Source: Candidatus Nomurabacteria bacterium (lineage in GTDB: Bacteria; Patescibacteriota; Minisyncoccia; Phycocordibacterales; UBA9973). From it: 64,000 bases of DNA. The notes under the pieces are model-generated. The model ran no database searches. It was not told the origin of the DNA and saw only the letters and a program-made list of their open reading frames with translations. Positions 1 through 64,000 of the stretch are shown piece after piece. The stretch spans positions 12,717 through 76,716 of the forward strand of contig JAHFNH010000003.1 in NCBI GenBank assembly GCA_023267435.1, in the 5' to 3' direction. Positions within the stretch are counted from its first letter, which is position 1, and each line of letters begins with the position of its first letter. Made by a program: the position numbers and the translations under genes.

Positions 1-438
1 GCAATTCAACAAATGGAATTTAAAATGGATTCTGGACCAATTATCGCAGAAGAAAAAGTTCCTATACTTCCAGATGAAAAAGCTCCGGATTTGCGAAAAC
101 GCTTGATAAAAACTGGAGGAGAATTATTAGTAAAAACTCTGCCTGATTTTATAGATGGAAAAATTAAAACTATTCCACAAAATGAAAACGAGGCGACTTA
201 CTGCAAAAAAATAAAAAAAGAAGATGGTCTGATAGATTTATCAGATGATCCTGTAAAAAATTATAATAAATTCAGAGCTTATTCTCTTTGGCCACGAACT
301 TTCTTTTTTCAAGATGGAAAAAGAATTATTATTACTGAGGCCAAACTAGAAAACAATCAATTTGTAATACAAAAAGTTTTACCAGAAGGTAGAAAAGAAA
401 TAGAATATTCTCTTTTTATTTCTTCCCAAAAGAAGTAA
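1..438 (+). CDS. fmt: methionyl-tRNA formyltransferase, C-terminal part (5' end lies outside the window)
   Basis: The reading frame is open from position 1. The translation ...SGPIIAEEKVPI...LRKRLIKTGGELLVKTLPDF...YSLWPRTFF matches the Fmt C-terminal domain. Confidence 0.75.
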   Translation, partial: AIQQMEFKMDSGPIIAEEKVPILPDEKAPDLRKRLIKTGGELLVKTLPDFIDGKIKTIPQNENEATYCKKIKKEDGLIDLSDDPVKNYNKFRAYSLWPRTFFFQDGKRIIITEAKLENNQFVIQKVLPEGRKEIEYSLFISSQKK

Positions 439-802
439 CGTCTCTCATTAAGTCTTTGACTTTCTGAGCACCGCGGCGGAAAAGATGCTGTTTGCGATCT
501 TTAGAACGGCTTATTTCGTGGTAAAGATTTTCTTTCACATCATCAATTGCTGCATAAAGATCTGACTTATCTGAACTGGAATAGAATTTCTTTCCATCTA
601 TGGTAATAGAACAATCAGCACGGAAGATCTCGCCTGTTTTATGATGATTGGTTGTTTTAGCGACATCAAAAAGAACTTTTACTTCCCCGCCCTTTTCTTC
701 CATTTTAGAAAGAATTTTTCCTAAATCGGTGACTCGTTGCAATACATAATCATGTATTGCGGGTGTTAACTCCATATTTTTTGCTTGAAAATTTATATTC
801 AT
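416..802 (-). CDS. hpf: ribosome hibernation promoting factor (sigma-54 modulation protein family)
   Basis: 128 aa. MNINFQAK...LTPAIHDYV...KFYSSSDKSDLYAAIDDVKENL is the typical HPF/RaiA fold sequence. Confidence 0.8.
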   Translation of the reverse strand: MNINFQAKNMELTPAIHDYVLQRVTDLGKILSKMEEKGGEVKVLFDVAKTTNHHKTGEIFRADCSITIDGKKFYSSSDKSDLYAAIDDVKENLYHEISRSKDRKQHLFRRGAQKVKDLMRDVTSFGKK

Positions 803-827
803 ATATTTATTGTATCACACAATTATG

Positions 828-1643
828 CTAATAATAAAATTTTTTTAATGCATTAATTTCTAAATTTTGAACATGCTTTTCAGCTTCAATGATTCCCTTT
901 TCCATCATTTCGACAGCTTCTAGTGGATATTTTCCGGATGCACTCTCCTCTGATAACATTATAGCATCCGCACCAGAAATTATCGCATATGCGACATCCG
1001 TCACCTCTGCACGCGTAGGCAATACATTTTCAGTCATAGAAAGCATCATCTGAGTCGCCACGATCACTGGCTTCTCGGCAATTTTACATTTCGCAATAAT
1101 ATCTTTTTCAATAAATGGTATTTGTTCCAACGGAACTTCATTTCCCAAATCTCCTCGTGCGACCATTACCGCATCGGAAACTTTTATAATTTCATCAATA
1201 TTATCGAGTGCTACCTTGCGTTCAATTTTAGAAATAATTGGAATAACTTTTCCGAACCCTTGCATTTTTTCTCGTAATTTTACGATATCGTTTGCTTCAC
1301 CCACGAAAGACATTGCAATATAATCAACACCTTGTTCGATGCCAAATTTCAAATCAGCTAAATCTTTTTCTGTGATCACTTCCACTGCTCCTTTATTAAA
1401 TTCATGACCAGATTTTTCTTGTACTCTTGGTCCAGATAAATCTTGAATTATCGGTATTCTTTTTCCAGATTCATTAGCACTTTCTCTAACATTTTTAATA
1501 TATCCAGCATGTTCTTCGTATGTACCCCAAGAGAAATTCAAACGCACTACATCCATGCCATGCATTATCATTTCTTTTATTATTTCCTTGTCTTTTGTAG
1601 CTGGTCCTATCGTCGCTACTATTTGTGCTTTTATTCCTTTCAT
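828..1643 (-). CDS. pyk: pyruvate kinase, short form of about 272 aa; the likely start is MKGIKAQI inside the longer ORF
   Basis: [13 protein letters not shown]...[12 protein letters not shown]...[10 protein letters not shown] are PK motifs. The ORF upstream of MKGIK overlaps the eno stop. Confidence 0.8.
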
Positions 1644-1645
1644 AA

Positions 1646-2881
1646 TTATGGTTTGGCTATTTTTATTAATCTTTGATATTTTATCATTCTTTCCGGTTTT
1701 ATTGGAGAACCTGATTTTAATCCGTAACATCCGAAAGCATAAGCTAGATCTGCGATAAAATCATCATTCGTCTCTCCGCTGCGATGACTCACAATTAACT
1801 CAACATTATTATCTCGTGCTAATTTCATTGTCTCCAGCGTCTCAGAAAGGGTTCCAATCTGATTTGGTTTAATAATCATTGCATTTACGCTTTTTTCATC
1901 TATCGCCTTCTGTAAGAGAACTTTATTCGTAACAGTCAGATCATCTCCCACTACTATCAGACTGGCATTATTTTCTTTCAATTTTCTAAAGCTTTCAAAA
2001 TCTTCTTCATCAAATGGATCTTCAATAGAAAGTAAATTAAATTCTGTAATAAGATTTTTATAAATTTCCATTAATTCTTCTTTAGAAAGATTTTTTCCAT
2101 CTACTTTATATGTATAACTTTTATTATCAAAAAAAGAAGAAGCTGCAACATCTAATGCAAATCGAACTTTACCTTCCAGATTATTTCTTTTTACTGCTTC
2201 ATTTAAAAATTCTAAAGGTTTTCTAATATCGCTAATCTTCGGTGCCAAACCTCCTTCATCACCCAGAAGAATTGATTCATCTCCCAATTCTCCGTCAATG
2301 ATTTCTTCCAGCGTATTTTGTATTTTTATTCCGATATCAACAGCCTCTGACGCATTTTCTGTATCTGGCACGACATGATATTCTTGGAAAGCTAAATCAT
2401 TCTTTGCGTGCTTTCCGCCGTTTATTAAATTCATATAAAGATGCGGAACTTTTCTGGAAGGTTTTATTTCTTTCAAGGTTCGCAAATATTCAAATACTTC
2501 AACATCTAAAACTTTCACCGCAACTTTCGCGCAAGCAATAGAAACACCGATCATGGAATTACCACCTAGATTGTCTTTATTAGGTGTGCCATCTAATTCA
2601 ACCATCGCATTATCTATTTCCTTTTGATTTCGAATATCTTTCCCAATCAAAGCAGAAGCAATAATAGTATTTATTTTTTGAATTGCGTTCTTTACTCCCT
2701 TTCCATCATCATCACGAAGCTCATGCGCTTCATGAATGCCAGTACTAGCTCCGGAAGGAACAGAAAAACTAGCCGACTTATCATCAACAAAAACTGTCAC
2801 TTTTATTGTAGGATTTCCACGTGAATCTCTTATTTCTTCTGCTTCTATCTTGGTAATGAGATAAAAATTATCTTCTGTCAT
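1646..2881 (-). CDS. eno: enolase (phosphopyruvate hydratase)
   Basis: 411 aa. [17 protein letters not shown]...[15 protein letters not shown]...SHRSGETND are enolase signatures. Confidence 0.93.
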
Positions 2882-2919
2882 ATACAGATAATTTTACCAT
2901 ATTTGTCATATTTTTAATA

Positions 2920-3366
2920 TTAAGCTGCCTGAGATAATTTAGTTTTTTCTATGGAAAAATCAACGCTTTCCCCTCCTTTATTGAACACAAAAAATCTGTT
3001 TCCCTGTTCATCCAAAAAATCCTTTGTGCACTTCCATGACTGTCCATCAGGAAGGTCGAGCGTTAAACCGTACATATTCGCAAGACCTTTATTTTTAAGC
3101 AAAATATTAACAACTTCACTTTCTAATTGTTCTTCGACAGAAGGAGTTATGTTTTCTATTTTTACATCTTCCACCTCATTATTTTTTACCTCTATTTCCG
3201 GCAAGGATTGTTTCTTAACATTATCATAATATTCTAATGCCTCTTCCTTGGTTATACCCAAGCTTTCTAGAGGAGGGTTTACAAGTTCCTGTAATTCCTT
3301 ATCTGTCGGTACTTTTTTCTCCTCACCTTTTTTATTAAATTCTATATTCATATTTCTACTATACAT
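2920..3366 (-). CDS. hypothetical protein
   Basis: 148-aa ORF with no recognisable motif. It sits compactly between eno and the glycerate kinase gene. Confidence 0.45.
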   Translation of the reverse strand: MYSRNMNIEFNKKGEEKKVPTDKELQELVNPPLESLGITKEEALEYYDNVKKQSLPEIEVKNNEVEDVKIENITPSVEEQLESEVVNILLKNKGLANMYGLTLDLPDGQSWKCTKDFLDEQGNRFFVFNKGGESVDFSIEKTKLSQAA

Positions 3367-3401
3367 CTTTTAAAGTAAAAAGTAAAACTAGATAAATACT
3401 T

Positions 3402-4703
3402 TTATTTTTTAGTTAAAAGGATCATTAAATCTGACACATTTGCGCCGGTGGCGCCAGTCATAATCATATCGCCTGATTTTTGAAAGATTGGGTATGCATC
3501 AAAACGAGCTTGATAATCATCTAGATTTAAGCCAAGTTTTTCTATTTTTTCTATCGTTCTTTTATCAATGATTGCCCCCGCTGAATCGCAATTATCCATA
3601 CCATCCGACGCAAGTGGAATCAAAACAGAATTTTCATCAGTCATTTTTTCTTTAACAGCTCGAAGTGCCATAAAAAGATTTCTGCCTCCGCTGCCTCCTT
3701 TTGTTTTCACTTCCAACTTTGGCTCCCCTGCAGCTAAAACAACAGTGTTATCTTTCTGCGAACCAAAAAGTTTCTTGAGAGATTCATCTACCTCGTCATA
3801 CATTTCTGTAGAAATTATATTTGCCTCAAGGCCGAGTTCTTTTGCTTTTACTGCCATTGCTTCTACTGCTGTTTTATTTGAAACCAAAACAAAGTTGTGA
3901 ACCTTTTCAAAATACTTATCATCCTTCGGTGTTTCTATTAAATCGAGCTTTTCCATACTGTGCTCACTGATAATTTTTTCAGCATCAGCAATAGTCGTAT
4001 TGTCTTTATAGGTTGGTCCGGAAGCAACATCATCAAAATGATCTCCGGGGACATCAGAAAAAATAAGACCGATAACAGTCGCAGGATAGGCAACCTTGGC
4101 TAAACCTCCGCCTTTCAATACAGAAACATGTTTTCTTAAGGTATTAAGTTCAATTATTGTTTGCTTAGATTTCAAAGATTCCTCGTATAAAATCTGCCCT
4201 TGTATGCATTCACCTTCTGAAGGGCAAAGCAAAGCTGATCCACCACCAGAAACTATAGCGATAACAAGATCATCTTCTTCTGATTTATCTGCTATTTCAT
4301 AAATCATTTTTCCAGGACCAATATTTATTTCTGACGGTCTAGGATGCGTGCCAGAAAAAGTCTCAATATAGTCACAAGTAACTTTATGAAGTCCAATAAC
4401 CACACCCTCATCTATCTTTTGTCCTAATATTTTTTCTAGTGCCAAAGCTGCGTCACAAGAAGCCTTACCAAAACCAACTACTTTTATTTTTTTAAATTTA
4501 CTTAAATCAAAAACTTCACCTTGAATAGATAAAATATTATTTTCCAACTTTATAAAGTTTAGTATTACTTTTTCAGTGTTTATAGCATCTAAGCCTGATT
4601 CTGCAATCTCTAAAGCTATTTTTCTATTTTCGGTAATAGCTAATTCTTCAAAATTTTTAATCCATCTTTTAGTCATAATTTTTACTTGATTCAGTAGAAT
4701 CAC
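3402..4703 (-). CDS. glycerate kinase, MOFRL / glycerate-2-kinase family (the start may be MTKRW at 4676)
   Basis: VVGFGKAS...LVIAIVSGGGSALL...GAIID... gives the DUF4147 + MOFRL architecture. Confidence 0.75.
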   Translation of the reverse strand: MILLNQVKIMTKRWIKNFEELAITENRKIALEIAESGLDAINTEKVILNFIKLENNILSIQGEVFDLSKFKKIKVVGFGKASCDAALALEKILGQKIDEGVVIGLHKVTCDYIETFSGTHPRPSEINIGPGKMIYEIADKSEEDDLVIAIVSGGGSALLCPSEGECIQGQILYEESLKSKQTIIELNTLRKHVSVLKGGGLAKVAYPATVIGLIFSDVPGDHFDDVASGPTYKDNTTIADAEKIISEHSMEKLDLIETPKDDKYFEKVHNFVLVSNKTAVEAMAVKAKELGLEANIISTEMYDEVDESLKKLFGSQKDNTVVLAAGEPKLEVKTKGGSGGRNLFMALRAVKEKMTDENSVLIPLASDGMDNCDSAGAIIDKRTIEKIEKLGLNLDDYQARFDAYPIFQKSGDMIMTGATGANVSDLMILLTKK

Positions 4704-5717
4704 CTACTGGGTAATCAAGTTTTGTAAACTACCAGCGATAAAAGCATTAATATTCTCTACTGTGGTTTTTAATATTTCAGCCACAGCTTCTTTGGTGTAA
4801 AAAGCAATATGCGGAGTCATGATAACATTTGGCATTTTTACAAGTTCATGATTTAAGGCAATATTTTTTTTATCTTCTTCACTAGCTTTTCCACTCGCAA
4901 AAAATTTAACCTCATCTTTTAATTTTCTCTCACACTCAAGCACATCGAGACCAGCACCAGCGAGTGTGCCATCTTTTAATCCATTTAGAAGTGCTTCCGT
5001 CTCAACTATTTCACCACGAGCGGTATTGATCAAGTATGCACCTTTTTTAAATTGCTTAATATTATCTTTATTTATCAAATGAAATGTCGTTTCATTATAC
5101 GGAGCGTGAATAGATACAATATCACAAACAGAAAGTAATTCTATAAGAGGAACATACTCAATACCCTCCTCTTCCGAAAAATTAAAATCAGGGTAAAGGT
5201 CTGTGGCTAAAACTTTCATACCGAAACCTTTCGCAATACGCGCAGAATTTTTTCCAATTTTTCCAGTACCAACAATACCGATAGTCTTACCAAACAAATC
5301 GAAACCCTCAAAACCACCTATTGAAAAATCATTTTTCTCACAAATCTGCTTATTAGCAACATAAGCTCTGCGTGAAAGTGAAAGGAGTAAAGCAAAAGCA
5401 AACTCTGCGACTGTTCGAGACCCATAAGATGGAACATTAGAAACTTGGATACCTTTAGAACTACAATATTTTATATCAATATGATCAAAACCTGTTGAAC
5501 GTGTAGCTATGAATTTAAGACTTGGTAGTTGGTCGATAATTTCTTTATTCATTTCAGAATTTACGAAAACAGAAACTATCTCAGCATCTTTTGCTAAATG
5601 TAAATTTTCTGTATTGATTTTATCTTCAGAAAAAGAAATATCAAAATTCAAACCAGCCATAGAACTAGTCAGGACATCTTGATCCTCTTTGGACACCTCG
5701 AAAAAAGTTATTTTCAT
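4704..5717 (-). CDS. D-isomer-specific 2-hydroxyacid dehydrogenase (D-lactate/glycerate dehydrogenase family)
   Basis: GIVGTGKIGKNSARIAKGFGMKV is a Rossmann motif. TARGEIV...MTPHIAFYT is the 2-Hacid_dh C-terminal signature. Confidence 0.85.
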   Translation of the reverse strand: MKITFFEVSKEDQDVLTSSMAGLNFDISFSEDKINTENLHLAKDAEIVSVFVNSEMNKEIIDQLPSLKFIATRSTGFDHIDIKYCSSKGIQVSNVPSYGSRTVAEFAFALLLSLSRRAYVANKQICEKNDFSIGGFEGFDLFGKTIGIVGTGKIGKNSARIAKGFGMKVLATDLYPDFNFSEEEGIEYVPLIELLSVCDIVSIHAPYNETTFHLINKDNIKQFKKGAYLINTARGEIVETEALLNGLKDGTLAGAGLDVLECERKLKDEVKFFASGKASEEDKKNIALNHELVKMPNVIMTPHIAFYTKEAVAEILKTTVENINAFIAGSLQNLITQ

Positions 5718-5732
5718 CCTGCTATTATAGCA

Positions 5733-5957
5733 TTATTCAATATCTACAGCCAAAAGCTTGTGGGGATGATGGTGCCCATTTATGATACGAACCTTTCCTT
5801 TGGGCACCTTGAAATGTAAGGCTAAAAGTTCGATGACTCTTTTGTTAGCCATATTCTTTTCAGCCTTTTCCTTCACAGAAATATCAAAATGATCTTTCGA
5901 TTTTTCTATAAAATTTTCCTTTTTTGCACCAGCAATGACTACTGCTTTTATATACAC
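5733..5957 (-). CDS. DUF167 (YggU) family protein
   Basis: 74 aa. FDISVKEKAEKNMANKRVIELLALHFKVPKGKVRIINGHHHPHKLLAVD resembles UPF0235. Confidence 0.6.
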   Translation of the reverse strand: MYIKAVVIAGAKKENFIEKSKDHFDISVKEKAEKNMANKRVIELLALHFKVPKGKVRIINGHHHPHKLLAVDIE

Positions 5958-5975
5958 CTTTTATTTTTGATTAGA

Positions 5976-8492
5976 TTACTGACCTTTACACTTTTGACAC
6001 TGAGCTCTAACCGCTTCAGGTACATATGAACATGATGGTACTGGAGCGAAAACACTACAATCCACAGTAGGAGCTGTAGTACCAGTCGGAGGGGTCGTCA
6101 TACCAGCTGGAGGAGTTGTTCCAGTTCCAGTTGGTGGTGTAAATCCGGTTGACATACCACCAGGAATACTGCCACTAGATGGACCATAATCTCCTGTTGG
6201 AATAGTAAATCCTGAAGGCATACCAGTTGGAATATCGCTTGGACTAAAACCTTGTGGAATATTCTCTGGTTTAAAACTGTCTGGTATTTTTGGTTTGAAA
6301 TTTGCCATACAAGCGGTAACTAAGGAAGTAACAACTTCCTGACCAGCCTGACCACTTTGAATTTTTGCCATCATCTCGTCATTTATTTTACTTTTAACAC
6401 AATCACGAATTTCTGCCGGTGCCTGATTTAATTTATCATCCATCATTTTTAAAGCCGAACTTTTTAGCACAGCTGCACAATCTTGCATAGCTTTGCCGAC
6501 TTCTGCTCCAGCTCCTGTATTGTCTCCTTTTTCATAAGCAGCTACTTTGTCTTTTCCAAGTTTATCTTCTAAACAAGCTCGAGCTTCAGGTGGCATCTGA
6601 CCAAGCCCTGTTTTAAATTTATCCATACCTTGTGTCTTCATAGCTTCAAAACATTTCTGGAAAATAGCTCCTTGTTCTGATGTTGGTGTAGCACCTGCTT
6701 TAATTTTATCCAATCCTCCGGCACCCAATTCCTTGTTTAGACAATCTATTGTTTCAGGTGTTGCCTGATCTAAAGAACTTTTCATTTGATCTAACAACTT
6801 GCCCATATTCTTTTCGAAACAATCTTTTATCTTTGCTCCCATTTCTGGTCCAGGCATAAATTTACCACCCTCAATATCACCAATAACTCCTTGTCCAAAA
6901 TTATCTTTCAAACATTGAAGCACTTCTGGTGGAGATTGTTTCAATCCCGCTTTTAACATATTTACGCCGTCTTGCATTTGTTTCAATTTATCAGCTGGAA
7001 TGATATCGTGCTCTTTCGCGAATTGGAAACAAGATTCCTGATTAGCTGTATCATTACAAAATGCTGCACATGTATCTTTTGACTTACATCCGCCAGGACC
7101 CTTGCCTCCAACCTTTTTAGCCATAGCAGCATCTTCAGGACTAATGAGTCCGGCCTTCTCAGCGAAAGTTAAACATTCAGTGGTGTTGCTATCATTATTA
7201 CAATATTTCTGACACTCATCTTTTGTTTTACATCCGCCTGGTGATTGTCCAGAATTTATCAGTGGTAAAACTTTTCGAGCCAGTGCGGCATCTTCAGCAC
7301 TGACAAAACCTGCTTTCTCAGCAAAACCTAAACACTCCGTTGCATTAGCAGAAACCGCGCAATAACTAGAACAAGAATCTTTATCTTTACAACCTCCTGG
7401 CATTGTCGCACCAGCTTTCAAAGCTGAAGCTACTTGTTTCGCCTCTTTTAAAGCCCCAGCTGGAATAAGGTCGTGTTTTTCAGCAAAAGTTAGACATGAA
7501 TCTATATTTTTCAAATCACTACAAAAAGCCTCACAAGAAGCTTTATCTTTACAACTACCAGGACCTTCACCTTTTAATACATCAGAAAACTTTCTTGATT
7601 GATCAGCTTGTTCTTTTGTAACTAAACCAGTTTTTTCTCCGTAAGAAATACAAGCCATCATATTTTCTTGTTTCGTACAGAAAGATTGACAATCTGCTTC
7701 ACTTTTACAACTACCAAGTTCGGCTATGGGAAATTTCGTAACTGGTTTTTCAGTCTTGCTTAAATGACCGACGGGACCATAAGTACCATCAATAACTACA
7801 CCATCAGCAGTAAAACTATAAACTCTACCCCAAAGATTTAGTTTATTGTCTTTCGGATTAATTGTTTTATATCCAAAAGTTATTACAGCTCCTGAACCTT
7901 CATTTAAACCAGTCACTGACCAATTAGTACTAGACGAATTGTATTGGACAGTATATGTCTCTCCTCCTTTGAGTGTACCCATTGGATCACTCGCGCCTAT
8001 CCAACCAGAATCATCAAAACTCGTTGTATCAAAAATTACATAAAATGTATTACCTCCATAAATATAATCTGCCCACGCATTAGAAACTGGTATGTCTTTA
8101 GGTGCAAAAATTTCTACACCGGAAGAAGTCCAACCTTGCTTTATAGCATCAGCAGTTAAAGTAAGAATATTGGTATTACCAGCATAATCAGCAACATAAA
8201 ATTCCTGACCGCCAGAAATATTAGCGGTAACCTTATAAGTTCCCTGACCGCCTGAAATAAGAACCTTGAAACCTTTTCCGTCTGGATTTAAAGCAAAACG
8301 ATTTTTACCCACAGACATAGCTGAAGGATGACTAATAGCCTTACCAGTTTCACAGTCAGTATATGTCCAAAACAAACCAGAAGAACAACCGCGCTCGATT
8401 TTTATATCAGCTGCAGAAACATTTTTTGAAACAATAAAGATACTTAGAACCAAAATTAGGAAAACAAAAATATTTTTTTTCATTATATTCAT
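5976..8492 (-). CDS. large secreted protein of 838 aa with a cleavable signal peptide, an N-terminal beta-rich domain, 5 tandem 4-Cys repeats, 4 tandem 2-Cys repeats and a Pro/Thr/Gly-rich Cys-capped tail
   Basis: Signal peptide MNIMKKNIFVFLILVLSIFIVSKNVSAA. Repeats G(S/G)CK.KD.C..(F/Y)C.......C..FAE K.. at aa 259-505. Repeats P(P/A)E...C(L/V)...C at aa 519-735. A periodic DNA repeat of about 150 bp is visible. Confidence 0.85.
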   Translation of the reverse strand: MNIMKKNIFVFLILVLSIFIVSKNVSAADIKIERGCSSGLFWTYTDCETGKAISHPSAMSVGKNRFALNPDGKGFKVLISGGQGTYKVTANISGGQEFYVADYAGNTNILTLTADAIKQGWTSSGVEIFAPKDIPVSNAWADYIYGGNTFYVIFDTTSFDDSGWIGASDPMGTLKGGETYTVQYNSSSTNWSVTGLNEGSGAVITFGYKTINPKDNKLNLWGRVYSFTADGVVIDGTYGPVGHLSKTEKPVTKFPIAELGSCKSEADCQSFCTKQENMMACISYGEKTGLVTKEQADQSRKFSDVLKGEGPGSCKDKASCEAFCSDLKNIDSCLTFAEKHDLIPAGALKEAKQVASALKAGATMPGGCKDKDSCSSYCAVSANATECLGFAEKAGFVSAEDAALARKVLPLINSGQSPGGCKTKDECQKYCNNDSNTTECLTFAEKAGLISPEDAAMAKKVGGKGPGGCKSKDTCAAFCNDTANQESCFQFAKEHDIIPADKLKQMQDGVNMLKAGLKQSPPEVLQCLKDNFGQGVIGDIEGGKFMPGPEMGAKIKDCFEKNMGKLLDQMKSSLDQATPETIDCLNKELGAGGLDKIKAGATPTSEQGAIFQKCFEAMKTQGMDKFKTGLGQMPPEARACLEDKLGKDKVAAYEKGDNTGAGAEVGKAMQDCAAVLKSSALKMMDDKLNQAPAEIRDCVKSKINDEMMAKIQSGQAGQEVVTSLVTACMANFKPKIPDSFKPENIPQGFSPSDIPTGMPSGFTIPTGDYGPSSGSIPGGMSTGFTPPTGTGTTPPAGMTTPPTGTTAPTVDCSVFAPVPSCSYVPEAVRAQCQKCKGQ

Positions 8493-8495
8493 AAA

Positions 8496-8750
8496 TTAAT
8501 TACCAAAAGGGTTTGTATACCCTGATTTATAAGGATTCGTTTCGACCGAATTAAATGGATTAACATTAGGGATCTTTTCCATTGGTTGGACATCTCCTAC
8601 TCCATTAGACAAAGCTCCGCCTAAAGACGCAGCTCCTGTATCCACCTTTACTTCTTCTTTCTTGGTTGGATTTTTATAAACAAAGAACCAAACGGCTATA
8701 GTAACCAAAACAATGATTACAACAGCGCTAATAATTGTTGTTTTTTTCAT
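8496..8750 (-). CDS. small membrane-anchored protein
   Basis: 84 aa with one N-terminal TM (ISAVVIIVLVTIAVWFFVY) and a Gly/Asn-rich tail. It lies 4 bp downstream of the large repeat protein. Confidence 0.55.
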   Translation of the reverse strand: MKKTTIISAVVIIVLVTIAVWFFVYKNPTKKEEVKVDTGAASLGGALSNGVGDVQPMEKIPNVNPFNSVETNPYKSGYTNPFGN

Positions 8751-8896
8751 ATCCTTATTATAACTCCCCTGCCCATAGAATCAAACCATCTGTGGATATT
8801 GCTTGACAACATAATATTATTCTGATAACCTATCTACTCACTCAGTTAAATGAGTTCGTTGAAAACTAAATATAAACCCTTAAACCCAAAAAAACC

Positions 8897-9505
8897 ATGG
8901 TGAAAAAAACGTTTAAAATCGGCAACACAATTTTTAAATTTAAAAAGTTATCCGGAGAAGAATTACACTACAACACAGCAGTCACTAAAAAAATCCTTTC
9001 CCGAGGAGAAGACAGAATTATTGTTGAAGCTGATCTACACATAAGAAGAGTAGATAATCGGATTGAAAAAATATCTCCATATGCTCTTCTTATTGAAAAT
9101 CCACACAAAGAGGATATAGAAAACAGTCTGATTGAATTAATAAAAAAAGCAGAAGAAGAAAGTGGATTAGTTATGTTAACACTAACCGATTTAACTTTCT
9201 TTGGTCTCAATCCCCCTTGGCATAAAAGGATTAGTAATTCGATTAAAAAGTTAATGCCAAAAGAATACAAATTTGGAACACTGAGCCACACTAGTGGGAC
9301 AGAGTTACGAAAACACTATCCGGTAAAAACAATAGGTGTAAACGAAGTTGATTACCATGATATTTCTGTGTTTACATCAGGAAAAGTTGTTGCTCTTTTT
9401 AAAAAAGTTGAAAAGTCAATAAAAAATGTAAGTACCATGGAGGTAAAAAGTTCCTATCAAAAACTTCGAAAGCCGGTAACTCAAAAAGTATCAGAGGAAG
9501 CTTAA
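8897..9505 (+). CDS. hypothetical protein
   Basis: 202-aa ORF with a strong intrinsic terminator immediately downstream. Confidence 0.55.
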   Translation: MVKKTFKIGNTIFKFKKLSGEELHYNTAVTKKILSRGEDRIIVEADLHIRRVDNRIEKISPYALLIENPHKEDIENSLIELIKKAEEESGLVMLTLTDLTFFGLNPPWHKRISNSIKKLMPKEYKFGTLSHTSGTELRKHYPVKTIGVNEVDYHDISVFTSGKVVALFKKVEKSIKNVSTMEVKSSYQKLRKPVTQKVSEEA

Positions 9506-9525
9506 GGGTTTAAAACAAAAAACAA

Positions 9526-9565
9526 AAAAGCCCTTGAATATTATTCAAGGGCTTTTTATTTTACT
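9526..9565. terminator. bidirectional intrinsic terminator
   Basis: AAAAAAGCCCTTGAAtattaTTCAAGGGCTTTTTATTTT: a perfect GC-containing stem flanked by an A-run and a T-run. Confidence 0.8.
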
Positions 9566-9983
9566 ACATAAAATACAAAACCGCAGGGAAAGCTATTCCG
9601 TTTTTTCTTTCGCGGGATAAATTAATAATATTATCCAACAAATTTTTTTGATTTTCTTTTCTTTCTAAAGAGTCAGGATTTTTTATAATCTGATTATATT
9701 GATTAATCAAACTATTAAATTCTTCGATTCTTTTTTTCAGAATATTGTGGTCAAAATCTTTAGGTTGCAAATGATGCTTCCCTCTCATTTCTTCTTCAAG
9801 TAAAATTAAAGAATCTACAGCAGACAGTTTCGAATCACGAAATAGTTCTGAATGCTTTTCTTCTAAGGTTTTAAGAGTTGCAGAAGATGAAAGACCTGTA
9901 TCCAATAAACGATAGGGATAATGACATTCATTTACGAAATGCCCAAATATTAAAAAGTGGGCTGAGTTGGTTGTTTCTTCCAT
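9564..9983 (-). CDS. hypothetical protein
   Basis: 139-aa ORF. A TTGACT-16-TACACT promoter-like motif lies upstream at about 10041-10068 (minus). Confidence 0.45.
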   Translation of the reverse strand: MEETTNSAHFLIFGHFVNECHYPYRLLDTGLSSSATLKTLEEKHSELFRDSKLSAVDSLILLEEEMRGKHHLQPKDFDHNILKKRIEEFNSLINQYNQIIKNPDSLERKENQKNLLDNIINLSRERKNGIAFPAVLYFM

Positions 9984-10084
9984 ACATTAATTTTTTAGCG
10001 GTTTATATTTAATTGATTTTAAAGAACTATTCTTACAGAAGACTAGTGTAATATAAAAATACTTAAAGTCAAGAGAATTGACTA

Positions 10085-10594
10085 TTAATAACTTAAACCA
10101 AATAGATGTAATACTATGCCAGTTAAAGGATCAGCTGAGTTTTTGTAAACCATAGCCCCACCGAGCAAACCAGTTACTGTAATAGCTAACATACCCAACA
10201 CTGCTAAACTTTTTGAAACAAAAGGGCTTGTTATCATTTTCTGAATAAAGACAATAATATTAATAACCTTTGGAGAATTAAATTTTAAATTATTAACAAC
10301 AAAAGGTAAGATCTCGCCTAATACCAGTAAACCATAAAGTAGTGTGGTAATTGAAGCAAACAATGAATGAGCACTAACGAGCTGTCTATTTGGATGCACC
10401 AAATGCGTAGCTGTCTCCCCTGTAGAAAGTGCGACAAATGCACCCAGCAATCCGATCACAAGCAATACGTTTTCAATATGCTTCCAAGAAACTTTCGGAA
10501 ACCATTTTTGAAATGGAATAATTTTTATTAATGAATAAAGAAAAAGCAAAGCTATCGGAAAGTGAACAAAAATCGGATGTATGTTATATGTCAT
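10085..10594 (-). CDS. DUF2231-family membrane protein
   Basis: HPIFVHFPIALLFL is the N-terminal motif characteristic of DUF2231. The protein has multiple TM helices. Confidence 0.6.
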   Translation of the reverse strand: MTYNIHPIFVHFPIALLFLYSLIKIIPFQKWFPKVSWKHIENVLLVIGLLGAFVALSTGETATHLVHPNRQLVSAHSLFASITTLLYGLLVLGEILPFVVNNLKFNSPKVINIIVFIQKMITSPFVSKSLAVLGMLAITVTGLLGGAMVYKNSADPLTGIVLHLFGLSY

Positions 10595-10612
10595 ATTTTT
10601 TTAAATTATTAA

Positions 10613-11338
10613 TTATTCAGTAATAGGAAAATTTTGACCATTAATATCTTTCACTTCATCTGAAGCTAAGAAAATTATTTTCTTAGCTATTGTTTCTGGT
10701 TCGACTAATTTGTGATTTGGTCTATTTAATAATTTTTTCTCAATCTCTTCTTTGGGTGCAGTAATCCAATATCCAGCATTTGTTGCACTGGGAGAAATAG
10801 AATTAGCTCTACCAAACGGAGCCAAAAGTTTCGCATAAGCTTGAGTTATATTTATGACTCCAGCCTTGGCAGCTGAATAAGAAATAGCATCATAGTATCC
10901 ATTCAAACCATGTCTCGAAGCAATATTCACTATTACTCCACTTTTTTGTTTTTGAAATATTTCAATTGCATATTTAGAAACACTCATTACTGAAATTAAA
11001 TTTTGCTGTATGGATTTTATCCAAATATCAGCTGAACCATTCCATTCATCACCTTCTATATATCCTCCAGCATTATTTACTAAAACATCTATCCTTCCGA
11101 ATTCTGCCATTGTTTTATCGACAACTTGTTTTGCCTGATTTTCATCAATTAAATCAGCTTGAATAGCCATAGCCCTGCTTCCTAATGCTTTAATCTTCTC
11201 TATGACACTCAAGGCGCCATCTTTATTGTTTTTATAAGTAATAGCAACATCCGCGCCATTTTGCGCAAACATTACTGCTGTGGTCTCCCCGATTCCACTC
11301 GATCCACCAGTTATTAAAATGACTTTATTTTTAAACAT
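10613..11338 (-). CDS. SDR-family oxidoreductase (short-chain dehydrogenase/reductase)
   Basis: ILITGGSSGIGETTA is the TGxxxGxG motif. YSAAKAG is the YxxxK catalytic motif. Confidence 0.85.
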   Translation of the reverse strand: MFKNKVILITGGSSGIGETTAVMFAQNGADVAITYKNNKDGALSVIEKIKALGSRAMAIQADLIDENQAKQVVDKTMAEFGRIDVLVNNAGGYIEGDEWNGSADIWIKSIQQNLISVMSVSKYAIEIFQKQKSGVIVNIASRHGLNGYYDAISYSAAKAGVINITQAYAKLLAPFGRANSISPSATNAGYWITAPKEEIEKKLLNRPNHKLVEPETIAKKIIFLASDEVKDINGQNFPITE

Positions 11339-11339
11339 G

Positions 11340-11585
11340 TTATTTATTTTGTATTAATTCTAATTTCTGTTCCCTGGTTAATCTCTTAATTTCCGCTTCT
11401 TTTTTTCGTGCTTCGTTTAGTGTAGGTAATTTTTCGGAATATTTCAATATTACCGGACGGCGGATTTTTGTGTAGTGTGCTCCTTGTTTCGAATTATTAT
11501 GCTGGTCTAATCTTTTTTCCAGATTGTTGGTGCAACCGGTATACAAACTTTTATCAGCACACTCCAAAATATAAACAGAAAACAT
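11340..11585 (-). CDS. GIY-YIG nuclease superfamily protein (UPF0213-like)
   Basis: 81 aa. VYILECADKSLYTGCTNNLEKRLDQHN is a GIY-YIG core. Confidence 0.7.
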   Translation of the reverse strand: MFSVYILECADKSLYTGCTNNLEKRLDQHNNSKQGAHYTKIRRPVILKYSEKLPTLNEARKKEAEIKRLTREQKLELIQNK

Positions 11586-12667
11586 TATTGTGTTGGTGTT
11601 GATATTGGTGTTTTTAAATATTTTTCAATATTCGCTTTATGTTCATCGTAAGTCACCGCGCAATGAGTCACATGATCTTTGTCATGTAAATAATACAAGC
11701 AATCAGTTTTGGTTGGATTCAACACTGCTTCAATGGCCGGTGTTCCTGGATTGGAGATCGGATGCGGAGGAAGGCCTGCATTTTTATAGGTATTGTAAGG
11801 CGAAATAGATTTTTTATCAGCAATACTAATAGGTGCCCACCAACCCTTACCCTTATCTCCTCGAACGTACTGTAAAGTAGCATCGACAGAAAGCGGAATT
11901 TTTTGATTTAAACGATTTAATAAAATACCGGCAATCAGTGGCATGTCTGCATCATTAGCCGCTTCCCTTTGCACAATCGAGGCTATGGTTAACCCTTTGG
12001 TCCATTGGATATTTTGAGCCTGAAAATCAGTCAAATAACCTGCAAAATTTTCATTAAATTTAGCCACTAATCTCTTAGCAACAGCCTGCGGTGTTTCGCT
12101 AACTGGAATCAAATATGTGTCAGGAAAATAAACTCCTTCAACATAATCATATTTTGTTTTTGTATAAATATTTATCCAATTTTTCTTTTGCAATTTTGTC
12201 CAACCTAAATTTACTGCGAGAAGATCAGCAATCTCTTCTTTACGTAATCCTGGAGGAATAACTACCCATTTCATATACGGCTTACTGTGAAGCATTTTAG
12301 AAACTTGCGCGAGCTTCATGTTTAAAGTTAGCTTGTATGCTCCGGGTATAATATCACCTTTAGTCTTAGAAAATATTGCAGTGAAATCGTCTTTATTTTT
12401 TATATAATTCTGATCAAGAAGATTTTGTGTTATTTGATCCAATGTCGCATTTAGCGGAACAATAAACCGATCTGGGGTAACTGTCGGAGTGATAACTGGC
12501 ACAGTTGGTGAAACAACTGGCGTTGTTTGCGCAATATTTTGCGCATTCACAGATAAACCACCCAGAAACATCAAGGCAATTAAAGGTAGTAATACAAGAA
12601 GATTTTTAAGTATTTTTTGCATATTGTTTACAGTGTTCATTATACCAAAATAAAGCAAAATACTCAC
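11585..12667 (-). CDS. mltG: endolytic murein transglycosylase MltG (YceG family)
   Basis: Signal/TM start followed by VIPPGLRKEEIADLL...SIVQREA...YNTY...GLPPHPI, the YceG-like domain motifs. Confidence 0.8.
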   Translation of the reverse strand: MSILLYFGIMNTVNNMQKILKNLLVLLPLIALMFLGGLSVNAQNIAQTTPVVSPTVPVITPTVTPDRFIVPLNATLDQITQNLLDQNYIKNKDDFTAIFSKTKGDIIPGAYKLTLNMKLAQVSKMLHSKPYMKWVVIPPGLRKEEIADLLAVNLGWTKLQKKNWINIYTKTKYDYVEGVYFPDTYLIPVSETPQAVAKRLVAKFNENFAGYLTDFQAQNIQWTKGLTIASIVQREAANDADMPLIAGILLNRLNQKIPLSVDATLQYVRGDKGKGWWAPISIADKKSISPYNTYKNAGLPPHPISNPGTPAIEAVLNPTKTDCLYYLHDKDHVTHCAVTYDEHKANIEKYLKTPISTPTQ

Positions 12668-12703
12668 TTTTTAAAGTGAGTATTTTGTGAGAGAAATTAT
12701 TTT

Positions 12704-13243
12704 CTATTGAACTGCATTTACAGTTGCTTTTGCATCTGTTTTTGTACCAATTACCTTAGTATCTAATTTCTTATTCACCTTTTTAGCTACATGTACAACC
12801 TCAACTTTTTTAGTAACCATTTTTACATTTTTAGCTGTCATAATATTTGTCGTCTTATCAAGATCTCCAGAAATAATAACTTTTTGTCCGACAATTAAAT
12901 CAGATGGCACGGCAACTGCCCCATCTTTCGTGTATACAGTTGAAGTATCTGTTTTAACTTCTACCGAAGTAACTATTTTTGTTTTTATATTTTTTATATC
13001 CACTGTAAAACCTGAAGTGTCTACAGCAGAAATAACTCCTACAATATTATTATCCTTTACACTTTTAATACCTTTTTCATTTTTGTTAACTTTTTCAATT
13101 TTTCCAGCTTTATGCTGTTTCTGGAAAGTTGGTTGTGTATCTTTAATACCTAAATCCTGTGGAGTTGCGGCAAATACTGCAGTACCTCCGACTAATAACG
13201 AAAATGCGAGTGCGCCTGTTGCGATATGTTTTTTATATTTCAT
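12704..13243 (-). CDS. secreted protein with a conserved beta-rich domain, paralogous to the CDSs at 30571-31008 and 34692-35213
   Basis: Signal peptide MKYKKHIATGALAFSLLVGGTAVFAA. The C-terminal region DLIVGQKVIISGDLDKTTNIMTAKNVKM aligns with DLVVGKQVSVTGTANPDGSLTAQSVQI. Confidence 0.6.
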   Translation of the reverse strand: MKYKKHIATGALAFSLLVGGTAVFAATPQDLGIKDTQPTFQKQHKAGKIEKVNKNEKGIKSVKDNNIVGVISAVDTSGFTVDIKNIKTKIVTSVEVKTDTSTVYTKDGAVAVPSDLIVGQKVIISGDLDKTTNIMTAKNVKMVTKKVEVVHVAKKVNKKLDTKVIGTKTDAKATVNAVQ

Positions 13244-13370
13244 AATTTTTTTAATAAATTAATAATTTCCGCCAGGGGGCGGATCAGCCTGCTGGCTGAA
13301 ATAAGCTAATAAATTTATACACCTTGACCTTAAGTATATATGAATATATTACATTCTATGGATGAAGTTA

Positions 13371-14399
13371 TCATGAAGAGATTGGCAGTGAGATAATCAC
13401 ATTTGTACCCTTATTTTCATGGCTTTTTATGGAGATAGTGCCTTTATGGTTTTCAATAATTTTCTTGGAAAGGGTCAGCCCTAAGCCCGCGCCATCTGTG
13501 TTTCGCGAAGCATCACCTCGAAAAAAAGGATCAAAAATCTTTTCAATAATTTCTTTTGAAATACCATAACCAGTATCGCTGATAGTAAGCACATATTTAT
13601 GTGAAACTATCTTGTCTGATATTGATATCGTTCCATTGGGTTCCGTGTATTTAATAGCATTGTCTAAAATATTATAGAATACGCGACCGAGATCAATTTT
13701 ATTTCCAAAGATATTTGCTAATGATTCCAAATTTGTTTCGATCTTTATTTCTTTCACTTGAGCTAAATTCTTATTTTTTTCCACAATAGATCTCACCAAT
13801 TCACCGATAGAAATAAGTTCGTATTCCATCTGTACTGTTGTGCCATATTTTGATATATCCAGTAAACTATTACTGAGTTTTGAAAATTCCCTCATTTCAT
13901 CCAAAGTATTTTCTAAAGTTTTCTTGGCCGAAACAAGATCTAGTTTTTTATTATTCAAATTCACCTCAAGACCGGAGATAACGACCGCAATAGGAGTGCG
14001 AAGTTCATGGGAAGCATCAGCGATAAATCTCTTTTGCTTTTGCATGTTCAACTTGATCGGCTCAAGTGTTTTATAAGTAAGCAAGAATCCTAATATAATA
14101 ATAAAGAAAATTAAAAGAGCGTCTATAGTCAAAAAACGATTCAGTAAAATATCTTGAGCTCTATCTACTATCACTTGAGCAATGTCAGGATCAGGTATAT
14201 TTTCAAAAATTGATGTGGAAAGATTTGAAAGAATCGTATTGTAAAGCATAATACTTGAACCGCCCAAAATAACTATTGCCGTAATGGAATAATAAAAAGT
14301 GAGTCTAAGTCGCGCTACGAAAAATTCGTCAATCTTATTATTAACCTTCCATTTTGTAACCGACTCCACGAATTGTTTGTATGATTTTTGCATTGTCAT
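13371..14399 (-). CDS. two-component sensor histidine kinase
   Basis: Two TM helices, the H-box ADASHELRTPIAV, and HATPase motifs NAIKYTEPNG...DTGYGIS...GLGLTL. Confidence 0.85.
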   Translation of the reverse strand: MTMQKSYKQFVESVTKWKVNNKIDEFFVARLRLTFYYSITAIVILGGSSIMLYNTILSNLSTSIFENIPDPDIAQVIVDRAQDILLNRFLTIDALLIFFIIILGFLLTYKTLEPIKLNMQKQKRFIADASHELRTPIAVVISGLEVNLNNKKLDLVSAKKTLENTLDEMREFSKLSNSLLDISKYGTTVQMEYELISIGELVRSIVEKNKNLAQVKEIKIETNLESLANIFGNKIDLGRVFYNILDNAIKYTEPNGTISISDKIVSHKYVLTISDTGYGISKEIIEKIFDPFFRGDASRNTDGAGLGLTLSKKIIENHKGTISIKSHENKGTNVIISLPISS

Positions 14400-15009
14400 G
14401 AATTTTTTTTCTTAGATTTTTTATATGCACATCGACAGTGTTACTAAAAGACGAATCTGCAAAGTCCCATGCATGAGAATAAAGTTCATCTCGAGTAACA
14501 ACTTTGTTTAAGTGATGCATCAGATATTCGAGCACCATAAATTCTTTCAAGGTGAGAAAAACTAGTTTACCTTTATAAGTTACCGTCCTACTTATCGTAT
14601 TTATACTGATATCCCCAGAAGTAAGTATATCAGGAAAAGAATGTTTTGGACGTCGCAAAAGCGCATGAACGCGGGCCAGAAGTTCTTTAAAAGCGAAAGG
14701 TTTCGCTAAATAATCATCAGCACCGGCATCTAGACCAATAACTTTGTCATCTGTAGTATCCAATGCCGTAAGCATCAGCACGGGAATCACAATACCATTC
14801 TCCCGCCAATGAATACAAATAGAAACTCCGTCTTTCCCGGGAAGCATTCTGTCTAAAATCACTAAGTCATATTCATTATGATTTACCATAATTCTGCGCT
14901 CAGCAGCAATTCCCTCTTCGATCACATCGACAGCATAACCTTCCTGTACAAGGCCTTGTTTCAGATTTTCTGCCAATTTTTGATTGTCCTCAACCACTAA
15001 TATTTTCAT
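14341..15009 (-). CDS. OmpR-family response regulator
   Basis: MKILVVEDNQKLAENL...DLVILDRMLPGKDG is the receiver domain. A winged-helix C-terminus follows (TIRGVGYKM). It overlaps the HK ORF by 59 nt. Confidence 0.88.
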   Translation of the reverse strand: MKILVVEDNQKLAENLKQGLVQEGYAVDVIEEGIAAERRIMVNHNEYDLVILDRMLPGKDGVSICIHWRENGIVIPVLMLTALDTTDDKVIGLDAGADDYLAKPFAFKELLARVHALLRRPKHSFPDILTSGDISINTISRTVTYKGKLVFLTLKEFMVLEYLMHHLNKVVTRDELYSHAWDFADSSFSNTVDVHIKNLRKKIHDNAKIIQTIRGVGYKMEG

Positions 15010-15067
15010 ATTTATATGATACCACTTTTAAAGTGAAATCTTCATGAAGTATGCTACAATCTAATTT

Positions 15068-16075
15068 GTGTCACATAAAACTCAAGGTAAAAGATCGGTC
15101 ATAGCAGCGCTTTTGGGCAATATCTTTGTCACTTTTATTAAAACAGTGGTTGCCTTTTTTTCCGGTTCCGCCAGTATGTTCGCCGAAAGCGTGCACAGTT
15201 TCGCCGATACTCTAAACCAATCTCTTCTATTGGTCGGCTTAAAAAGATCTAAGAAACCAGCTGATAGTGATCGAGGTTATGGTTATGGTATTGAAAGATT
15301 TTTTTGGTCTTTGATATCAGCCTGCGGAATTCTTTTTATTGGTGCCGGTATCACTGTCTACCATTCAACAATTTCTTTAATCAATTACGACAGCGGTATA
15401 GTTTCTAGTTTTAGTTATTTTATTATTCTTGTTTTATGTATTTCTTTTGTTATCGAAGGAATAACTTTGTTCATTGCTTTCAAAGAATTAAAAGGCAGTG
15501 AAAAATTTTCAAAGAAAATTTTTCTTGACGCTGACCCGGTCACTCTCGCTGTCGTTTACGAAGATGGGGCTGCTGTCCTGGGTGTCTTCGTCGCCCTCAT
15601 TGCGCAGTTTTTAATGTATTTCACAGGCAATGGTATTTACGACTCGATCGCTGGAATAATCATCGGTCTCATTCTTGGATTTTTGGCAGTTCTTCTGATA
15701 AGGAAAAATCACTTGTATATCATCGGTAAATCTTTAGATCCAAAAATAGTGGAAGAAATAACAGAACTTTTATTGGAAGATCCTTGCATCGAAAATATTT
15801 CTGAATTTAAATCCGTCGCTGTCGACATCAATCAATACAGAATATACACCACCGTCGAATGGAATGGTTCCCCTCTTTATGAAGAGATCTACAAAGCCGG
15901 AGATTTGAGAGAAGAATTCGACGAGATAAAAAATGACTTCAGTGAATTCACAAAATTGATGTTTAAGATGACTGACCGTATTCCCCGCCTCGTCGGAAAT
16001 CATATAGACAAGATAGAAAAAAAAATTAAAGAAAAATTCCCTCAGATTTTATACGTAGATATAGAAATAAATTAA
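15068..16075 (+). CDS. cation diffusion facilitator (CDF) family metal efflux transporter
   Basis: GTG start. SASMFAESVHSFADTLNQ is the CDF TM2 HxxxD-like motif. Six TM helices plus a cytoplasmic C-terminal domain. Confidence 0.8.
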   Translation: MSHKTQGKRSVIAALLGNIFVTFIKTVVAFFSGSASMFAESVHSFADTLNQSLLLVGLKRSKKPADSDRGYGYGIERFFWSLISACGILFIGAGITVYHSTISLINYDSGIVSSFSYFIILVLCISFVIEGITLFIAFKELKGSEKFSKKIFLDADPVTLAVVYEDGAAVLGVFVALIAQFLMYFTGNGIYDSIAGIIIGLILGFLAVLLIRKNHLYIIGKSLDPKIVEEITELLLEDPCIENISEFKSVAVDINQYRIYTTVEWNGSPLYEEIYKAGDLREEFDEIKNDFSEFTKLMFKMTDRIPRLVGNHIDKIEKKIKEKFPQILYVDIEIN

Positions 16076-16510
16076 TTACTTCTTTTTAATTTGATTAATT
16101 TTATCTACCGAGAGCCATGCCGACATCATGCCGAATCCTGCTTTATTAATATCAAAGGGTTTTATCTTTTCAGGATTTTTCAAAAATATCAAAAGACAAT
16201 ATTTTTTATCCTTGAATAAGTTAAAGAAATATTTTATCTTATCTTTTTCAATTCCATCGTCTTTTCCATATTCGTCTAAAATATTTTTTACTTTGGCGGG
16301 AGTCAAATCAGAAAATGAAATAACTTTTCCAACCGTAGCTTTTATTGAAACTAATTCGCCGGAATCTTTAAAATAAACAGTGTCCCCTTTCTCAATCTTT
16401 CCCCAAGGGGAATGTTTTGTTTTATACCAGCGTGATTCTATTTTTTTCTGCCCAGAAAGAATCTTTTGAGTTAATCTCCACGATTTTTTCATTATTGCCA
16501 CGTGATCCAT
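16076..16510 (-). CDS. ASCH-domain protein (PUA-like)
   Basis: ILSGQKKIESRW matches the ASCH GxKxxExR signature. Confidence 0.55.
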   Translation of the reverse strand: MDHVAIMKKSWRLTQKILSGQKKIESRWYKTKHSPWGKIEKGDTVYFKDSGELVSIKATVGKVISFSDLTPAKVKNILDEYGKDDGIEKDKIKYFFNLFKDKKYCLLIFLKNPEKIKPFDINKAGFGMMSAWLSVDKINQIKKK

Positions 16511-16661
16511 ATGATGAATTATAGCTTAATAGTTGAAATTTATAAAAAAAATTTGCTATCTTCTTTACACATAGACTATTTTATGCTATTATTCGAATAG
16601 AGATAGTCTTGTTAAATAAACCTTAAATATCAGCCAAATTTTAACTTTTAAAAACTTAATA

Positions 16662-17186
16662 ATGGAAAATAATAAAAGAAATATAGCTAATGAATTAATA
16701 TTCAGTGAAGACGGAAAGTCTGTCTGGATAGAATTTGTGGATACAACTGAAAGTCCGTATTTTTATACTAAAGAGGAAGCGATCAGTTCTTTGATTGATT
16801 ACCGCAGACAAGGTAAAATTTCCAGAGTAGAAGAAGTTTCTTTCATAAAGAAAATAATTTTTTCGATAAATTTAAAATGGTCTTCTATTTCCAATATCAA
16901 AACCGTACTAATTTCTATGGGTATGACAGCACAAAAAATAGAAAAACCCTATTTCGATAAAGATAATGATGAACATGTTAAGCCACACGGTTATTTCTAT
17001 AATGGAGACAATCAAAAACTTTTTCCATTTGCAATTTATTATCAGGAACATGGACTATATCTCATAGACCTGCTTTATGAATCTGAGCAAATAGACAAAG
17101 TAACACGTAATCATTTAAAATTTTTCGTGAAAGTATCCAAAATTCCTATCAAACCGGAAAAACCAGTAAACCCACTATCAAATTAA
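16662..17186 (+). CDS. hypothetical protein
   Basis: 174-aa ORF with a terminator immediately downstream. Confidence 0.5.
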   Translation: MENNKRNIANELIFSEDGKSVWIEFVDTTESPYFYTKEEAISSLIDYRRQGKISRVEEVSFIKKIIFSINLKWSSISNIKTVLISMGMTAQKIEKPYFDKDNDEHVKPHGYFYNGDNQKLFPFAIYYQEHGLYLIDLLYESEQIDKVTRNHLKFFVKVSKIPIKPEKPVNPLSN

Positions 17187-17220
17187 AAAGTCATCTTGCA
17201 ATAAGATGACTTTTTTTATT
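17185..17220. terminator. bidirectional intrinsic terminator
   Basis: AAAAAGTCATCTTgcaatAAGATGACTTTTTTTATT. Confidence 0.8.
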
Positions 17221-17230
17221 TGCTCAATTC

Positions 17231-17842
17231 TTATATTTTTCTTCCAATAATCTGCAACCAGTCTGTTTTACCTGACTTGAAAATATTTTCACAAACTATT
17301 TCCATATTTAGCTTTTGTAAATATTCTCTCAATTCTTCTGGACTATAAAAACTAAAAAATCTTTCATATTCATAACCATAATCATTTTCTTGTGTTACCT
17401 TCTCTTCAATACCATCGTCCTTAATTCCCTTAACTGCGATGTAAAGTATTCCTCCATCATTCAATCTAGATTTTAATTTTTCCAAAACTTCCATAGTTCT
17501 CGCCTTTGGTATATGCAATAGAACTGCCTGCGCAAAAATCCCATCAAAAGTTTTCGGATATTTATCTACATCATAAACATCAACCACATCGAAATCTAAT
17601 TCCGGCAATTCTCTTTTAGCAATCTCAATCATCTTTTCAGAAAAATCAATACCAGTAACTTTAAATCCTTTATTGGCGATATTTTTAGTTTTAATACCAC
17701 CTCCACAACCAACATCAAGAACACTTGCTCCTTGAGGAAGCAAAGAAGTAAAAGTATCTGTTCCCTCTTTCCACCAATCATCTTGATTGTGGTCTTTAAC
17801 CCAATCTTCAGCTATTTTATTGTATGTTGATTTTAAGTCCAT
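17231..17842 (-). CDS. class I SAM-dependent methyltransferase
   Basis: VLDVGCGGGIKTKNIANKGFKVTGIDFSEKM is SAM-binding motif I. Confidence 0.8.
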   Translation of the reverse strand: MDLKSTYNKIAEDWVKDHNQDDWWKEGTDTFTSLLPQGASVLDVGCGGGIKTKNIANKGFKVTGIDFSEKMIEIAKRELPELDFDVVDVYDVDKYPKTFDGIFAQAVLLHIPKARTMEVLEKLKSRLNDGGILYIAVKGIKDDGIEEKVTQENDYGYEYERFFSFYSPEELREYLQKLNMEIVCENIFKSGKTDWLQIIGRKI

Positions 17843-17847
17843 GATTT

Positions 17848-18327
17848 TTATTCATTCATTCGTTCATGAACTCCTTTTAAAAAATCATCTGGTTTTTCTT
17901 TTAATTCTTTTCTTAATTCTTCTTCCGAGAACCATTTCACTTCTGCGACTTCATCCTCAGCTACTTTAAAATCATTAAATCCAGCCGATAATGTTAATAA
18001 AAATTCTTGAGCAAAATAATTATATTTAGTTTTCCTACGTTTTTTAATTCCAGTAATGGGTTTAATATCTTTTAATCCTATTTCTTCTTCTGCTTCTTTG
18101 ATTATATTTTCTTCGTAAGTTTCTCCCTTTTCGACTGTTCCAGCTACTGCAGGACCCCATTTATTAGGATCGTGTTTTTTATTAAATGCACGGCGGGCAA
18201 GTAGAATTTTGCCATTGGTATCAGTAATCCAAAGAGAAGAAACGCGATAAATAGCATTAACATCTCGATTGTCTCTTTCTCTAAATTCTATTATATTATC
18301 ATCTTCATCAACTATTGGTATTTTCAT
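17848..18327 (-). CDS. NUDIX hydrolase (the start is MKIPIV; the longer ORF overlaps the tRNA)
   Basis: Nudix box GTVEKGETYEENIIKEAEEEIGL. Confidence 0.75.
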   Translation of the reverse strand: MKIPIVDEDDNIIEFRERDNRDVNAIYRVSSLWITDTNGKILLARRAFNKKHDPNKWGPAVAGTVEKGETYEENIIKEAEEEIGLKDIKPITGIKKRRKTKYNYFAQEFLLTLSAGFNDFKVAEDEVAEVKWFSEEELRKELKEKPDDFLKGVHERMNE

Positions 18328-18345
18328 AAAATGATTTAAAAATTG

Positions 18346-18416
18346 TTGCGAGACTTGGACTCGAACCAAGATAACCTCCTCCAGAGGGAGGTGTCCTACC
18401 ATTAGACGATCTCGCA
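18346..18416 (-). tRNA. tRNA-Gln (anticodon CUG)
   Basis: Cloverleaf UGCGAGA-UC-GUCU-AAUGGUA-GGAC-A-CCUCC-CUCUGGA-GGAGG-UUAU-CUUGG-UUCGAGU-CCAAG-UCUCGCA-A. The U1:A72 pair is typical of bacterial tRNA-Gln. CCA is not encoded. Confidence 0.8.
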
Positions 18417-18515
18417 AAGTATTAAGTTTTAAACTGCTAATAAATATTGTGAATAATTTTACTTATGGTTGCGTTACTGCGTTTTGTACAAACCTACGGT
18501 TTAACAAAACGAGAG

Positions 18516-18537
18516 CCTCCTATTAAACGATCTCGCA
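18516..18537 (-). repeat. degenerate duplicate of the 5' 22 nt of tRNA-Gln (UGCGAGAUCGUUUAAUAGGAGG), followed by a hairpin
   Basis: 19 of 22 nt are identical to the tRNA 5' half, located 100 nt upstream on the same strand. The adjacent hairpin CGTTTTGT-N16-ACAAAACG is at 18480-18511. Confidence 0.55.
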
Positions 18538-18599
18538 ATGTTTACCGAACTTCTAAAGATTACCGTAAAAACGGTATTTTTTCAAGCTAGTTTATTTTT

Positions 18600-20246
18600 T
18601 TACTTTTTAATACAAGCTTTGATAAAAGCTGTGAAAAGTGGATGCGGGGTCAGCGGGCGGGCTAGGAATTCCGGATGGAATTGCGTGCCTAAGAAAAATG
18701 GATGCTTGCTCTTTGGAAGCTCGGCTATTTCCATCAACTGTCCTTCTGGAGAACGTCCGGAGAAAACCAATCCTTTAGCTTCCAGAGCCTCGATATAAGC
18801 TGGATTCACCTCATAGCGGTGTCTATGCCTTTCTTCCACTTCTTTCTTTCCATACGCACTGCGAGCGACTGTGCCGTCTTTTATGATCGCCTTGTAAGCG
18901 CCCAAACGCATCGAGCCACCATAAGAATTATTTTTCAAATGTTCTTTCTGAGATTCCATCACGTCGATGACGATATTTTTCGAATCTGGATTTACTTCTC
19001 GAGTATTAGCATCTTTCAAACCTAAGACATTTCGAGCGTATTCTATGACAATCATCTGCATTCCATAACAAAGACCAAGGTAAGGAATTTTATTTTCACG
19101 CGCAAATTTCACAGCAGAAAGTATTCCCTCAACACCTCTCGCGCCGAAACCACCCGGCACAACAATGCCGTCATATTTTTTAAGTTCTTTTAGTTTAGCT
19201 GGATTTTTCTCATAGTCGACAGAATTAAGCCAAGAAAAAACCGGCTTCCTGCCTTGCGCATAAGCTGAATATTTTATCGCCTCAATGACAGAAAGATAAG
19301 AATCAGATAAAACGAAATCTCCTGTCTCGAAGTATTTTCCGATCATTGCGATCTTTACTATCCCTTTGCTGTTATGAGTTTTTCTGACAAAATTTTTCCA
19401 AGCATTCCATTTTTTTGCATCTGGTTTCTTACAAGTAACTCCGAGCAAACTGCAGAGTCGATCAGAAAGATTTTCTTTTTCAAAATTCAAAGGTATATCA
19501 TAAATAGAATCCACATCCGGCGCGGAAATTATTCTCTCCGGCAGAATATTGCAAGATAATGCAATTTTTTCTTTTCTCTTCTCATCAAGCTTTATTTCTG
19601 CGCGCGCTATCAAAATATCTGCTTGGATTCCAGAACCATTCAAAAGCCTTGAAGCGTGCTGGGTCGGCTTGGTTTTCATCTCGCCCACTTTCGAAGGTAT
19701 CGGCAGATAAGAAACCATCACAAAAATCACATCATGCGGATGTTCTATTTTCATCATTCTGGCTGCTTCCAAGAAAAGCATATTCTGATACTCACCAATA
19801 GTGCCTCCCACTTCTACGATCACGACATCTGCTTCGGCTTTCTTGCCTGCCTCTTTAATACGTCTGATAACTTCTTGCGGAATATGCGGAACGACTTCTA
19901 CGCACTTGCCTTTATATTCTAAATTTCTCTCACGTTCGATAACACTCTGATATACTCGGCCGGTCGTCATATAATTTATCCGAGTCAAATTCACATCGAG
20001 GAATCTTTCGTAGTTTCCCATATCCTGATCTGTCTCATCTTTGTCTGAAAGAACAAAAACCTCACCATGTTCTGTGGGGTTCATCGTACCGGCGTCGACA
20101 TTGATGTAAGGATCTATTTTTATAGATGTCACAGCAAGTCCGCGATTTTTCAAAATAAGTCCGAGCGAAGATGAAGTAATACCCTTTCCAACTCCAGAAA
20201 TAACTCCTCCAACTACAAAGATATATTTTGTATTTTCTTTTGCCAT
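18600..20246 (-). CDS. pyrG: CTP synthase
   Basis: 548 aa. YIFVVGGVISGVGKGIT...the glutamine amidotransferase domain includes GLCYGMQ. Confidence 0.93.
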   Translation of the reverse strand: MAKENTKYIFVVGGVISGVGKGITSSSLGLILKNRGLAVTSIKIDPYINVDAGTMNPTEHGEVFVLSDKDETDQDMGNYERFLDVNLTRINYMTTGRVYQSVIERERNLEYKGKCVEVVPHIPQEVIRRIKEAGKKAEADVVIVEVGGTIGEYQNMLFLEAARMMKIEHPHDVIFVMVSYLPIPSKVGEMKTKPTQHASRLLNGSGIQADILIARAEIKLDEKRKEKIALSCNILPERIISAPDVDSIYDIPLNFEKENLSDRLCSLLGVTCKKPDAKKWNAWKNFVRKTHNSKGIVKIAMIGKYFETGDFVLSDSYLSVIEAIKYSAYAQGRKPVFSWLNSVDYEKNPAKLKELKKYDGIVVPGGFGARGVEGILSAVKFARENKIPYLGLCYGMQMIVIEYARNVLGLKDANTREVNPDSKNIVIDVMESQKEHLKNNSYGGSMRLGAYKAIIKDGTVARSAYGKKEVEERHRHRYEVNPAYIEALEAKGLVFSGRSPEGQLMEIAELPKSKHPFFLGTQFHPEFLARPLTPHPLFTAFIKACIKK

Positions 20247-20255
20247 GAATAAATA

Positions 20256-21173
20256 TTATTTATTTAAATATTTGCGAACTGCCAGAGATGAAGAAACTAC
20301 TCCAAGCAAAACTCCTGATAATAGGATAATTGCGAAAATTTGGAAGAAATTCGAAATGTAATAATCATACAAATTGATTCCAAGAAAATCAGTCATATTG
20401 CGGCTAAACCAAACAGTCAGAGGAACAAAAATAACCAAAGTCACGAGTGTCGCGATAATTCCATAAATAGCTCCTTCGATCATAAAGGGTCCGCGAACGC
20501 GCATCTTACTGGCTCCAACCAAACGCATCACGCCTATTTCCTCTCTGGAGAAGAAGATGGTAAGGCGAATAGTATTGAAAGTAATAACTATTGAAATAAG
20601 AACTAAAATAAGGGTTACTAAGAATCCAAGTTTTTGTGCACCGGAGATTATCGAATTCAATCTTTCGATCACGAGTTTGTTTTGGTGATAATTCACCTTG
20701 TCTATGATTGAGGCCGAACCCAGAACTAAAGCGTTGTCTGATTTCAAGAAATTCGCAATACTTTCATACTGAGAAACTTCTTTTGCTTTCACATTCAAAT
20801 ATGCACCGAGAGGATTATCTTTTATTTCATCAAGAGCTTGGATTGTTGGATAATCGTCAGAATGCCTGTCGCGGAAAAGTTTCAATGCTTCTGCATCACT
20901 CGTGTATGTGACACTCGCAACTTCGGGCAAATTCTCCAATGAGGATTTCAAAGCTAAAATTTTATCTTCCGAAGCACCAGTAGTGAAATAAATCGTCACG
21001 TCCACTTTGTCTTTAATCTGATCGAGAGAATAATGCAAAACCGCTTGCAAGAAAATAAGCGATGCGATGACAGAGAGAGTGATAGTCACGACTAGAACAG
21101 CCGCCCATGACACGATGCCATTTCTTTTAAAGTTTACCGCTCCGGCTTTTATAATTCTTTTTAGTCCAGTCAT
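20256..21173 (-). CDS. ftsX: cell-division ABC transporter permease FtsX
   Basis: 305 aa, four TM helices, with a periplasmic domain between TM1 and TM2. It lies immediately downstream of ftsE. Confidence 0.85.
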   Translation of the reverse strand: MTGLKRIIKAGAVNFKRNGIVSWAAVLVVTITLSVIASLIFLQAVLHYSLDQIKDKVDVTIYFTTGASEDKILALKSSLENLPEVASVTYTSDAEALKLFRDRHSDDYPTIQALDEIKDNPLGAYLNVKAKEVSQYESIANFLKSDNALVLGSASIIDKVNYHQNKLVIERLNSIISGAQKLGFLVTLILVLISIVITFNTIRLTIFFSREEIGVMRLVGASKMRVRGPFMIEGAIYGIIATLVTLVIFVPLTVWFSRNMTDFLGINLYDYYISNFFQIFAIILLSGVLLGVVSSSLAVRKYLNK

Positions 21174-21196
21174 AAAAATTATTGTAACATATTTTA

Positions 21197-21877
21197 CTAA
21201 ATCACATACTTACCATCTTTGTCGTCTCTTACGACCTTGCCTTTTTCTAATGTGATAACTCTCTTGCCTATCGAATCAATAACTCCGCGATTGTGCGTGG
21301 TTAAAATGACAGTCGTGCCGAGGTCATTTATCTTTTTTAAAATCTGTATCACTTCATAAGTATTGATCGGGTCCAAGTTTCCAGTCGGCTCATCGGCAAT
21401 GATTAATTCCGGCTGGTTGATGATGGCACGAGCTATAGCAAGTCTTTGTTGTTCCCCTCCGGACATCTGGTGCGGGAAATGAAAAATACGACTGCCTAAA
21501 TCAACGAGTTCCAACACGTGAGGAACATCACTAGCTATCTCTTCGTCGGACTTTCCGGCGGCTTCCATCGCAAAAGCAATATTTTCATAAGCAGTCTTGT
21601 TTGGCAATAATTTAAAATCCTGAAAAACAGCGCCGATTTTTCTTCTGAGTTTATTTAAATCACCACTTCTTAATTTATGCACATCGACAGACTCAAAAAA
21701 TACCGTACCTTCTGTCGGCTTGTCGTCTGCTAGAATCATTTTTATGAGAGTGGTCTTGCCTGCACCTGAGTGTCCAACAATAGAAACGAATTCCCCTGCT
21801 GTGACTGTTAAATTCACATCTTCCAGCGCTACTGAATCCCTGTTATAAATTTTTGAAACATTATTGAAATAAATCAC
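21197..21877 (-). CDS. ftsE: cell-division ATP-binding protein FtsE
   Basis: Walker A GHSGAGKTT, signature LSGGEQQR, Walker [12 protein letters not shown]. Confidence 0.9.
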   Translation of the reverse strand: MIYFNNVSKIYNRDSVALEDVNLTVTAGEFVSIVGHSGAGKTTLIKMILADDKPTEGTVFFESVDVHKLRSGDLNKLRRKIGAVFQDFKLLPNKTAYENIAFAMEAAGKSDEEIASDVPHVLELVDLGSRIFHFPHQMSGGEQQRLAIARAIINQPELIIADEPTGNLDPINTYEVIQILKKINDLGTTVILTTHNRGVIDSIGKRVITLEKGKVVRDDKDGKYVI

Positions 21878-21993
21878 TTTCTAATAGTATCACAAACCCC
21901 TCTCAGCTTCAACGCAATTTGACAAAATCTTTTAAGGTGTTATCTTTTAACTAGAAATAAATCGAAGTCTAATCTTTAAAAACAAAATAAACA

Positions 21994-22842
21994 ATGAAAA
22001 CAACTATGAAAATTGCCTTGGCCTGCTTTATTGGAGCAGTTATGGGCACACTCATCTCTTTAGAAATGAATAAAATGCTGTGGTGGGTCGGAGCTATCGC
22101 AGGAGGAGTCATCGGATACTTTATCTATGACATCGAACAAGTAATTAAAGCAATTCCAAAGACATGGGAATACGCTAAAGAAAATAAAAATAAGTTCTCT
22201 TGCACTTTAGTAAAAATTATTAAAAATATAATTATTGCGATTTTCTGCGTTACTGCAGTACTTATTGTTCCATTCATTTGGTTAGGGTACATTGATAATT
22301 ATTTTTGGAATATCTTTCATATGCCAAAAATATCGCTTATACATGATGATATTTTTGTGTTATTACCTATTCTGTTTATATATTATGCAATGGCACTAAT
22401 TAATTTCTTAATTTTGATTTATTCCGCTAAAGATATTTTAGTAGAAAATGATAAATGTCTTAAAAAGATGAAACTATTGGGAATAATAAATAAAGCAAAA
22501 AATAGCAACATATTTAAAATATTTGCGCTTTTATCTTCTCAACTGATTGCTTTTGGTTGGATAATATTTTGGCTTTATAAGGGATTTACAGCAGTGCCTG
22601 AAGCAACAAAAGAAGCGTTTAATGTTTCCACTGAATTTTTAGGAAAATTCATTAAGAAATTATTTCTTCTTATTCATTCTCAGGCGCGATTGATTTGCGG
22701 AGTTGATTCATTATTCGGTACTGTTATCGGATATTTCTTTTTCCATGATCCAATCATGGGCGGAATTGCCGGTGCAATACTCGGAGTGTTCAATTACTGG
22801 ATTGTTTCAATCAAAATACTGAAACTTGAACCAAAGTTGTAG
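21994..22842 (+). CDS. polytopic membrane protein of unknown function
   Basis: 282 aa with at least six hydrophobic helices. Confidence 0.5.
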   Translation: MKTTMKIALACFIGAVMGTLISLEMNKMLWWVGAIAGGVIGYFIYDIEQVIKAIPKTWEYAKENKNKFSCTLVKIIKNIIIAIFCVTAVLIVPFIWLGYIDNYFWNIFHMPKISLIHDDIFVLLPILFIYYAMALINFLILIYSAKDILVENDKCLKKMKLLGIINKAKNSNIFKIFALLSSQLIAFGWIIFWLYKGFTAVPEATKEAFNVSTEFLGKFIKKLFLLIHSQARLICGVDSLFGTVIGYFFFHDPIMGGIAGAILGVFNYWIVSIKILKLEPKL

Positions 22843-22858
22843 AAATGACTTTCAATTT

Positions 22859-22895
22859 AAAAAGCCCTTACAAAAAATGTAAGGGCTTTTAATTT
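22859..22895. terminator. bidirectional intrinsic terminator
   Basis: AAAAAGCCCTTACAaaaaatGTAAGGGCTTTTAATTTT, lying between convergent genes. Confidence 0.75.
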
Positions 22896-23788
22896 TACAA
22901 TTTTTTCTCAGCTTCAATGAATAAATCTAGGTCGCCGTCTAAAACTGCATCTACATTTGAGGTTTCGGCTTCTGTCCTGTGGTCTTTGACCATTTTATAT
23001 GGATGCAAGACATATGAACGGATTTGACTACCCCATTCTATATCTGTTCCCTTGGAAATCTTCATACTTTCTTCAACTGTCTTTTTTTCTTCTTCTGCTT
23101 TCTTGAAAATTTTTGCACGAAGCATATTCATAGCTGTCTCTCTATTGGCTTCTTGGGAGCGCTCGCCTGAAGCATGTGTTGAAATACCAGTTGGAATATG
23201 AACGATGCGGACAGCTGTCTCTCTTTTGTTTACATTCTGCCCACCCGGTCCGCCAGACTTTGCAAATTCTATTTTTAAATCTTTTTCCGGAATGACAAAA
23301 TCTTTTTCTTCCAATTTTGAAAACTTCGGCAATACTTCCACCAACGAAAAAGAAGTGTGACGCATTTGCTTCGCGTTAAATGGAGAGATGCGCACCAGGC
23401 GATGCACACCTGATTCATTTTTCAAATTTCCATAAGCATTCTTCCCTGCCATCTCAAAAGAAACATTTCTGTATCCGCCGTGATCATTCTTATGTTCGTG
23501 AATAAAAGAAATTCCCCAGCCTTTCCTGTCTGCATACTTCATATACATATCGAGGAGTATTCGTGAAAAATCTTCCGCATCATCCCCGCCCGCTCCGGAA
23601 ATAATGGTAACAATCGCATTGCCCTTGTCATACTTTCCCAAACCTTCTTTTTTATCTTTCAAATCTGCCAATTCTTTTATCGTCGCCTGCGCACGAACCT
23701 TATCACTCCAAAAATCCGGACCGGCAATAACACCCTCCAGCTCCTTTATCTTTTCATCTATTAAATTAGCATTTAAATCTTCAGCCAT
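22895..23788 (-). CDS. prfB: peptide chain release factor 2 (short form; no programmed +1 frameshift site detected)
   Basis: SPF motif (RISPFNAKQMRHTSF) and GGQ motif (SGGPGGQNVNK). No CTTTGAC-like shift site was found upstream of MAEDL. Confidence 0.85.
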   Translation of the reverse strand: MAEDLNANLIDEKIKELEGVIAGPDFWSDKVRAQATIKELADLKDKKEGLGKYDKGNAIVTIISGAGGDDAEDFSRILLDMYMKYADRKGWGISFIHEHKNDHGGYRNVSFEMAGKNAYGNLKNESGVHRLVRISPFNAKQMRHTSFSLVEVLPKFSKLEEKDFVIPEKDLKIEFAKSGGPGGQNVNKRETAVRIVHIPTGISTHASGERSQEANRETAMNMLRAKIFKKAEEEKKTVEESMKISKGTDIEWGSQIRSYVLHPYKMVKDHRTEAETSNVDAVLDGDLDLFIEAEKKL

Positions 23789-23836
23789 AGTGAGATTATA
23801 GCAGAAATTAAAGACTTACTATGTTATAATTCCCCC

Positions 23837-24757
23837 ATGCATGGATACAGTTGGCTTCTTATCGCTTCTATCGCTCCGCTCTTATGGGCCACAGCGAACC
23901 ATATAGACAAATACCTTATTACCAAATTTGGTGTTGGAATCGGCACCAAGGGTCTAATAATTTTTTCTTGTCTTCTTTCTTCAATAACAGTGATTGTTGT
24001 ATCTTTTTTTCTACCTAAAACACACATTCTCGCTTTTCCTACTTTAAATATAATCGTTCTTATAACAACTGGAATTTTATGGTCTTTGGGAATTTTATTT
24101 TATCTTTTTGCATTAGGAGAAGATGAAACTTCTTTTGTTGTAGCCATGTTTCAACTCATTCCCGTTTTTGCTTTTATAATGGGATTTTTATTTTTAGGAG
24201 AAACTATATCGATCAGACAAATCATCGGCGCGTTAATAATAATACTAGGGGGCATTCTTGTTTCATTAAACTTCAATGAAAAATTTAAATTCAAAAAGAA
24301 ACTTTTTATACTCATGGTTTCTTCATCTTTTGTAATAGCTCTTTCTCAAATTCTTTTTAAATTCGCCGCACTTGATAATTTCAAGGGAGCAATGTTTTGG
24401 CAATATACTGGAACATTATTACTTGGATTAATATTCTTATGTCTACCTTCTTTCAAAAAAGAATTCTTTTCTGTCTTTAAGAACAATCTGACTGGCAAAA
24501 TATTTTTTTGGAGTGTTATGGTTGAAATCCTAACTTTAATCGGAAATTCACTTGTTTCTTTTTCCGTATTAATAGCGCCAGTAGCGATGGTTCTATTGGT
24601 CGAATCTTTCCAACCAGCACTCTCTTTTATTTTAGCTATAATTATCACGATCTTCATACCAACTTTTGCAAAAGAAGACCTAAGTCCAAAAATTCTGTTC
24701 CAGAAAATAACAGCTATAGCCATCGTACTTATCGGCAGTGCTATTTTATTTCTATAA
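23837..24757 (+). CDS. EamA/DMT-superfamily transporter
   Basis: 306 aa, about 10 TM helices, two EamA-like halves. Confidence 0.65.
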   Translation: MHGYSWLLIASIAPLLWATANHIDKYLITKFGVGIGTKGLIIFSCLLSSITVIVVSFFLPKTHILAFPTLNIIVLITTGILWSLGILFYLFALGEDETSFVVAMFQLIPVFAFIMGFLFLGETISIRQIIGALIIILGGILVSLNFNEKFKFKKKLFILMVSSSFVIALSQILFKFAALDNFKGAMFWQYTGTLLLGLIFLCLPSFKKEFFSVFKNNLTGKIFFWSVMVEILTLIGNSLVSFSVLIAPVAMVLLVESFQPALSFILAIIITIFIPTFAKEDLSPKILFQKITAIAIVLIGSAILFL

Positions 24758-24782
24758 AAAATAAGGTAAAATTAACATTGTC

Positions 24783-25163
24783 ATGGAAAACGAACAAAAA
24801 ACAAAAAACAATAGCTTATTAATAAAAGCATTGATAGCCTGTTGCGTTATTTCTGTTATCACTTCATTCTATTTTTTTTATTACAAAAAAGATTTTAATT
24901 TCATAGTGGAAGTTTCTTGCGATAAATCGCAAGAAACATGTTTTGAACGTGACTGTTCCAATCCTGATGACTGTCCCCCAAACGGACTTTCTGATTTCAA
25001 AAGATACAGTCTAAATGCGAACGACTTTAAATCGTGTCAAAACGAAGATTGCACTACTGTATGTGAAAATGGAGAAATAAAATGCACACCAGTAGAGTGT
25101 ACTGAAAATCCTGACACTGGAGAAACTTGTGTATCTCCTCAATCTTCTGAGAGCGTCCAATAA
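24783..25163 (+). CDS. small membrane-anchored Cys-rich protein
   Basis: 126 aa with one TM (LIKALIACCVISVITSFYFFYY) and then 12 Cys in about 90 aa (CDKSQETCFERDCSNPDDCPP...). Confidence 0.55.
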   Translation: MENEQKTKNNSLLIKALIACCVISVITSFYFFYYKKDFNFIVEVSCDKSQETCFERDCSNPDDCPPNGLSDFKRYSLNANDFKSCQNEDCTTVCENGEIKCTPVECTENPDTGETCVSPQSSESVQ

Positions 25164-25167
25164 AATT

Positions 25168-25998
25168 ATGATAAAAATCGGTGATTATGAAAAAATAATG
25201 TCAGACAGAAACTTGTTTAATCAAGTTATTTACACTCCTCTTTCAGACGCATTACGTCTTTTAGATGAAAGAAGTAAAGATGCTGATCTTGTACTGAAAG
25301 TAAAAAAACTTCTTGATAATGATATTCCGGAAGTATTTAAAGATAATAAAAAATATGCTGTTCTCTTTAGACAAGTTGCAACACCTAATTATGAAACCAA
25401 AAGATTTATAGCTTTAGCCAAAGAAAATAATTTACACCCCATAATTTTCGAATATCATGATGATATCTTTTCTCCAGACAATAATGAGTTTAAATACTCT
25501 TTAGGAAAACTACCAATACATAAAACCATAAAAGACAAACCTGCCTTAGACCTTAAAGAATATATTAATATTGTTGATTTCAATTTACATAAAGGCAAAA
25601 AAATAAGAGAAGTTTTAACAATATGGTCTGAACCTCTTATTGATTTTCATAAATTACTGTTCAATGATCATTTTAAAAATGAAATAATAACAGTATGGAA
25701 TGCTTCAGACTGGTATAAAAATAAGGGTGCAACTGCACGTGATTATTATAAATTCTTTTTTCTTTTTTTTATTTACCATGGAATTCTTTTTGAAAACTTT
25801 TTATCATCAAAAGACACTGAGGGTGATTTCACTAAAAATATAGTATTGCCGGCCATTGAAGAAGTTATGAATATGACAGGAGTAAAACCACTTATAGTAC
25901 CAATTGAACCAATTGACAGTGAACTAGACGAATATTGGGTATATCACAGTCCAAACGTAAGACAATTTATAAATGATTATATAAAAAATAAGAAATAA
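25168..25998 (+). CDS. hypothetical cytoplasmic protein, co-operonic with the downstream histidine kinase
   Basis: 277 aa from MIKIGDYEK. Its stop lies 1 nt before the HK start. Confidence 0.5.
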   Translation: MIKIGDYEKIMSDRNLFNQVIYTPLSDALRLLDERSKDADLVLKVKKLLDNDIPEVFKDNKKYAVLFRQVATPNYETKRFIALAKENNLHPIIFEYHDDIFSPDNNEFKYSLGKLPIHKTIKDKPALDLKEYINIVDFNLHKGKKIREVLTIWSEPLIDFHKLLFNDHFKNEIITVWNASDWYKNKGATARDYYKFFFLFFIYHGILFENFLSSKDTEGDFTKNIVLPAIEEVMNMTGVKPLIVPIEPIDSELDEYWVYHSPNVRQFINDYIKNKK

Positions 25999-25999
25999 G

Positions 26000-27616
26000 A
26001 TGCACACTCAAATAGACACAATTATAAACACATGCTATGCAACAACTAACACATCAAGACAAATAGCTTTTTATTCACATTTAATTCCAGTAATATTTTC
26101 ACTAGCACTAGCTATTCTAGTGTTCGTTAAATCTAAACGTATCTTACTTTCAAAAATTTTCCTTGCCTTTGTTTCGATGTTCTCACTTTGGCTTATAGGT
26201 GACTTGATTCTTTGGACACAAAATAATTATTTTCTTCAGTATGCCTCGTGGGCACCACTTGATTATATTGAAATAGTATTTTATGTACTCGGACTTTATT
26301 TTGCAATTTCTTTCGTTAAAGGATCCACAATTCCAAAACTTTCTAAAATTTTTCTATTTATTCTTACTCTTCCTCCACTTTTTATTACCTTATCAAAACA
26401 ATCAGTTAATGGCTTTAATTACCCTGTTTGCGAAGCGTTCAACAATAACTTTTTAGGTAACTATAAACTTGCAGTAGAAGGTTTTATTCTAATAATTCTT
26501 CTAATTTATATAGTAATTCCTTTTATAAAAAAACTATCACCTGAAAAGAAAAAAGCTGATTTAATTGTACTTGGTTCCATGTTTTTATTCCTTTCAATAT
26601 TTGGAGTAACAGAATATTTTGCTTCAATCACAGGAAATTATGAGATGAACTTATATAGTTTATTTGTAATACCTATTTTTCTTTTTGCTATGATCTACTC
26701 CGTTTTTGATTTGGATATTTTTAATTTCAAAATCCTTGGAACACATTATTTAGTTGTGGGATTCTTAGTGTTAACAGGTATGCAAGTATTCTTTATCAAA
26801 GGTGGAGTTGATGGGTTACTTACTGGAATAACAGTATTATTTGCAGCAGGGCTTAGTGTTATTCTATTTAGAAATCTGAAAAAAGAATCTGACCAACGTA
26901 TACTTATCGAACACTTAGCCGATCAACGAGAAAGTTTCATTCACTTCTTGAGTCACGAGGTCAAGGGAATCTTGGGAAAAAATAAAAACATGTTTGCTAT
27001 GATATTGGAAAAAGATCCAAACACGACAGCAGAACAAATAGACTCTTTCATTAAGAGATCTTCTGTCGACACTAATGGAGCTATCGATATGGTTGAAAAT
27101 ATTCTTCGCTCTAATGATTTTAAAAATGGAAAAGTTTCTATGGATATGAAACCTTTCGACATGAAAGCATCCGTACTGGACGCATTAAATAGTTTGAAAT
27201 TTGATATTGAAACAAAAGGACTCACTGTAAAAACAACTATAGATGAAAAACAAGATTACACAGTTTTGGGAGATAAAGAAAATATAACCAAACACGTCAT
27301 ACGCAATCTTATAGACAACGCTATCCGCTACACTCCAAAAGGTGATATTACTATTTTTCTATCAAAAAATGGAAATAAGGTTTTGTTCTCCGTAAAAGAT
27401 ACTGGCGTGGGTATTACTCCAGAAGATATGTCAAAACTATTCACTGAAGGCGGACGCGGTAAAGACTCAATCAAGGTTAATGTGCACAGTACTGGTTACG
27501 GGTTATTCTTCGCTAAAGGGATGGTAGAAGCTCACAATGGAAGAGTTTGGGCTGAATCAGAAGGTGCAGGTAAAGGCACCACTTTCCTACTAGAGTTGCC
27601 AGCATATTCGGCATAG
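26000..27616 (+). CDS. sensor histidine kinase with an N-terminal 7-TM sensing domain (orphan; no adjacent response regulator)
   Basis: About 280 aa of polytopic membrane domain, then H-box FLSHEVKGIL and HATPase motifs NLIDNAIRYTPKG...DTGVGI...GYGLFFAKG. Confidence 0.8.
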   Translation: MHTQIDTIINTCYATTNTSRQIAFYSHLIPVIFSLALAILVFVKSKRILLSKIFLAFVSMFSLWLIGDLILWTQNNYFLQYASWAPLDYIEIVFYVLGLYFAISFVKGSTIPKLSKIFLFILTLPPLFITLSKQSVNGFNYPVCEAFNNNFLGNYKLAVEGFILIILLIYIVIPFIKKLSPEKKKADLIVLGSMFLFLSIFGVTEYFASITGNYEMNLYSLFVIPIFLFAMIYSVFDLDIFNFKILGTHYLVVGFLVLTGMQVFFIKGGVDGLLTGITVLFAAGLSVILFRNLKKESDQRILIEHLADQRESFIHFLSHEVKGILGKNKNMFAMILEKDPNTTAEQIDSFIKRSSVDTNGAIDMVENILRSNDFKNGKVSMDMKPFDMKASVLDALNSLKFDIETKGLTVKTTIDEKQDYTVLGDKENITKHVIRNLIDNAIRYTPKGDITIFLSKNGNKVLFSVKDTGVGITPEDMSKLFTEGGRGKDSIKVNVHSTGYGLFFAKGMVEAHNGRVWAESEGAGKGTTFLLELPAYSA

Positions 27617-27732
27617 ATATATTGTTTCAAATTTAAACTAAGATAAAATTTTTAGAGCCCTAAAGGACTTCATTTAGTAAAATGACCTACTGGGTCGATT
27701 TTCTAAAGTTTAGTAAAACTAAGTAAATCGGG

Positions 27733-27803
27733 AGCCGAGAGTGGGAATCGGACCCACGTTCCTACTTTACGAAAGTAGTGTTCTACCACTGAACTATATC
27801 GGC
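27733..27803 (-). tRNA. tRNA-Thr (anticodon CGU)
   Basis: GCCGAUA-UA-GUUC-AGUGGUA-GAAC-A-CUACU-UUCGUAA-AGUAG-GAAC-GUGGG-UCCGAUU-CCCAC-UCUCGGC. One acceptor-stem mismatch. Confidence 0.7.
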
Positions 27804-27878
27804 TTATTCTTAATTCTCAAACAAAGAAAAGTATACACCAATTAAATAATTGTTGCATTTAAACTATTAATTAAAAAA

Positions 27879-28490
27879 TTATTCTTTATCGGCAAATACT
27901 ACAAGTCTATAAGGACGGCCTTTCTTCACACTATTCCAAATCCCCTCACAAGTAACAAGATTCAGGTGTGCCTTTCCATCGGTTGAACCGAATACATCTG
28001 AAGCATCTGCGTTGGCATCATATTTTCTACTTTCTCGTACAACAAAAGAAATAGTTGCACCCTTATCATCTTCGACGATAATTTTGTCTCCATTTTTTAA
28101 TTTATATAAATTATCGAATACCGCTGGAATGCTGTTTTTCCAACCGAAGTGCCCGGCGATAACAGCACTGCCATTATCGCCAGGATGTGGTCCCAGGTCG
28201 AACCAAGCGACATTATCTGGACCCTTTGGCACTTCCATCGCCCCATCAGAAGTAAGACCCACATCTTCAACAACAGCATCGACATTAATATTCGGAATCT
28301 TTAGACGCACTGGCAACCCAAAATTATCTTTCCCCTGTCCCAAAGGAATAGTGGTTTTTACAACAAGCGGAATCAAACTAGTATGAGTTGAATCTTTAAA
28401 GAAAAGAAATAAAAATAAACCCAAGAAAATAAAGAATCCCAGAAAAATAATTATTAATATTCTTTTTGATAAATTTTTTGATAAATTCAT
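27879..28490 (-). CDS. sortase (class F-like transpeptidase)
   Basis: N-terminal TM anchor. Catalytic His in AVIAGHFGW and the TLXTC motif HLNLVTCEG. Confidence 0.8.
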   Translation of the reverse strand: MNLSKNLSKRILIIIFLGFFIFLGLFLFLFFKDSTHTSLIPLVVKTTIPLGQGKDNFGLPVRLKIPNINVDAVVEDVGLTSDGAMEVPKGPDNVAWFDLGPHPGDNGSAVIAGHFGWKNSIPAVFDNLYKLKNGDKIIVEDDKGATISFVVRESRKYDANADASDVFGSTDGKAHLNLVTCEGIWNSVKKGRPYRLVVFADKE

Positions 28491-28499
28491 ATATAACCT

Positions 28500-28540
28500 A
28501 AAGAGTCAGCCCAAGATTGGTCTGACTCTTTTTACTTTAA
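28500..28540. terminator. hairpin terminator-like element
   Basis: AAAGAGTCAGcccaagattggtCTGACTCTTTTTACTTT, lying between the adhesin and sortase genes. Confidence 0.45.
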
Positions 28541-28582
28541 AAACAGTGTAAAAATATTCGTTAACCTATCTTAATAGAGAAA

Positions 28583-30259
28583 CTATATTTTATGCTTTCT
28601 TAGAACCATAACAAATGAAATAGAAACTAATGCGAGCAAACCAAACAATAATAATATAACAACATTCCATGGAGCAGGAGGAAGTCCTGTCTTAGGAAGA
28701 CTAGGAGCGGCCACCACCACTGTAGCAAGAGAATAATCGATCGCAGTAAGACCATTTGCACTTCCCTCAGCAGTTCCAGTATTCGTAGTTGTCTGTGTAA
28801 GATTTGTTAAACAAGTGAAAGTCCATGTTTCATTACTTTCAAGTAAATCGTTTTTATTAAGATCTCCTGGGTGTCCTACGACACGGCCTGGTAGACCAGT
28901 ACATTTGTCATCAGTGATACTAACATTACTTAATGGCGCAGTACCAGGATTGGTTACGGTATATGTGTAAGTAACTGCTCCACCATTTGCAGGAAGAACA
29001 AAAACGTTTGGCTTTTTAACTACATGGATTAGTGGTGGTATTATTGGAACTCCGACAACGACAGTTGCATTTGCAGTATCGATTGCGGTAAAACCATTAG
29101 CATCACCAGTTGCAGTGACAGTATTGGTAGTGGTTTGGGAGAGTGTTGTGGTACAAGTGTATGTCCAAGTTTCATTGATATCAAGTTTGGAATCATTATT
29201 TGAATCACCTGAAATGAAACCTACAGTAGAACATGCATTGTCAGAAACAATAACATTACTCATTGGAACTGTTCCGATATTCTTAACTGTATAAGTATAA
29301 GTAACTGGTCCAGGTCCTAGAGGTAATGCTAATGGAGTTGGAACTTTTAAAACACTGATCAAAGGTGGAACAGATGCTGTTGTAAGAGGACCACCACCTT
29401 GGGGAGCTGTTGAGGGAGGGGTTGGAGGGGTCACATATACAGGAATTGAAACAGTATGACTACCAGCGCCGTCTAGTGTAACAGACGCCGTATTTGAAAA
29501 TGCTCTTCCGTGTAATGTTGCACCAGCTAATAAAGCAACGCTTGTTTGATCTAAAATATTTCCTTCAAAAACAGATGTTGTTTCAAGTGTAGTTGCACCA
29601 CCGACAACCCAAAAAATATTGGAAGCCTGTGCACCACCACTTAAAAGAATGCTTTTAGCAGAACTGATATCAAGAGTTCCTGGTACTCTAAATATCCATA
29701 CATCACTTGCTGTTCCTGTAAGATGAATATCGCCTGTAATAATTACATTACCAGGACCAGAAAATGAATAAACTCCAGGAGCGATTGTTAAACCAGCAAG
29801 ATCCCAAGTTCCAGATCCGGTTCCAATATTTGTAGCATCAAATGGTCGAACAGTATTATTGTTAGCATCAGTATAAGCTGCTCCTGCAGCACCGACAGCA
29901 TTATCTACAAAAGTTTTATTGGCTGGTACAGTATCACCCGGCATAGCACAAGCAGCAAAACCGGTAACATTATATCCGGAATCAACTTCGTATATTTTTC
30001 CACCGCCAGTCATTGATGTACATGTCAAACCAGCAATGTTTGAACCTGCAAGTGGACTCACTCCAACATTTCCAGTAATTATAGTTGATGCGGGAGTAGC
30101 ATCAGTTACACCTGCATATGACAAAATTGAGAAACTATCTGCTCCTCCAAGATTAACAGTTGCCGGGCTAGCAAAAGCGTGCGCTTTAGTAGAGCCAGTG
30201 AAATTAAATACAAGAGAAAACAAAACAACTAAGAAAGAAAACTTTTTAAGTATTTTCAT
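28583..30259 (-). CDS. LPXTG-anchored surface protein with an N-terminal ice-binding-like (DUF3494) beta-helix domain and two DUF11-like repeats
   Basis: Signal peptide. AQASNIFWVVGGATTLETTSVFEGNILDQTSVALLAGATLHGRAFS...VTLDG matches the DUF3494 consensus. Two TYTYTV(K/T)N.GT.P.SNV...ETWT(Y/F)TC repeats. C-terminal LPKTG at 28685-28699, followed by a hydrophobic helix and RKHKI. Confidence 0.85.
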   Translation of the reverse strand: MKILKKFSFLVVLFSLVFNFTGSTKAHAFASPATVNLGGADSFSILSYAGVTDATPASTIITGNVGVSPLAGSNIAGLTCTSMTGGGKIYEVDSGYNVTGFAACAMPGDTVPANKTFVDNAVGAAGAAYTDANNNTVRPFDATNIGTGSGTWDLAGLTIAPGVYSFSGPGNVIITGDIHLTGTASDVWIFRVPGTLDISSAKSILLSGGAQASNIFWVVGGATTLETTSVFEGNILDQTSVALLAGATLHGRAFSNTASVTLDGAGSHTVSIPVYVTPPTPPSTAPQGGGPLTTASVPPLISVLKVPTPLALPLGPGPVTYTYTVKNIGTVPMSNVIVSDNACSTVGFISGDSNNDSKLDINETWTYTCTTTLSQTTTNTVTATGDANGFTAIDTANATVVVGVPIIPPLIHVVKKPNVFVLPANGGAVTYTYTVTNPGTAPLSNVSITDDKCTGLPGRVVGHPGDLNKNDLLESNETWTFTCLTNLTQTTTNTGTAEGSANGLTAIDYSLATVVVAAPSLPKTGLPPAPWNVVILLLFGLLALVSISFVMVLRKHKI

Positions 30260-30371
30260 ATTTTACTATTTATTTTTAAAAACTATTATAATAGCTATAT
30301 TATAACCTTTTTAAAGATAACTTTGTTATATATATATATCCTGTGGATAAGTCATAAATAATAAAAATTGA

Positions 30372-30443
30372 GCCGTTGATCGGGATTGAACCGATGACCT
30401 CGATATTACCAATATCGTGCTCTACCAACTGAGCTACAACGGC
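30372..30443 (-). tRNA. tRNA-Thr (anticodon GGU)
   Basis: GCCGUUG-UA-GCUC-AGUUGGUA-GAGC-A-CGAUA-UUGGUAA-UAUCG-AGGUC-AUCGG-UUCAAUC-CCGAU-CAACGGC. Confidence 0.8.
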
Positions 30444-30508
30444 AGAATAGTAGCTAAAATTATAAAAATAATATAACTACTATTTAATTTGGTGATATTT
30501 ACCAAAAC

Positions 30509-30520
30509 AGCTACAACGGC
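30509..30520 (-). repeat. exact 12-nt duplicate of the tRNA-Thr(GGU) 5' end (GCCGUUGUAGCU), 66 nt upstream of the tRNA
   Basis: agctacaacggc occurs at 30432-30443 (within the tRNA) and at 30509-30520. Confidence 0.55.
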
Positions 30521-30570
30521 TAACACAAGATGAATACTACTATATTTACCTGTGTTTTTCAATTAAAATT

Positions 30571-31008
30571 TTATTGTGTTGAAGTGGATGCAGGAGCGGG
30601 ATTGGTTGGCATTGCTGGTCTGATTTGCACTGACTGAGCGGTTAAACTGCCATCTGGATTTGCTGTACCGGTAACGCTTACTTGTTTACCAACAACTAAA
30701 TCTGTCGATACTCCACTGACATTTTTTTCAATGGGAGTCTTGTCTGTATAAAAAATTATTTTAGAACTTCCGTCTCTAAGTTTTAGAGTAATACTTTGAG
30801 CGTCTTTAGAGAGAATTTCACCCACAGTCATTCCTCCAAAATTTCCACCATTCCTCATTCCACCAGCAGTACTTCTACCATTCAAACCAAAAGCTTGACT
30901 TCCCTGACCTCTAGCAGGTATTTGACTCTTACCATAAACCATACCTATATAAAACACTCCTACCAAAACTAAAATACCTATGACAACTAAACCAATTTTT
31001 TTATTCAT
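30571..31008 (-). CDS. small membrane-anchored protein with a Gly/Met-rich segment and a beta-rich domain (paralog of 34692-35213 and 12704-13243)
   Basis: One TM (IGLVVIGILVLVGVFYIGMVY), GGMRNGGNFGGM, then ...DLVVGKQVSVTGTANPDGSLTAQSVQIRPAMP. Confidence 0.65.
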   Translation of the reverse strand: MNKKIGLVVIGILVLVGVFYIGMVYGKSQIPARGQGSQAFGLNGRSTAGGMRNGGNFGGMTVGEILSKDAQSITLKLRDGSSKIIFYTDKTPIEKNVSGVSTDLVVGKQVSVTGTANPDGSLTAQSVQIRPAMPTNPAPASTSTQ

Positions 31009-31077
31009 ATGATTTTTAATAATTTTACTAATCTAATAATTTCGCCTCTTCGGCGAATCCGTCGATGAGACGGAAAT

Positions 31078-32301
31078 TTACTCATACCTAAGGGCATCGA
31101 TTGGATTTAAATTAGCCGCCCGACGCGCAGGATAATATCCAAAAACAATACCGATTCCAGCCGAAACCGCAAAAGCTAAAAGAACAGTGGGTAAAGAAAC
31201 TTGCGTTTGAATAATTCCAGAATATGTTACCGCCAGAGATATCAGCCACCCCAAAATAACACCTATCACACCACTGATAAACGTCAACATAACAGCCTCA
31301 AGTAAAAATTGAGTATTAATGTCTTTCTTTTTTGCACCGATTGCTTTACGTAAACCGATTTCTCTTGTACGTTCCGTAACGGTAGTCAGCATCATATTCA
31401 TAATTCCAATACCGCCAACCAAAAGAGAAATTCCAGCTACTGCTGCTAAAAAAAGCGTAAATGTACCCGTGACTGATGAAGCCGTAGCAATAATGTCTGC
31501 CTGATTTAATATATTAAAATCAGCTTTAGTAGGATCAGAAATATTGTGACGAATCAATAATAAATTTGTCACATCAGATTGTACTTGCGCTGACACATCA
31601 GAGCTTGTTGCCGAGATATCAATCTCGCTTAAATATTTATTTCCCGTAAGATATCTTTGAGCTGTGGTATAAGGAATAAAAATTGTATCATCACTATTAC
31701 TAAAACCAGAACCTCCTTTTGCTTTAGTTATACCAATAACAACATATTCACTTCCTGAAATACGAATCGTTTGACCAATAACACCTGTAACACCCACACC
31801 AAACAGATCATCCCTGGCAGTGGGTCCCAACACAGCAACTTTTGAACCACTTGTAATATTTTGAGTTGATAAAAAATCACCTTCATCAATAGATACATTT
31901 CGGACTGTAGAGTACGCTGGTTCTGTACCTATAATACTAGTATTTGTATTAGTGCCGGTACCGACAACTTGCTTACGCGAAGTTACTTCACGGACCACTC
32001 CAACCACATCAGAAATTTGAGACTCAATCGCATCAGCATCTTCTACTGTTAATGTCTGTGCTCCTCCACGTCCGGCACTTGGTCCACCGAAAGTGCGTGC
32101 AGCTCCAGGCATAACCATAACTAAGTTTGCACCAATAGACTGAATGCTTGAAGATATAGAATTCTGCGCACCTTGACCAATCGCAGTCATAGCAATAACA
32201 GAAGCTATACCGATTACAATTCCAAGCATCGTAAGTCCTGTACGTACTTTGTTGGCAAATAAAGCGCTAGATGTTTCACTTATGATATCTGATATTTTCA
32301 T
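31078..32301 (-). CDS. ABC transporter permease, MacB/FtsX-like family
   Basis: 407 aa. N-terminal TM, a periplasmic domain of about 200 aa, and three C-terminal TM helices. The start overlaps the ATPase stop by 4 nt. Confidence 0.85.
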   Translation of the reverse strand: MKISDIISETSSALFANKVRTGLTMLGIVIGIASVIAMTAIGQGAQNSISSSIQSIGANLVMVMPGAARTFGGPSAGRGGAQTLTVEDADAIESQISDVVGVVREVTSRKQVVGTGTNTNTSIIGTEPAYSTVRNVSIDEGDFLSTQNITSGSKVAVLGPTARDDLFGVGVTGVIGQTIRISGSEYVVIGITKAKGGSGFSNSDDTIFIPYTTAQRYLTGNKYLSEIDISATSSDVSAQVQSDVTNLLLIRHNISDPTKADFNILNQADIIATASSVTGTFTLFLAAVAGISLLVGGIGIMNMMLTTVTERTREIGLRKAIGAKKKDINTQFLLEAVMLTFISGVIGVILGWLISLAVTYSGIIQTQVSLPTVLLAFAVSAGIGIVFGYYPARRAANLNPIDALRYE

Positions 32302-33005
32302 ATGTTTTTTATAACTCTTTTTAAATGGCCATTCTCATTTTCAGTAAGTACGCCATCGCGAATAAATAAAATCCTATCGGCATGTTCAGCAATATATTGT
32401 TCATGAGTGATAAGTACGATTGTTCTGCCATGTTCTTTGTTTAATTTTTGAAAAGTGCCCAAAACTATTTCTCCTGTTTTTGAATCGAGGTTACCTGTAG
32501 GCTCGTCAGCTAAAATTAGTGACGGATTATTTACCAAAGCTCGTGCAATAGCAACACGTTGAATCTGTCCACCAGAAAGCTGATTTGAAAGATGATAGAA
32601 ATGCGATTCATTCAGACCCGCAGCAAAAAGGGCTTCTTTGGCGCGTTTTTCTCTTTCTTTTGTTTCTATTCCATCATAAACAAGCGGTAACATTACATTT
32701 CTGAGGACTGTAGTACGTGGTAATAAGTTGAATGATTGAAACACGAAACCAATTTTATCTTTGCGAATATCTGCTAGTTCATCATCTGAAAGAGTTGAAA
32801 CATCCTTGTCATCTAGAAGATACGTGCCACTCGTTGGATTATCCAATGCACCTAAAATATGCATAAGAGTCGACTTACCAGATCCAGAAGGTCCCATAAT
32901 AGCAACAAATTCTCCATCCTTTATAGTAAAGCTCACACCTTTAAGGGCCTGAAACTCAATGTCTCCAGATTTATATGTTTTTGTAATATCTTTTATTTCA
33001 ATCAT
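32298..33005 (-). CDS. ABC transporter ATP-binding protein (MacB/LolD-type)
   Basis: Walker [10 protein letters not shown], signature LSGGQIQR, Walker [12 protein letters not shown]. Confidence 0.9.
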
Positions 33006-33009
33006 AACT

Positions 33010-34686
33010 TTAATTACCTGGAATTCTTACTGCCCCACCTCCTCTGTTTCCACCAGCTCCACCGAGCAAACTAGATGTTGCTGTTTTTGCAGCCGTTGGT
33101 AATATTGTTCTTGTCACAATTTCATCTCCTTCTTTTATTCCAGAAACTATTTCAGTCTCTGAATTATTTGAAAGTCCTGTTGTTACAGTAATTTTATTCG
33201 GAATAATTGTCGAAATAGAACCTGGCAATCCATCTGTTGGTGCAGGTAGTGGTGCATCAAACATCTCAACATAACTTGAACCACCTTGTCTTTTCACTGC
33301 ACTGTTTGGTACTACTAAGACATCTTGTTTTACATTTGTGATAATAGAAGCTGAGACACTCATTCCGGGTTTTACCGTACTATCTTGATTATCAAAACTA
33401 ATTTTTACATTATAAGTCACAACTCCTTGCGTTACTGTACCTACAGTATCAATTTGTGCCACTTCTCCTGCAATTGAAAAATTCGGAATTGCATCAAAAG
33501 TAAGAGTAGCTTTTTGACCCAATTTTATCTTAGCTACATCTACCTCATTCAATGAGATAGTAGCCAATTGTTTAGTGGTAATGATCGTCCCTAAAATTGT
33601 TCCAGAACTTGCAGTTTCACCGACATTCACAGGAACACTTGCAACGGTACCTTCAAAAGGGGCAACGATGTTGTAATAAGATAGATTATCCCTGGCATCC
33701 TGTAAAGCATTTTCTTTTTGCTTTACTGTGAGTTGCGCTGTTTGTATATCAAGCACATCTGCACCGGATTGTAATTTACTCAACGCTTCTGTATTCTGAA
33801 TGATAGTTCTATCTGAATCTGTATTTACTTGAGCTTGATTTTGTAAAGTAAGCTGGTATGAATTATAACTTGCGCCGTAACTGCTTGCCTGAGTATTTGG
33901 TATTGCCACTGTCCACTCATTTATTCCACTGGAAGCATAATTGTTCGGAAACTGAATATATAGACCAAAAGTTCCTAAAGCAACAGGGGTAGTTGTATTT
34001 ACTGTACCGCTTCCATTTTCAAGGCCAGAAACTGAGAGATATGCTCCACTGCCACTATTATGAACAAGAATATCGTAACTTCCCTCCGTTGTTCCGGTGT
34101 AAGTTCCGCTAATTGTAGGAGCGGTGAAATTTGCGCTACTAGTTGAAGTAGATTTCGGAACAGCAACTATTCCGCTATTCAAAAAACTGCTGTGCGCATT
34201 TTTAACAACAAGATCTTGATTTTTCTTTGCATCTTGCGCAGCCGCAATAGCATTTTGATACTGAATAACAGATAATTTATCCGCTGGCTCTTGTAATTTT
34301 GCTAAAGAAAGATTGGCTGCATCAAGATTAATTTGCGCATCTCTAAGAGTTTTCTGAGCATCTTTACTGTCGAGAGAAAAAAGAAGTTTACCACTTCCTG
34401 CCTGATCACCTGGTTTGACATAAATATGAGTAATCGTACCAGAGACATTAGGTTTTAAATCAATCTGACTTGAAACGGAAACTTGTCCACTGCCGGTAAT
34501 GGAAGATACAATAGTTCCTTTAGTAACAGCTGACAAAACATATCGCGTATCCCCTGCGGTGCTAGTAATTTTTCCATAGCCCCAATACCCAACCCCAACA
34601 ACAATCAAAAGTATAACAATACTACTTATCAAGTGGTCAAGAGCATAATCTTTAATTTTTTGTAAATATGACATTATTTTTTCCAT
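33010..34686 (-). CDS. HlyD/MacA-family periplasmic adaptor (membrane fusion protein), long form with a Ser/Thr/Gly-rich insertion
   Basis: N-terminal TM, coiled-coil region (AQKTLRDAQINLDAANLSLAKLQ...), beta-barrel/lipoyl-like regions, and a Gly-rich C-terminal tail. Confidence 0.8.
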   Translation of the reverse strand: MEKIMSYLQKIKDYALDHLISSIVILLIVVGVGYWGYGKITSTAGDTRYVLSAVTKGTIVSSITGSGQVSVSSQIDLKPNVSGTITHIYVKPGDQAGSGKLLFSLDSKDAQKTLRDAQINLDAANLSLAKLQEPADKLSVIQYQNAIAAAQDAKKNQDLVVKNAHSSFLNSGIVAVPKSTSTSSANFTAPTISGTYTGTTEGSYDILVHNSGSGAYLSVSGLENGSGTVNTTTPVALGTFGLYIQFPNNYASSGINEWTVAIPNTQASSYGASYNSYQLTLQNQAQVNTDSDRTIIQNTEALSKLQSGADVLDIQTAQLTVKQKENALQDARDNLSYYNIVAPFEGTVASVPVNVGETASSGTILGTIITTKQLATISLNEVDVAKIKLGQKATLTFDAIPNFSIAGEVAQIDTVGTVTQGVVTYNVKISFDNQDSTVKPGMSVSASIITNVKQDVLVVPNSAVKRQGGSSYVEMFDAPLPAPTDGLPGSISTIIPNKITVTTGLSNNSETEIVSGIKEGDEIVTRTILPTAAKTATSSLLGGAGGNRGGGAVRIPGN

Positions 34687-34691
34687 AACTA

Positions 34692-35213
34692 TTATTGATT
34701 AGAACTATTAATTTGAGTTGGAACGGTCGAGGTAGTAGAAGGAAAAATAGGAGGAAAAGGCATAATTCTTATTAACTTTGCTTCAATCTGCCCTTGTGAA
34801 TTTGGAGAACCGACAACAACTACATTTTCATCAACCTTTAGATCGTTAATGGAAATACTATCTCTGACATCTATTATTTTTGTATCATTACTTGTAATTA
34901 CCACTTTTTCAGTATTATCCCTATCTTGAACTATAATATTTGGCAATTCAATTTTTATAATTTTACCTATAGCTCCATGGGCATTAGGAAAATTTCCCAT
35001 CATGCCACCAAAATAACCACGTCCATTCATCATACCAAAATTACGCCCATAATTCTCCCCCCAATCACGACCAAATGAAGCTTTATGAAAACCTACATAT
35101 ACTCCGGCTTGAAAGATAAGTGAAACAACAACAAGAATTCCCACAATCAACAAAACTCCAAAAACTTTTTTTGATTCTAAAACTTTTCTAATATTTTCTT
35201 TAATTTCTTTCAT
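34692..35213 (-). CDS. small membrane-anchored protein with a Gly/Met-rich segment (paralog of 30571-31008)
   Basis: One TM, FGMMNGRGYFGGMMGNF, then ...VVVVGSPNSQGQIEAKLIRIMP. Confidence 0.65.
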   Translation of the reverse strand: MKEIKENIRKVLESKKVFGVLLIVGILVVVSLIFQAGVYVGFHKASFGRDWGENYGRNFGMMNGRGYFGGMMGNFPNAHGAIGKIIKIELPNIIVQDRDNTEKVVITSNDTKIIDVRDSISINDLKVDENVVVVGSPNSQGQIEAKLIRIMPFPPIFPSTTSTVPTQINSSNQ

Positions 35214-35223
35214 AAAAATAAAA

Positions 35224-35625
35224 CTATGCTATTAATAATTTATGACGAGTTCGAATATTTCGCGCCATATAACGTAAGGATAATACAAATAAAAAAACTA
35301 AGGATAAAGACAAAATTAAATTTGTCATAGGTAATGATTCAATCATAGATAAAATGATTTCTTTCCAAAAATAAACAGCCTTGCTATTAGAAAACATTAG
35401 GGATAAATAATCATAAAAGCCAGAACTATAAAAATCAGAAACTAACTGCCTAATAAGCACAAAAAAGCCTAAAAGAGAAAATATTCCTGTAACAGAATAA
35501 ACCCATATTTTAATGTTATTATTTCTTTTTTCCTTAATAGAGATAGCGTTGAAAATATTCTCCGAAAGACTGCTCTCAGGACAAAACACGGCCTTTTGAA
35601 AAATTTTAATTAAATTCTTATCCAT
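35224..35625 (-). CDS. small two-TM membrane protein, putative anti-sigma factor
   Basis: 133 aa, lying 17 nt downstream of the ECF sigma gene. The call rests on position plus topology only. Confidence 0.4.
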   Translation of the reverse strand: MDKNLIKIFQKAVFCPESSLSENIFNAISIKEKRNNNIKIWVYSVTGIFSLLGFFVLIRQLVSDFYSSGFYDYLSLMFSNSKAVYFWKEIILSMIESLPMTNLILSLSLVFLFVLSLRYMARNIRTRHKLLIA

Positions 35626-35642
35626 ATCTCTATATACGTAGA

Positions 35643-36215
35643 CTAATTTGATTTTGGTGCAATCATCTTTCTTATTTGCAAAATAGCTCGAAGATGATGG
35701 CTTTTTATTGTGTTTAATGGTCTCTCAAGAACCTGAGATATTTCATCAAAAGTCATTTCTTCTTGATAATGAAGAATTAAAACTGTTTGAAATTGTTCCG
35801 GTAATTTTTCTAATAATGAATTCAATAAATCTACATCTTGTAATTTCTGCAGTATCTCATCGGGTAAAATTGCCTCATCCTTTATGGTTTCTGAGAAATT
35901 ATTTTCTTCATTATCCAAACTAGAAAACGGAATGGAGTTTTTTCTGCGCAAGAAATCAATAACCGTATTTCTAGCTATAGTAAAAATCCAGGTTTTAAAA
36001 CTGGATTTGTTTTGATTAAACTTTTCCAAACTTTTCCAAACTTTAACAAAAATTTCTTGAGTAATATCATCAGCTTCGTTATTTCCGACAAAACGCCGAA
36101 CAAAATTATAAATTTGTGGAGTATATTTATCAATAAGCTCCTTCAATGCAGTGTCATCGCCAGAGACATATAAACTAATTAATTCTGAATCTTTATCCAT
36201 TGTAATTTTAGGCAA
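35643..36215 (-). CDS. ECF-type RNA polymerase sigma-70 family factor
   Basis: Region 2 (DDITQEIFVKVWKSLEKF...FKTWIFTIARNTVIDFLRR) and region 4 (MTFDEISQVLERPLNTIKSHHLRA). Confidence 0.85.
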   Translation of the reverse strand: MPKITMDKDSELISLYVSGDDTALKELIDKYTPQIYNFVRRFVGNNEADDITQEIFVKVWKSLEKFNQNKSSFKTWIFTIARNTVIDFLRRKNSIPFSSLDNEENNFSETIKDEAILPDEILQKLQDVDLLNSLLEKLPEQFQTVLILHYQEEMTFDEISQVLERPLNTIKSHHLRAILQIRKMIAPKSN

Positions 36216-37740
36216 ATCCTGGAAAGAAATCTTTGTGAATATGGCTTGATTTCACTCCCATACCGAGAAGCATGTTTTCAAAAGTTTCGCACATGCCATG
36301 TGTTCCGGAAAGATAGAAGTGTCTTTCTAAGAAATCAGGAACTTCTTGTTTAACCATTTTCGCATCTACAAAACCTGTTTTACCATGCCATATTTCACCT
36401 GGTGGTACTGGATCCGTCACTGTATAAACAATTTTAAAGCCAAGTTCTACGGCTGATTGATCTAAAATATTTTCATAAGCAACATCAGCTGAAGTTCGAT
36501 TTGAATAAAACATGACTACATCCCTTTCTTGTTTTTTATCTATCATATACTTAACCATGCTTCTAAAAGGAGTGACACCGATTCCTCCGGCCATGAAAAC
36601 AAGTTTCTTATTTACATCTTTCGGTAAGACGAATTCCCCTGCCAGTTGCGAAGCGATGATAGTGTCCTGACCCTCTTTCATATTTAAAAGCTTGTTCTTG
36701 AAACTGCTACCGTTCGCATAAAATTTTATACCTATTCTGATTTCTCTTTCAGTAGGAGAAGAAGCTATTGTGAAATATCTTCGATTTCCTCGAGAGTCCG
36801 GCCACTTGTGACCGAGAGTCCATTCCAAATACTGCCCTGGTCTAAAATAAAACGGATGATCCGGAGAAAATACGAAATCATAAGTATTCTGCGCGACTTT
36901 TATTTTTTGCTTCAATACTAAGACAAACTTTTGTTTTGGGCTGACAATATAGGAAAATACGTTCCCAACTAAGAGAGATAACTCAGGCGTGGAATATAAC
37001 GATCCGATGTGCATAATTGGAGCAGACAAGAATCCGCAGATTGATCCATATAACATTCGTAAAATTCTTGTCGGAGGAGTAGTAAGAGGTTCTGTCAGCA
37101 TAACAAATGCGAAAAACAAAAGTGGAGAATAAAAAATAGATCTGACAAGAATGTTAAAACCACTGGCAAAATCAAAAGCTTGAGTAGCAACAATAGTAAT
37201 CAGAGCTATGGCAAAAAAAGTAAGAACCATATCGAATCTTCTCACCTTTCTTGTGATGAGCATTCCTCCAATAATAACGAAGGGTGCCATTGCTAAAGTT
37301 CCTACCCACCAGCTGGCGGATTGGCCCATAGTGATGGAAGTAAGTGCCACAGAAAGTGCAACTGGATTGAAAACATGCTTATTATCGAGCGCAAAAATAT
37401 ATTTTGATGCCATAGCCCAGACGGAAACCCAGAATAAAAATCCCCAATAAGGAAGACTGACAAAATCCTTTGCAGGGGTGACTATCAAAACTAAAATAAA
37501 AGCAGTGATAAAAGCGGATTCAACATTTGTTGGAACGCCTAAAAATGAAGCAAATATTTTATTTGAGATAAAACAGATTGCGGTGACAAAAACAACTTCT
37601 GAAAAAAACATAACTGGAGTGAAAGGCAAGATTCCAAAATAAGAAAGTATTAATCCTCCAGCAATCATAAAGAGTAATGCGTAAAGCACTAATCGATACA
37701 TTGTTACTTTGTTTAAAAGATTATCTATTATTTTTATCAT
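36208..37740 (-). CDS. membrane oxidoreductase: N-terminal polytopic domain fused to a ferredoxin-NADP-reductase-like FAD/NAD(P)-binding domain
   Basis: About 260 aa of TM domain. RRYFTIAS is an RxYS FAD motif. GGIGVTPF is the NAD(P)-binding GGxGxxP motif. Confidence 0.75.
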   Translation of the reverse strand: MIKIIDNLLNKVTMYRLVLYALLFMIAGGLILSYFGILPFTPVMFFSEVVFVTAICFISNKIFASFLGVPTNVESAFITAFILVLIVTPAKDFVSLPYWGFLFWVSVWAMASKYIFALDNKHVFNPVALSVALTSITMGQSASWWVGTLAMAPFVIIGGMLITRKVRRFDMVLTFFAIALITIVATQAFDFASGFNILVRSIFYSPLLFFAFVMLTEPLTTPPTRILRMLYGSICGFLSAPIMHIGSLYSTPELSLLVGNVFSYIVSPKQKFVLVLKQKIKVAQNTYDFVFSPDHPFYFRPGQYLEWTLGHKWPDSRGNRRYFTIASSPTEREIRIGIKFYANGSSFKNKLLNMKEGQDTIIASQLAGEFVLPKDVNKKLVFMAGGIGVTPFRSMVKYMIDKKQERDVVMFYSNRTSADVAYENILDQSAVELGFKIVYTVTDPVPPGEIWHGKTGFVDAKMVKQEVPDFLERHFYLSGTHGMCETFENMLLGMGVKSSHIHKDFFPGFA

Positions 37741-38474
37741 ATATATTTTTGAAAACCTTCCGTCATAGTCGCTACGCCATTTTTATCAATCATATATCCT
37801 TCAAAACCGGAAAGATTATTTATAAAATTAATTCCCTCCCGCCCCATCACGAAGGCTGCTGTGGCAAATCGATCTGCTTCATAGACATTCGGACCTATTA
37901 CTGTCAGGCTGACAACCTCATCAAGAGGATCATTTTTATCTTTTGGATTATAAATATGCTTCCCTCTGATATACGTGCCACTCGTAGCAATTCCTTTATC
38001 TTTTAAGTATACAACTTTTATAACCTGTTTTAAATCAAAAGGATTCGCTATGCCTATCGCCCAAGGCTTATCTTCTTTATTTTTACCTTCCACTTCAATA
38101 TCCCCTCCTGCTTCAACATAAAAATCTTTGATTCCATTTTTCCTGAGCATTTCGGCAGCATTATGTATCGCCCAGCCTTTCACTGTCCCTGATGGGTCGC
38201 AAAATCCATCATTCATGATATCGAAAAATCCATTAGTTTCTTTTTTTGTTTCTTCAGATAATCTAAGAACTTCTTTCATGTCCTCACTATATTCTCTCTT
38301 TTTAATCTTATCTTTATTTATTTTTGTTATTTCACTCGTATCTTTGTAGATAGAAAATTTTTCATCTATATAAGTGAAATAATTAAAAACATTTTCAAAT
38401 ATTTCTTTATCAATTGATTCGTCTGGAATTTCTATTATTACAGGCATGCCCATAATAATTCTTGTTTCTTTCAT
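37737..38474 (-). CDS. apbE: FAD:protein FMN transferase (ApbE family)
   Basis: GFFDIMNDGFCDPSGTVKGWA...GIATSGTY are ApbE signature motifs. 245 aa. Confidence 0.8.
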   Translation of the reverse strand: MKETRIIMGMPVIIEIPDESIDKEIFENVFNYFTYIDEKFSIYKDTSEITKINKDKIKKREYSEDMKEVLRLSEETKKETNGFFDIMNDGFCDPSGTVKGWAIHNAAEMLRKNGIKDFYVEAGGDIEVEGKNKEDKPWAIGIANPFDLKQVIKVVYLKDKGIATSGTYIRGKHIYNPKDKNDPLDEVVSLTVIGPNVYEADRFATAAFVMGREGINFINNLSGFEGYMIDKNGVATMTEGFQKYI

Positions 38475-38475
38475 A

Positions 38476-39117
38476 TTATTGTTTTGCTTGTGTTAATGCA
38501 TAAGCCAATGATTGCATGAATGCATCGCTAGTATATGTCGCACCGGAGACTCCGTTAATATTCGCAGACTGTGCAGAAATGGCTTCTTGTTTTAAGACAG
38601 GCATTGAATAATCATATATCTGCTGCGATCTTCTTGGACCTGGTTCAGTGGATGGATATGTAATGTTGGAAAGTTTTCCATTTGATATTATGGCTGTAAC
38701 TTTTACATAACCGGAATACGCATATTCATTGCTGCCAACGTAAGTTCCATCTGCATAAAGACCCTTAGGCTTAGTCACAGGTGGTGTCGTAGTAGGAGTA
38801 GTTTGAGTTGTAGGTTTTGTGGTTGGTGTGGTTGTCGGTTTAGTATTTGTTTTTGGAGTAGTTTTAGTTGGAGGAATAAAATCACCTTCTTCGTCAAATG
38901 GATTACTATCTTCATCACCTCCTGAAATACTATTAGGTACCTGATATACCTGAGTGCTGGAAGATGTTGTATTTAAAGCATCTGTCGTAGTCTTCTTTCC
39001 CACTTCAGTGACAGGAACATAAGGAGCCACGTAACTCAAACTACCATTGGGGCCGTAATAAACGACATACAACGCGAAACTTCCTATAACAAAAGATGAT
39101 AGTAAAAACTTTTTCAT
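38476..39117 (-). CDS. membrane-anchored extracytoplasmic FMN-binding domain protein (predicted ApbE substrate)
   Basis: N-terminal TM, Thr/Pro-rich linker, and an FMN_bind domain with GVSGATYTS, the flavinylation [S/T]GA[S/T] motif. Confidence 0.75.
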   Translation of the reverse strand: MKKFLLSSFVIGSFALYVVYYGPNGSLSYVAPYVPVTEVGKKTTTDALNTTSSSTQVYQVPNSISGGDEDSNPFDEEGDFIPPTKTTPKTNTKPTTTPTTKPTTQTTPTTTPPVTKPKGLYADGTYVGSNEYAYSGYVKVTAIISNGKLSNITYPSTEPGPRRSQQIYDYSMPVLKQEAISAQSANINGVSGATYTSDAFMQSLAYALTQAKQ

Positions 39118-39212
39118 TGTTTAAAATTTAATATAAAACTTATACCTATATTTTATCATACTACATACGCTGAATGAAGTTTTCATGAAGCAATATTCAG
39201 TTACAAATATTC

Positions 39213-39677
39213 TTAAGAAACAGTAATCCCCTCCTCTTTTAGAGTCTTTTCTATGCGAAAAATAAGAAAACCAATTCTGCCCAACATTATTCCAGCAATA
39301 AGACTCGAGGTGAAAGCGGTCAATAATACTCCACGAAACCAATGTTCTAAAATTCTTTCTCTAAATAATGTAAAAAGAAGATAAGGCAATAAAAAAGAGA
39401 CGCCCATTTTATCCATGCGAGAAACAACTTTTTTATTTTCTGGATGCCAATGAACAGAAGAAATTCGTCCTGTTGCGATGCCTATGCCAATACCAATTAA
39501 AAATCCTACACTAGCCAAAAATATACCGATCTCATTTTCAAAAACGTTGTAAGAAATAAGAGAAATCATAACAAAAAAAATAACAGCAAAATAAGCTAAT
39601 CTTATTTTCAGATCCCTGTGTAAATGCCTTCGAGCTATGTTATGATGTTTTTTAATTTTTTTAAATAATACTTTCAT
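39213..39677 (-). CDS. small polytopic membrane protein
   Basis: 154 aa with 3-4 TM helices. Confidence 0.45.
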   Translation of the reverse strand: MKVLFKKIKKHHNIARRHLHRDLKIRLAYFAVIFFVMISLISYNVFENEIGIFLASVGFLIGIGIGIATGRISSVHWHPENKKVVSRMDKMGVSFLLPYLLFTLFRERILEHWFRGVLLTAFTSSLIAGIMLGRIGFLIFRIEKTLKEEGITVS

Positions 39678-40851
39678 TTTTTTTAATCATTCTAGGTTGC
39701 AGAAAAATAAAGACACACAATGCGACAAGTGTCGTTATTACCGCGAAACCGAAAGCATAAGTTGGATGCAACAACCACAATGCTCCGGCAATTACTGAAG
39801 CCGGCAAATATATCAAACCATTTACAAAATTCAACATTCCTATCGCTGTCGCTCTTCTGTCTTTTTCTAAGTCAGTCACAAATGCTTTGCTTTGTGCTTC
39901 ATCGATACTGTAAAAAATTCCAAACAATATAAATAAAGCTATTACTTCCCATTTATGCGTCGCAAACACAAAACCTAGTGACATCAAAGCGTATATGATA
40001 TAACCCAGTATAATTATATACTTTCTGCCAATAAAGTCCCCCAGCTTGCCTATCGGAGCTGAAACAATAACGAAACTAATATTAAATAATGCGTAAAGCA
40101 AAACTACATCCTTAATCGCAAAACCGAGAGTATAGGCTCGAAGTAAAAGAAAACCGAAACTAAAATATGCTAGAGAAAAAATTCCAGCTGGAATAAGATA
40201 GAATTTAAATTCCTTACTCAATGTCCCCCATGCTTTAAAAATATTTTCTCTCTCGTGCGGTGTGCCGGGATGATCATCCATTAATGAAAGAATAATAACA
40301 GCAATCACTGCCGAAATAGCCGCCATAATAAAAAGAATACGAAAAGCGTGCATATTCGTGCCGAAGTGATTTAATAAAAGATAAGCAACAATCGGACCTA
40401 GTATTGCTCCTGATTTGTCTAGTGCTTTATGCACACCGAAAGCGTATCCCCTATTGGATTCTTCGGCGACAGAAGAAAGCCAAGCATCTCTCGGTGGACC
40501 ACGGAAACTTTTTCCTAAACGTTCAATAATTCTAAACGAAGCAACAGCTGAAACTGAAGTAATGACGAGTAATAATATTTTTGCTAAAGTTGAAAAACCG
40601 TAACCGAGAATGGTTAAAGGTTTTCTTTTGCCAGACCTATCAGAAAGCCAACCAGCAAAATAATCCAATGATGATGCAAAAAAATCTGAAAAACCTTCCA
40701 CAAGGCCAAGCAATGCCGAAGAAGCACCGAGTACTACTGTAAAAAATATCGAGAATACTGAAAAAATAGCCTCTGAACTGACATCAGTAAAAAAGCTGAC
40801 AATACCAAGCTTCAATACATCCGGGTGAACATTAAATAATCTTTTTTTCAT
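39661..40851 (-). CDS. MFS transporter
   Basis: 396 aa with 12 predicted TM helices. MFS motif A-like GWLSDRSGKRKP. Confidence 0.8.
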   Translation of the reverse strand: MKKRLFNVHPDVLKLGIVSFFTDVSSEAIFSVFSIFFTVVLGASSALLGLVEGFSDFFASSLDYFAGWLSDRSGKRKPLTILGYGFSTLAKILLLVITSVSAVASFRIIERLGKSFRGPPRDAWLSSVAEESNRGYAFGVHKALDKSGAILGPIVAYLLLNHFGTNMHAFRILFIMAAISAVIAVIILSLMDDHPGTPHERENIFKAWGTLSKEFKFYLIPAGIFSLAYFSFGFLLLRAYTLGFAIKDVVLLYALFNISFVIVSAPIGKLGDFIGRKYIIILGYIIYALMSLGFVFATHKWEVIALFILFGIFYSIDEAQSKAFVTDLEKDRRATAIGMLNFVNGLIYLPASVIAGALWLLHPTYAFGFAVITTLVALCVFIFLQPRMIKKNESII

Positions 40852-40866
40852 GCTGTTCTAAATTAA

Positions 40867-42057
40867 TTACAGATTAGATATTCGTTCACCGAATTTCAAA
40901 CTATATGCTTTGTTTTGGTATCTCTTAGTAATTACGTAATTCATAAGCCAAGTTATACAAAACAAAATAGCAAAATATATTGCCCCTGCTTTACTTATTC
41001 GAGGTAGATTATTTGCAGACAAATAACCTAATATTCCTGAAATAACTCCAATACTTGTAATTGTTTGCAAAGTTTTTAAATTGTTGCTTGTGCTTTGATT
41101 TTTTATTTCCACCAGATTGCTGATCGCGGAAGAAAGATAATCAGCAGTCATTTTCCAAATCTCCTTGATATAAGAAAGAGTATCTGTCAGCGTTTCAAAC
41201 TTATATTCAAAAAGAGCCACTAATTCTTTTTCAATTTCAAGATGCTTGGCAATAGAAGAACGCGTACTAATATAAGAATTCATTTGATTGATTCTGTTGC
41301 TGATAAGGCTGATTGTCTTTTGATATCCATCAAGCTTGCCTCTTATATCATCTACATCTTTTCCTTTAATATTTTTTGCTTCTTTTATGCCGGAAATCTC
41401 TTCCCAAATTGTTCTATGGATATGTAAATATTTCTCAAGCTGATCTTTGAATTCTCGAAAGAAAATCTGCATCTCAATTAGATCATTCAAGTATTTGCCA
41501 GCTTCTTTCGGAGCGGAAATAAAGATATATTGCGGAGTTTTATAAACAGTTATGCCACCGCTTGAAATTTTGGTATAAATTTCGCCAAACAAAGATTCAT
41601 CTAAAACAAAATCTTTATCTTTTTCATTTAAAAAAGAAACTGCGACAGGATGGTCTGTCTTTATGTTTGCCAGTACCTTTGGAGTCGGAGCACCGAGAGA
41701 AAAAATATATGAAATTGCCGGACTAAGTTTTTCCTGAAAATATTTCTCCAGCATATCTTGGGCAGCAGAAATATTTTCAGAAAAAATTTCTAAAATATAA
41801 AGCCCATCTTCATAATATCGAATCTCTATTCCAGAAGATGTTATTGCTTTTATATATTCAAAATATCCGGATTCGCGGGAAACACTGGTCAGATCAAGAT
41901 TTTTCTGAATTTTTTTTAATTCTTCCTTTGATAAATTTAAATTTGAAGTACCATGCATGAACAAACTGTATATCTCGCTTAAATGCAAAGTTGTCCGTTG
42001 ATACCAACCTCCATAAGTTACCTTGTATTTATTTTTTGAAACAGCTTTTGTTTTCAT
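40867..42057 (-). CDS. hypothetical protein with a long cytoplasmic coiled-coil-rich domain and two C-terminal TM helices (CorA-like topology, but no GMN motif)
   Basis: 396 aa. The C-terminus has IGVISGILGYLS and AIYFAILFCITWLMNYV. Confidence 0.45.
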   Translation of the reverse strand: MKTKAVSKNKYKVTYGGWYQRTTLHLSEIYSLFMHGTSNLNLSKEELKKIQKNLDLTSVSRESGYFEYIKAITSSGIEIRYYEDGLYILEIFSENISAAQDMLEKYFQEKLSPAISYIFSLGAPTPKVLANIKTDHPVAVSFLNEKDKDFVLDESLFGEIYTKISSGGITVYKTPQYIFISAPKEAGKYLNDLIEMQIFFREFKDQLEKYLHIHRTIWEEISGIKEAKNIKGKDVDDIRGKLDGYQKTISLISNRINQMNSYISTRSSIAKHLEIEKELVALFEYKFETLTDTLSYIKEIWKMTADYLSSAISNLVEIKNQSTSNNLKTLQTITSIGVISGILGYLSANNLPRISKAGAIYFAILFCITWLMNYVITKRYQNKAYSLKFGERISNL

Positions 42058-42080
42058 AAATTTATTATAACATAAAACTT

Positions 42081-42458
42081 TTATTCAATTCTTAAGAAGA
42101 AACCGTCACAATTTATATCTTTACAATTACATAATATTTTAATACCTTCGATTTCTGTCAGATTATAATTCACTGTAATTTCTTCTCCCTCTTTTATTTC
42201 CTTAACAGATTTTAAAAATGGCTCTATTTCATTGGTAATTAATTGTGCATTAGGATTACACGAATGATTAATCCAATTCAAAACATTTGGGTCATTTACC
42301 CATCCTAATCTCCCAATCTTTGCCCAATGTGGTTGTGGTTGATATGAAATGTCACTAATGGGAATAAAATAAAATTTCTCATCTTCATTTATTTCTTTTT
42401 CAGAAAAAACACCACTACCTTGTATTTTAGATGGTCTAATTTTTAGAAATTGATGCAT
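42081..42458 (-). CDS. SET-domain protein (putative protein lysine methyltransferase)
   Basis: GSGVFS, NHSCNPN, EEITVNY and the post-SET Cys cluster CNCKDINCDG. Confidence 0.7.
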   Translation of the reverse strand: MHQFLKIRPSKIQGSGVFSEKEINEDEKFYFIPISDISYQPQPHWAKIGRLGWVNDPNVLNWINHSCNPNAQLITNEIEPFLKSVKEIKEGEEITVNYNLTEIEGIKILCNCKDINCDGFFLRIE

Positions 42459-43104
42459 ATTTATTTAAAGTTTCTTTAATAAGCAAATCAAAAGTATCTA
42501 TCTTTTTAATATCTTTCCAATCATTAAGGATTAGTGAAAGCTCAGTGCATGCAACTAAAATATATTCCGCTTGATTATAATATTTGTCTATCAAAGATAC
42601 TAACCAGACTTTTTGTTCTTGGCTTATATTTCCTGCATTATATTGATTAATAATCTCCCCCATTTTTTGTTTTTCTGTTGATTGAAGTTGTATGATTTTA
42701 TCACCACTCAAATCAAAAAGTTTTTCTTCAATAGAATTTGGGCTAGCTAAGAAAAGAATCCTATTCTCTCCCAACCGATTTTTTACATTTGAACTTATAT
42801 CTAAAATAGGCTTGTTAATCTTAGTATTAAAATAATTCAGATAAATAAATGCTGTATTGCAAACCACAACAATAAAATCACTCTCTTTTTCTAAAAATTT
42901 TATGCCTTCAATATATACACCCAATTTCTGTTCATTTTCTCCTGAAGTTAATTCAGGTGCTGGAATACTATTTATTATAATTCTTGGAAATTCAATATTA
43001 TTTACTGGATGAAACTTTTCCTTGAAAGAAGAAATGAATTTTTCATAGAAAACAGCAGATGATTCAGGTCCAATACCTCCAAGAATTCCTATTGTTTTAG
43101 ACAT
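42436..43104 (-). CDS. Asp/Glu racemase family protein
   Basis: MSKTIGILGGIGPESSAVFYEK...VVVCNTA are typical aspartate racemase motifs. Confidence 0.75.
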   Translation of the reverse strand: MSKTIGILGGIGPESSAVFYEKFISSFKEKFHPVNNIEFPRIIINSIPAPELTSGENEQKLGVYIEGIKFLEKESDFIVVVCNTAFIYLNYFNTKINKPILDISSNVKNRLGENRILFLASPNSIEEKLFDLSGDKIIQLQSTEKQKMGEIINQYNAGNISQEQKVWLVSLIDKYYNQAEYILVACTELSLILNDWKDIKKIDTFDLLIKETLNKYASISKN

Positions 43105-43162
43105 AAAGAAATTATACCAATATAGAATTAAAAAGTCCTTGTGTTAAATACATAGGAGTTTC

Positions 43163-43489
43163 CTATGTATTCTTGCGGAAGCCTTGCTTCCGCAAAATAT
43201 AAACCTCAATCAAGGTAGCCACAATCATAAATACAAGAATCATCCAAATTAATTCCTCTATAACGCTTGGACCCAATATTGGACCAAAAGTTTTCACATA
43301 ATTCATTGACCAAGCTCCTAACATGACTGCTCTTATATCAATAATAAAAAATAACAATCCGCCCAATGCTCCAGAAATAAGAATAAATTTCCAATGGGCA
43401 AAAATAACTTTTCTAAACAAAATAAACCATAAAATAATAACTGGAGTAAAAAACAAAGCGTCTAAAATAAAATATGTCCATTTATCCAT
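43163..43489 (-). CDS. lycopene cyclase domain (CrtYcd-like) small membrane protein
   Basis: 108 aa, 3 TM, with a PxxEE motif (GPSVIEELIWMILVF). Confidence 0.55.
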   Translation of the reverse strand: MDKWTYFILDALFFTPVIILWFILFRKVIFAHWKFILISGALGGLLFFIIDIRAVMLGAWSMNYVKTFGPILGPSVIEELIWMILVFMIVATLIEVYILRKQGFRKNT

Positions 43490-43793
43490 AAATTTTTCTT
43501 CGTAATAACAAAAGAATAATTACGACCTCTTGGGGAAAAGTAAACAATATTAAATATTCTTCCAAAGGTAATCCAAACAAAGAATATCCGAGCGTGTTTT
43601 TATAATACCAAATATGCCAAAATACACTGCCAACAATATCAAAAAAGAAACCCCATAAAAATGCACCGATGGTTATAAAAATAATAAGTTTCCAATATTT
43701 TTTTAAATACTGAAAATTAAATATCCAAAGAATTACAGATGGGATAAAAACAAAAATTGTGAGCCAAGCTAAATAAGGATAATTAAATGACAT
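43482..43793 (-). CDS. lycopene cyclase domain (CrtYcd-like) small membrane protein, second of a pair
   Basis: 103 aa, 3 TM, with GLPLEEYLILFTFP. It overlaps the upstream partner by 8 nt. Confidence 0.55.
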   Translation of the reverse strand: MSFNYPYLAWLTIFVFIPSVILWIFNFQYLKKYWKLIIFITIGAFLWGFFFDIVGSVFWHIWYYKNTLGYSLFGLPLEEYLILFTFPQEVVIILLLLRRKIYG

Positions 43794-43802
43794 AATGTTT
43801 TA

Positions 43803-44483
43803 TTATTTACTCTTTTGCTTCCATTCTTCTATTTTCTTATGATCTCCGGAAAGTAAAACTTTGGGAACTTTATATTTTTTTCCTTTGAATTCTAAAACTT
43901 CCGGACGAGTATAAAACTCACTCGATGAAATGCGATTTTCTTCTAGTGACTCAATTTTGCCTAAAACTCCCGGAATCTGGCGAGACATACAATCAACTAA
44001 AATCATCGCAGGTAGTTCACCGCCAGTCAAAACATAATCCCCTATGGAAATATCTTCTGCTTTAAAAATTTTGTTTACTCGCGCATCAATGCCTTCATAA
44101 CGGCCAGAAATTAAAATAATGTCAGTGTATTTTTTGACAGAATTTTTCGCATAAGCTGTGTCGAACTTTTTGCCTGATGGGCAGAAATTTATTATTTTAA
44201 CTTTCGCTTTTTTATTTCTTTTAATTTTTATGAGAGCTTTATCAATAGCTTTCAGTATAGGCTCAGCGCGCATAACCATCCCTGGTCCACCGCCATAAGG
44301 TCGGTCATCTACCGGTCGGTAATTATTCTTAGGCGCTTTGATAAAATCGCGAGGATTGTAAAAAGAGACACTAACAAGCTTATTTTTAATAGCCCGCCCA
44401 ACAATAGACTCATTCAAATATGAATCAAAGATATAGGGAAAGATTGTAATTACATGAAAGCGCATAAACGCATAATACCACAA
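43803..44483 (-). CDS. trmD: tRNA (guanine37-N1)-methyltransferase
   Basis: FHVITIFPYIFDSYLNESIVGRA...PYGGGPGMVM...ISIGDYVLTGGELPAMILVD are the TrmD SPOUT motifs. Confidence 0.9.
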   Translation of the reverse strand: MWYYAFMRFHVITIFPYIFDSYLNESIVGRAIKNKLVSVSFYNPRDFIKAPKNNYRPVDDRPYGGGPGMVMRAEPILKAIDKALIKIKRNKKAKVKIINFCPSGKKFDTAYAKNSVKKYTDIILISGRYEGIDARVNKIFKAEDISIGDYVLTGGELPAMILVDCMSRQIPGVLGKIESLEENRISSSEFYTRPEVLEFKGKKYKVPKVLLSGDHKKIEEWKQKSK

Positions 44484-44532
44484 ACAAAAACACCCCGCAT
44501 GCGGAGTGCTTTTTAAAGTTCAATATATTCTT

Positions 44533-44799
44533 TTACTTCTCATTAACAGGACCAAACCATCCCTCTTTACCAATTAACTTCCCTGCTTCACCCTGACCAA
44601 TTTCGTATTTATCCATTAGAAACCTCATTTTTGCAGAAGCACTTATACGATTTTCCTTTCCAGTATCAAATAAATCAGAAGTTTTTTTCATAAATTCTAT
44701 AGCTTGTTCTTTACTAGTTATAGATTGAATCTCGGGGTCTTTAGAAAGAGAAGTCTTGTCTATTGGTGACTTATAAACATATGGTTTTTCTTGTGACAT
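44533..44799 (-). CDS. hypothetical protein
   Basis: 88-aa ORF between KH and trmD, in the position usually held by rimM. There is no PRC-barrel-like sequence. Confidence 0.45.
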   Translation of the reverse strand: MSQEKPYVYKSPIDKTSLSKDPEIQSITSKEQAIEFMKKTSDLFDTGKENRISASAKMRFLMDKYEIGQGEAGKLIGKEGWFGPVNEK

Positions 44800-44865
44800 A
44801 ATTTTGTAAATTTATTATAATAATGTTTCAATTATACTCTTTTTACAAACAACCGTCAACAACAA

Positions 44866-44901
44866 AACAGCCCCGTCGCCTAAGGCGACGGGGCTGTTTT
44901 T
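44866..44901. terminator. bidirectional intrinsic terminator
   Basis: AAAACAGCCCCGTCGCCtaaGGCGACGGGGCTGTTTTT. Confidence 0.85.
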
Positions 44902-44910
44902 AATTACGAT

Positions 44911-45231
44911 TTATATTCCTTTCAAGTCTTCCATAGCTTGGTCAACAGTTTTTGTTGAACTTGAGCTTGGAGCTGGTCTGGTACTTCCTTCTGGTTCGTT
45001 GATCTTTAAGTTCACGCGAGCGTTATTCTTCATTCCGATAACTCTTAGAAGAGTGCGGATAGCTTTTGCAGTGTTTCCCATTCTTCCGATGATCTTGCCC
45101 ATGTCGGCAGGATTTACAGTAAGACTGATAAGTACACCCATTTCATCGACAGTGCGATCGAGTTTTACATCGTTCGGATTATCAACTAAAGCCTTTACTA
45201 CGTATTCTAAAAATGCTTTGTCAGCGTCCAT
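44911..45231 (-). CDS. KH-domain RNA-binding protein (KhpA/YlqC-like, UPF0109)
   Basis: VDEMGVLISLTVNPADMGKIIGRMGNTAKAIRTLL contains the KH GxxG motif. It lies downstream of rpsP. Confidence 0.8.
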   Translation of the reverse strand: MDADKAFLEYVVKALVDNPNDVKLDRTVDEMGVLISLTVNPADMGKIIGRMGNTAKAIRTLLRVIGMKNNARVNLKINEPEGSTRPAPSSSSTKTVDQAMEDLKGI

Positions 45232-45327
45232 AATATTCTGATATCAACTATTTTTAATATTGCAGTGTTCCCGACTAAAAGAAACTGCTTCAACAATTAT
45301 ATACAACCTGCCTGTAGCAAGCAAGTA

Positions 45328-45633
45328 TTATTTCTTCTTTAATTCCTTTCTCTTAACAGTAGGAGTCTTCTTAGGCAAAACATTTTTCTTCTTGCCTTCG
45401 ATGACTTTCTGGTGCACTAAGAAATTGTGCAGTGTATCAGAAAGCTGTGCTCCTTTTGACATCCAGTACTTGATTCTATCAGCCTTGAAATTTGTCTCTC
45501 CGGCTTTAGGATTGTAAGTACCGACGATTTCCAAGAACTTTCCGCTCTTGGTACTGTTCTTTGAGTCAGTCAAAACTGCCCGAAAAGCTGGGTCGTTCTT
45601 TCTGCCTATTCTCTGTAATCTTATTTTTAACAT
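45328..45633 (-). CDS. rpsP: 30S ribosomal protein S16
   Basis: MLKIRLQRIGRKNDPAFRAV...VGTYNP. Confidence 0.92.
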   Translation of the reverse strand: MLKIRLQRIGRKNDPAFRAVLTDSKNSTKSGKFLEIVGTYNPKAGETNFKADRIKYWMSKGAQLSDTLHNFLVHQKVIEGKKKNVLPKKTPTVKRKELKKK

Positions 45634-45724
45634 AAAAACAGTCTATCATGATTTATAAAAAATGCAAACAAAAGCTCCTGAATATGCTATATTAAAAGAA
45701 TAAATACAAAAAATACACATTTTT

Positions 45725-47833
45725 ATGAAAAAACAAGCCAAAAAACACAATAAAAACCATAAAACAAATAAAACGAGCAAATATAAGAGTTTCGATAGCA
45801 ATACCACACTTGAGGGAATCATATCTGTCACTGCTAAAGGAACCGGCTATGTAAAAATTACAGACGAAAAAAGAAGTCGCCTCCTCGGCGACCTGCCGGA
45901 GAGGCAGGATCCAGAAATTGATTTCCGACATTTAAACACTGCCCTGCACGGCGATATGGTTGAAATAAAACTACACCCAAAAGGACGCGGCCGACAAACG
46001 GCGGAAGTAGTGAAAATAATTTCACGCGCGAAAATAGGATTCGCGGGAGTTTTGGAAGAAGAAAATAAAATATTTTTCTTAAAGCCGGATGATACTAAAA
46101 TGTACACCGACATTCTCATTCCTGAAAAAATGCTAAATGGCGCAAAGGTTGGACAAAAAGTTTATGTCAAAATAATTTCATGGAAAGATTCACAGAAAGC
46201 ACCTGAAGGAGAAGTAAAAGAAATTCTAGGAGAACCTGGCGACAATGAAACAGAAATGCGCGCGATCGCCATTGAAAAAGGTTTCGGTTTTGAACTATCA
46301 AATAAATCAGAAAAAGAAGCTGAACAAATAAAACACAATGGGATTTCAGAAAAAGATTATGCAGACCGCCGAGATTTTCGAAATGTCCTGACTTTTACCA
46401 TCGATCCATATGATGCGAAAGATTTTGATGATGCAATTTCGTTCCGAAAGCTCCCCTCCTCAAATGAGGAGGGGTTTGGGGGTGGTAATTCAAAGAACCA
46501 CCTCGCCCTATCGGGCACTCCTCCTCAACAAGGAGGAGAAGAATTATATGAAATCGGCATCCATATTGCTGATGTCTCACACTATGTAAAACCTGGCAGC
46601 GAGCTAGATGAACAAGCGAGAGAACGAGGCACATCTGTTTATCTCGTTGATCGTACGATACCCATGCTCCCAGAATCTCTTTCCAATGACCTGTGTTCCC
46701 TAGTACCTGACAAAGACCGTCTCACGATGAGCGCAGTTTTTATAATAGACAAAGATGCAAAAGTAAAAGATCAATGGTTCGGGCGCACTGTGATTCATTC
46801 ACAAAAAAGATTTACTTATGAGGAAGCTGAAGTTTCAATCAACAACCCCACTGCACCGCTTCATACAGAACTTTTTATACTAAATGAATTGGCAAAAAAA
46901 TTTACTAAAGAAAGATTTGCCAAAGGTGCGATATCACTCGACCAAGAAGAAGTAAAATTCGTATTGGATGAAAATTCAGTACCGATAAAGGTTATCAAAA
47001 AAGAACGCGGAGACTCAAACAGACTTATTGAAGAATTCATGCTTTTAGCAAACAAAAAAGTCGCCGAGATAATTTCCAAGAGTGCAAAAAAAGAAGGAAT
47101 CAAAGATGTATTTGTATACAGAGTGCACGATGTACCTAGTAAAGAAAAGACAGAAGATTTGGCTTACTTCTTAAAAGGTTTAGGACACAAAGTTACCTTA
47201 AAAAATGGCGTCATACCATCAGACCAAATAAACAAACTTTTAAAAGATTTAATAGGAAAGGGTGAAAGAGATACTGTGAACCGCGCCGTTATCCGTTCGA
47301 TGGCTAAAGCTATTTACTCTACAAAAAATATCGGCCACTACGGACTAGCTTTTGAATACTATACTCACTTCACTTCCCCTATCCGACGTTATCCCGATGT
47401 TGTCGTACATAGACTTTTGGCAGATTTTCTAGCTGGACATAAAATACAAGGAGAAAAATTAAAAGAATATGCAGAAATTTCTAGAAAAGCTTCCGAACAA
47501 GAAAAACGTGCGTCTGATGCAGAACGTGCATCAATAAAATACAAACAAGTAGAATATATGTCTCTGCGTGTCGGAGAAATATTTGAAGGAGTAATCAGCG
47601 GAGTAAATGAATGGGGCATATACGTAGAAGAGTTAGAAACAAAATGCGAAGGCATGATACGCGTGCGAGATATGAAAGATGATTTTTATATGTTTAATGA
47701 AAAGAAGCTAGAACTTGTCGGACAAAAAAAGAAGAAAAAATATCGCCTCGGTGACCGCATTAAAATAAAAGTTAAACAAGTTGACCTAGAGAAAAAAACC
47801 ATAGATTATGAACTAAATGAATCCAAATCTTAA
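45725..47833 (+). CDS. rnr: ribonuclease R (RNB family 3'-5' exoribonuclease) with a C-terminal S1 domain
   Basis: OB/CSD N-terminus. RNB motifs FTIDPYDAKDFDDA...HIADVSHYV...VYLVDRTIPMLPE. S1 domain near the C-terminus. It carries a low-complexity Gly-rich insertion. Confidence 0.88.
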   Translation: MKKQAKKHNKNHKTNKTSKYKSFDSNTTLEGIISVTAKGTGYVKITDEKRSRLLGDLPERQDPEIDFRHLNTALHGDMVEIKLHPKGRGRQTAEVVKIISRAKIGFAGVLEEENKIFFLKPDDTKMYTDILIPEKMLNGAKVGQKVYVKIISWKDSQKAPEGEVKEILGEPGDNETEMRAIAIEKGFGFELSNKSEKEAEQIKHNGISEKDYADRRDFRNVLTFTIDPYDAKDFDDAISFRKLPSSNEEGFGGGNSKNHLALSGTPPQQGGEELYEIGIHIADVSHYVKPGSELDEQARERGTSVYLVDRTIPMLPESLSNDLCSLVPDKDRLTMSAVFIIDKDAKVKDQWFGRTVIHSQKRFTYEEAEVSINNPTAPLHTELFILNELAKKFTKERFAKGAISLDQEEVKFVLDENSVPIKVIKKERGDSNRLIEEFMLLANKKVAEIISKSAKKEGIKDVFVYRVHDVPSKEKTEDLAYFLKGLGHKVTLKNGVIPSDQINKLLKDLIGKGERDTVNRAVIRSMAKAIYSTKNIGHYGLAFEYYTHFTSPIRRYPDVVVHRLLADFLAGHKIQGEKLKEYAEISRKASEQEKRASDAERASIKYKQVEYMSLRVGEIFEGVISGVNEWGIYVEELETKCEGMIRVRDMKDDFYMFNEKKLELVGQKKKKKYRLGDRIKIKVKQVDLEKKTIDYELNESKS

Positions 47834-49700
47834 TTCAAAACTAAATTATTTTTTTTGGACAACCCTTTCAGTATTAATTGGTATTTTCATAGCTTTTGTC
47901 GCATTAAAAACTGCCGGTTATGAAAGAATCCGTCAAGAAAATAAACCTACACAAACACAAGGACAAATAATAGAAGACAACACTCAGAAATTTTTCTATT
48001 TTATTAAAGACCCGACCGAAGCACCAAAAGTAAATGCGGAAGCATATTTCATCGGTGACTTAGACACAGGTGAAATGATTTTAGAAAAAAATCAGAACCA
48101 AAAATTCCCCATCGCATCAGTGACAAAATTAATGACTGCGACAGTGTCCTCTGAAAATTTAGATCAAAACAGTACTACTCAGATATCAGCTCAAACTTTG
48201 GCAACTTACGGAAAAAATGGTAATTTTTATCTCGGTGAAAAAATAAAAGTTGGAGATCTTTTATACCCCCTCTTAATGGAATCCAGCAATGACGCAGCTG
48301 AAGCCATCGCGCGCTATTCTGGACGTAAAAGTTTTCTTCAACTAATGAATGAGAAAGCAAATAATCTGAACATGACTTCTACTTCTTTCGAAGACCCTAG
48401 CGGTCTTTCTCCAAACAACCAATCGACAACATTGGACTTATTCAAGTTAGCTCAATATATAAAAAATAAAGTTCCAGATTTATTAAAAGTTACGATCAAC
48501 CACAGCTACAAAAGTCCAAAACATGTTTGGTTCAGCACTAATCAATTTATTCATGAGAACGGCTATCAAGGCGGAAAAAGTGGATATATCGACGAAGCAA
48601 AACAAACAGTCATTTCTACCTTTACCCTTCCCGTATCCAAAGACCAATCACGCAATATCGCTATTGTTCTACTCCGCAGTCCGGACAGATACAAAGACGT
48701 AGAAAATATTTTGAAATATCTAAAGAAAAATGTTTATTATGGCATGGAGACTGACGCACAATCTGATTGGGTAAAACAAAAAGAAAGTATCTCAGATGAA
48801 TATACGCAAGATTACTTAAACCTCATGTTTACCGGAGACATCATGCTCGATCGCGGAGTTAAAAGCTCTGTCATGAAAAATTTCGACGGAGATTATTCCG
48901 CGATGTTTGCTAATTTAGATATATTTAAAAAAGCTAATATAGTTTTTGGAAATCTAGAAGGTCCTGCATCAGACCAAGGAGAAGATAAACATAATCTGTA
49001 TTCATTCAGAATGGATCCCTCAGTTGTTCCCGCTCTCAAAGGCGCTGGGTTCGATATCGTATCAGTTGCGAATAACCATGTCGGTGATTGGGGTCGAATC
49101 GCTTATGAAGACACACTGGATAGCCTAAAAGAAAATGAAATTCTTTACACGGGCGGAGGTAAAAATTCACATGAAGCCGAACAGCCGACAGTTATAGAAA
49201 AATATGGAATGAAAATAGGCTACCTGGGGTTCTCAGATGTTGGACCAAATTGGATGGAAGCTACAGATAATTCTTCTGGCTTATTATTGGCAAACAATCC
49301 GCGTTTCGATGAAATAATCCAAAATGCTTCTAAACAAGTTGATTTTCTTGTGGTATCTTTCCATTTCGGTGATGAATACAAAAACACGCATAATGACAGA
49401 CAAGAATATTTAGCGCACAAAGCTATTGATGACGGAGCGAAAATAATAATCGGTACTCACCCGCACGTCGTGGAAGACACGGAAGTTTATAAAAAAGGAT
49501 TCATTGCTTACTCTTTGGGTAATTTAATTTTCGACCAATATTTTTCAGAAAATACAATGCAAGGAATGCTGCTTGAAATAAAATTAAATAAAAATGGTTC
49601 TATGTCTATCTTTAAAGATATCGTAAAACTCAATCACGTCTTTCAGCCAGAAACAGTAATAAAAGGCAAAGAAGAAAAAATTAAATTCCAAAATCTCTAA
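47817..49700 (+). CDS. fusion protein: N-terminal serine-type D-Ala-D-Ala carboxypeptidase (peptidase S11-like) fused to a C-terminal CapA/PGA-family metallophosphatase domain
   Basis: N-terminal TM. SVTK is an SxxK motif and SSN is an SxN motif. The C-terminal half FTGDIMLDRG...VANNHVGDWG...GTHPHV matches CapA. Confidence 0.75.
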   Translation: MNPNLNSKLNYFFWTTLSVLIGIFIAFVALKTAGYERIRQENKPTQTQGQIIEDNTQKFFYFIKDPTEAPKVNAEAYFIGDLDTGEMILEKNQNQKFPIASVTKLMTATVSSENLDQNSTTQISAQTLATYGKNGNFYLGEKIKVGDLLYPLLMESSNDAAEAIARYSGRKSFLQLMNEKANNLNMTSTSFEDPSGLSPNNQSTTLDLFKLAQYIKNKVPDLLKVTINHSYKSPKHVWFSTNQFIHENGYQGGKSGYIDEAKQTVISTFTLPVSKDQSRNIAIVLLRSPDRYKDVENILKYLKKNVYYGMETDAQSDWVKQKESISDEYTQDYLNLMFTGDIMLDRGVKSSVMKNFDGDYSAMFANLDIFKKANIVFGNLEGPASDQGEDKHNLYSFRMDPSVVPALKGAGFDIVSVANNHVGDWGRIAYEDTLDSLKENEILYTGGGKNSHEAEQPTVIEKYGMKIGYLGFSDVGPNWMEATDNSSGLLLANNPRFDEIIQNASKQVDFLVVSFHFGDEYKNTHNDRQEYLAHKAIDDGAKIIIGTHPHVVEDTEVYKKGFIAYSLGNLIFDQYFSENTMQGMLLEIKLNKNGSMSIFKDIVKLNHVFQPETVIKGKEEKIKFQNL

Positions 49701-49710
49701 AAACACAATA

Positions 49711-49748
49711 AAAAAAGGCTCATCATCAATAATGATGAGCCTTTAAAT
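49711..49748. terminator. bidirectional intrinsic terminator
   Basis: AAAAAGGCTCATCATcaataATGATGAGCCTTTAAAT. Confidence 0.75.
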
Positions 49749-49762
49749 AAAAAAATTAAATT

Positions 49763-50212
49763 TCACCTGTTGAGTACTAAATTTTTATTTTCGTTTACCT
49801 GAAAAAGAAAATTCTCATACCCTCTTTTAACAACATCGAAGTCTTTTGAACTTTTGATAAGAAGCCTTTTGTTTGTGATAAAAAATAAATTCTTATCACA
49901 GGATCCTTTACAAAACAGCAGACACCGGATATTTCCGACAGAACCTTTTGGAGATTCTACTCCCTTTTCATTAGTCCTGCTGGTAGTCATTTTACATTCA
50001 TTTCCTTCTTTGTCGATATAAGTGAAGAAAAAGGAACAGGGATTTTTTTTACTTATTACCTGACCGTTTTTTTCTATGTATGTCACTAACTTTTTAAAAT
50101 TTTCGTCACCGACAGATACCTGCGGTTGAGATTTTTTTATTTCAATAGTAGCACTACTGAAAACAAACGCCATTAAGGCTGCGAATAAAAATGAAGTTGT
50201 CTTTTTCATGGT
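49763..50212 (-). CDS. secreted hypothetical protein (the start is MKKTT; the longer ORF is less likely)
   Basis: Signal peptide MKKTTSFLFAALMAFVFSSA, then a Cys-containing domain of about 130 aa. Confidence 0.5.
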   Translation of the reverse strand, partial: TMKKTTSFLFAALMAFVFSSATIEIKKSQPQVSVGDENFKKLVTYIEKNGQVISKKNPCSFFFTYIDKEGNECKMTTSRTNEKGVESPKGSVGNIRCLLFCKGSCDKNLFFITNKRLLIKSSKDFDVVKRGYENFLFQVNENKNLVLNR

Positions 50213-50332
50213 ATGTGATTTTTTGATATTGGTTTTATTTGGTTTATTCAATCCCCTCAATAGGAACTCAATAGACCAAACAAAACAACACAACTAAAAA
50301 ACCTTATCTCAAGGTACAATTTAACTGGTTGT

Positions 50333-50362
50333 ATTATAGCACACTATATAGGTAAAAGTCAA
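50333..50362 (-). promoter_or_regulatory. sigma-70-type promoter (TTGACT-18-TATAAT), preceded by a GGGCatctaGCCC hairpin
   Basis: Minus-strand read: ...TAA gctttatttataaGGGCatctaGCCCTTGACTtttacctatatagtgtgcTATAAT. Confidence 0.6.
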
Positions 50363-50388
50363 GGGCTAGATGCCCTTATAAATAAAGC

Positions 50389-50916
50389 TTATTTGCCACT
50401 AAACTTCTCTTTCCATTGTTTTACGCAATTATTGATTTCTTGACTATAAACATCCGTAAATATTTCATATAAAGCCTTACCGACAATATATCTCGCATAT
50501 TTTTCCTTATCCTCCAGAGAATTTTTATCCATTTTGCCACTGATTATGCTGTAGCCATTTTCATTGAAAATATCGACGGCTTTATTCTTGTCAGATATAA
50601 CTCCTGATACTTGAGTTTCTTTAAAATTACATAACCAATCTAAAAGCACTTCTTGATTGTTAAAATCGATACTGGAAAGATCTTCAACTAATTTATCCGC
50701 TTCCCTTTCCTTTTCTTCTACATCCTTTTTTATTCTTTCCTTATATTCTTTAAAATTACGGCTATCTAAAATCTTCTTGTTTTCTTTTTCATAGAGAGAA
50801 TCCAAACTTTCTGAACGGACAGTATCCTCTTCAGTTGATTCATCTTCAAGAACAAGAGTCTCCTCATTATTCAATGGTACTTTTTCAAAATTATCTCCGT
50901 TAAATTTCATATTCAT
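50389..50916 (-). CDS. acidic hypothetical protein
   Basis: 175-aa ORF, Glu/Asp/Lys-rich. Confidence 0.5.
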   Translation of the reverse strand: MNMKFNGDNFEKVPLNNEETLVLEDESTEEDTVRSESLDSLYEKENKKILDSRNFKEYKERIKKDVEEKEREADKLVEDLSSIDFNNQEVLLDWLCNFKETQVSGVISDKNKAVDIFNENGYSIISGKMDKNSLEDKEKYARYIVGKALYEIFTDVYSQEINNCVKQWKEKFSGK

Positions 50917-50987
50917 AAATATATCTCTTTAATTAATAAAACTTATTGTTTTTCAATTATAACATAAATTATAAAAATTCACAATAA

Positions 50988-51021
50988 AAAATCCCCTGAC
51001 AAAATGCCAGAGGATTGTAAA
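50988..51021 (-). terminator. intrinsic terminator for 51023-51427
   Basis: Minus-strand read: ATCCTCTGgcattttgtCAGGGGATTTTTTATTG. Confidence 0.65.
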
Positions 51022-51022
51022 C

Positions 51023-51427
51023 TTAAGAAGCGAAACGTTTAATATTTTGTGAGCATAATTCATTTTGTATTTCATCAACTCTTTTTATCAAATCAAAATC
51101 ATTAAAATCAATGCCTATCCTCTTAGCCTTTATCAGTTCAACAGAAATTTTAATCCTATTTTCTTCTATATGAAGATATTCGAATATTTTAAGATTCTCT
51201 TCGATATTAGATAATCTTTTATTGCAATCTTCAATAACGCCCGGCTTTTCTTTCAACTTGTGTTCAATAGTTACCCGTCTTTTTTCCAGCTCGCGCTCAA
51301 TAAATTCTTTCTTTTTCTTTTTCGTTTCTTCCGAAACATAAGGCACCATATTTCTTTTAAAGAAAGAACCGATGCTTTTGATTATTCTGCTCCATCTAGA
51401 TTCTTTAGGTAATACTTCTCTTATCAT
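51023..51427 (-). CDS. hypothetical protein (basic, coiled-coil-like)
   Basis: 134-aa ORF. Confidence 0.5.
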   Translation of the reverse strand: MIREVLPKESRWSRIIKSIGSFFKRNMVPYVSEETKKKKKEFIERELEKRRVTIEHKLKEKPGVIEDCNKRLSNIEENLKIFEYLHIEENRIKISVELIKAKRIGIDFNDFDLIKRVDEIQNELCSQNIKRFAS

Positions 51428-51486
51428 CTTATTTAGTTATTAAAGGTTTAAAAATTAGTGAATTGTCAAAATTTTTTAAAAAGCAA

Positions 51487-52005
51487 TCAAATACGCACTG
51501 CGAGAAATTTATAAAAAGTTCCGTTCCACTTTCCTTCTGAAGGGTACAACTCTATGGTTATTCCCCGCTTGTCATTAATGGTAACTGGCACACTTTTAAA
51601 ACCGCCATACATAATTTCTGAACCGAGAGCAACGACACCTGAACCAAAAGCTATTTCATTTTGAATTCCGAAAGATTGAGACTCTTTAACTGTCGCTCCA
51701 CGCATTTTATTTTCTTGAATCCAAGATAAAATTTCCTTAGAAGAAAATAAACCGGGAAAAGAAATCAGTACCCCATTCAATGTATCTGTACCTGTAATTT
51801 TTTCTTGTTTAAACATCTTGCTGGAAATTTCTTTTTTAGAAACAAGATAATTTCCGAGCGTATCAAATTTTTCAATACTATTTCTGTAATCAACATAAAA
51901 CTTCACAGGTTCCTGAATGGGTTTATTGTCAAAAACAGAGAAACTAAAAGAAAACACGCCGGTAACTATTACCAGCAGTGTGCTAACTAATTTTACCTTT
52001 TTCAT
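51487..52005 (-). CDS. secreted hypothetical protein
   Basis: Signal peptide MKKVKLVSTLLVIVTGVFSFSFS. Confidence 0.55.
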   Translation of the reverse strand: MKKVKLVSTLLVIVTGVFSFSFSVFDNKPIQEPVKFYVDYRNSIEKFDTLGNYLVSKKEISSKMFKQEKITGTDTLNGVLISFPGLFSSKEILSWIQENKMRGATVKESQSFGIQNEIAFGSGVVALGSEIMYGGFKSVPVTINDKRGITIELYPSEGKWNGTFYKFLAVRI

Positions 52006-52086
52006 ATTATATTTTTTAGATTTATTTCGAAGGACTATATATTAACCAAACTTTACCATATTTTATACAAAAATCAAGCAAATAAA

Positions 52087-52125
52087 AAAACTCGCCTTGT
52101 TTTTACAAGAGCGAGTTTTGTATTT
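52087..52125 (-). terminator. intrinsic terminator for 52138-52404
   Basis: Minus-strand read: ACTCGCTCTTGTAAAAACAAGGCGAGTTTTTTTATTT. Confidence 0.7.
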
Positions 52126-52137
52126 TTTGAATGAGTA

Positions 52138-52404
52138 TTAGGAAACCTTTTCCCATTCTAATTCACTGCTTAAAATGTAATTTTCACCAACATTTAATTT
52201 TGTTGTAAGCGTATTTAAAATAAAACATTCAGCATCCTCTGTTTGGATAACACAACGTAAATCCAAACTCTTTCCATCTTTTGACAAATCATAAAGTATT
52301 TTTATCTTACTACCAATTTCAATGTCTTTTTTATTAAGGCTCTTTCCCTTTCCTTTCATTTCTCCTTTTATTTCATATAGAAATGTCACCAACATTAAAA
52401 ACAT
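52138..52404 (-). CDS. hypothetical protein, possibly the 3' part of a frameshifted gene whose 5' part is at 52410-52541
   Basis: 88-aa ORF. A 43-aa signal/TM ORF (MKKKNNLFKFLAIGSAFIQIALIWF...) ends 5 nt upstream in another frame. Confidence 0.45.
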   Translation of the reverse strand: MFLMLVTFLYEIKGEMKGKGKSLNKKDIEIGSKIKILYDLSKDGKSLDLRCVIQTEDAECFILNTLTTKLNVGENYILSSELEWEKVS

Positions 52405-52409
52405 AAAAA

Positions 52410-52541
52410 CTAATATAATGGGAGTAAAATACGAGGATATTCTTTAAGAAAAGAGTCCTGAGTGGTAAACCAAATTAACGCTATTTGAATGAACGCTGAT
52501 CCAATTGCCAGGAATTTAAATAGATTATTTTTCTTTTTCAT
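52410..52541 (-). CDS. 43-aa hydrophobic ORF, possibly the N-terminus of a frameshifted secreted protein
   Basis: MKKKNNLFKFLAIGSAFIQIALIWFTTQDSFLKEYPRILLPLY. An aaaaa homopolymer lies at the junction. Confidence 0.35.
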   Translation of the reverse strand: MKKKNNLFKFLAIGSAFIQIALIWFTTQDSFLKEYPRILLPLY

Positions 52542-52660
52542 CTTATTTAGGGTTTAAGTTATTTAACATTTATTAGGTTCTCTCAATCTCCATAAAGAAA
52601 CTGGAAGAACCTAACAAATCTAACTAAACACCCATATATCAAAGAGCCATCTACATAAAA

Positions 52661-52689
52661 ATTGTATCATATTTATATGTAAAAGTCAA
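52661..52689 (-). promoter_or_regulatory. sigma-70-type promoter (TTGACT-17-TACAAT), homologous to the promoter region at 50333-50362
   Basis: Minus-strand read: ...TAA accttattttataagcacaaaatagcTTGACTtttacatataaatatgaTACAAT. Confidence 0.55.
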
Positions 52690-52715
52690 GCTATTTTGTG
52701 CTTATAAAATAAGGT

Positions 52716-54977
52716 TTATTTTGCAATAGCTTGAGCTTCGTCGAACTTAATAGACAACAACTTAGAAGCGCCATCGGCACCGATAGTGACGCCATAGAGC
52801 ACTCCTGCGCGAGACATTGTCTCTCTGTTGTGAGTGATGACGATAAGCTGAGAACGCTTGGAAAGTTTCTCGAGCATATCTCCGTATTTACGAGAGTTTG
52901 ATTCATCTAGAGCTGCGTCGGTTTCATCTAGGACTAGAAATGGTGGTGGATTCACCTGAGACATAGAGAAAAGCAAAGCGATAGAAGTCAGAGACCTCTC
53001 TCCTCCAGAGAGTGCATGAAGTTCTTTCACTTTCTTATGCGGAAGCGAGACATTTATCTCAATGCCGTGTTCAAAAACAATTCCGTTTTCATTTTCTTCT
53101 TCATCATCTTCCATTTCTTCTTCATTTATTTCTTCTCCATTTTTACTTTTCTTCTTTCTCTTCTGTTCAGCTACCACTGCTAAAAAAGCAGAACCTCCGC
53201 CGAACATAAGCGAGAAAAATTCTTGAAATTCAGTATTTATTTTCTTTATGCCTTCTTTGAACGAAATATCTATTTTCTCTTTCAGGTCGATCATTAATTT
53301 TCGCAATGACTCAATACTGACTGCCAAATCTTCCATTTCTTTCATTAGGAATTTCTCTCGATCAGCAACTTCATTATATTCTTTCAATATCTCGCTTCCC
53401 CCGCCAAGGCCGGCATCTTCTAATTTTATTTTTATTCTTTCTATCTTTCTCTTTTGCTCGTCTTGAGCAAATTCGTTGATTTCTCCAGAAATTTCAAAAT
53501 TCTTATAGGACAAAACATCCACGCCTATAAGAGCAGAACCTTCTTTAATTTCATTTTCAAAAGCTTCAGATCTGCGAGACAAATTCTCTTCTTTTACTAA
53601 GATAATATTAAGTGAAGCAGAAAGTTCTTGTTGTTTTACTCGATAAGTGAATTTTTCTCTTTCTTTTATTCTTGTCTCTTCATTTTCTGAATCTATTTCC
53701 CTTCTTAAATTCACTGCTTGAGTATTTATTTTATCTTCTTCATTTTGAATATTTTGTATTTCAGTTAAAATTCCAGCTTGAGTATTTTTCAAATTATCTA
53801 TTTCTTCTGAATTGGAAGTATTTTCTAGTTGTTCTGGTTTCTGATTGAATTTATTTAAAATAATCTTAATACGGCTTAAAATAGCTGACACTTCTGCCAA
53901 GCTATCTTTATCGAGCGCTTCATCGATATAATTATTCACCTCGCTGACTATCTTTAATACTTCTTCATGGGAAACGACATGCGCCTGTTGTGGAGCTTTT
54001 TGGGCACGGCGCTCTTCCATTTCGATCATTCCTTCGATGCGTCCGAGCTTGCGATCTAGTTCACCCTTCAAACTTCTGATCTCAGAAATTTTCCGATCCA
54101 GATTTCTAAGTTCTTCGTTTTTTGGATTTTCTTGAATTGTACCTGCATCTTCTATACTGGAAATTTTTCCAGCAATATCTGCCATTTCTATTTGGATTTT
54201 ATTTTTTTCTGAATTTAATGCTGACTTTTGATTTTCTAAATAAACACTCTCTTTTTTCAAATATTCGCGGTAAAGATTTGAAAGATCTATTTTCATTTCT
54301 TTTGCTTTCTCGAATTTTTCCACCTGACGCTTTAAGAAATTTAAATGCGGAGTTATTTCTTTACGGATCAAAGAAACCTCTTTCATATTATTGGTGGTGC
54401 GATCTAGCTTCCTTTCAGCTTCTTTTATTTTGTACTGATATATTTTGAGTCCCAACGCATCTTCGATCATTTCTCTTCTGTCTTTAGGCGATGCATTCAA
54501 AATCCTGTCTGCTTCTCCTTGTGAGATGATATGGTGTCCGGAAGAACCAATATTCACAGAAGCTAAAAGATTATTGATGTCTTTCAATCTAACTTCTGAA
54601 CCATTTAAAATATATTTATTCAAACCATCAGCATACACTTCTCGAGAAATAGAGATCTCATCATAATTTAAATTTATATTCTCTCCCGATTCATTTTCTA
54701 ATTTGAAAACTTTATCTTTATTGTCGAAAAAAATAGTAACGACGGCTCGAGTGCCTTTCGGTAAATTTTTAGAACCTTTAAAAATAAGATCAGTGCCAGA
54801 CTTTCCGCGCATTGATTTCATGGACTGTTCGCCTAAGACGAAACGAAAAGACTCAAGAACGTTTGATTTTCCAGAACCATTCGGACCCACCACCGAGACA
54901 ACGGGACTCAAAAATTCCAAAGATGTTTTTTTTGCAAATGATTTAAAACCGTTTATTTCTAATGATTTTAATCTCAT
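52716..54977 (-). CDS. smc: SMC-family chromosome segregation ATPase, short form of 753 aa
   Basis: N-terminal Walker A GPNGSGKSN, long coiled coils, C-terminal LSGGERSLTSIALLF and Walker B FLVLDETDAALD. It lies immediately downstream of rnc. Confidence 0.8.
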   Translation of the reverse strand: MRLKSLEINGFKSFAKKTSLEFLSPVVSVVGPNGSGKSNVLESFRFVLGEQSMKSMRGKSGTDLIFKGSKNLPKGTRAVVTIFFDNKDKVFKLENESGENINLNYDEISISREVYADGLNKYILNGSEVRLKDINNLLASVNIGSSGHHIISQGEADRILNASPKDRREMIEDALGLKIYQYKIKEAERKLDRTTNNMKEVSLIRKEITPHLNFLKRQVEKFEKAKEMKIDLSNLYREYLKKESVYLENQKSALNSEKNKIQIEMADIAGKISSIEDAGTIQENPKNEELRNLDRKISEIRSLKGELDRKLGRIEGMIEMEERRAQKAPQQAHVVSHEEVLKIVSEVNNYIDEALDKDSLAEVSAILSRIKIILNKFNQKPEQLENTSNSEEIDNLKNTQAGILTEIQNIQNEEDKINTQAVNLRREIDSENEETRIKEREKFTYRVKQQELSASLNIILVKEENLSRRSEAFENEIKEGSALIGVDVLSYKNFEISGEINEFAQDEQKRKIERIKIKLEDAGLGGGSEILKEYNEVADREKFLMKEMEDLAVSIESLRKLMIDLKEKIDISFKEGIKKINTEFQEFFSLMFGGGSAFLAVVAEQKRKKKSKNGEEINEEEMEDDEEENENGIVFEHGIEINVSLPHKKVKELHALSGGERSLTSIALLFSMSQVNPPPFLVLDETDAALDESNSRKYGDMLEKLSKRSQLIVITHNRETMSRAGVLYGVTIGADGASKLLSIKFDEAQAIAK

Positions 54978-54978
54978 A

Positions 54979-55674
54979 CTAATCTAGCCAATTCTTAATT
55001 TTCAAAGCTGCTTCGGCGGCTTTTTGCTCTGCTTCTTGCTTGCTTTTACCCTTGCCTTCAGCTGCCACATCAGCACCCAAGAAAATACCGACGGTAAAAT
55101 GCTTGTCATGATCCGGACCTGTTTCGTGTAATACTTTATAAGAAGGAGTGACATTTAAAAATTCTTGAGCTTTTTCTTGTATCAAACTCTTGGCATCACG
55201 CCATAATTTTTTAGAAACAATTTCTTCAGTATAAGGCAACAACACGGTAGTGATAAACTTTTCAGCTGGAGCATAACCCTGATCTAAAAATAATGCGCCG
55301 ACATATGCCTCAAAAGTATTCGCCAAAATATATTGTCGAGCCTTTCCTGTATCTTTAGCTTCTCCTTTCGATAAAAGTAAGAAATCATTCATTTCGATCT
55401 TAGATGCGACTTCAGAAATAATCACCGCATTTACCAATGCTGAACGTAAAGAAGTCAGTTCCCCCTCGGTATAAGATGGATATTTTTTATATAAAAAATC
55501 TGTCACGACTAATTCTAAAACAGCATCACCTAAAAATTCCAGGCGTTCATTGTGTGATAAACCTGCAGAAGGATTTTCATTGATATAGGAACGATGTATA
55601 AAAGCCTGCTTTAATAGATCTTTATCCTTGAAAACTATTTTTGTTTTTTCTTCAAAATCTGAAAACTGAATCAT
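54979..55674 (-). CDS. rnc: ribonuclease III
   Basis: ERLEFLGDAVLELVV is the RNase III signature. A dsRBD lies at the C-terminus. Confidence 0.92.
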   Translation of the reverse strand: MIQFSDFEEKTKIVFKDKDLLKQAFIHRSYINENPSAGLSHNERLEFLGDAVLELVVTDFLYKKYPSYTEGELTSLRSALVNAVIISEVASKIEMNDFLLLSKGEAKDTGKARQYILANTFEAYVGALFLDQGYAPAEKFITTVLLPYTEEIVSKKLWRDAKSLIQEKAQEFLNVTPSYKVLHETGPDHDKHFTVGIFLGADVAAEGKGKSKQEAEQKAAEAALKIKNWLD

Positions 55675-55676
55675 GA

Positions 55677-56576
55677 TTATTTTTTAGTGATAATTTCAAT
55701 AGCTTTTGCAATCAGAGGAATGATATCGTTGTAAATATGGAGATCTGGAATTTCAGAAAGCTGGAACCAACGCGCACCATCAAGCCCACCAGAACTCTCT
55801 AATACAAGTTCGCGATATTCACTCTCAGCTAAAAAGTATGTGACTTTTTTCAAAATCTTTCCTTGTTCTGGGTGGCTCGCAACATATTCATTCTCACCAA
55901 GTTTTTCTTTTATCGTTACATCCAAACCGATTTCATCTTTTACTTCTCGAGTGGTTGCTTCTTCTTCGTTCTCACCTTCACCGATTCCACCTTTAGAGAT
56001 AGTCCAATATCCGAAAACATCATGCACCATGGCAAAATAAACTTCACCGCCTTTCTTGGCATAAACCAATGCTCCGCCTTTTCTTTCTACTGGAAGCTTT
56101 GTTTTATCTACTGGCTCGTCATTCTTTTTCTTTTTACTAATTTCATCTTTGCCCGGCTCGCCTATTTCTTTATAAACTGCACCTAGAACTCCATTTATAA
56201 ATTTGCCGGAATTTTCACCGCCGAAAGATTTAGCGAGTTCTATCGCTTCGTTAATAGCCACCTTAGGAGGAACTTGCTTGCGGTCGCCAAAAAGAAGCTC
56301 AGTTAAGCCTATTCTTAAAATATTTCTATCAACAACAGATATTTTATCCAAAGGCCAATCTGGAGCTGCTTTTTCTATTATTTCATCAATTACGGAACGT
56401 TTCTTTATTACTAATTCCAAAAGAGATAGCACAAAAATATCGTCCTCCAGTCCTGGGGCGAATTCTTTTAAGTTGCGTTCCGCCGCTTCTTTGAGAGGAA
56501 CCTCCTTAGCACCATTAAAATCCCACTCGAAAAGCGTCTGGAGCACTATTGATCTGGAAAGGTGCCTATTTGCCAT
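55677..56576 (-). CDS. fusion protein: NusB-like N-terminal domain and NUDIX hydrolase C-terminal domain
   Basis: N-terminus RHLSRSIVLQTLFEWDF...DRNILRIGLTELLF...INEAIELAKSFG resembles NusB. The C-terminal Nudix box is GGIGEGENEEEATTREVKDEIGL. Confidence 0.7.
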   Translation of the reverse strand: MANRHLSRSIVLQTLFEWDFNGAKEVPLKEAAERNLKEFAPGLEDDIFVLSLLELVIKKRSVIDEIIEKAAPDWPLDKISVVDRNILRIGLTELLFGDRKQVPPKVAINEAIELAKSFGGENSGKFINGVLGAVYKEIGEPGKDEISKKKKNDEPVDKTKLPVERKGGALVYAKKGGEVYFAMVHDVFGYWTISKGGIGEGENEEEATTREVKDEIGLDVTIKEKLGENEYVASHPEQGKILKKVTYFLAESEYRELVLESSGGLDGARWFQLSEIPDLHIYNDIIPLIAKAIEIITKK

Positions 56577-56680
56577 AAATTAATGTAATTTCTTTGAATT
56601 TTTTATCCGCGAGGGTCCCACTCGGTACTCCGAGAAGGGCGCAGTGGAAAAAAAATTTAAAGAAATGAAATCACTTAAAA

Positions 56681-56917
56681 TTACTTAACTTCAGCTTTCT
56701 TTGCTTTCGCTTTTGCCTGCTTCTTTTCAACTTTCTTAACTAAGTCTAAAACTTTTGTACCGCGGTAAAAACCACAAGAAGGACAAACAGTGTGTCTTCG
56801 TTTTAAAGCTGAACAATTGGCGCATTTTGCAAAATCAGTCTTTTTAAGAGCGTGATGTGAGCGCCTGTTTGCTGTATGCGATTTTGTATGTCTCATTCGT
56901 ACTACCATGGAATCCAT
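56681..56917 (-). CDS. rpmF: 50S ribosomal protein L32 (Zn-ribbon form; the start may be M4 at 56908)
   Basis: MVVRMRHTKSHTANRRSHHAL...CANCS...CPSCGFYRG. Confidence 0.88.
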   Translation of the reverse strand: MDSMVVRMRHTKSHTANRRSHHALKKTDFAKCANCSALKRRHTVCPSCGFYRGTKVLDLVKKVEKKQAKAKAKKAEVK

Positions 56918-57002
56918 TGTAGCATATTTAATAACAAAAGCAACCAGCCATCATCGGCTGGCAGATTTTTAGAAAAAATAAAATTGTGATATTATAAAAC
57001 CT

Positions 57003-58778
57003 ATGGATAAAAACGAAAAAATACACAATATGAGGCATACCCTCGCACATCTATTAGCCGCCGCTGTTTTGGAATTATACCCAGACACTAAAAATACCAT
57101 CGGACCATCTATCGAAGACGGATTTTATTATGACCTAGATTTTACCTCCCCTATCTCTGATAAAGACCTGCCAAAAATAGAAAAAAAGATGCGTGAACTT
57201 CTAAAGACTTGGAAAGAATTCACTCACGAAGAAAAAACAAAAGAAGAAGCTGAAAAATATTTTGCAGGCAATGAATACAAACTCGAACTTATAAAAGAAA
57301 TTTCTGATAAAGGAGAAAAAATAACTTTCTACACTTGTGGGAAGCTTGCCCCGTCCATGGCGGGGTTTACCGACCTTTGTCGAGGCGGACACTTGGAAAA
57401 TCCAGCAAAAGAAATAGATGCAAACGCTTTTAAACTTGACCGCGTAGCTGGAGCTTACTGGCGAGGAGATGAAAAAAATAAAATGCTTACTCGTATTTAC
57501 GGACTAGCCTTTGAAACAAAAGAAGAATTAGATGCTTATTTAAATCAAAGAGAAGAAGCTAAAAAAAGAGATCATAAAGTTATCGGTCCGCAAATGAAAT
57601 TATTTACTATCTCTCCTCTTATTGGTCCAGGTCTTCCACTTATGCAACCTCGTGGAATGATTATCAGAAAAGAAATCGAGGACTATCTTTGGAAGATGCA
57701 TTCAAAAAAAGGTTACCAGCGTGTTTGGACTCCTCATATTGCAAAAGTGGAATTATATGAGACATCGGGACACGCGGCTAAATTTGGTGATGAACTTTTT
57801 AGAGTTCAAGGAAAAGAAGACAGTTTCATTCTAAAACCTATGAATTGTCCTCATCACATGCAAATATTTGCTGACAACCAATTCTCTTATCGAGATATGC
57901 CGTTGCGTTATTTCGAACCAGCGACAGTGTACCGTGATGAAAAATCCGGACAATTAGGCGGGCTCACTCGCGTTCGCGCTATCACCCAAGATGATGGACA
58001 CCTTTTCTGCACAACTGACCAAATAGGAGATGAAATAAAAACAATCGTTTCCATTATTAAAGATTTCTACACAACAATGGGATTGATAAATGGATATTGG
58101 GTAAGACTGTCTTTACGTGGAGATGATAAAACAAAATATCTCGGCTCTGACGAAGTATGGGAAAAAGCAGAAGGAGCCCTGACAAAAGTCTGTGAAGAAG
58201 AAAAACTTCCTTACAAACCAGCAAAAGACGAAGCTGCTTTTTATGGACCAAAATTAGACTTTATGTTTAAAGACGCTATTGGCCGTGAATGGCAACTCGC
58301 AACAGTACAGTGTGATTTCAATTTACCAGAAAGATTTGATTTGAGTTTTACAAACAATGAAGGTAAAAAAGAACGCCCTGTCGTTATCCATCGAGCTATT
58401 TCCGGATCACTTGAAAGATTTATGGGTGTGATGATTGAACATTTTGCCGGCAACTTCCCTGTTTGGCTTTCTCCTGTACAAGTAGCCATAGTGCCTGTGA
58501 GAGAAAATCATATCGACCTAGCAAAACAAATCGGAGACATATTTAAAGAAAAAGACATTAGAGTAGATATTTTAGATTCAAATGATTCACTGGGTAAACG
58601 CATCAACCACGCAAAAGCCAGTAAGGTTCCGTATGTTATTGTCCTAGGTGATAAAGAAAAAGAATCCAATACTTTAACTGTCGAAAAACGCGACGGAACA
58701 AAAATAGAAAATATTTCATCTGAAGATTTCTTAAAAGAAGTGGTAGAAAAAGTAAATTCAAAATCTTTAGAACTATAA
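57003..58778 (+). CDS. thrS: threonyl-tRNA synthetase (lacks the N-terminal TGS domain)
   Basis: Editing-domain start HTLAHLLAAAVLELYP. Class II motifs. The C-terminal half has the anticodon-binding domain. Confidence 0.9.
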   Translation: MDKNEKIHNMRHTLAHLLAAAVLELYPDTKNTIGPSIEDGFYYDLDFTSPISDKDLPKIEKKMRELLKTWKEFTHEEKTKEEAEKYFAGNEYKLELIKEISDKGEKITFYTCGKLAPSMAGFTDLCRGGHLENPAKEIDANAFKLDRVAGAYWRGDEKNKMLTRIYGLAFETKEELDAYLNQREEAKKRDHKVIGPQMKLFTISPLIGPGLPLMQPRGMIIRKEIEDYLWKMHSKKGYQRVWTPHIAKVELYETSGHAAKFGDELFRVQGKEDSFILKPMNCPHHMQIFADNQFSYRDMPLRYFEPATVYRDEKSGQLGGLTRVRAITQDDGHLFCTTDQIGDEIKTIVSIIKDFYTTMGLINGYWVRLSLRGDDKTKYLGSDEVWEKAEGALTKVCEEEKLPYKPAKDEAAFYGPKLDFMFKDAIGREWQLATVQCDFNLPERFDLSFTNNEGKKERPVVIHRAISGSLERFMGVMIEHFAGNFPVWLSPVQVAIVPVRENHIDLAKQIGDIFKEKDIRVDILDSNDSLGKRINHAKASKVPYVIVLGDKEKESNTLTVEKRDGTKIENISSEDFLKEVVEKVNSKSLEL

Positions 58779-58842
58779 AAACTCAAATTTGATTTTTATA
58801 CAAAGAGTTGTATAGTTAGTAAAGAATTAAAAATTTAATAAA

Positions 58843-59355
58843 ATGGATATAGAAAAAACACTATTACATGCAACAGTTTGCTACCTCATAGAGGGTAAAC
58901 AAGTATTGCTCGGTATGAAAACCGACAAGATTGGCAAAGGTTGTTGGAATGGCTACGGAGGTGGAATTGAACCAAAAGAAACTCAGTTGCGAGCAGCTAA
59001 AAGAGAGTTAAAAGAAGAGTGCGGAGTAAGAACTTTTCAAAAACATCTTAAAAAAGTCGCTATAATTGATTTTCATAATACAAAAAGTGACGGCACTACT
59101 TTCGTATGCAGAGTACACTTTTATATTACAGAAATTTGGAGAGGAATTCCAAAGAAATCAAAAGAAATGGAAACTCCAACATGGTTTAGTTTCAAAAAAC
59201 TTCCGATTGAAAAAATGATGCCAGCTGATAAACAATTTTTACCATTAATATTAAGCGGTAAAAAAATAATTGCTAAAGCTAAATACGGCCCATTTCAAAA
59301 AGAACTTTTAGAACCAATGGAAATTAAAGAAGTTGATTCTCTGCCAGAAAATTAA
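58843..59355 (+). CDS. NUDIX hydrolase (MutT-like)
   Basis: Nudix box GGGIEPKETQLRAAKRELKEECGV. Confidence 0.75.
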   Translation: MDIEKTLLHATVCYLIEGKQVLLGMKTDKIGKGCWNGYGGGIEPKETQLRAAKRELKEECGVRTFQKHLKKVAIIDFHNTKSDGTTFVCRVHFYITEIWRGIPKKSKEMETPTWFSFKKLPIEKMMPADKQFLPLILSGKKIIAKAKYGPFQKELLEPMEIKEVDSLPEN

Positions 59356-59395
59356 AAAGGATTGCAACATTATTTATTGCAATCCTTTTTTTATT
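59355..59395 (+). terminator. intrinsic terminator
   Basis: AAAAAGGATTGCAAcattatttaTTGCAATCCTTTTTTTATTT. Confidence 0.8.
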
Positions 59396-59462
59396 TACTT
59401 GCAAAAATTTATTTGTCATGGTATTGTAAATAAAAATAGTAATAATCTTAAAATCTTTTATT

Positions 59463-59675
59463 ATGTTTGGTGAAAAAGAAAGTCAGCAAGTTATCACCTG
59501 TATTTGCAATAAATGTAAATCGGAAAAAAGAGTTTCACTTCTACTTGGTGTAATAACTTCTTTTTTTTGTGATAAGTGTCAAAAAGATGTTTCAGATTTT
59601 GAAACAAGACCAGTAATGATTCCTGCATCGAGCAGAGAATACAATCCTTTCCGAGAAGACATGGAAAGATGGTAA
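59463..59675 (+). CDS. small zinc-ribbon-like protein
   Basis: 70 aa. CICNKC...CDKC is a pair of CxxC motifs. Confidence 0.45.
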   Translation: MFGEKESQQVITCICNKCKSEKRVSLLLGVITSFFCDKCQKDVSDFETRPVMIPASSREYNPFREDMERW

Positions 59676-59684
59676 AATTTTAAC

Positions 59685-59718
59685 AAAAAAAATCCCCGAC
59701 ATAACGGGGATTTTTTAT
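59685..59718. terminator. bidirectional intrinsic terminator
   Basis: AAAAAAAATCCCCGacataaCGGGGATTTTTTAT, shared by 59463-59675 (+) and gyrB (-). Confidence 0.85.
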
Positions 59719-59726
59719 TACTTATT

Positions 59727-61781
59727 TTAAATATCAATCTTTGCGAGTTTGGCGTTTGATTGAATGAACGATTTACGAGGAGGGACTTCAGAACCCATGA
59801 GAATGTCAAATATTTTATTTGCTTCTTCAGCATCATCGATATTTACTTTTTTAAGTATGCGGTGAGCAGGATCCATTGTCGTCTCCCAAAGCTCTTCCGG
59901 GTTCATTTCTCCGAGACCTTTATATCTTTGAATATGTACTTTAGTAGATTTCTTTTTTATTTCTTCTTCTGTCTCCTCTCCTTCTGGAGTAGCAACTTCA
60001 TCTTCTAAATTTTCTATTTCCATATTACCCTCGCCGGCTAATTTAATTCTTTCTTCATCAGAATAAGCATAACTAATTTGTTTGCCTTTCTTTATTTTAT
60101 AAAGTGGAGGCTGAGCAATGTAAATATATCCTGCTTCTATCACCTTTCTGAAGTATCGATAGAAAAGAGTTAAAAGAAGAGTCGCAATGTGCGCACCGTC
60201 CACGTCGGCATCTGTCGCAATAATTATTTTATGATAACGCATTTTTTCTATATCAAAAGTATCTCCGATCGAAGCACCCATCGCAATAACCAAAGACTTC
60301 ACTTCTTTCGAAGCAAGCATCTTATCAATACGAGCACGCTCCACGTTTAAGATCTTTCCGCGAAGCGGTAGAATTGCTTGTGTACGTCTGTCGCGTCCCT
60401 GTTTAGCAGAACCTCCCGCCGAATCTCCCTCCACTAAGAAGAGTTCTGATTCTTCGGCGCTCTTACTCTGACAATCTGCAAGCTTTCCGGGCAAAGTCAT
60501 ACCTTCCAATGCACCCTTTCGAAGCACAGAATCTTTCGCTGCCTTAGCCGCTTTACGCGCCTTTAAGGCTAAAATTGACTTGTTAATTATAGATTTAGCA
60601 CTATCTGGATTCTCTTCCAAGAATGCGGAAAAAGCTTCACCAAAGACTGTTGCCACAGCACCCTGAGCTTCCATCGAACCAAGTTTTGCTTTAGTCTGTC
60701 CTTCGAATTGAATTTCGCGAAGTTTTACAGAAATAACAGCCGTCAAACCTTCCAAGACATCGTCTCCTGTGAATCCCCCTTCGGATTCTTTCATCATTTC
60801 ATTTTTCTTGCAGTAAGTATTGAGTGTTCGAGTTAATGCTGTTTTAAAACCAGTCACGTGTGTTCCGCCTTCTGGGTTATAAATATTATTAGCGAAAGGA
60901 ATTATTCTGTCTACTATATCGTCAACATATTGCAAAGATATTTCTACCCCCACTCCATCTAATTCTTTGTTCACATAAAAAATCTCAGAATGAATTGGTT
61001 TCTGGAATTTATTATAATATTTGATAAGTGAAGTCAGTCCACCTTCAAAATAAAAAGCGACAGACGGTACTTCAAGTCCTAATTCTCTGAAGTAAAAAAT
61101 ATCAGAGTCATTTATCTTGCCTGCATATTCTCGCGCATCGATTATTAAAATCTTAAGTCCGCGCACCAAATACGCTTGCTGGCGAATATGATTCACAACT
61201 GTATTCCAATCAAACTTCACTCCCTCTTTAAAAATTTCTACATCCGGTTCGAAAGTTATAATGGTTCCATTTTTTTTAGAAGTTCCTACTTTTTTAACAG
61301 ACGCTTTTTTCTTTCCTTGGCTGTATTCCTGCATAAACTTTCCGCCATCATGATGCACTTCTGCTTTACAATAAATAGATAGAGCGTTCACCACCGAAGC
61401 ACCCACTCCGTGCAAACCTCCGGAAACTTTGTAACCGGAATCTTCCCCGCCGAATTTTCCTCCGGCGTGGAGCGTGGTCATAACTGTCTCAAGAGCTGAC
61501 ACTTTTGTCTTTGAGTGAATATCAGTCGGTATACCTCGGCCGTTATCAGCGACGCGAATACGATTGCCCGGAAGCAGAACCACTTCAATATCATCAGCAA
61601 AACCTCCCATCGCTTCGTCGCGAGAGTTATCAAAAATTTCCCAGACTAAATGGTGCAAACCTTCCGGTCCAGTGGTACCGATATACATTCCAGGGCGTTT
61701 ACGAACTGGTTCCAAACCCTCCAAAATAGAGATCTGTTCCGCACCGTATTTTTGTTTCTTTTCCTCTTTTTCTTTTGCCAT
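59727..61781 (-). CDS. gyrB: DNA gyrase subunit B (type IIA topoisomerase B subunit, compact form)
   Basis: GHKL ATPase domain (LHHLVWEIFDNSRDEAMGG), TOPRIM domain (EGDSAGGSAKQGRDR), and C-terminal tail KGLGEMNPEELWETTM. Confidence 0.85.
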   Translation of the reverse strand: MAKEKEEKKQKYGAEQISILEGLEPVRKRPGMYIGTTGPEGLHHLVWEIFDNSRDEAMGGFADDIEVVLLPGNRIRVADNGRGIPTDIHSKTKVSALETVMTTLHAGGKFGGEDSGYKVSGGLHGVGASVVNALSIYCKAEVHHDGGKFMQEYSQGKKKASVKKVGTSKKNGTIITFEPDVEIFKEGVKFDWNTVVNHIRQQAYLVRGLKILIIDAREYAGKINDSDIFYFRELGLEVPSVAFYFEGGLTSLIKYYNKFQKPIHSEIFYVNKELDGVGVEISLQYVDDIVDRIIPFANNIYNPEGGTHVTGFKTALTRTLNTYCKKNEMMKESEGGFTGDDVLEGLTAVISVKLREIQFEGQTKAKLGSMEAQGAVATVFGEAFSAFLEENPDSAKSIINKSILALKARKAAKAAKDSVLRKGALEGMTLPGKLADCQSKSAEESELFLVEGDSAGGSAKQGRDRRTQAILPLRGKILNVERARIDKMLASKEVKSLVIAMGASIGDTFDIEKMRYHKIIIATDADVDGAHIATLLLTLFYRYFRKVIEAGYIYIAQPPLYKIKKGKQISYAYSDEERIKLAGEGNMEIENLEDEVATPEGEETEEEIKKKSTKVHIQRYKGLGEMNPEELWETTMDPAHRILKKVNIDDAEEANKIFDILMGSEVPPRKSFIQSNAKLAKIDI

Positions 61782-61806
61782 AAAACTTAGATATTATAGC
61801 AGAAAA

Positions 61807-63006
61807 CTACTTAACTTCATACCCTTTTGTGCCGCCTTTATGAAGCTTGGGATATGCCATTTCATACAATTCTGCAGCTTCTTTTTTAGTTAAAGTTTTA
61901 TCAGGATGCCTTAGAATAATTCTCACTAAAACATTATCCTGATCTTCTTTTGCTCCGAGTTTTTCTCTAGCAACTGGATGTAATTTTTCGTATGGAGTTC
62001 TTTCTAATATTTTAACTTCTTCGAGTAAATCACTCTGGTCACCGAAGACATTTCTAATATATTCGCAAATATCTTCCTCTGTGTCGTTTTTATCGACAAT
62101 ATAAGACATATCGCGAGATATTGCCGGCTGATCAGAAACATTTTTAAATTTCTCCATATCAGTCATTTGTTTAATCACTCTTGGATCGACAGATCGTATG
62201 AGTCTGATATCTGGCAAATTCTTTCTCGCCATAATCAATCTTTCTACTCCCATACCTAAAGCAAGCCCTGAATATTTTTCTGAATCTATTCCGCAATTTT
62301 TTAATACTTCTGGATGAGCAAGTCCTGCCTCAAAAACTTCTATTTCTTTATCATCAACTTTTGCATAAACTTCTATACCATCAACAGTATAAGGATGCTT
62401 GGCTTCATAAACAATCATCTCGGCATCTGGGCAAGCAGCTTCGAAAACAGTTCGTGCCAATTCCAATAAATTTTCTCTGTTAACCTTTCCATATTTTTCA
62501 TTATCCTGAAGTGTCCAAATATCTATCTGATGAAATACATCCAAATGTCTAGGGTCAATAACATCTCGTCTGTACACCAAACCTGGAAGGACAAAAGTGG
62601 AGCGGTCGATATTTTTTTCAAAATTTTTAAAAGTTGATGGAATTAATGCAGATGTGTGAGTTCGAAGCACATGATCTTCATCTGTATATCGAGTATAAGT
62701 GGAAGACCTTCCCGGATTCCCAGGAGAAAACAGAAGACTATCGAAATTGTCTTCTGCGAGAACTATGGGATTACCTCTCACAACACGTATATCGGAAAAA
62801 TTATGTTCAGTTAATTTTTTTATAACTTGATCATAAACCTTGCCTATTATGTTTCTCTCTTCTCCATTTTCTGTCGGTAAAGTTAAATCTTTTACAGATA
62901 AAAGTTTTTCTATTACTTCAGGAGAAGACACCTCAAATTTAAGTTGCATTGGTAAATCTGGGTTTTCTTTTGGAATTTCTATTTTTGCTTTTTCTAGACT
63001 AGTCAT
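61807..63006 (-). CDS. pheS: phenylalanyl-tRNA synthetase alpha subunit
   Basis: LRTHTSA is motif 2. GLALGMGVERL is motif 3. Confidence 0.8.
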   Translation of the reverse strand: MTSLEKAKIEIPKENPDLPMQLKFEVSSPEVIEKLLSVKDLTLPTENGEERNIIGKVYDQVIKKLTEHNFSDIRVVRGNPIVLAEDNFDSLLFSPGNPGRSSTYTRYTDEDHVLRTHTSALIPSTFKNFEKNIDRSTFVLPGLVYRRDVIDPRHLDVFHQIDIWTLQDNEKYGKVNRENLLELARTVFEAACPDAEMIVYEAKHPYTVDGIEVYAKVDDKEIEVFEAGLAHPEVLKNCGIDSEKYSGLALGMGVERLIMARKNLPDIRLIRSVDPRVIKQMTDMEKFKNVSDQPAISRDMSYIVDKNDTEEDICEYIRNVFGDQSDLLEEVKILERTPYEKLHPVAREKLGAKEDQDNVLVRIILRHPDKTLTKKEAAELYEMAYPKLHKGGTKGYEVK

Positions 63007-63013
63007 ATTTTTT

Positions 63014-63271
63014 TTAATAAGGCAATTTTTTTCTTAAATGATAATTGTTGTCGCCGTCATGAATTAAGGTTAAATCATGATTCAATCCATTCTCAGGATC
63101 ACGAACTTCAAAATGAGCTTTGTGATTTATAAGATCTCTGCGTGCCACATCAAAAAAAACTTCGGCTTCAGATTTATCGAGCTTTTCTGCTAAATAATGC
63201 ACCGCGACATTGAGAGTGTGACTGCTTTCGTCGTATTCAACATTAAAACCATGGATATTTGTATTTGTCAT
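63014..63271 (-). CDS. hypothetical protein
   Basis: 85-aa ORF. Confidence 0.4.
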   Translation of the reverse strand: MTNTNIHGFNVEYDESSHTLNVAVHYLAEKLDKSEAEVFFDVARRDLINHKAHFEVRDPENGLNHDLTLIHDGDNNYHLRKKLPY

Positions 63272-63384
63272 TTAGGCATTATACACCAAAAAATCTCTTC
63301 TCAAAAGAGATTTTAAATGGCCCTAAAGGACTGCGATTTCTACAGATTGGTTACAATCTAAGAAATCGGGAGTATAATAGAAAA

Positions 63385-63480
63385 ATGAAAAAAACTTATT
63401 GGATTTTAATTATATTGGCAATATTTTTCGCCCTTTTGGGTCTCTATTTAGGCTGGTTAGACAATGGACCAAGCTTTTAA
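63385..63480 (+). CDS. possible 31-aa membrane miniprotein
   Basis: MKKTYWILIILAIFFALLGLYLGWLDNGPSF. A TATAAT box lies about 10 nt upstream, but the protein is very short. Confidence 0.25.
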   Translation: MKKTYWILIILAIFFALLGLYLGWLDNGPSF

Positions 63481-63601
63481 AATGAACGACATTCTGAGAG
63501 CTATTGACTTTTTCTCAAAATACTATAAAATACTTAGTGAATTCAGAAAATAAAGTATAAACCAGAGTGGCTGCACAGCTCATTCACAAATTAATAAAGA
63601 T

Positions 63602-64000
63602 ATGAAGAAAGCTCGTTTTACCGCCCTAAGTTGGGCATTTGTGACTTTTATGGCCACGTTTATTGTTTACGGCATTATTTCTTTGCCCGCTATGGAAGAT
63701 ATATTGCCAGCACAGTTCCCTTTGATCGCAAAGGTCAATGTAATATGTTACAGTCATTTTCCCAGTATCAACCCGTTTATTTGTATTCTTTTATTATCTT
63801 GGTTTGTTTTTTCTCTTAAATATATTTTTGAAAGAAATAAAGAATATTACAAAGTATTCGAGAAAAAAATTTACGCTGAAGTAACGAAGGGAATAATTAC
63901 CGGAATGGTTATCGGGATAGTTAGCGGAATTATCGATAAATCTATTTTTTCCACAATCAACGGAATGATAATCGGGATGATTGTCATAACCGTCTACGAA
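63602..64000 (+). CDS. membrane protein, N-terminal part (continues beyond the window end)
   Basis: ATG at 63602. The reading frame is open to position 64000. The protein is hydrophobic, with GMIIGM-type helices. Confidence 0.45.
   Translation, partial: MKKARFTALSWAFVTFMATFIVYGIISLPAMEDILPAQFPLIAKVNVICYSHFPSINPFICILLLSWFVFSLKYIFERNKEYYKVFEKKIYAEVTKGIITGMVIGIVSGIIDKSIFSTINGMIIGMIVITVYE

Follow-up and report, generated by a model that had tools for sequence, protein, structure and literature searches.

The promoter consensus of sigmaW is TGAAAC-N16-CGTA, and we know of no flavinylation module in its regulon. In B. subtilis the core operons under sigmaW include yknWXYZ (PMC3498285; PMC4887032), and the MacB-family pumps MacAB-TolC and Spr0693-0695 take part in the export of antibiotics, antimicrobial peptides or toxins (PMC5985334, PMC5768738). 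The NQR/RNF-like system, in turn, goes back to the definition of Méheust et al. (2021, eLife; PMC8238504), and Huang et al. (2024; PMC10979944) have given a model of it. In the present study we analyse a locus where relatives of these systems adjoin each other.

The window, by which we mean the whole 64,000-nucleotide stretch of DNA analysed, comes from an ultra-small CPR bacterium, a Paceibacteria/Minisyncoccia-like member of Patescibacteria. Ten genes, g1 to g10 in order of transcription, occupy 30571-39117, all on the minus strand (Table 1). From g1 to g10 their junctions are a 1-nt gap, a 4-nt overlap, an 8-nt overlap, gaps of 17, 10, 5 and 4 nt, a 4-nt overlap and a 69-nt gap; the reading frames, coordinates and junctions of the initial annotation were all reproduced from the sequence, and every one of its domain calls was borne out by Pfam and NCBIfam. 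The 8-nt overlap of g3 and g4 requires a TTG start, and start-codon analysis indicates that g4 probably begins at the ATG at 36200, leaving a 7-nt spacer instead. The minus-strand run spans 27879-44483, and the nearest relatives have only 12 nt between the end of the preceding gene and g1; thus neither the co-directionality nor the boundary at 39117 is special. An MFS transporter gene (MFS_1, E=1e-38) and a membrane protein gene precede g1 in the same order in the related loci L001 and L161/L162, there with the 12-nt gap; in the window the gap is 95 nt, including a 71-nt lineage-specific insertion. Both genes are probably co-transcribed with g1-g3 in this lineage. The ten genes themselves are three separable modules (g1-g3, g4-g6 and g7-g10) and not one machine.

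Table 1. Features of the locus, with positions in the window.
Feature	Position	Strand	Evidence or remark
Upstream syntenic genes	39213..40851	-	MFS transporter 39661-40851; 154-aa membrane protein 39213-39677
g1, NqrC/RnfG-like subunit	38476..39117	-	Pfam PF04205 (FMN_bind), E=4.8e-8
SGAT flavinylation motif, g1 residues 191-194	38536..38547	-	Sequence; motif class per ApbE-substrate literature (PMC8238504)
g2, ApbE FAD:protein FMN transferase, 245 aa	37737..38474	-	Pfam PF02424, E=4e-42
g3, NqrB/RnfD-like membrane domain + FNR-like FAD/NAD(P)H domain	36208..37740	-	PF03116 + PF00970 + PF00175
g4, ECF (group IV) sigma factor, SigW-like	35643..36215	-	Sigma70_r2 and r4_2
Predicted ECF promoter, TGCACC-N17-CGTAT(ATA)	35634..35661	-	Overlaps last g4 codons and stop; ends 9 nt before g5 ATG
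g5, 133 aa, two TM segments (40-58, 103-121)	35224..35625	-	TM prediction
g6, membrane-anchored Gly-rich linker + DUF5666-type OB-fold	34692..35213	-	Paralog of g10
g7, long HlyD/MFP adaptor, YknX/MacA-like, 558 aa	33010..34686	-	TIGR01730, 154 bits; HlyD_D23, HlyD_3
g8, MacB/LolD-type ABC ATPase	32298..33005	-	ABC_tran, E=4e-35; Walker A GPSGSGKS, signature LSGGQ
g9, MacB-type permease (MacB_PCD extracytoplasmic domain + FtsX)	31078..32301	-	PF12704, E=1.6e-47; PF02687, E=3.8e-22
g10, membrane-anchored OB-fold (DUF5666), g6 paralog	30571..31008	-	DUF5666 match

By hydropathy and linker composition, g1 starts with a signal-anchor helix (residues 4-22), from which about 100 aa of Thr/Pro-rich linker lead to the C-terminal FMN_bind domain, and its homologs share both the N-terminal hydropathy (>=1.8 in 58/64) and the SGAT/SGAS motif (59/64); Thr194 is the predicted site of FMN attachment. 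The polytopic membrane domain of g3 (about residues 1-270, with TEPLTTPP at 216-223) is followed by a cytosolic FNR-like FAD_binding_6/NAD_binding_1 domain with the motifs RRYFT (320-324) and GGIGVTP (385-391); structures matched by this domain are those of NqrF and cytochrome b5 reductase. The membrane domain is NqrB/RnfD-like: it matches PF03116, and a profile built on it matches RnfD chain 8ahx_D (E=1e-5). A [ST]G[AS][TS] motif occurs in the g3 membrane domain of none of 79 homologs, and no NqrA/D/E or RnfA/B/C/E genes were found near the trio. The trio is the NQR/RNF-like system, fitting both the definition in section 13 of PMC8238504 and the model of PMC10979944, so that its three genes form an assembly already described; the family has at least 600 matches among the species representatives listed, mostly CPR. 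No feature for export or anchoring, be it a signal peptide, a TM segment or a lipobox, is present in g2, its ORF leaves no room for an upstream extension, and an N-terminal hydrophobic segment is absent in 66/67 of its homologs, yet the domain it would modify is predicted outside the membrane, which counts against the explanation we favour below.

The sigma factor g4 scores 126 bits with TIGR02937 and 95-111 bits with SigW models, all under equivalog cut-offs. No Pfam or NCBIfam match and no anti-sigma domain was detected in g5, which is a putative anti-sigma factor by its position; a gene of about 130-146 aa occupies this post-sigma position in L001-L003, L025, L031, L034, L036, L075, L165, L166 and L169. 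The OB-fold protein g6 accompanies the sigma/anti-sigma pair, and in L072 the three genes lie immediately ahead of a trio with the exporter absent. In a 243-aa anti-sigma-like family, found ahead of the trio or ahead of the exporter, the C-terminal (outer) domain is homologous to that of g6/g10 (OB-fold; 83% probability in hhalign, E=8.5e-6), and g6 probably acts as a sensor or as a co-anti-sigma domain. Its paralog g10 accompanies the HlyD-ABC-MacB genes. The adaptor g7 has its TM segment at the N-terminus, contains a Ser/Thr/Gly-rich insert of about 120 aa and ends in a Gly-rich tail, and a Beta-barrel_YknX Pfam domain is present in its close homologs. Among the NCBIfam models g8 fits LolD and the ATPase portion of MacB best; g9 orthologs from trio-linked modules are 49-88% identical, or 50-88% when aligned by MAFFT. 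The initial likening of this half of the locus to sigmaW/YknXYZ was apt.

The predicted ECF-type promoter lies so close to g5 that a leaderless or very short-leader g5-g10 transcript is predicted. A loose form of the motif has two matches in the 64-kb window, the TGCACC form being confined to this site and the other match (21486-21513) falling within an ORF. The motif is conserved, non-coding DNA included, in L001, L161, L002, L003, L169, L165, L166 and L084-L086. The pattern [N]G[N]A[AC]C-N16/17-CGTA[TC] stands upstream of 11/63 g1 genes (Fisher p=1e-9) and of 4/6 g5 genes (Fisher p=2e-7), in each case versus 9/1030 other genes, most of these nine being unlabelled anti-sigma-position, DUF5666, PG-binding or PAP2 genes of the same loci; control motifs with an altered spacer or altered -10 gave 0-2 matches. 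GCACC and CGTAT are invariant in 14 aligned sites covering both contexts, 14/28 sites have a distance of 2-12 nt between the end of the motif and the start codon, and some CPR sites read exactly TGAAAC-N16/17-CGTAT. Its location after the sigma gene is repeated in the independent loci L084-L086, L165 and L166, and L169 carries it twice, ahead of the trio and ahead of the anti-sigma/exporter operon. Transcription from the TGCACC-N17-CGTAT motif is predicted from sequence. A canonical ECF motif ahead of g1 or g4 is absent in the window, L001 and L161, which weakens the case for ECF control of the trio and for autoregulation of sigma in this genome.

To follow the association of the modules, g3 served as the anchor for 80 species-representative loci, and all ORFs in its neighbourhood were sorted by unsupervised clustering. 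After the trio itself the commonest families are ECF sigma (19 loci), ABC ATPase (19), HlyD (14), DUF5666 (13), MacB permease (12) and g5-like proteins (9), and no unrelated family exceeds 9 loci; among the 34 non-Chloroflexi loci that extend 6 kb or more in each direction the MacB permease is found in 7, sigma in 11 and either in 12, the chance expectation for linkage being drawn from assumed gene densities without correction for phylogeny. Regulatory genes (ECF sigma, two-component systems, MarR) predominate, together with envelope or Msr genes, in the neighbourhoods, where DedA/VTT, PAP2, PG-binding, PspC and PrsW genes are also seen. The modules are linked in at least six arrangements, namely co-directional as in the window, with sigma shifted ahead of the trio, with sigma and anti-sigma on either side of the trio (L169), convergent, with the exporter upstream, and with sigma-antisigma-g6 ahead of the trio without exporter. 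Linked loci occupy at least eight separate places in the g3 tree; the window, L001 and L161 have a wider synteny in common, flanking genes included, and were therefore counted as one event. Reverse sampling from the exporter found the trio absent in about 12 of 13 informative loci and present within 10 kb in one; the linkage is thus facultative, and most exporter modules work without an adjacent trio. The modules stay linked though rearranged, but the halves are mostly distributed independently and thus do not make up one obligate unit.

We propose that the trio, the sigma group and the exporter are co-regulated members of one sigmaW-type ECF envelope-stress regulon rather than one obligate machine, a reading which we consider rather probable. 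Electrons of cytosolic NAD(P)H would enter the FAD of the g3 FNR domain, pass the membrane via its NqrB/RnfD-like domain and reach the FMN attached covalently by ApbE (g2) to Thr194 of the tethered g1, which in its reduced form would serve an acceptor outside the membrane. The ECF sigma and its 2-TM anti-sigma would form one group with g6, whose tethered OB-fold is probably the extracytoplasmic sensor part; the YknXYZ/MacAB-like exporter g7-g10, with the second tethered OB-fold, may expel a membrane- or wall-active compound. Upon stress the anti-sigma would free the sigma, which would fire TGCACC-N17-CGTATA promoters; in the window the promoter in the last g4 codons would drive g5-g10 with the trio probably co-transcribed with the sigma gene, and in many relatives the same promoter type would drive the trio directly. 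Reducing power outside the membrane and extrusion would then be two co-regulated defence functions. The initial suggestion that the ECF sigma controls both modules gains from the sigma and exporter families being the top neighbours of the trio, from linkage through rearrangement and from the common motif; in this window it is weakened by a trio lacking a canonical ECF promoter.

The trio and the sigma/exporter cluster may instead be independent neighbours in a gene-dense, largely co-directional small genome, their order inherited in a small clade. A minus-strand run reaching far past the ten genes, a mostly solitary exporter, the single event behind the synteny of the window, L001 and L161 with their flanks, and the trio lacking an ECF motif in this lineage would all agree with such a history, but it leaves aside that sigma and exporter families head the trio's neighbours over 80 species-level loci, in at least six rearranged forms and at least eight tree places, that in L169 the trio sits between sigma and anti-sigma, and that the same rare motif precedes both modules; we regard it as unlikely.

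Physical coupling in one machine for reduction-coupled export or detoxification appears quite improbable. The wire would, for example, reduce a Cu/Ag/Fe ion, a quinone or a disulfide peptide toxin outside the membrane, and the tethered OB-folds would pass product or substrate to the HlyD-MacB pump, in analogy to CusF/CusB. OB-fold accessory proteins do flank the HlyD-family adaptor, with matches including SilB-C/CusF-like and CcmE folds; cupredoxin-like genes lie near the exporter module or trio in 5/160 loci, Nramp and P-type ATPase genes recur nearby, and in L086 the exporter module has beside it, in place of the trio, a different membrane reductase that is NAD(P)H-dependent and NOX/ferric-reductase-like. 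However, the modules mostly occur apart, these metal-related neighbours are few and anecdotal, and no conserved metal-binding motif was seen. The description of g6 and g10 as Gly/Met-rich is true of their linkers in this genome, but family linkers are instead Gly/Arg/Asn/Gln-rich; since Met is not conserved, the Cu/Ag idea built on it is weakened. It seems very improbable that the trio serves bioenergetics or iron assimilation, be it as a minimal Nqr/Rnf-type ion pump or as an extracellular NAD(P)H-dependent Fe(III) reductase, with sigma, exporter and stress irrelevant to it. Its homology to NqrB/RnfD, NqrC/RnfG and NqrF and the VIT1 iron transporters in 6 NQR/RNF-like clusters of Méheust et al. 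(PMC8238504) speak for it; against it are the missing Nqr and Rnf genes, a window with no iron transporter adjoining the trio, the dominance of regulators and envelope or Msr genes among the neighbours, and the ECF-type promoter before the trio in 11/63 loci.

A regulon of this kind can be set beside the B. subtilis sigmaW-RsiW/YknWXYZ system of SDP toxin resistance, with which the locus shares the logic of ECF sigma and membrane anti-sigma, the promoter type, and YknX-like adaptor, YknY-like ATPase and YknZ/MacB-like permease in a single-membrane organism. It differs in having two tethered DUF5666 OB-fold proteins instead of a YknW (Yip1-type) gene, a g5 without recognisable ZAS or anti-sigma domain, a sigma under every equivalog cut-off, and a promoter between sigma and anti-sigma rather than upstream of sigma. 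In MacAB-TolC of E. coli and Spr0693-0695 of S. pneumoniae, too, a permease of the MacB_PCD+FtsX type works with an HlyD-family adaptor and with a MacB-type ATPase that is either separate or fused, and a role in antibiotic, antimicrobial-peptide or toxin export may be assumed here by analogy; unlike them, the locus has extra OB-fold proteins, no TolC-like outer-membrane partner, and an adaptor made unusually long, with low-complexity sequence inserted and a tail rich in Gly.

In Listeria flavin-based EET (FmnB/PplA/Ndh2/EetAB) an ApbE-family enzyme also flavinylates a surface-tethered FMN_bind protein, through which electrons drawn from NADH in the cytosol reach acceptors outside the monoderm cell, but the membrane step there is Ndh2 plus quinone, here a quinone-independent NqrB-like/FNR fusion, and FmnB is an exported lipoprotein whereas g2 lacks an export signal. 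MsrPQ and MsrQ-like flavinylation-associated systems of extracytosolic methionine-sulfoxide repair offer a parallel, since under stress they bring reducing power from the cytosol to the envelope, where oxidised proteins are repaired. The locus has no homolog of MsrP or MsrQ, and no Msr genes lie in the window; in five related loci MsrA/MsrB genes directly adjoin the trio, where they lack signal peptides and thus are probably cytosolic co-regulated genes and not the acceptor. For the trio the counterpart is the NQR/RNF-like system itself, which has the same NqrC/RnfG-like FMN_bind protein, ApbE and NqrB/RnfD-like plus NqrF-like NAD-binding fusion, the same absence of other Nqr/Rnf subunits and of the NqrB-type flavinylation site (0/79 here), and the same proposed one-way flow from NAD(P)H to extracytosolic FMN. 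The ApbE without any export signal is a difference, and neither PMC8238504 nor PMC10979944 connects the system with an ECF sigma or with a MacB exporter; the membership of an envelope-stress regulon suggested by the related genomes would be the first physiological context for this electron-transfer system.

The coordinates and junctions of the ten minus-strand genes proposed in the initial annotation were reproduced exactly by an ORF listing of the window (see the table below), all gene identities were borne out by Pfam and NCBIfam, and the sequence motifs named there were found in place (SGAT in g1, RRYFT and GGIGVTP in g3). The 8-nt overlap between g3 and g4 presupposes a TTG start; with the ATG at 36200 as the start, the two genes are instead 7 nt apart. 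Because the minus-strand gene run covers 27879-44483, co-directionality is undistinctive in this genome. The window has a GC content of ~34%, and its closest relatives among the matches listed, 'Minisyncoccia' and 'Paceibacterota' MAGs, assign it to Patescibacteria (CPR).

Genes and predicted promoter of the string in transcription order (the promoter is given last)
Feature	Coordinates	Strand	Description
g1	38476-39117	-	FMN_bind; SGAT at residues 191-194
g2	37737-38474	-	ApbE, E=4e-42; 245 aa
g3	36208-37740	-	NQR2_RnfD_RnfE + FAD_binding_6 + NAD_binding_1
g4	35643-36215	-	ECF sigma
g5	35224-35625	-	no family match; two TM segments
g6	34692-35213	-	no family match
g7	33010-34686	-	HlyD/MFP adaptor
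g8	32298-33005	-	MacB/LolD-type ABC ATPase
g9	31078-32301	-	MacB_PCD + FtsX
g10	30571-31008	-	DUF5666
Predicted ECF promoter	35634-35661	-	TGCACC-N17-CGTAT; overlaps last g4 codons, ends 9 nt before g5 ATG

An FMN riboswitch or other structured RNA within the string was rejected, as Rfam at E<=1 returned two tRNAs and sub-threshold noise only; generic scans for sigma70 promoters and terminators gave the same counts as shuffled sequence and hence were uninformative. The 69-nt gap between g9 and g10 (31009-31077) contains two adjacent GC-rich hairpins (MFE -19.1 kcal/mol, z=-2.8), which have no T-run and thus form no classical terminator. They occur in the window and its close relative L001, and not in the loci L161, L002 or L169, and were discarded as a conserved element, being lineage-specific. 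Downstream of the string, the segment 27879-30259 encodes a sortase and, anchored by a C-terminal TM segment, one or two large Ice_binding/DUF11/DUF7507 surface proteins; this region is kept in the close relatives (L001:17828-21528, L161:17755-21467), and a tRNA-Thr (30370-30443) lies between it and g10. Upstream, a small SET-domain protein (42081-42458; 125 aa, PF00856, E=6e-10), unusual for a bacterium with so small a genome, adjoins an Asp/Glu racemase-family gene. The segments 43105-43802 and 44484-45724 hold no ORF of at least 120 aa, and 44755-44899 gave sub-threshold Rfam matches only (NrrF 29 bits, ncr1175 27 bits).

The initial annotation had likened g1, g2 and g3 to Nqr/Rnf-type electron transfer, and the resemblance stands; however, the trio is not undescribed. 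Judged by its sequence, it is a known, uncharacterised NQR/RNF-like system, since g1-g3 show the features by which that system is recognised (PMC8238504, PMC10979944). This flavinylation-associated system was defined by Méheust et al. 2021 (PMC8238504). Its hallmark is a fusion protein, with an NqrB/RnfD membrane domain (PF03116) at the N-terminus followed by an NqrF-like NAD-binding domain (PF00175), whose gene clusters with ApbE or FMN_bind; electrons are proposed to flow one way, leaving NAD(P)H and ending at an extracytosolic FMN domain. Huang et al. 2024 (PMC10979944) modelled it as a two-subunit complex and noted that the NqrB-type flavinylation Thr is unconserved. The system is known from genome analysis and structure modelling, and these two papers report neither experiments nor a known electron acceptor.

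In g3 the matches to PF03116 (31.7 bits, cut-off 27.7) and PF00175 (60.6 bits) are both present. The profile of its membrane domain matches the RnfD chain 8ahx_D (E=1e-5; TEPLTTPP vs TDPVTSP), with a residue-level alignment that spans the C-terminal half only and stops short of the NqrB flavinylation site, and its FNR part matches structures of NqrF and cytochrome b5 reductase. The order g1-g2-g3 is kept in ~60-66 of 80 loci, and none of NqrA/D/E or RnfA/B/C/E was found among the ten genes and eight scanned flanking genes. The pattern [ST]G[AS][TS] is absent from the g3 membrane domain (first 280 residues) in all 79 homologs; SGAT or SGAS occurs in 59 of the 64 g1 homologs. Covalent FMN on g1 and NAD(P)H-dependent electron transfer by the trio are predicted. 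The location of the flavin transferase is puzzling. No signal peptide, TM segment or lipobox was detected in g2, and in 66 of the 67 ApbE homologs beside g3 (L001-L080) an N-terminal hydrophobic segment is absent; 66/67 are 241-296 aa long. Its substrate g1 carries an N-terminal hydrophobic signal-anchor and a Thr/Pro-rich linker, and the FMN_bind domain is predicted to lie outside the membrane. Thus ApbE is apparently cytosolic while the domain it should modify is predicted to be exported.

A search for the g3 family returned more than 7900 proteins, with at least 600 species-representative matches, mostly from CPR, plus a Chloroflexi clade, which suggests that the NqrB/FNR fusion is much more common in CPR/Patescibacteria than the literature indicates. 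With a predicted-signal-peptide filter in place, Méheust et al. arrived at 127 clusters and described CPR as under-represented (PMC8238504); this filter probably accounts for their lower CPR count. Assembly GCA_036169735.1 holds two copies of the trio, one in a ten-gene string and 77% identical to the window g3 (L161, JAVHNX010000007.1), the other 53% identical on a 3-kb contig (L029, JAVHNX010000023.1), a situation reflecting either true paralogy or bin contamination.

By its profile matches, the exporter half is of the YknXYZ/MacAB type and comes with an ECF sigma. The likeness to sigmaW-type YknXYZ put forward in the initial annotation is supported by the Pfam and NCBIfam matches: g9 matches PF12704 (E=1.6e-47) and PF02687 (E=3.8e-22), with TM1 at 23-41 and a C-terminal TM cluster at 270-386; g8 matches ABC_tran, its best matches being MacB/LolD ATPases; and g7 scores 154 bits against TIGR01730, its homologs carrying Beta-barrel_YknX. 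The adaptor g7 is unusually long, with a Ser/Thr/Gly/Asn-rich insert of ~120 aa (residues ~165-290); its C-terminal tail is Gly-rich (GGAGGNRGGGAVRIPGN) and similar to the g6 and g10 linkers. The sigma factor g4 contains Sigma70_r2 and r4_2, with no r3 detected, and scores 126 bits against TIGR02937 (cut-off 43); it falls below the SigW equivalog cut-offs (TIGR02948, 94.8 vs 243 bits; PRK09641, 111 vs 209 bits), and its resemblance to SigW is at the type level only. Pfam and NCBIfam gave no anti-sigma domain for g5, a putative anti-sigma with two TM segments at a conserved position.

The proteins g6 and g10 are paralogs; in each, a Gly-rich disordered linker joins an N-terminal TM helix to a small beta-barrel. 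Their linkers are Gly/Arg/Asn/Gln-rich with variable Met content in 22 g6/g10 homologs, and Met-richness is specific to the genome of the window. Thus, Cu/Ag handling through Met-rich linkers, an idea derived from the Gly/Met-rich character of both proteins, was dropped as a family feature. The two paralogs keep different company: g6 travels with the sigma/anti-sigma pair (L072), and g10 with HlyD-ABC-MacB (L014, L019, L028, L058, L163-L168). [quoted passage not shown]

The linkage of trio and exporter was explored in both directions. In the forward test, 80 species-level loci anchored on g3 were searched with all window proteins, and all 1427 neighbouring ORFs were clustered label-free. After the trio itself, the top neighbour families were ECF sigma (19 loci), ABC ATPase (19), HlyD (14), DUF5666 (13), MacB permease (12) and the g5-like protein (9), followed by histidine kinase (9), MFS (7), and DedA/VTT, MarR and P-type ATPase (6 each). 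Of the 34 loci outside Chloroflexi that extend 6 kb or more to each side, the MacB permease is present in 7, a sigma in 11 and either in 12. No more than 400 bp separate the module from the trio in L001, L034, L025, L036, L058, L019, L014 and L054. The order of the ten genes is kept in the loci of arrangement A, but the other linked loci are rearranged (see the table below).

Arrangements of trio, sigma genes and exporter among the homologous loci
Arrangement	Gene order	Loci
A	trio-sigma-antisigma-g6-HlyD-ABC-MacB-g10	window, L001, L161/L162, L034
B	sigma-trio-antisigma-...-g10	L169 (contiguous); L002, L003 (with 2-3 inserted envelope genes)
C	convergent	L025, L036, L031; L163 at 5 kb
D	exporter upstream of trio	L014, L019, L058
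	trio then HlyD-MacAB	L054, L058; L028 via two-component system; L075 after 3 kb
E	sigma-antisigma-g6 directly 5' of trio, exporter absent	L072
F	more distant ECF sigma + 234-408-aa anti-sigma-like gene directly 5' of trio	L016, L030, L031, L038, L053, L063; also L008, L046, L163

The linked loci are spread over at least 8 distinct places of a neighbour-joining g3 tree, none of them in the Chloroflexi clade. The reverse test covered 80 metagenome loci anchored on g9 and six long contigs anchored on g10 homologs. Complete sigma-to-g10 modules stood there without the trio (L084-L086, L165-L167), as did partial ones (L087, L089, L092, L164, L168), and a trio within 10 kb of the module was found in L163 only. 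The trio-exporter linkage is recurrent, a single inheritance event does not explain it, and, with each module self-sufficient, it is facultative. A DedA/VTT-domain protein and a GT4 glycosyltransferase recur beside the sigma module (L002:7437-9602, L025:17232-18858, L036:17177-18803); in L002 these two genes, with one for a cytidylyltransferase, separate the trio from the anti-sigma gene. In L028 a response regulator and a histidine kinase (6920-8596) replace the ECF sigma between trio and HlyD-MacAB, and a shared GTTCTCAGTT element, which may be a response-regulator site, lies 5' of both g1 and g7 (2600-2650, 8590-8640).

Inspection of upstream regions located the motif TGCACC-N16/17-CGTATATA just 5' of g5 in three contexts. 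The site in this position is the only canonical TGCACC-type site of the 64-kb window, where one other match to the looser pattern (21486-21513) falls inside an ORF. The motif is at the same place in L001 and within non-coding DNA in L002 and L003; in L054 the same motif type precedes both g1 and g7, and L169 has two copies, one within the 3' end of the sigma gene and directly 5' of FMN_bind (4330-4361), the other 5' of the anti-sigma gene (7263-7295). As a regular expression, [N]G[N]A[AC]C-N16/17-CGTA[TC] gave 78 matches in 2.65 Mb. On a per-gene count, the motif precedes 11 of 63 g1 genes (Fisher p=1.1e-9) and 4 of 6 g5 genes (p=2.2e-7), in each case against 9 of 1030 other genes, and control expressions with a reversed -10 or wrong spacers gave 0-2 matches in all. 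Of those nine other genes, three lie, without a label, at the anti-sigma position (L031, L034, L075), and two (L053, L061) are unassigned; the remaining four encode envelope proteins of linked loci (two more with DUF5666, one with PG_binding_1 and one PAP2 phosphatase). The motif is also found in independent loci, 3' of the sigma gene in 3/3 complete modules of the metagenome set and in L165 and L166, and 5' of MacB in L164. GCACC and CGTAT are invariant in 14 aligned sites from the g5 and g1 contexts. In 14 of 28 cases the distance from the end of the motif to the start codon is 2-12 nt, suggesting leaderless or near-leaderless mRNAs.

Control of both modules by the ECF sigma, which the initial annotation had offered as one possibility, agrees with the presence of the same motif 5' of both in relatives, but the trio of the window has no canonical motif of its own. 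The upstream regions of g4 and g1 lack one in the window and likewise in L001 and L161; with respect to autoregulation of the sigma gene, the predicted site is at the 3' end of g4 instead of 5' of it. A conserved promoter for the window trio was rejected: the sequence upstream of g1 carries a 71-nt insertion, absent from L001 and L161, and holds only a weak TGCTTC-N17-CGTATG, and in those two relatives the upstream gene ends 12 nt before g1. As g1 is preceded by no canonical ECF site, the trio is probably co-transcribed with g4 in the window, perhaps on a transcript that also includes the syntenic MFS and 154-aa genes upstream.

The neighbours of the trio give functional hints. MsrA/MsrB genes adjoin it in five loci, co-directional in L163:14457-15453 and L079:7343-8273, convergent in L023:4845-5777 and L039:11549-12481, and also in L044:413-943; L163 forms a sigma-antisigma-trio-MsrA-MsrB string, and none of these Msr proteins has a detected signal peptide. 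These neighbourhoods also hold genes for DedA/VTT with GT4, PAP2, PG-binding, PspC/PadR, a PrsW-type protease, glutaredoxin and Redoxin. Cupredoxin-like genes lie near the module or the trio in 5 of 160 loci. In L086 (7182-9111) a stop-split NOX/ferric-reductase-like TM+FNR protein and a membrane-anchored cupredoxin-like protein are convergent to g10 and occupy the place that the trio has in other loci; the other cupredoxin-like genes are at L098:12367-12669, L099:15026-15325, L072:6270-6830 and L009:7896-8165.

We consider it probable that the trio and the sigma/exporter genes are co-regulated members of one regulon. The initial annotation had allowed that its two halves might be independently distributed and only coincidentally adjacent. 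The modules are indeed mostly apart in the reverse test, but their linkage recurs in rearranged forms; with assumed values of at most 3 MacB modules per ~1 Mb genome, the chance expectation is a module within 10 kb in ~2 of 34 loci, and immediate trio-MacB adjacency at these assumed densities would have a chance below 1%. Coincidental adjacency is thus judged unlikely. A bioenergetic or iron role of the trio seems very improbable. The cupredoxin-like genes, the NOX-like reductase of L086, Nramp and P-type ATPase are anecdotal hints of metal/redox chemistry, and the Msr genes with the envelope and redox neighbours are more in keeping with a response to envelope or oxidative-damage stress than with respiration.

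A further reading, which we regard as quite unlikely though less remote than a bioenergetic role, takes the flavin wire and the MacB pump as one physically coupled, CPR-specific reduction-export device for envelope defence. At the cell surface, the tethered FMN protein would reduce a toxic oxidant, a metal or a peptide with disulfides; the OB-folds of the tethered DUF5666 proteins would then bind the product or the damaged target and hand it over to the HlyD-MacB extruder, and the anti-sigma OB-fold would sense the same ligand. If true, this would be a mechanism of reduction-coupled extrusion without described counterpart.

The trio is placed in a context of envelope stress rather than respiration by its recurrent pairing with a sigmaW-like sigma/anti-sigma and a YknXYZ/MacAB-like pump, by the ECF-type promoter often common to trio and pump/sigma genes, and by the MsrA/B neighbours. 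To our knowledge CPR/Patescibacteria have no respiratory chains, which raises the question of what an outward, NAD(P)H-driven electron wire does for them. The recurrent, facultative trio-exporter linkage and the common ECF-type promoter in Patescibacteria are new; a search of the literature on DUF5666, or on any link between CPR, ECF sigma, MacB and ApbE, returned nothing relevant. The promoter motif offers a concrete experimental handle, including regulon prediction in uncultured CPR genomes. It is similar to the sigmaW consensus of B. subtilis, TGAAAC-N16-CGTA, and several CPR sites read TGAAAC. In that system yknWXYZ is a core sigmaW operon (PMC3498285). Compared with MacAB-TolC and YknWXYZ, the pump of the window has neither TolC nor YknW in the string or its flanks, and is accompanied instead by two DUF5666 OB-fold proteins.

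Follow-up and report, generated by a model that had tools for sequence, protein, structure and literature searches.

The 64,000-nucleotide stretch of Candidatus Nomurabacteria DNA analysed here (contig JAHFNH010000003.1, positions 12,717 to 76,716; hereafter the window) encodes a 510-residue protein in which a membrane domain is followed by a flavin- and nucleotide-binding domain. The initial annotation had described the protein as an unusual fusion, unlikely to be of the NOX/FRE type, and had suggested that it may be the cytoplasmic electron entry point for a flavinylated extracytoplasmic protein encoded beside it. The genes, domains and motifs concerned are listed below.

36208-37740, minus strand: fusion gene, 510 aa, an exact match to the ORF list
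36937-37740, minus strand: membrane domain (aa 1-268), NqrB/RnfD fold, predicted N-in/C-in
36625-36930, minus strand: FAD-binding beta-barrel subdomain (aa 271-372), containing RRYFTIAS at 36760-36783
36211-36606, minus strand: NAD(P)H-binding subdomain (aa 379-510), containing GGIGVTPF (36565-36588) and ending in DFFPGFA
37357-37383, minus strand: NKHVFNPVA motif (aa 120-128), cytoplasmic side
37072-37098, minus strand: LTEPLTTPP motif (aa 215-223)
37297-37326, minus strand: short outside loop GQSASWWVGT (aa 139-148)
37737-38474, minus strand: short ApbE-type FAD:protein FMN transferase, 245 aa
38476-39117, minus strand: NqrC/RnfG-like FMN_bind protein, 213 aa
35643-36215, minus strand: ECF sigma factor gene, directly downstream of the fusion gene

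The fusion protein consists of a membrane domain of the NqrB/RnfD fold and an FNR-type FAD/NAD(P)H domain. Pfam NQR2_RnfD_RnfE (PF03116) matched aa 154-265 with 31.7 bits against a gathering score of 27.7. When the whole fusion was searched as a single sequence against PDB sequences, only FNR-type domains were found, and RnfD was not reached until the membrane domain was searched as a family profile: the profile built from the membrane domains of 20 family members gave one match among PDB sequences, A. vinelandii RnfD (E=6e-5), and hhalign aligned the membrane domain to E. coli RsxD with a probability of 91.8%. Thus, of the three families against which the domain was to be compared, NqrB/RnfD was matched by fold search, profile and hhalign, and the PepSY_TM identity (on the fold-search results) and the ferric-reductase identity were rejected; the similarity to RnfD/NqrB was also far above that to Amt/urea-transporter-like channels. 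The domain is a multi-helix membrane domain as first described, with a helix count nearer to 10-11 than to the eight proposed, and its loop charges fit an N-in/C-in topology, with K113, K121, H122 and R164-R168 inside and the loop at 139-148 outside.

As the initial annotation had noted, the N-terminal 270 aa contain only two histidines, H122 and H244. In an alignment of 79 sequences from five phyla, H122 was the sole invariant histidine (H244 was kept in 54 of the 79), none of the three cysteines of the fusion was conserved, and neither an Fe-S signature nor a heme ligand pattern was found. A di-heme ferric reductase with four heme-ligating histidines, the match that was to overturn the earlier reading, is therefore excluded, the fold search having produced no match to ferric-reductase membrane domains either.

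The C-terminal half was likewise as first described. Pfam NAD_binding_1 (PF00175) matched aa 382-486 with 60.6 bits, FAD_binding_6 scored 18.8 bits, just below its cutoff, and the NCBIfam Fre model gave 80 bits. The half has the features of an FNR fold, that is, an FAD beta-barrel with an RxY[ST] motif (RRYFTIAS, aa 320-327) and a Rossmann-type NAD(P) subdomain with GxGxxP (GGIGVTPF, aa 385-392), in which G385, G386, G388, T390 and P391 were invariant in the 79 sequences. Position 415, which bears on the choice between NADH and NADPH, was K or R in 49 of the 79. The domain may either keep an FAD of its own or reduce the membrane flavin directly, as Fre does.

In NqrB and RnfD, an FMN is attached covalently to a threonine in an [ST]xAT motif of the periplasmic loop, and the E. 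coli RsxD version, DGISQATPL (T187), aligned with its equivalents in three structurally solved RnfDs. This threonine is not conserved in the fusion family. Because the N-terminal half was aligned unreliably when RsxD was added to the family alignment with MAFFT, we relied on HMMER local alignments and motif spacing. The local alignments paired fusion residues 67-137 with RsxD 69-134 and fusion residues 151-262 with RsxD 228-334, indicating that the ~93-residue RnfD loop carrying the flavinylated threonine has shrunk to ~13 residues in the fusion. Position 143, within the short outside loop, was variable across the 79 sequences (S35/T19/N8/I7).

According to Hau et al. (2023), the riboflavin of V. 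cholerae NqrB, which lies near the cytoplasmic side, is held by hydrogen bonds from T162, N200 and D346 and from backbone atoms of G198, A205 and F342. NKHVFNPVA of the fusion corresponds to the riboflavin-binding NqrB segment G198-R-N200-F-L-N-P-A205, with H122, N125 and P126 invariant, and LTEPLTTPP corresponds to the 'TDP' motif of NqrB/RnfD, with E217, P218, T220 and P222 invariant and E217 aligned with the riboflavin ligand D346. Through the NqrB-RsxD alignment, T162, N200 and D346 were mapped to T79 (T or S in 78 of 79), H122 (79 of 79) and E217 (79 of 79), a mapping that combines motif spacing with a weak alignment of the N-terminal half (domain score 0.6 bits); the counterparts differ by an N-to-H change at H122 and a D-to-E change at E217. 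K113 (NqrB K191), the N125-P126 pair and F209 (the gate residue F338) were also invariant in the 79 sequences. Two counterparts of the Na+ path, E74 (NqrB E157) and F209, are kept; for the acidic residue at the NqrB periplasmic exit, the alignment gave no clear counterpart in the fusion. The alignments thus show a protein that appears to keep the counterparts of the NqrB riboflavin ligands without the covalent-FMN loop of RnfD and NqrB.

Two genes that would complete a flavin relay lie immediately upstream, encoding an FMN_bind protein (34 bits) and an ApbE (145 bits). The FMN_bind protein is composed of a membrane anchor at the N-terminus (MKKFLLSSFVIGSFALYVVYYG), a ~110-aa Thr/Pro-rich linker (26 Thr, 15 Pro) and an FMN_bind domain whose flavinylation motif, SGAT (T194; 38536-38547), lies ~20 aa from the C-terminus. 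Its N-terminus is MKK followed by a 19-aa hydrophobic segment (hydropathy ~2.2 in orthologs), the charges flanking the anchor are weakly biased, and orthologs in diderm lineages (L039, L042, L066, L067 and L071 among the related loci described below) have apparent cleavable signal peptides. The ApbE begins with MKETRIIMGMPV, which forms the first beta-strand of the fold, and its ORF cannot be extended; its sequence contains neither a signal peptide nor a lipobox. The same signal-less start was found in essentially all cluster ApbEs of the 80 related loci (68 loci), whatever the phylum, and in the best 120 ApbE database relatives (237-293 aa, 96-100% query coverage); the short form likewise recurs across the phyla that carry the module. 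The protein is ~52 aa shorter than E. coli ApbE, the missing residues lying between the two T-fold halves, and the Ser/His/Asp triad residues (reference Vc ApbE S241, H257 and D285) are present in ATSGTY, KHIYNP and EADRFATA, which were aligned to E. coli ApbE segments. Because the start is signal-less and the triad is kept, it looks like an active, cytoplasmic 'mini-ApbE'. A cytoplasmic ApbE is exemplified in Klebsiella, such enzymes being known only for soluble fumarate reductases, and we found no discussion of signal-less ApbEs in NQR/RNF-like clusters (defined below) in the literature searched.

An ApbE that lacks an export signal, with a presumed substrate that is apparently exported, complicates the simple picture of extracytoplasmic flavinylation. 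Possible answers are flavinylation before Sec export, a second exported ApbE encoded elsewhere, or some other function of the mini-ApbE. Export of an already flavinylated FMN_bind protein by the Tat pathway was rejected as a general answer because no more than 2-3 of ~52 partners have a twin arginine and the orthologs from Mesorhizobium begin with MKQ or MKK. A programmed frameshift or read-through joining FMN_bind to ApbE was also rejected, as inter-gene spacing and frame vary among the loci.

The fusion cannot be called unusual, since it is common in Patescibacteria and several other phyla. A word-index search with the fusion returned ~7,900 matches, of which the best 120 were all full-length (~505-510 aa, 53-77% identity), the named ones being mostly from Patescibacteria; the closest named relative among the matches listed was a Minisyncoccia MAG (73% identity). 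A filter-free search with the membrane domain alone found 1,407 clusters at 50% identity, 315 of them at E<=1e-30, and most were of 490-515 aa, that is, the same fusion. We then compared 80 related loci (L001-L080) from species-representative genomes, which include Patescibacteria, Ktedonobacteria and other Chloroflexota, Mesorhizobium, Kaistia, Methylocapsa, Spirochaetota and Actinobacteria (Agreia, Arthrobacter). The gene order FMN_bind - ApbE - fusion was kept in ~60 of the 80, and by all-against-all clustering, 68 loci have an ApbE and 52 + 18 have an FMN_bind-type partner. FMN_bind(SGAT) - ApbE - fusion is a conserved three-gene unit, self-contained across five phyla, and no further recurrent redox gene or terminal acceptor gene was found within 6 kb of it in the 80 loci.

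The 18 loci carry a second type of partner protein upstream of ApbE (for example, L053, L057, L059, L069 and L075), found in Saccharibacteria, Uhrbacteria and Actinobacteria; the one example from L075 had no Pfam FMN_bind match, several members lack an [ST][GAS]A[ST] motif, and the adjoining ApbE is a distinct ~290-aa form starting with 'FEAIGT'. An OmpR-type two-component system and a small PepSY protein recur beside the module in Alphaproteobacteria and Spirochaetota (L033-L038, L043, L054, L050, L066, L071), where the flanking genes are thus regulatory and do not encode a terminal reductase, and also in some CPR; type-II P-type cation ATPases are sometimes present. About a dozen related loci, mostly from CPR (for example, L004, L013, L014, L024, L030 and L065), have, within 6 kb of the module, the MacAB/HlyD/DUF5666 set that the window has downstream, L014 additionally with an ECF sigma and anti-sigma pair.

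Within the window, the module is compact. Just 1 nt separates the FMN_bind stop from the ApbE start, and the fusion ATG and the ApbE TGA overlap as ATGA, in agreement with the initial annotation; the second overlap that it described, with the ECF sigma factor gene, exists only if that gene starts at a TTG; with the ATG that lies 15 nt further in, there would be a 7-nt gap. The sigma factor gene, packed tightly against the fusion gene, may be co-transcribed with it and is not a conserved component of the module among the 80 loci. Scans for promoters and terminators were uninformative, as they gave the same counts as expected from shuffled sequence. Immediately downstream of the module, 30571-36215 (minus strand) encodes the ECF sigma factor, a 133-aa membrane protein that is possibly an anti-sigma factor, a DUF5666-like protein, an HlyD-type adaptor, a MacB ATPase, a MacB permease and a second DUF5666 protein. 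Further genes on the same strand encode a 558-aa surface protein that combines an ice-binding-like domain with DUF11 and DUF7507 repeats and carries an LPKTG sortase-type anchor at its C-terminus (28583-30259); a 396-aa protein that matches no Pfam family and has a membrane segment at its C-terminus (40867-42057), upstream of an MFS transporter (39661-40851); a small SET-domain protein of 125 aa with an NHSCNPN motif, here in a CPR genome (42081-42458), whose gene overlaps that of an Asp/Glu racemase-family protein (42436-43104); and two adjoining membrane proteins of ~105 aa each (43163-43793), one with a sub-threshold match to the lycopene cyclase domain, which may be a heterodimeric cyclase-like pair.

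Meheust et al. (2021, eLife, PMC8238504) described clusters of this kind as 'NQR/RNF-like' flavinylation gene clusters (n=127, mainly Actinobacteria and CPR) and defined them operationally by a PF03116 and PF00175 fusion inside an ApbE/FMN_bind cluster, with ApbE and/or FMN_bind no more than five genes away. The window gene encodes PF03116 and PF00175 in one protein with ApbE and FMN_bind immediately upstream, and by its sequence and gene context it is a typical member of this published class, a secure annotation and no discovery. No experimental study of any NQR/RNF-like family member was found in the literature searched.

We consider it probable that the fusion is the membrane subunit of an NQR/RNF-like module for flavin-based electron export. 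NAD(P)H would reduce FAD in the cytoplasmic FNR domain, from which electrons would pass to a non-covalent flavin near the cytoplasmic side, in a riboflavin-like site formed by T79, K113, H122, N125-P126 and E217, and then to the FMN that ApbE would attach to T194 of the tethered NqrC-like protein. This protein would dock on the outer face, at the position that in NqrB belongs to its own FMN, and the T194 FMN would hand the electrons to an extracytoplasmic acceptor, the ~110-aa Thr/Pro-rich linker allowing the flavin domain to swing off the membrane. Such a route would reverse the latter half of the NQR path (FMN-C to FMN-B to riboflavin), the FNR domain replacing the quinone. It matches the published NQR/RNF-like proposal, and the putative surviving cytoplasm-proximal flavin site would be the argument added here. 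The role first suggested for the fusion, as cytoplasmic electron entry point for its flavinylated neighbour, is very probably correct and coincides with the one published for these clusters.

Four other explanations were weighed against this reading. A ferric reductase of the NOX/FRE/MsrQ type, in which electrons from the FNR-type domain would cross the membrane by way of two b hemes, is effectively refuted by the single invariant histidine, the absence of conserved cysteines and the lack of a fold match, and the little probability left to it is negligible. The homology to NqrB/RnfD, NqrC/RnfG and the NqrF FAD domain could instead suggest a remnant of a complete Rnf or Nqr complex, or an accessory subunit of one, with RnfA/E/B/C or NqrA/D/E encoded elsewhere and a semicircular, ion-pumping electron path. 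However, the covalent-FMN loop that defines RnfD/NqrB is deleted, there is neither an NqrF-type 2Fe-2S domain nor a conserved cysteine, the three-gene unit is self-contained across five phyla, and no other Rnf/Nqr subunit gene recurred within 6 kb in the 80 loci; no RsxA/B/C/E-like ORF was found in the window either, by a single-sequence search so insensitive that RsxD itself scored E=2.1 against the fusion. We regard this explanation as very improbable.

A channel or transporter, using the Amt/urea-transporter-like NqrB fold with the FNR domain reducing an imported substrate on the cytoplasmic side (cf. the transporter-reductase fusion IrtAB), or an ion-coupled module conducting Na+ or H+, is unlikely: the far higher similarity to RnfD/NqrB speaks against a channel, the close linkage with the genes for ApbE and an SGAT protein points to a flavin relay, and the absence of a clear counterpart of the NqrB periplasmic-exit acidic residue speaks against ion conduction. 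The counterparts of E157 and F338 in the Na+ path are kept, however, so that ion coupling of the NqrB-like domain is possible; since ion coupling and electron export are compatible, the ion-coupled version is an extension more than a rival. To about the same low degree, we would credit a relay in which flavinylation and the flavinylated domain are both cytoplasmic, the domain acting as a tethered shuttle between the FNR and membrane domains or being exported after modification. It accords with the start of all cluster ApbEs at the first beta-strand, lacking a hydrophobic N-terminus but keeping the triad, with the Klebsiella precedent and with the weakly biased charges flanking the FMN_bind anchor. 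Against it stand the apparent cleavable signal peptides of the diderm orthologs, the long Thr/Pro-rich linker, which is typical of exported proteins, and the published multimer model, which puts the FMN_bind domain outside (PMC10979944); a purely cytoplasmic relay would also leave the membrane domain purposeless.

Within the electron-export reading that we favour, a more specific version can be offered tentatively, namely a self-sufficient, flavin-only transmembrane wire in which the mini-ApbE flavinylates the NqrC-like carrier before export, with electron export perhaps coupled to ions. If flavinylation indeed took place in the cytoplasm before export, FAD export would not be needed. Respiratory chains are mostly absent from CPR bacteria, and such a wire would provide these respiration-poor cells with a three-gene electron sink or a minimal redox pump. 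The module may be one of the few membrane redox devices of CPR, where it could act as an electron sink, reduce metals or help to maintain the redox state of the envelope. Because the family is large (~1,400 clusters at 50% identity) and present in cultivable Ktedonobacteria, Mesorhizobium and Actinobacteria, these proposals are directly testable.

Compared with known systems, the fusion differs from NqrB/RnfD in having no covalent-FMN loop, in being ~100 residues shorter, in carrying its own fused NAD(P)H dehydrogenase and in standing outside any six-subunit complex, and its presumed electron direction is reversed, from inside to outside. With the FAD/NADH domain of NqrF and with Hmp, BenC and Fre, it has in common the two-subdomain FNR fold, the RxY[ST]-type flavin motif, the GGxGxxP nucleotide motif and a C-terminal aromatic residue; unlike them, it has no 2Fe-2S ferredoxin or heme domain, and the acceptor would be the membrane domain of the same polypeptide. 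NOX/FRE/STEAP and MsrQ-type reductases share the logic of a cytoplasmic FAD/NAD(P)H domain feeding a membrane-spanning redox relay, but the relay of the fusion would consist of flavins in an NqrB fold and not of two b hemes in a six-helix domain. In the flavin-based EET of Listeria (Ndh2, EetA/B, PplA, FmnB), a monoderm cell likewise passes NADH electrons to an ApbE-flavinylated extracytoplasmic FMN_bind protein; the Listeria route runs via the quinone pool and its flavinylation is carried out by the exported lipoprotein FmnB, whereas the window module has no quinone step and an ApbE without an export signal.

The closest system is the NQR/RNF-like one itself. In an AlphaFold-multimer model of the pair from Ktedonobacter racemifer, the NqrC/RnfG-like subunit packs against its NqrB/RnfD-like partner, and the same study noted that NQR/RNF-like proteins do not conserve the flavinylation site of NqrB/RnfD (Huang et al. 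2024, PMC10979944). The two apparent subunits, the lost flavinylation site and the main taxa (CPR, Actinobacteria and Ktedonobacteria) are shared with the family described here, and the window module shows no essential difference. Beyond the portions of those papers available to us, the features noted here are the deletion of the whole threonine loop, the apparent retention of the riboflavin-site residues, the ApbE without an export signal, and the ECF sigma factor and MacAB genes as neighbours.

Follow-up and report, generated by a model that had tools for sequence, protein, structure and literature searches.

A large group of ultra-small Patescibacteria carries a NusB protein fused to a Nudix domain, in a family whose ligand pocket is almost invariant and whose catalytic glutamates are frequently lost. 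We are highly confident of the architecture, of its orthology to nusB and of this pattern of pocket versus catalytic conservation. The pocket is conserved and the catalytic residues are often lost, so NusB in these bacteria is likely to read or process either an adenine-polyphosphate ligand or an RNA 5′ end. NusB is universal and well studied, and we know of no enzymatic or ligand-sensing appendage on it. Searches of the literature on NusB together with Nudix, on NusB in Patescibacteria and on Nudix in Parcubacteria returned no description of such a fusion. Database entries of this architecture are abundant and are named only "NusB", the name that PGAP gives to the homologs, and this label conceals the second domain.

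The copy investigated here is encoded at 55677–56576 on the minus strand of the window (the whole 64-kb stretch of DNA that was analysed). The ORF list and direct reading of the frame gave an uninterrupted gene of 299 amino acids ending in a TAA stop codon, and a database protein (P0001) is 100% identical to its product. The gene belongs to a minus-strand operon in the order rpmF, nusB-Nudix, rnc and smc. Upstream lies rpmF (ribosomal protein L32; 56681–56917; PF01783, 59.9 bits). Downstream follow rnc (RNase III; 54979–55674; matches to PF14622, PF00636 and dsrm), whose ATG lies 2 nt past the stop codon of the fusion gene, and a 753-aa smc-like gene (52716–54977; PF02463 SMC_N, 179 bits), the last of the conserved cluster. 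This Pfam-annotated order agrees with the first-pass annotation, which had placed the gene between rnc-smc and rpmF. Its count of three NUDIX genes in the window was also correct, the other two being located at 58843–59355 (plus strand) and 17848–18417 (minus strand). The 64-kb window contains no second NusB, no S10 gene and no rRNA leaders, and an Rfam search of it yielded three tRNAs and nothing else.

To place the gene among its relatives, we compared the nusB slot across 80 Patescibacteria genomes, which held the fusion in ~50 species representatives and a plain nusB in ~30. The gene rpmF was found upstream in 73 of the 80 related loci, and rnc and smc were conserved downstream of both fused and unfused forms. 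Because the order rpmF-nusB-rnc-smc is common to fused and unfused genomes, the fusion sits in the ancestral nusB slot. This speaks against the earlier concern that it might be a distinct paralog, with the search of its own genome covering 64 kb. The database search for the same architecture that had been recommended at first pass returned NusB and Nudix Pfam domains together in 120 of the 120 best homologs, from many independent assemblies and sources. Homologs with as little as 34% identity still have the fusion, which extends over many candidate phyla-level groups, and a separate Nudix copy adjoining nusB was found in none of the unfused lineages of the 80-genome comparison. A neighbor-joining tree of the 137-aa NusB domains grouped most fused forms together and implied at least four state changes, a topology that is not robust.

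The NusB domain spans aa 1–138 (56163–56576, minus strand). Its resemblance to NusB, initially proposed from two motifs, was upheld by profile searches, which assign this half to the NusB equivalog family: TIGR01951 (nusB equivalog, NCBIfam) scored 124.4 bits against a cut-off of 88.35, and PF01029 matched aa 7–136 with 113.9 bits, covering positions 3–133 of its 133-position model. Both motifs were found, RHLSRSIVLQTLFEWD at aa 4–19 and DRNILRIGLTELLF at aa 83–96. AlphaFold models placed seven helices across aa 2–138 (pLDDT ~85), and the closest solved relatives were the NusB proteins of T. maritima (E = 5e-20) and Aquifex (E = 5e-18), with a Foldseek TM score of 0.82 to T. maritima NusB (1tzv). 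The full-length fold is shared with NusB of E. coli, Aquifex and T. maritima (PDB 3R2C, 1TZT). Like Aquifex NusB, the fusion retains the BoxA-stacking phenylalanine (F122 in Aquifex, F126 here; 100% in fusions) and the acidic residue of the U8 pocket (E81 in Aquifex, D83 here; 94% among fusions), whereas two further BoxA-contacting residues are not kept (K118 to N122 and S128 to G132). Unlike known NusB proteins, it continues for ~160 additional C-terminal residues comprising the linker and the Nudix domain. To our knowledge, no characterised NusB has such an extension. On the best reading of the sequence data, the fusion gene would be the real NusB of the organism, nucleating the NusB-S10-BoxA rRNA antitermination complex.

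RsmB/Sun combines a NusB-like N-terminal domain with an rRNA m5C methyltransferase. The fusion likewise joins an N-terminal NusB-fold RNA-binding module to a C-terminal enzyme fold, and weak RsmB matches fell on its NusB half, but here the NusB module appears to be the antitermination factor itself and no methyltransferase is attached. An RsmB/Sun identity was rejected, with NF011494 scoring 46.8 against a cut-off of 319 on the NusB half only and with the methyltransferase domain absent.

The two halves are connected by a linker at aa 139–162 (56091–56162, minus strand), which is made up of a conserved GEPGKD motif and, after it, a disordered segment rich in Lys. In two independent AlphaFold models, aa 140–154 had pLDDT values below 50, and the whole protein reached a pTM of 0.49 and 0.54. 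A docked two-domain arrangement was not obtained when the prediction was rerun with a broadened alignment (61–86% identity), the pTM remaining at 0.54 and the linker disordered. Family members differ in the length of the linker (10–44 aa), and the GEPGKD motif with a charged tail also occurs in unfused sister NusBs. These models are best read as a Nudix domain attached to the NusB C-terminus through a flexible linker of 20–25 residues.

The C-terminal half (aa 163–299; 55680–56090, minus strand) was classified by PF00293, Foldseek and BLASTP as a Nudix-fold domain of the Ap4A/ApnA-hydrolase type. PF00293 matched aa 186–278 with 44 bits (cut-off 21.1), and AlphaFold predicted an alpha/beta/alpha domain over aa 163–298 (pLDDT ~90). 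Foldseek returned 534 PDB matches at E ≤ 1e-3, the best 50 of which were 49 Nudix proteins and one NusB. The best Nudix fold match listed was the Aquifex Ap4A hydrolase (3i7u; E = 5e-10, TM 0.86), followed by MutT1, Rv2985, the C. elegans and human Ap4A hydrolases and Thermus Ndx1; NUDT2, Dcp2, BdRppH and the NrtR Nudix domain (3gz8) were also among the matches listed. Among these, the modelled domain is closest to the minimal Ap4A/ApnA hydrolases. With aq_158 (3I7U), Ndx1 (1VC8), NUDT2 (3U53) and the C. elegans enzyme (1KTG) it shares the fold (TM up to 0.86), the W-T-x-x-K-G motif, the loop-5 tyrosine, the second stacking aromatic, the adenine-binding acid and the phosphate-binding lysines. 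It differs from them in being tethered to NusB, in its variably kept catalytic glutamates and in a sequence identity of only 22–29%.

Two more specific assignments scored far below their cut-offs. For RppH, the best NCBIfam hit (NF001936) reached 31 bits against 118 and was confined to the box region at aa 177–219, and a YtkD-type model scored 11.5 bits against 154. The Nudix domain is acidic (pI 4.9; family median 5.3), in contrast to the RNA-binding surfaces of RppH and Dcp2. Dcp2 itself consists of a helical domain at the N-terminus with a Nudix domain hinged to it, and its Foldseek alignments to the fusion extended over 256–267 columns, but with an rmsd of ~15–16 Å. Like RppH, NUDT2 and Dcp2, the domain may nevertheless act on ppp-RNA or on Np4N/NAD-type caps (PMC9283932); it is set apart from RppH by its acidity and by scores far under the RppH family cut-offs.

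The first-pass annotation had described this half as a NUDIX hydrolase with an intact Nudix box. The domain assignment stands, with support from PF00293 and AlphaFold; the box is near-canonical and not strictly intact. Located by regular expression and direct reading at aa 196–218 (55923–55991, minus strand; GGIGEGENEEEATTREVKDEIGL), it follows GX5EX7REUXEEXGU as G196-x5-E202-x7-R210-E211-V-K-D214-E215-I-G217-L218, the single deviation being D214 in place of the first glutamate of "EE". With none of the four box carboxylates missing (one is an Asp), Mg2+-dependent hydrolysis by the window copy is plausible from its sequence.

Across the family, the catalytic and the ligand-binding residues behave differently. 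The complete E..RE..EE set was found in 10 of 54 diverse representatives, 22 of 49 species genomes, 59 of 120 close relatives and 36 of 58 further relatives, so that the catalytic glutamates are retained in only 19–62% of members, depending on the sample. The "RE" glutamate is left in only 23–69%, and hydrolysis by members lacking it is doubtful. The positions aligned by BLASTP to human NUDT2 (W191 to W38, K195 to K42, Y231 to Y82, K243 to K89, Y282 to F128 and D284 to E130), in contrast, are almost invariant (the pocket residues are kept in 85–100%, and conservation of the positions matched to NUDT2 is 77–100%). The residues with which NUDT2 stacks on adenine, hydrogen-bonds to it and contacts the P1 phosphate (PMC4734340) thereby fall on the most conserved positions of the family; roles of adenine- and phosphate-binding residues in Nudix Ap4A binders have also been described elsewhere (PMC2425470). 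The stacking tyrosine occupies position +13 relative to the box, which is its place in the Aquifex enzyme too, rather than +17. The loop glutamate E110 of the human enzyme (E103 in C. elegans) aligns to a conserved glycine, G264, in a loop where the alignment is unreliable; D266 nearby is 32–100% conserved. With the glutamates often lost and the pocket near-invariant, the conserved property would therefore be ligand binding, with hydrolysis optional. The selected trait is best read as a pocket predicted to hold adenine between Y231 and Y282, to hydrogen-bond it through D284 and to bind the phosphates with K195, K243 and W191. The family thus forms a natural series of catalytically complete and degenerate versions around one invariant pocket, and provides a ready-made system to separate binding from hydrolysis.

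The leader between rpmF and nusB (56577–56680, minus strand) can form a long imperfect hairpin with a GC-rich tip (56621–56634). Its predicted fold of −27.7 kcal/mol corresponds to z = −3.65, with none of 200 shuffled sequences as stable, and it produced no significant match to an Rfam family. The spacer upstream of the gene has a median length of 69 nt in fused loci versus 15 nt in unfused ones. In 18 of 49 loci a BoxA-like motif, G[CT]TCTT[TC], lies no more than 40 nt ahead of the start of the fused gene, where ~2% would be expected, compared with 1/73, 1/69, 1/46 and 0/25 at control genes. This enrichment agrees with what is known of Nus-factor genes, which are autoregulated through BoxA (PMC5725501). 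In the leader of the window itself the BoxA-like match is weak (TTTCTTTAAA, 56656–56665). Elsewhere in the window the sole extended match to BoxA, TGTTCTTTGA at 45555 (plus strand), was set aside, being as many as chance gives.

As a mechanism, we infer a tethered module that acts as reader or processor of the adenine-polyphosphate 5′ ends of transcripts bound through BoxA. To this tentative proposal we give somewhat less than even chances; what the ligand is, and that the domain works in cis on RNA, both belong to the inference. NusB would dock on BoxA close to the 5′ end of nascent rRNA-type transcripts, and the tethered Nudix domain would grip the 5′-terminal adenine-polyphosphate of the same RNA, be it pppA/ppA or an Np4A-type cap. 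Copies whose box is complete would then hydrolyse the 5′ end to a 5′-monophosphate in the manner of RppH and NUDT2, which act on ppp-RNA and Np4N caps (PMC9283932), and copies with a degenerate box would merely hold it. The modelled fold neighbours (Ap4A/ApnA hydrolases, NUDT2, RppH and Dcp2) agree with the initial suggestion that the domain could act on RNA 5′ caps or on dinucleoside polyphosphates; nothing in our analysis pointed to (p)ppGpp, which had been put forward alongside them. That the "RE" glutamate is so often lost speaks against hydrolysis, i.e., decapping, as the selected function.

As precedents for this mechanism we counted the domain logic of RsmB and the operon shared with RNase III. 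Counted against it were the acidity of the Nudix domain, the RppH scores below cut-off and the glycine at the position of human E110, as well as the weak BoxA-like match in the leader of the window. In a more specific version, which is possible and which we consider rather less likely than the general mechanism, the Nudix domain would be a dedicated reader of adenine-polyphosphates (an Ap4A-type alarmone or a pppA/Np4A 5′ end) that gates or anchors NusB-dependent antitermination of rRNA in Patescibacteria. If true, it would make NusB here the first Nus factor to have an inbuilt nucleotide or 5′-end sensor, with catalysis as an optional reset. The clade-wide fusion points to a direct tie between rRNA transcription or processing and either RNA 5′-end chemistry (ppp, Np4A caps) or signalling by dinucleoside polyphosphates, in organisms whose genomes are minimal and whose classical regulators are few.

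A close rival to the reader/processor, though on its own we find it rather unlikely, assigns the domain a sensor role like that of NrtR and CFIm25, as a mostly non-catalytic receptor for an adenine-dinucleotide or adenine-polyphosphate signal of the Ap4A or ATP type. With ligand bound, NusB would interact differently with BoxA, S10 or RNA polymerase, for instance through release of an autoinhibitory docking, and rRNA antitermination would thereby respond to stress or to the energy state of the cell. Loss of glutamates around an unchanged pocket is the pattern described for CFIm25, which misses two box glutamates and binds Ap4A with a Kd of 2.4 µM without hydrolysing it (PMC2425470), and the NrtR Nudix domain is among the listed fold matches (3gz8). 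CFIm25/NUDT21 and NrtR are also Nudix domains inside RNA-processing or transcription-regulatory proteins and still bind Ap4A or ADP-ribose after losing box glutamates (PMC2425470; 3gz8). They belong, however, to other Nudix sub-lineages with other partner domains, and many fusion members, the window copy included, keep all carboxylates. A complete carboxylate set in about half of the close relatives and in the window copy would be superfluous for a pure sensor. The Nudix domain could, being acidic, dock on the basic RNA face of NusB; the disordered linker of 10–44 aa and the pTM of 0.49–0.54 give no sign of a defined inter-domain interface for allostery. We know of no link between Ap4A and NusB.

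The reader/processor is also preferred over two improbable accounts, which we rate alike. In one, the Nudix domain would do housekeeping as an Ap4A/ApnA hydrolase, ridding the cytoplasm of dinucleoside polyphosphates; it would have become fused to a well-expressed gene in compact genomes, with no functional coupling to NusB. Two independent domains on a flexible linker, free-standing minimal Ap4A/Ap6A hydrolases as nearest relatives among the matches and the near-canonical box of the window copy speak for this account. A housekeeping enzyme should, however, retain its catalytic glutamates, which the record of the "RE" position contradicts; the maintenance of the fusion over such divergence and the lack of unfused lineages with a Nudix copy beside nusB also argue against a mere passenger. 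In the other, the Nudix fold would serve by analogy as a protein-protein adaptor in the antitermination complex. The precedent is SuhB, an enzyme-fold protein that is integral to the E. coli rRNA antitermination complex (PMC6614797). The apparent dispensability of catalysis and the distinct, longer leader gained by fused lineages are compatible with such a subunit, yet the most conserved residues are the nucleotide binders of Ap4A hydrolases, which a pure adaptor would not need.

That the gene is an assembly or frameshift join, or a NusB-like paralog with a canonical nusB elsewhere, is very improbable: inspection covered 64 kb of the genome and NusB-only or Nudix-only fragments exist among database entries, but the same continuous architecture recurs in all 120 best homologs and in ~50 species-representative genomes, the TIGR01951 score exceeds its cut-off and synteny establishes positional orthology. 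Nudix-only and NusB-only cluster representatives were likewise rejected as a sign of split genes; the Nudix-only ones begin at the codon for L161 of the fusion ("MP(V/I)E.K.G" versus "LPVERKGG"), a start that genes called on fragments or across frameshifts would be expected to have.

The minus-strand ORF 55677-56576 encodes 299 aa in a single unbroken frame that, on direct reading, ends in TAA; the RNase III start codon lies 2 bases past this stop, and the window has a G+C content of 30-40%. The first-pass annotation had described the N-terminal domain as NusB-like, which profile searches bore out: Pfam NusB matched aa 7-136 over the entire model (113.9 bits), and TIGR01951, the NCBIfam nusB equivalog, scored 124.4 bits, above its curated cut-off of 88.35. 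The top solved relatives were NusB from T. maritima, Aquifex, and E. coli (E 5e-20 to 2e-14); this half of the protein is NusB. BoxA U8 is stacked by F122 and its base is read by E81 in the structure of the Aquifex NusB-NusE-BoxA complex (PMC3177189). These residues align to F126 (invariant) and D83 (94% conserved) among 54 diverse fusion proteins. Aquifex K118 and S128 are not conserved in the fusion protein.

In its C-terminal half, the protein has an Ap4A-hydrolase-type Nudix fold. In two AlphaFold models, a helical domain (aa 2-138) and an alpha/beta/alpha domain (aa 163-298) were confidently predicted, while pLDDT fell below 50 in the linker (aa 140-154); judged from whole-protein pTM values of only 0.49 and 0.54, neither model predicts a fixed arrangement of the two domains. 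The nearest PDB fold to the Nudix half identified with Foldseek was Aquifex Ap4A hydrolase (E 5e-10, TM 0.86), followed by the mycobacterial diadenosine polyphosphatases MutT1/Rv2985, the C. elegans and human Ap4A hydrolases, Thermus Ndx1 (an Ap6A hydrolase), and DR1025, with the NrtR sensor domain, Dcp2, NudC, and BdRppH lower in the list. Membership of the RppH family was rejected, as its models scored far under their cut-offs. The Nudix domain is acidic (pI 4.9); the surfaces of RppH and Dcp2 are basic, and the N-terminal domain of Dcp2 is helical.

The assignment as a NUDIX hydrolase with an intact box held for the domain itself (Pfam NUDIX, 44 bits; cut-off 21.1) but not fully for the box, G196-x5-E202-x7-R210-E211-V-K-D214-E215-I-G217-L, whose sole departure from the canonical motif is one Glu-to-Asp exchange. 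The complete E..RE..EE set was present in 59 of the 120 closest relatives (about 80% identical), 36/58 further relatives (61-79% identical), 22/49 species-representative genomes, and 10 of 54 diverse representatives (50% clusters, identity to the query down to 34%). The residue usually lost is the "RE" glutamate, which is kept in only 11 of 47 proteins in the diverse alignment and otherwise gives way to K, V, I, A, or R. W191, T192, K195, Y231, Y247, W270, and Y282, by comparison, are identical in 119/120 close relatives, and their conservation in the diverse set is 85-100%, with Y282 at 100% in every set.

The human NUDT2 sequence, confirmed as identical to PDB 3u53, was compared with the Nudix half by BLASTP, which paired W191 with W38, K195 with K42, Y231 with Y82, K243 with K89, Y282 with F128, and D284 with E130; human E110 aligns to G264, in a loop where the alignment is uncertain. 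In Ap4A hydrolases, the adenine ring is stacked between the Tyr of loop 5 (human Y82) and another Tyr/Phe (F128), E130 hydrogen-bonds its amino group, and K42 and Y82 hold the P1 phosphate, to which the K89 equivalent contributes in the Plasmodium enzyme (PMC4734340). A stacking Tyr/Phe past the box is common to Nudix Ap4A hydrolases, and CFIm25, in which two of the box glutamates are missing, binds Ap4A at a Kd of 2.4 uM with no hydrolysis (PMC2425470). Together, residue mapping and conservation counts indicate that the adenine-polyphosphate site predicted from these alignments is far more tightly conserved than the catalytic residues.

The computational evidence establishes that the protein joins a genuine NusB domain, through a flexible tether, to a domain of the Ap4A-hydrolase type whose adenine/phosphate pocket is invariant and whose catalytic residues are optional, and that its gene shares an operon with RNase III. 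We tentatively favor a role as a tethered reader or processor of the transcript's own 5' end. On nascent rRNA-type transcripts, NusB would bind BoxA near the 5' end and remain with the elongating polymerase, so that the tethered pocket would face a very high local concentration of the same RNA's pppA/ppA or Np4A-capped 5' end. Full-box copies, the window copy probably among them, could process this end, and degenerate-box copies could only hold it. RppH and NUDT2, Nudix enzymes to which the fused domain is similar in kind, convert ppp-RNA to p-RNA and remove Np4N caps (PMC9283932). A close rival, though in itself rather unlikely, is an NrtR- or CFIm25-type sensor for free Ap4A or ATP, which would suit the eroded catalytic residues and the acidic surface but not the floppy linker of variable length. 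A housekeeping hydrolase functionally unrelated to NusB is improbable given the loss of catalytic residues, and a SuhB-like structural role for the Nudix domain, which fits poorly with the conserved nucleotide pocket, is equally so.

A database search for the same architecture, proposed as a check in the first-pass annotation, recovered it: both domains occur in 120 of the 120 best matches listed in each of two protein searches. Close homologs all derive from Patescibacteria/CPR assemblies labelled Nomurabacteria, Paceibacterota, or Minisyncoccia, and named entries read only "transcription antitermination factor NusB". Literature searches found no published description of a NusB-Nudix fusion. 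With these database and literature results, this new variant of NusB is not a new sequence but an undescribed biological entity.

Across 80 loci from species-representative genomes, the order rpmF, nusB, rnc, smc was found in nearly all, in agreement with the placement first annotated between rnc-smc and rpmF. In Firmicutes, a fab-acpP-rnc-smc cluster has rpmF upstream. nusB was fused in about 50 loci (including Kaiser-, Nomura-, Zambryski-, Ryan-, Niyogi-, and Komeilibacteria and many unnamed Paceibacterota) and plain in about 30 (including Azam-, Moran-, Yanofsky-, Wildermuth-, and Staskawiczbacteria); given this shared order, the fused gene occupies the ancestral nusB slot. No second NusB was found within the 64-kb window. 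Because rnc directly follows plain nusB, a merger of two adjacent genes is ruled out. Directly after the last NusB helix, a "GEPGKD" motif (56145-56162, minus strand), absent from the aligned Aquifex and T. maritima sequences, leads into a charged low-complexity tail. As many unfused Paceibacteria-type NusBs (C-termini from comparison loci L050-L074) already share motif and tail, the Nudix domain seems to have been added onto a pre-existing tail. A NusB-domain distance tree placed most fused forms together yet required at least 4 state changes; a single origin is likely but unproven.

As a BoxA-like motif we scored G[CT]TCTT[TC], which corresponds to positions 1-7 of the consensus GYTCTTTAANA (PMC5725501), within 40 nt upstream of start codons. 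The motif, often abutting the ATG, preceded the fused gene in 18/49 loci (L003, L004, L008, L009, L013, L018, L021-L023, L025, L028, L029, L032, L035, L038, L041, L044, and L054) versus about 2% expected by chance, the loci being related and the counts not independent. Among likewise related loci, the same region held it in 0/28 for unfused nusB, 1/73 for rpmF, 1/69 for rnc, 1/46 for smc, and 0/25 for thrS. This enrichment independently supports that fused NusB may retain BoxA recognition. By analogy with E. coli suhB, where the same arrangement underlies experimentally shown Nus-factor autoregulation by translational repression (PMC5725501), it suggests that fused lineages may autoregulate nusB via BoxA.

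The median rpmF-nusB spacer is 69 nt in fused and 15 nt in unfused lineages. In the window, the leader holds only a weak BoxA match, TTTCTTTAAA, with T in place of the initial G, within a long imperfect hairpin of the spacer (56577-56680, minus strand), whose AU-rich arms surround a GC-rich tip, CTCGGAGTACCGAG, at 56621-56634. The hairpin (-27.7 kcal/mol, z = -3.65; 0/200 shuffles fold as well) matched no Rfam family and may act either as an RNase III site or as regulatory leader of the nusB-rnc operon. Another GC-rich hairpin, flanked by T-runs on either side, lies at 56941-56962 (both strands) between the divergent genes thrS and rpmF, just upstream of the latter, and may act as a leader or as a bidirectional terminator-like element.

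In the relative L049, the fused gene (contig CAZWMQ010000003.1, 5992-6930, plus strand) contains TGA at three in-frame positions, all of which coincide exactly with Trp residues invariant across the family (W74, W191, and W270). From these positions, UGA evidently codes for Trp in this Patescibacteria lineage and is neither a stop nor, as in Gracilibacteria/Absconditabacteria, a Gly codon; the smc of L049 was not recovered as a single ORF. Bacterial SMC is typically about 1,150-1,200 aa, and the SMC-like protein of the window (52716-54977, minus strand) and of relatives (L001-L074) has only about 750 aa; Pfam SMC_N covers all of it with no hinge-domain match, and it looks like a shortened SMC. 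The three NUDIX genes counted at first pass were all recovered: besides the fusion, a YfcD/IDI-like gene (17848-18417, minus strand; a mechanical ORF) and a weakly MutT-like one (58843-59355), neither reaching a curated family cut-off. A tRNA (18346-18416, minus strand; Rfam 62.8 bits) overlaps the 5' end of the former, so its real start must lie downstream of 18346. The window also encodes a small SET-domain protein (42081-42458, minus strand; 125 aa) and a 558-aa protein with an ice-binding-like domain and DUF11/DUF7507 repeats (28583-30259, minus strand).
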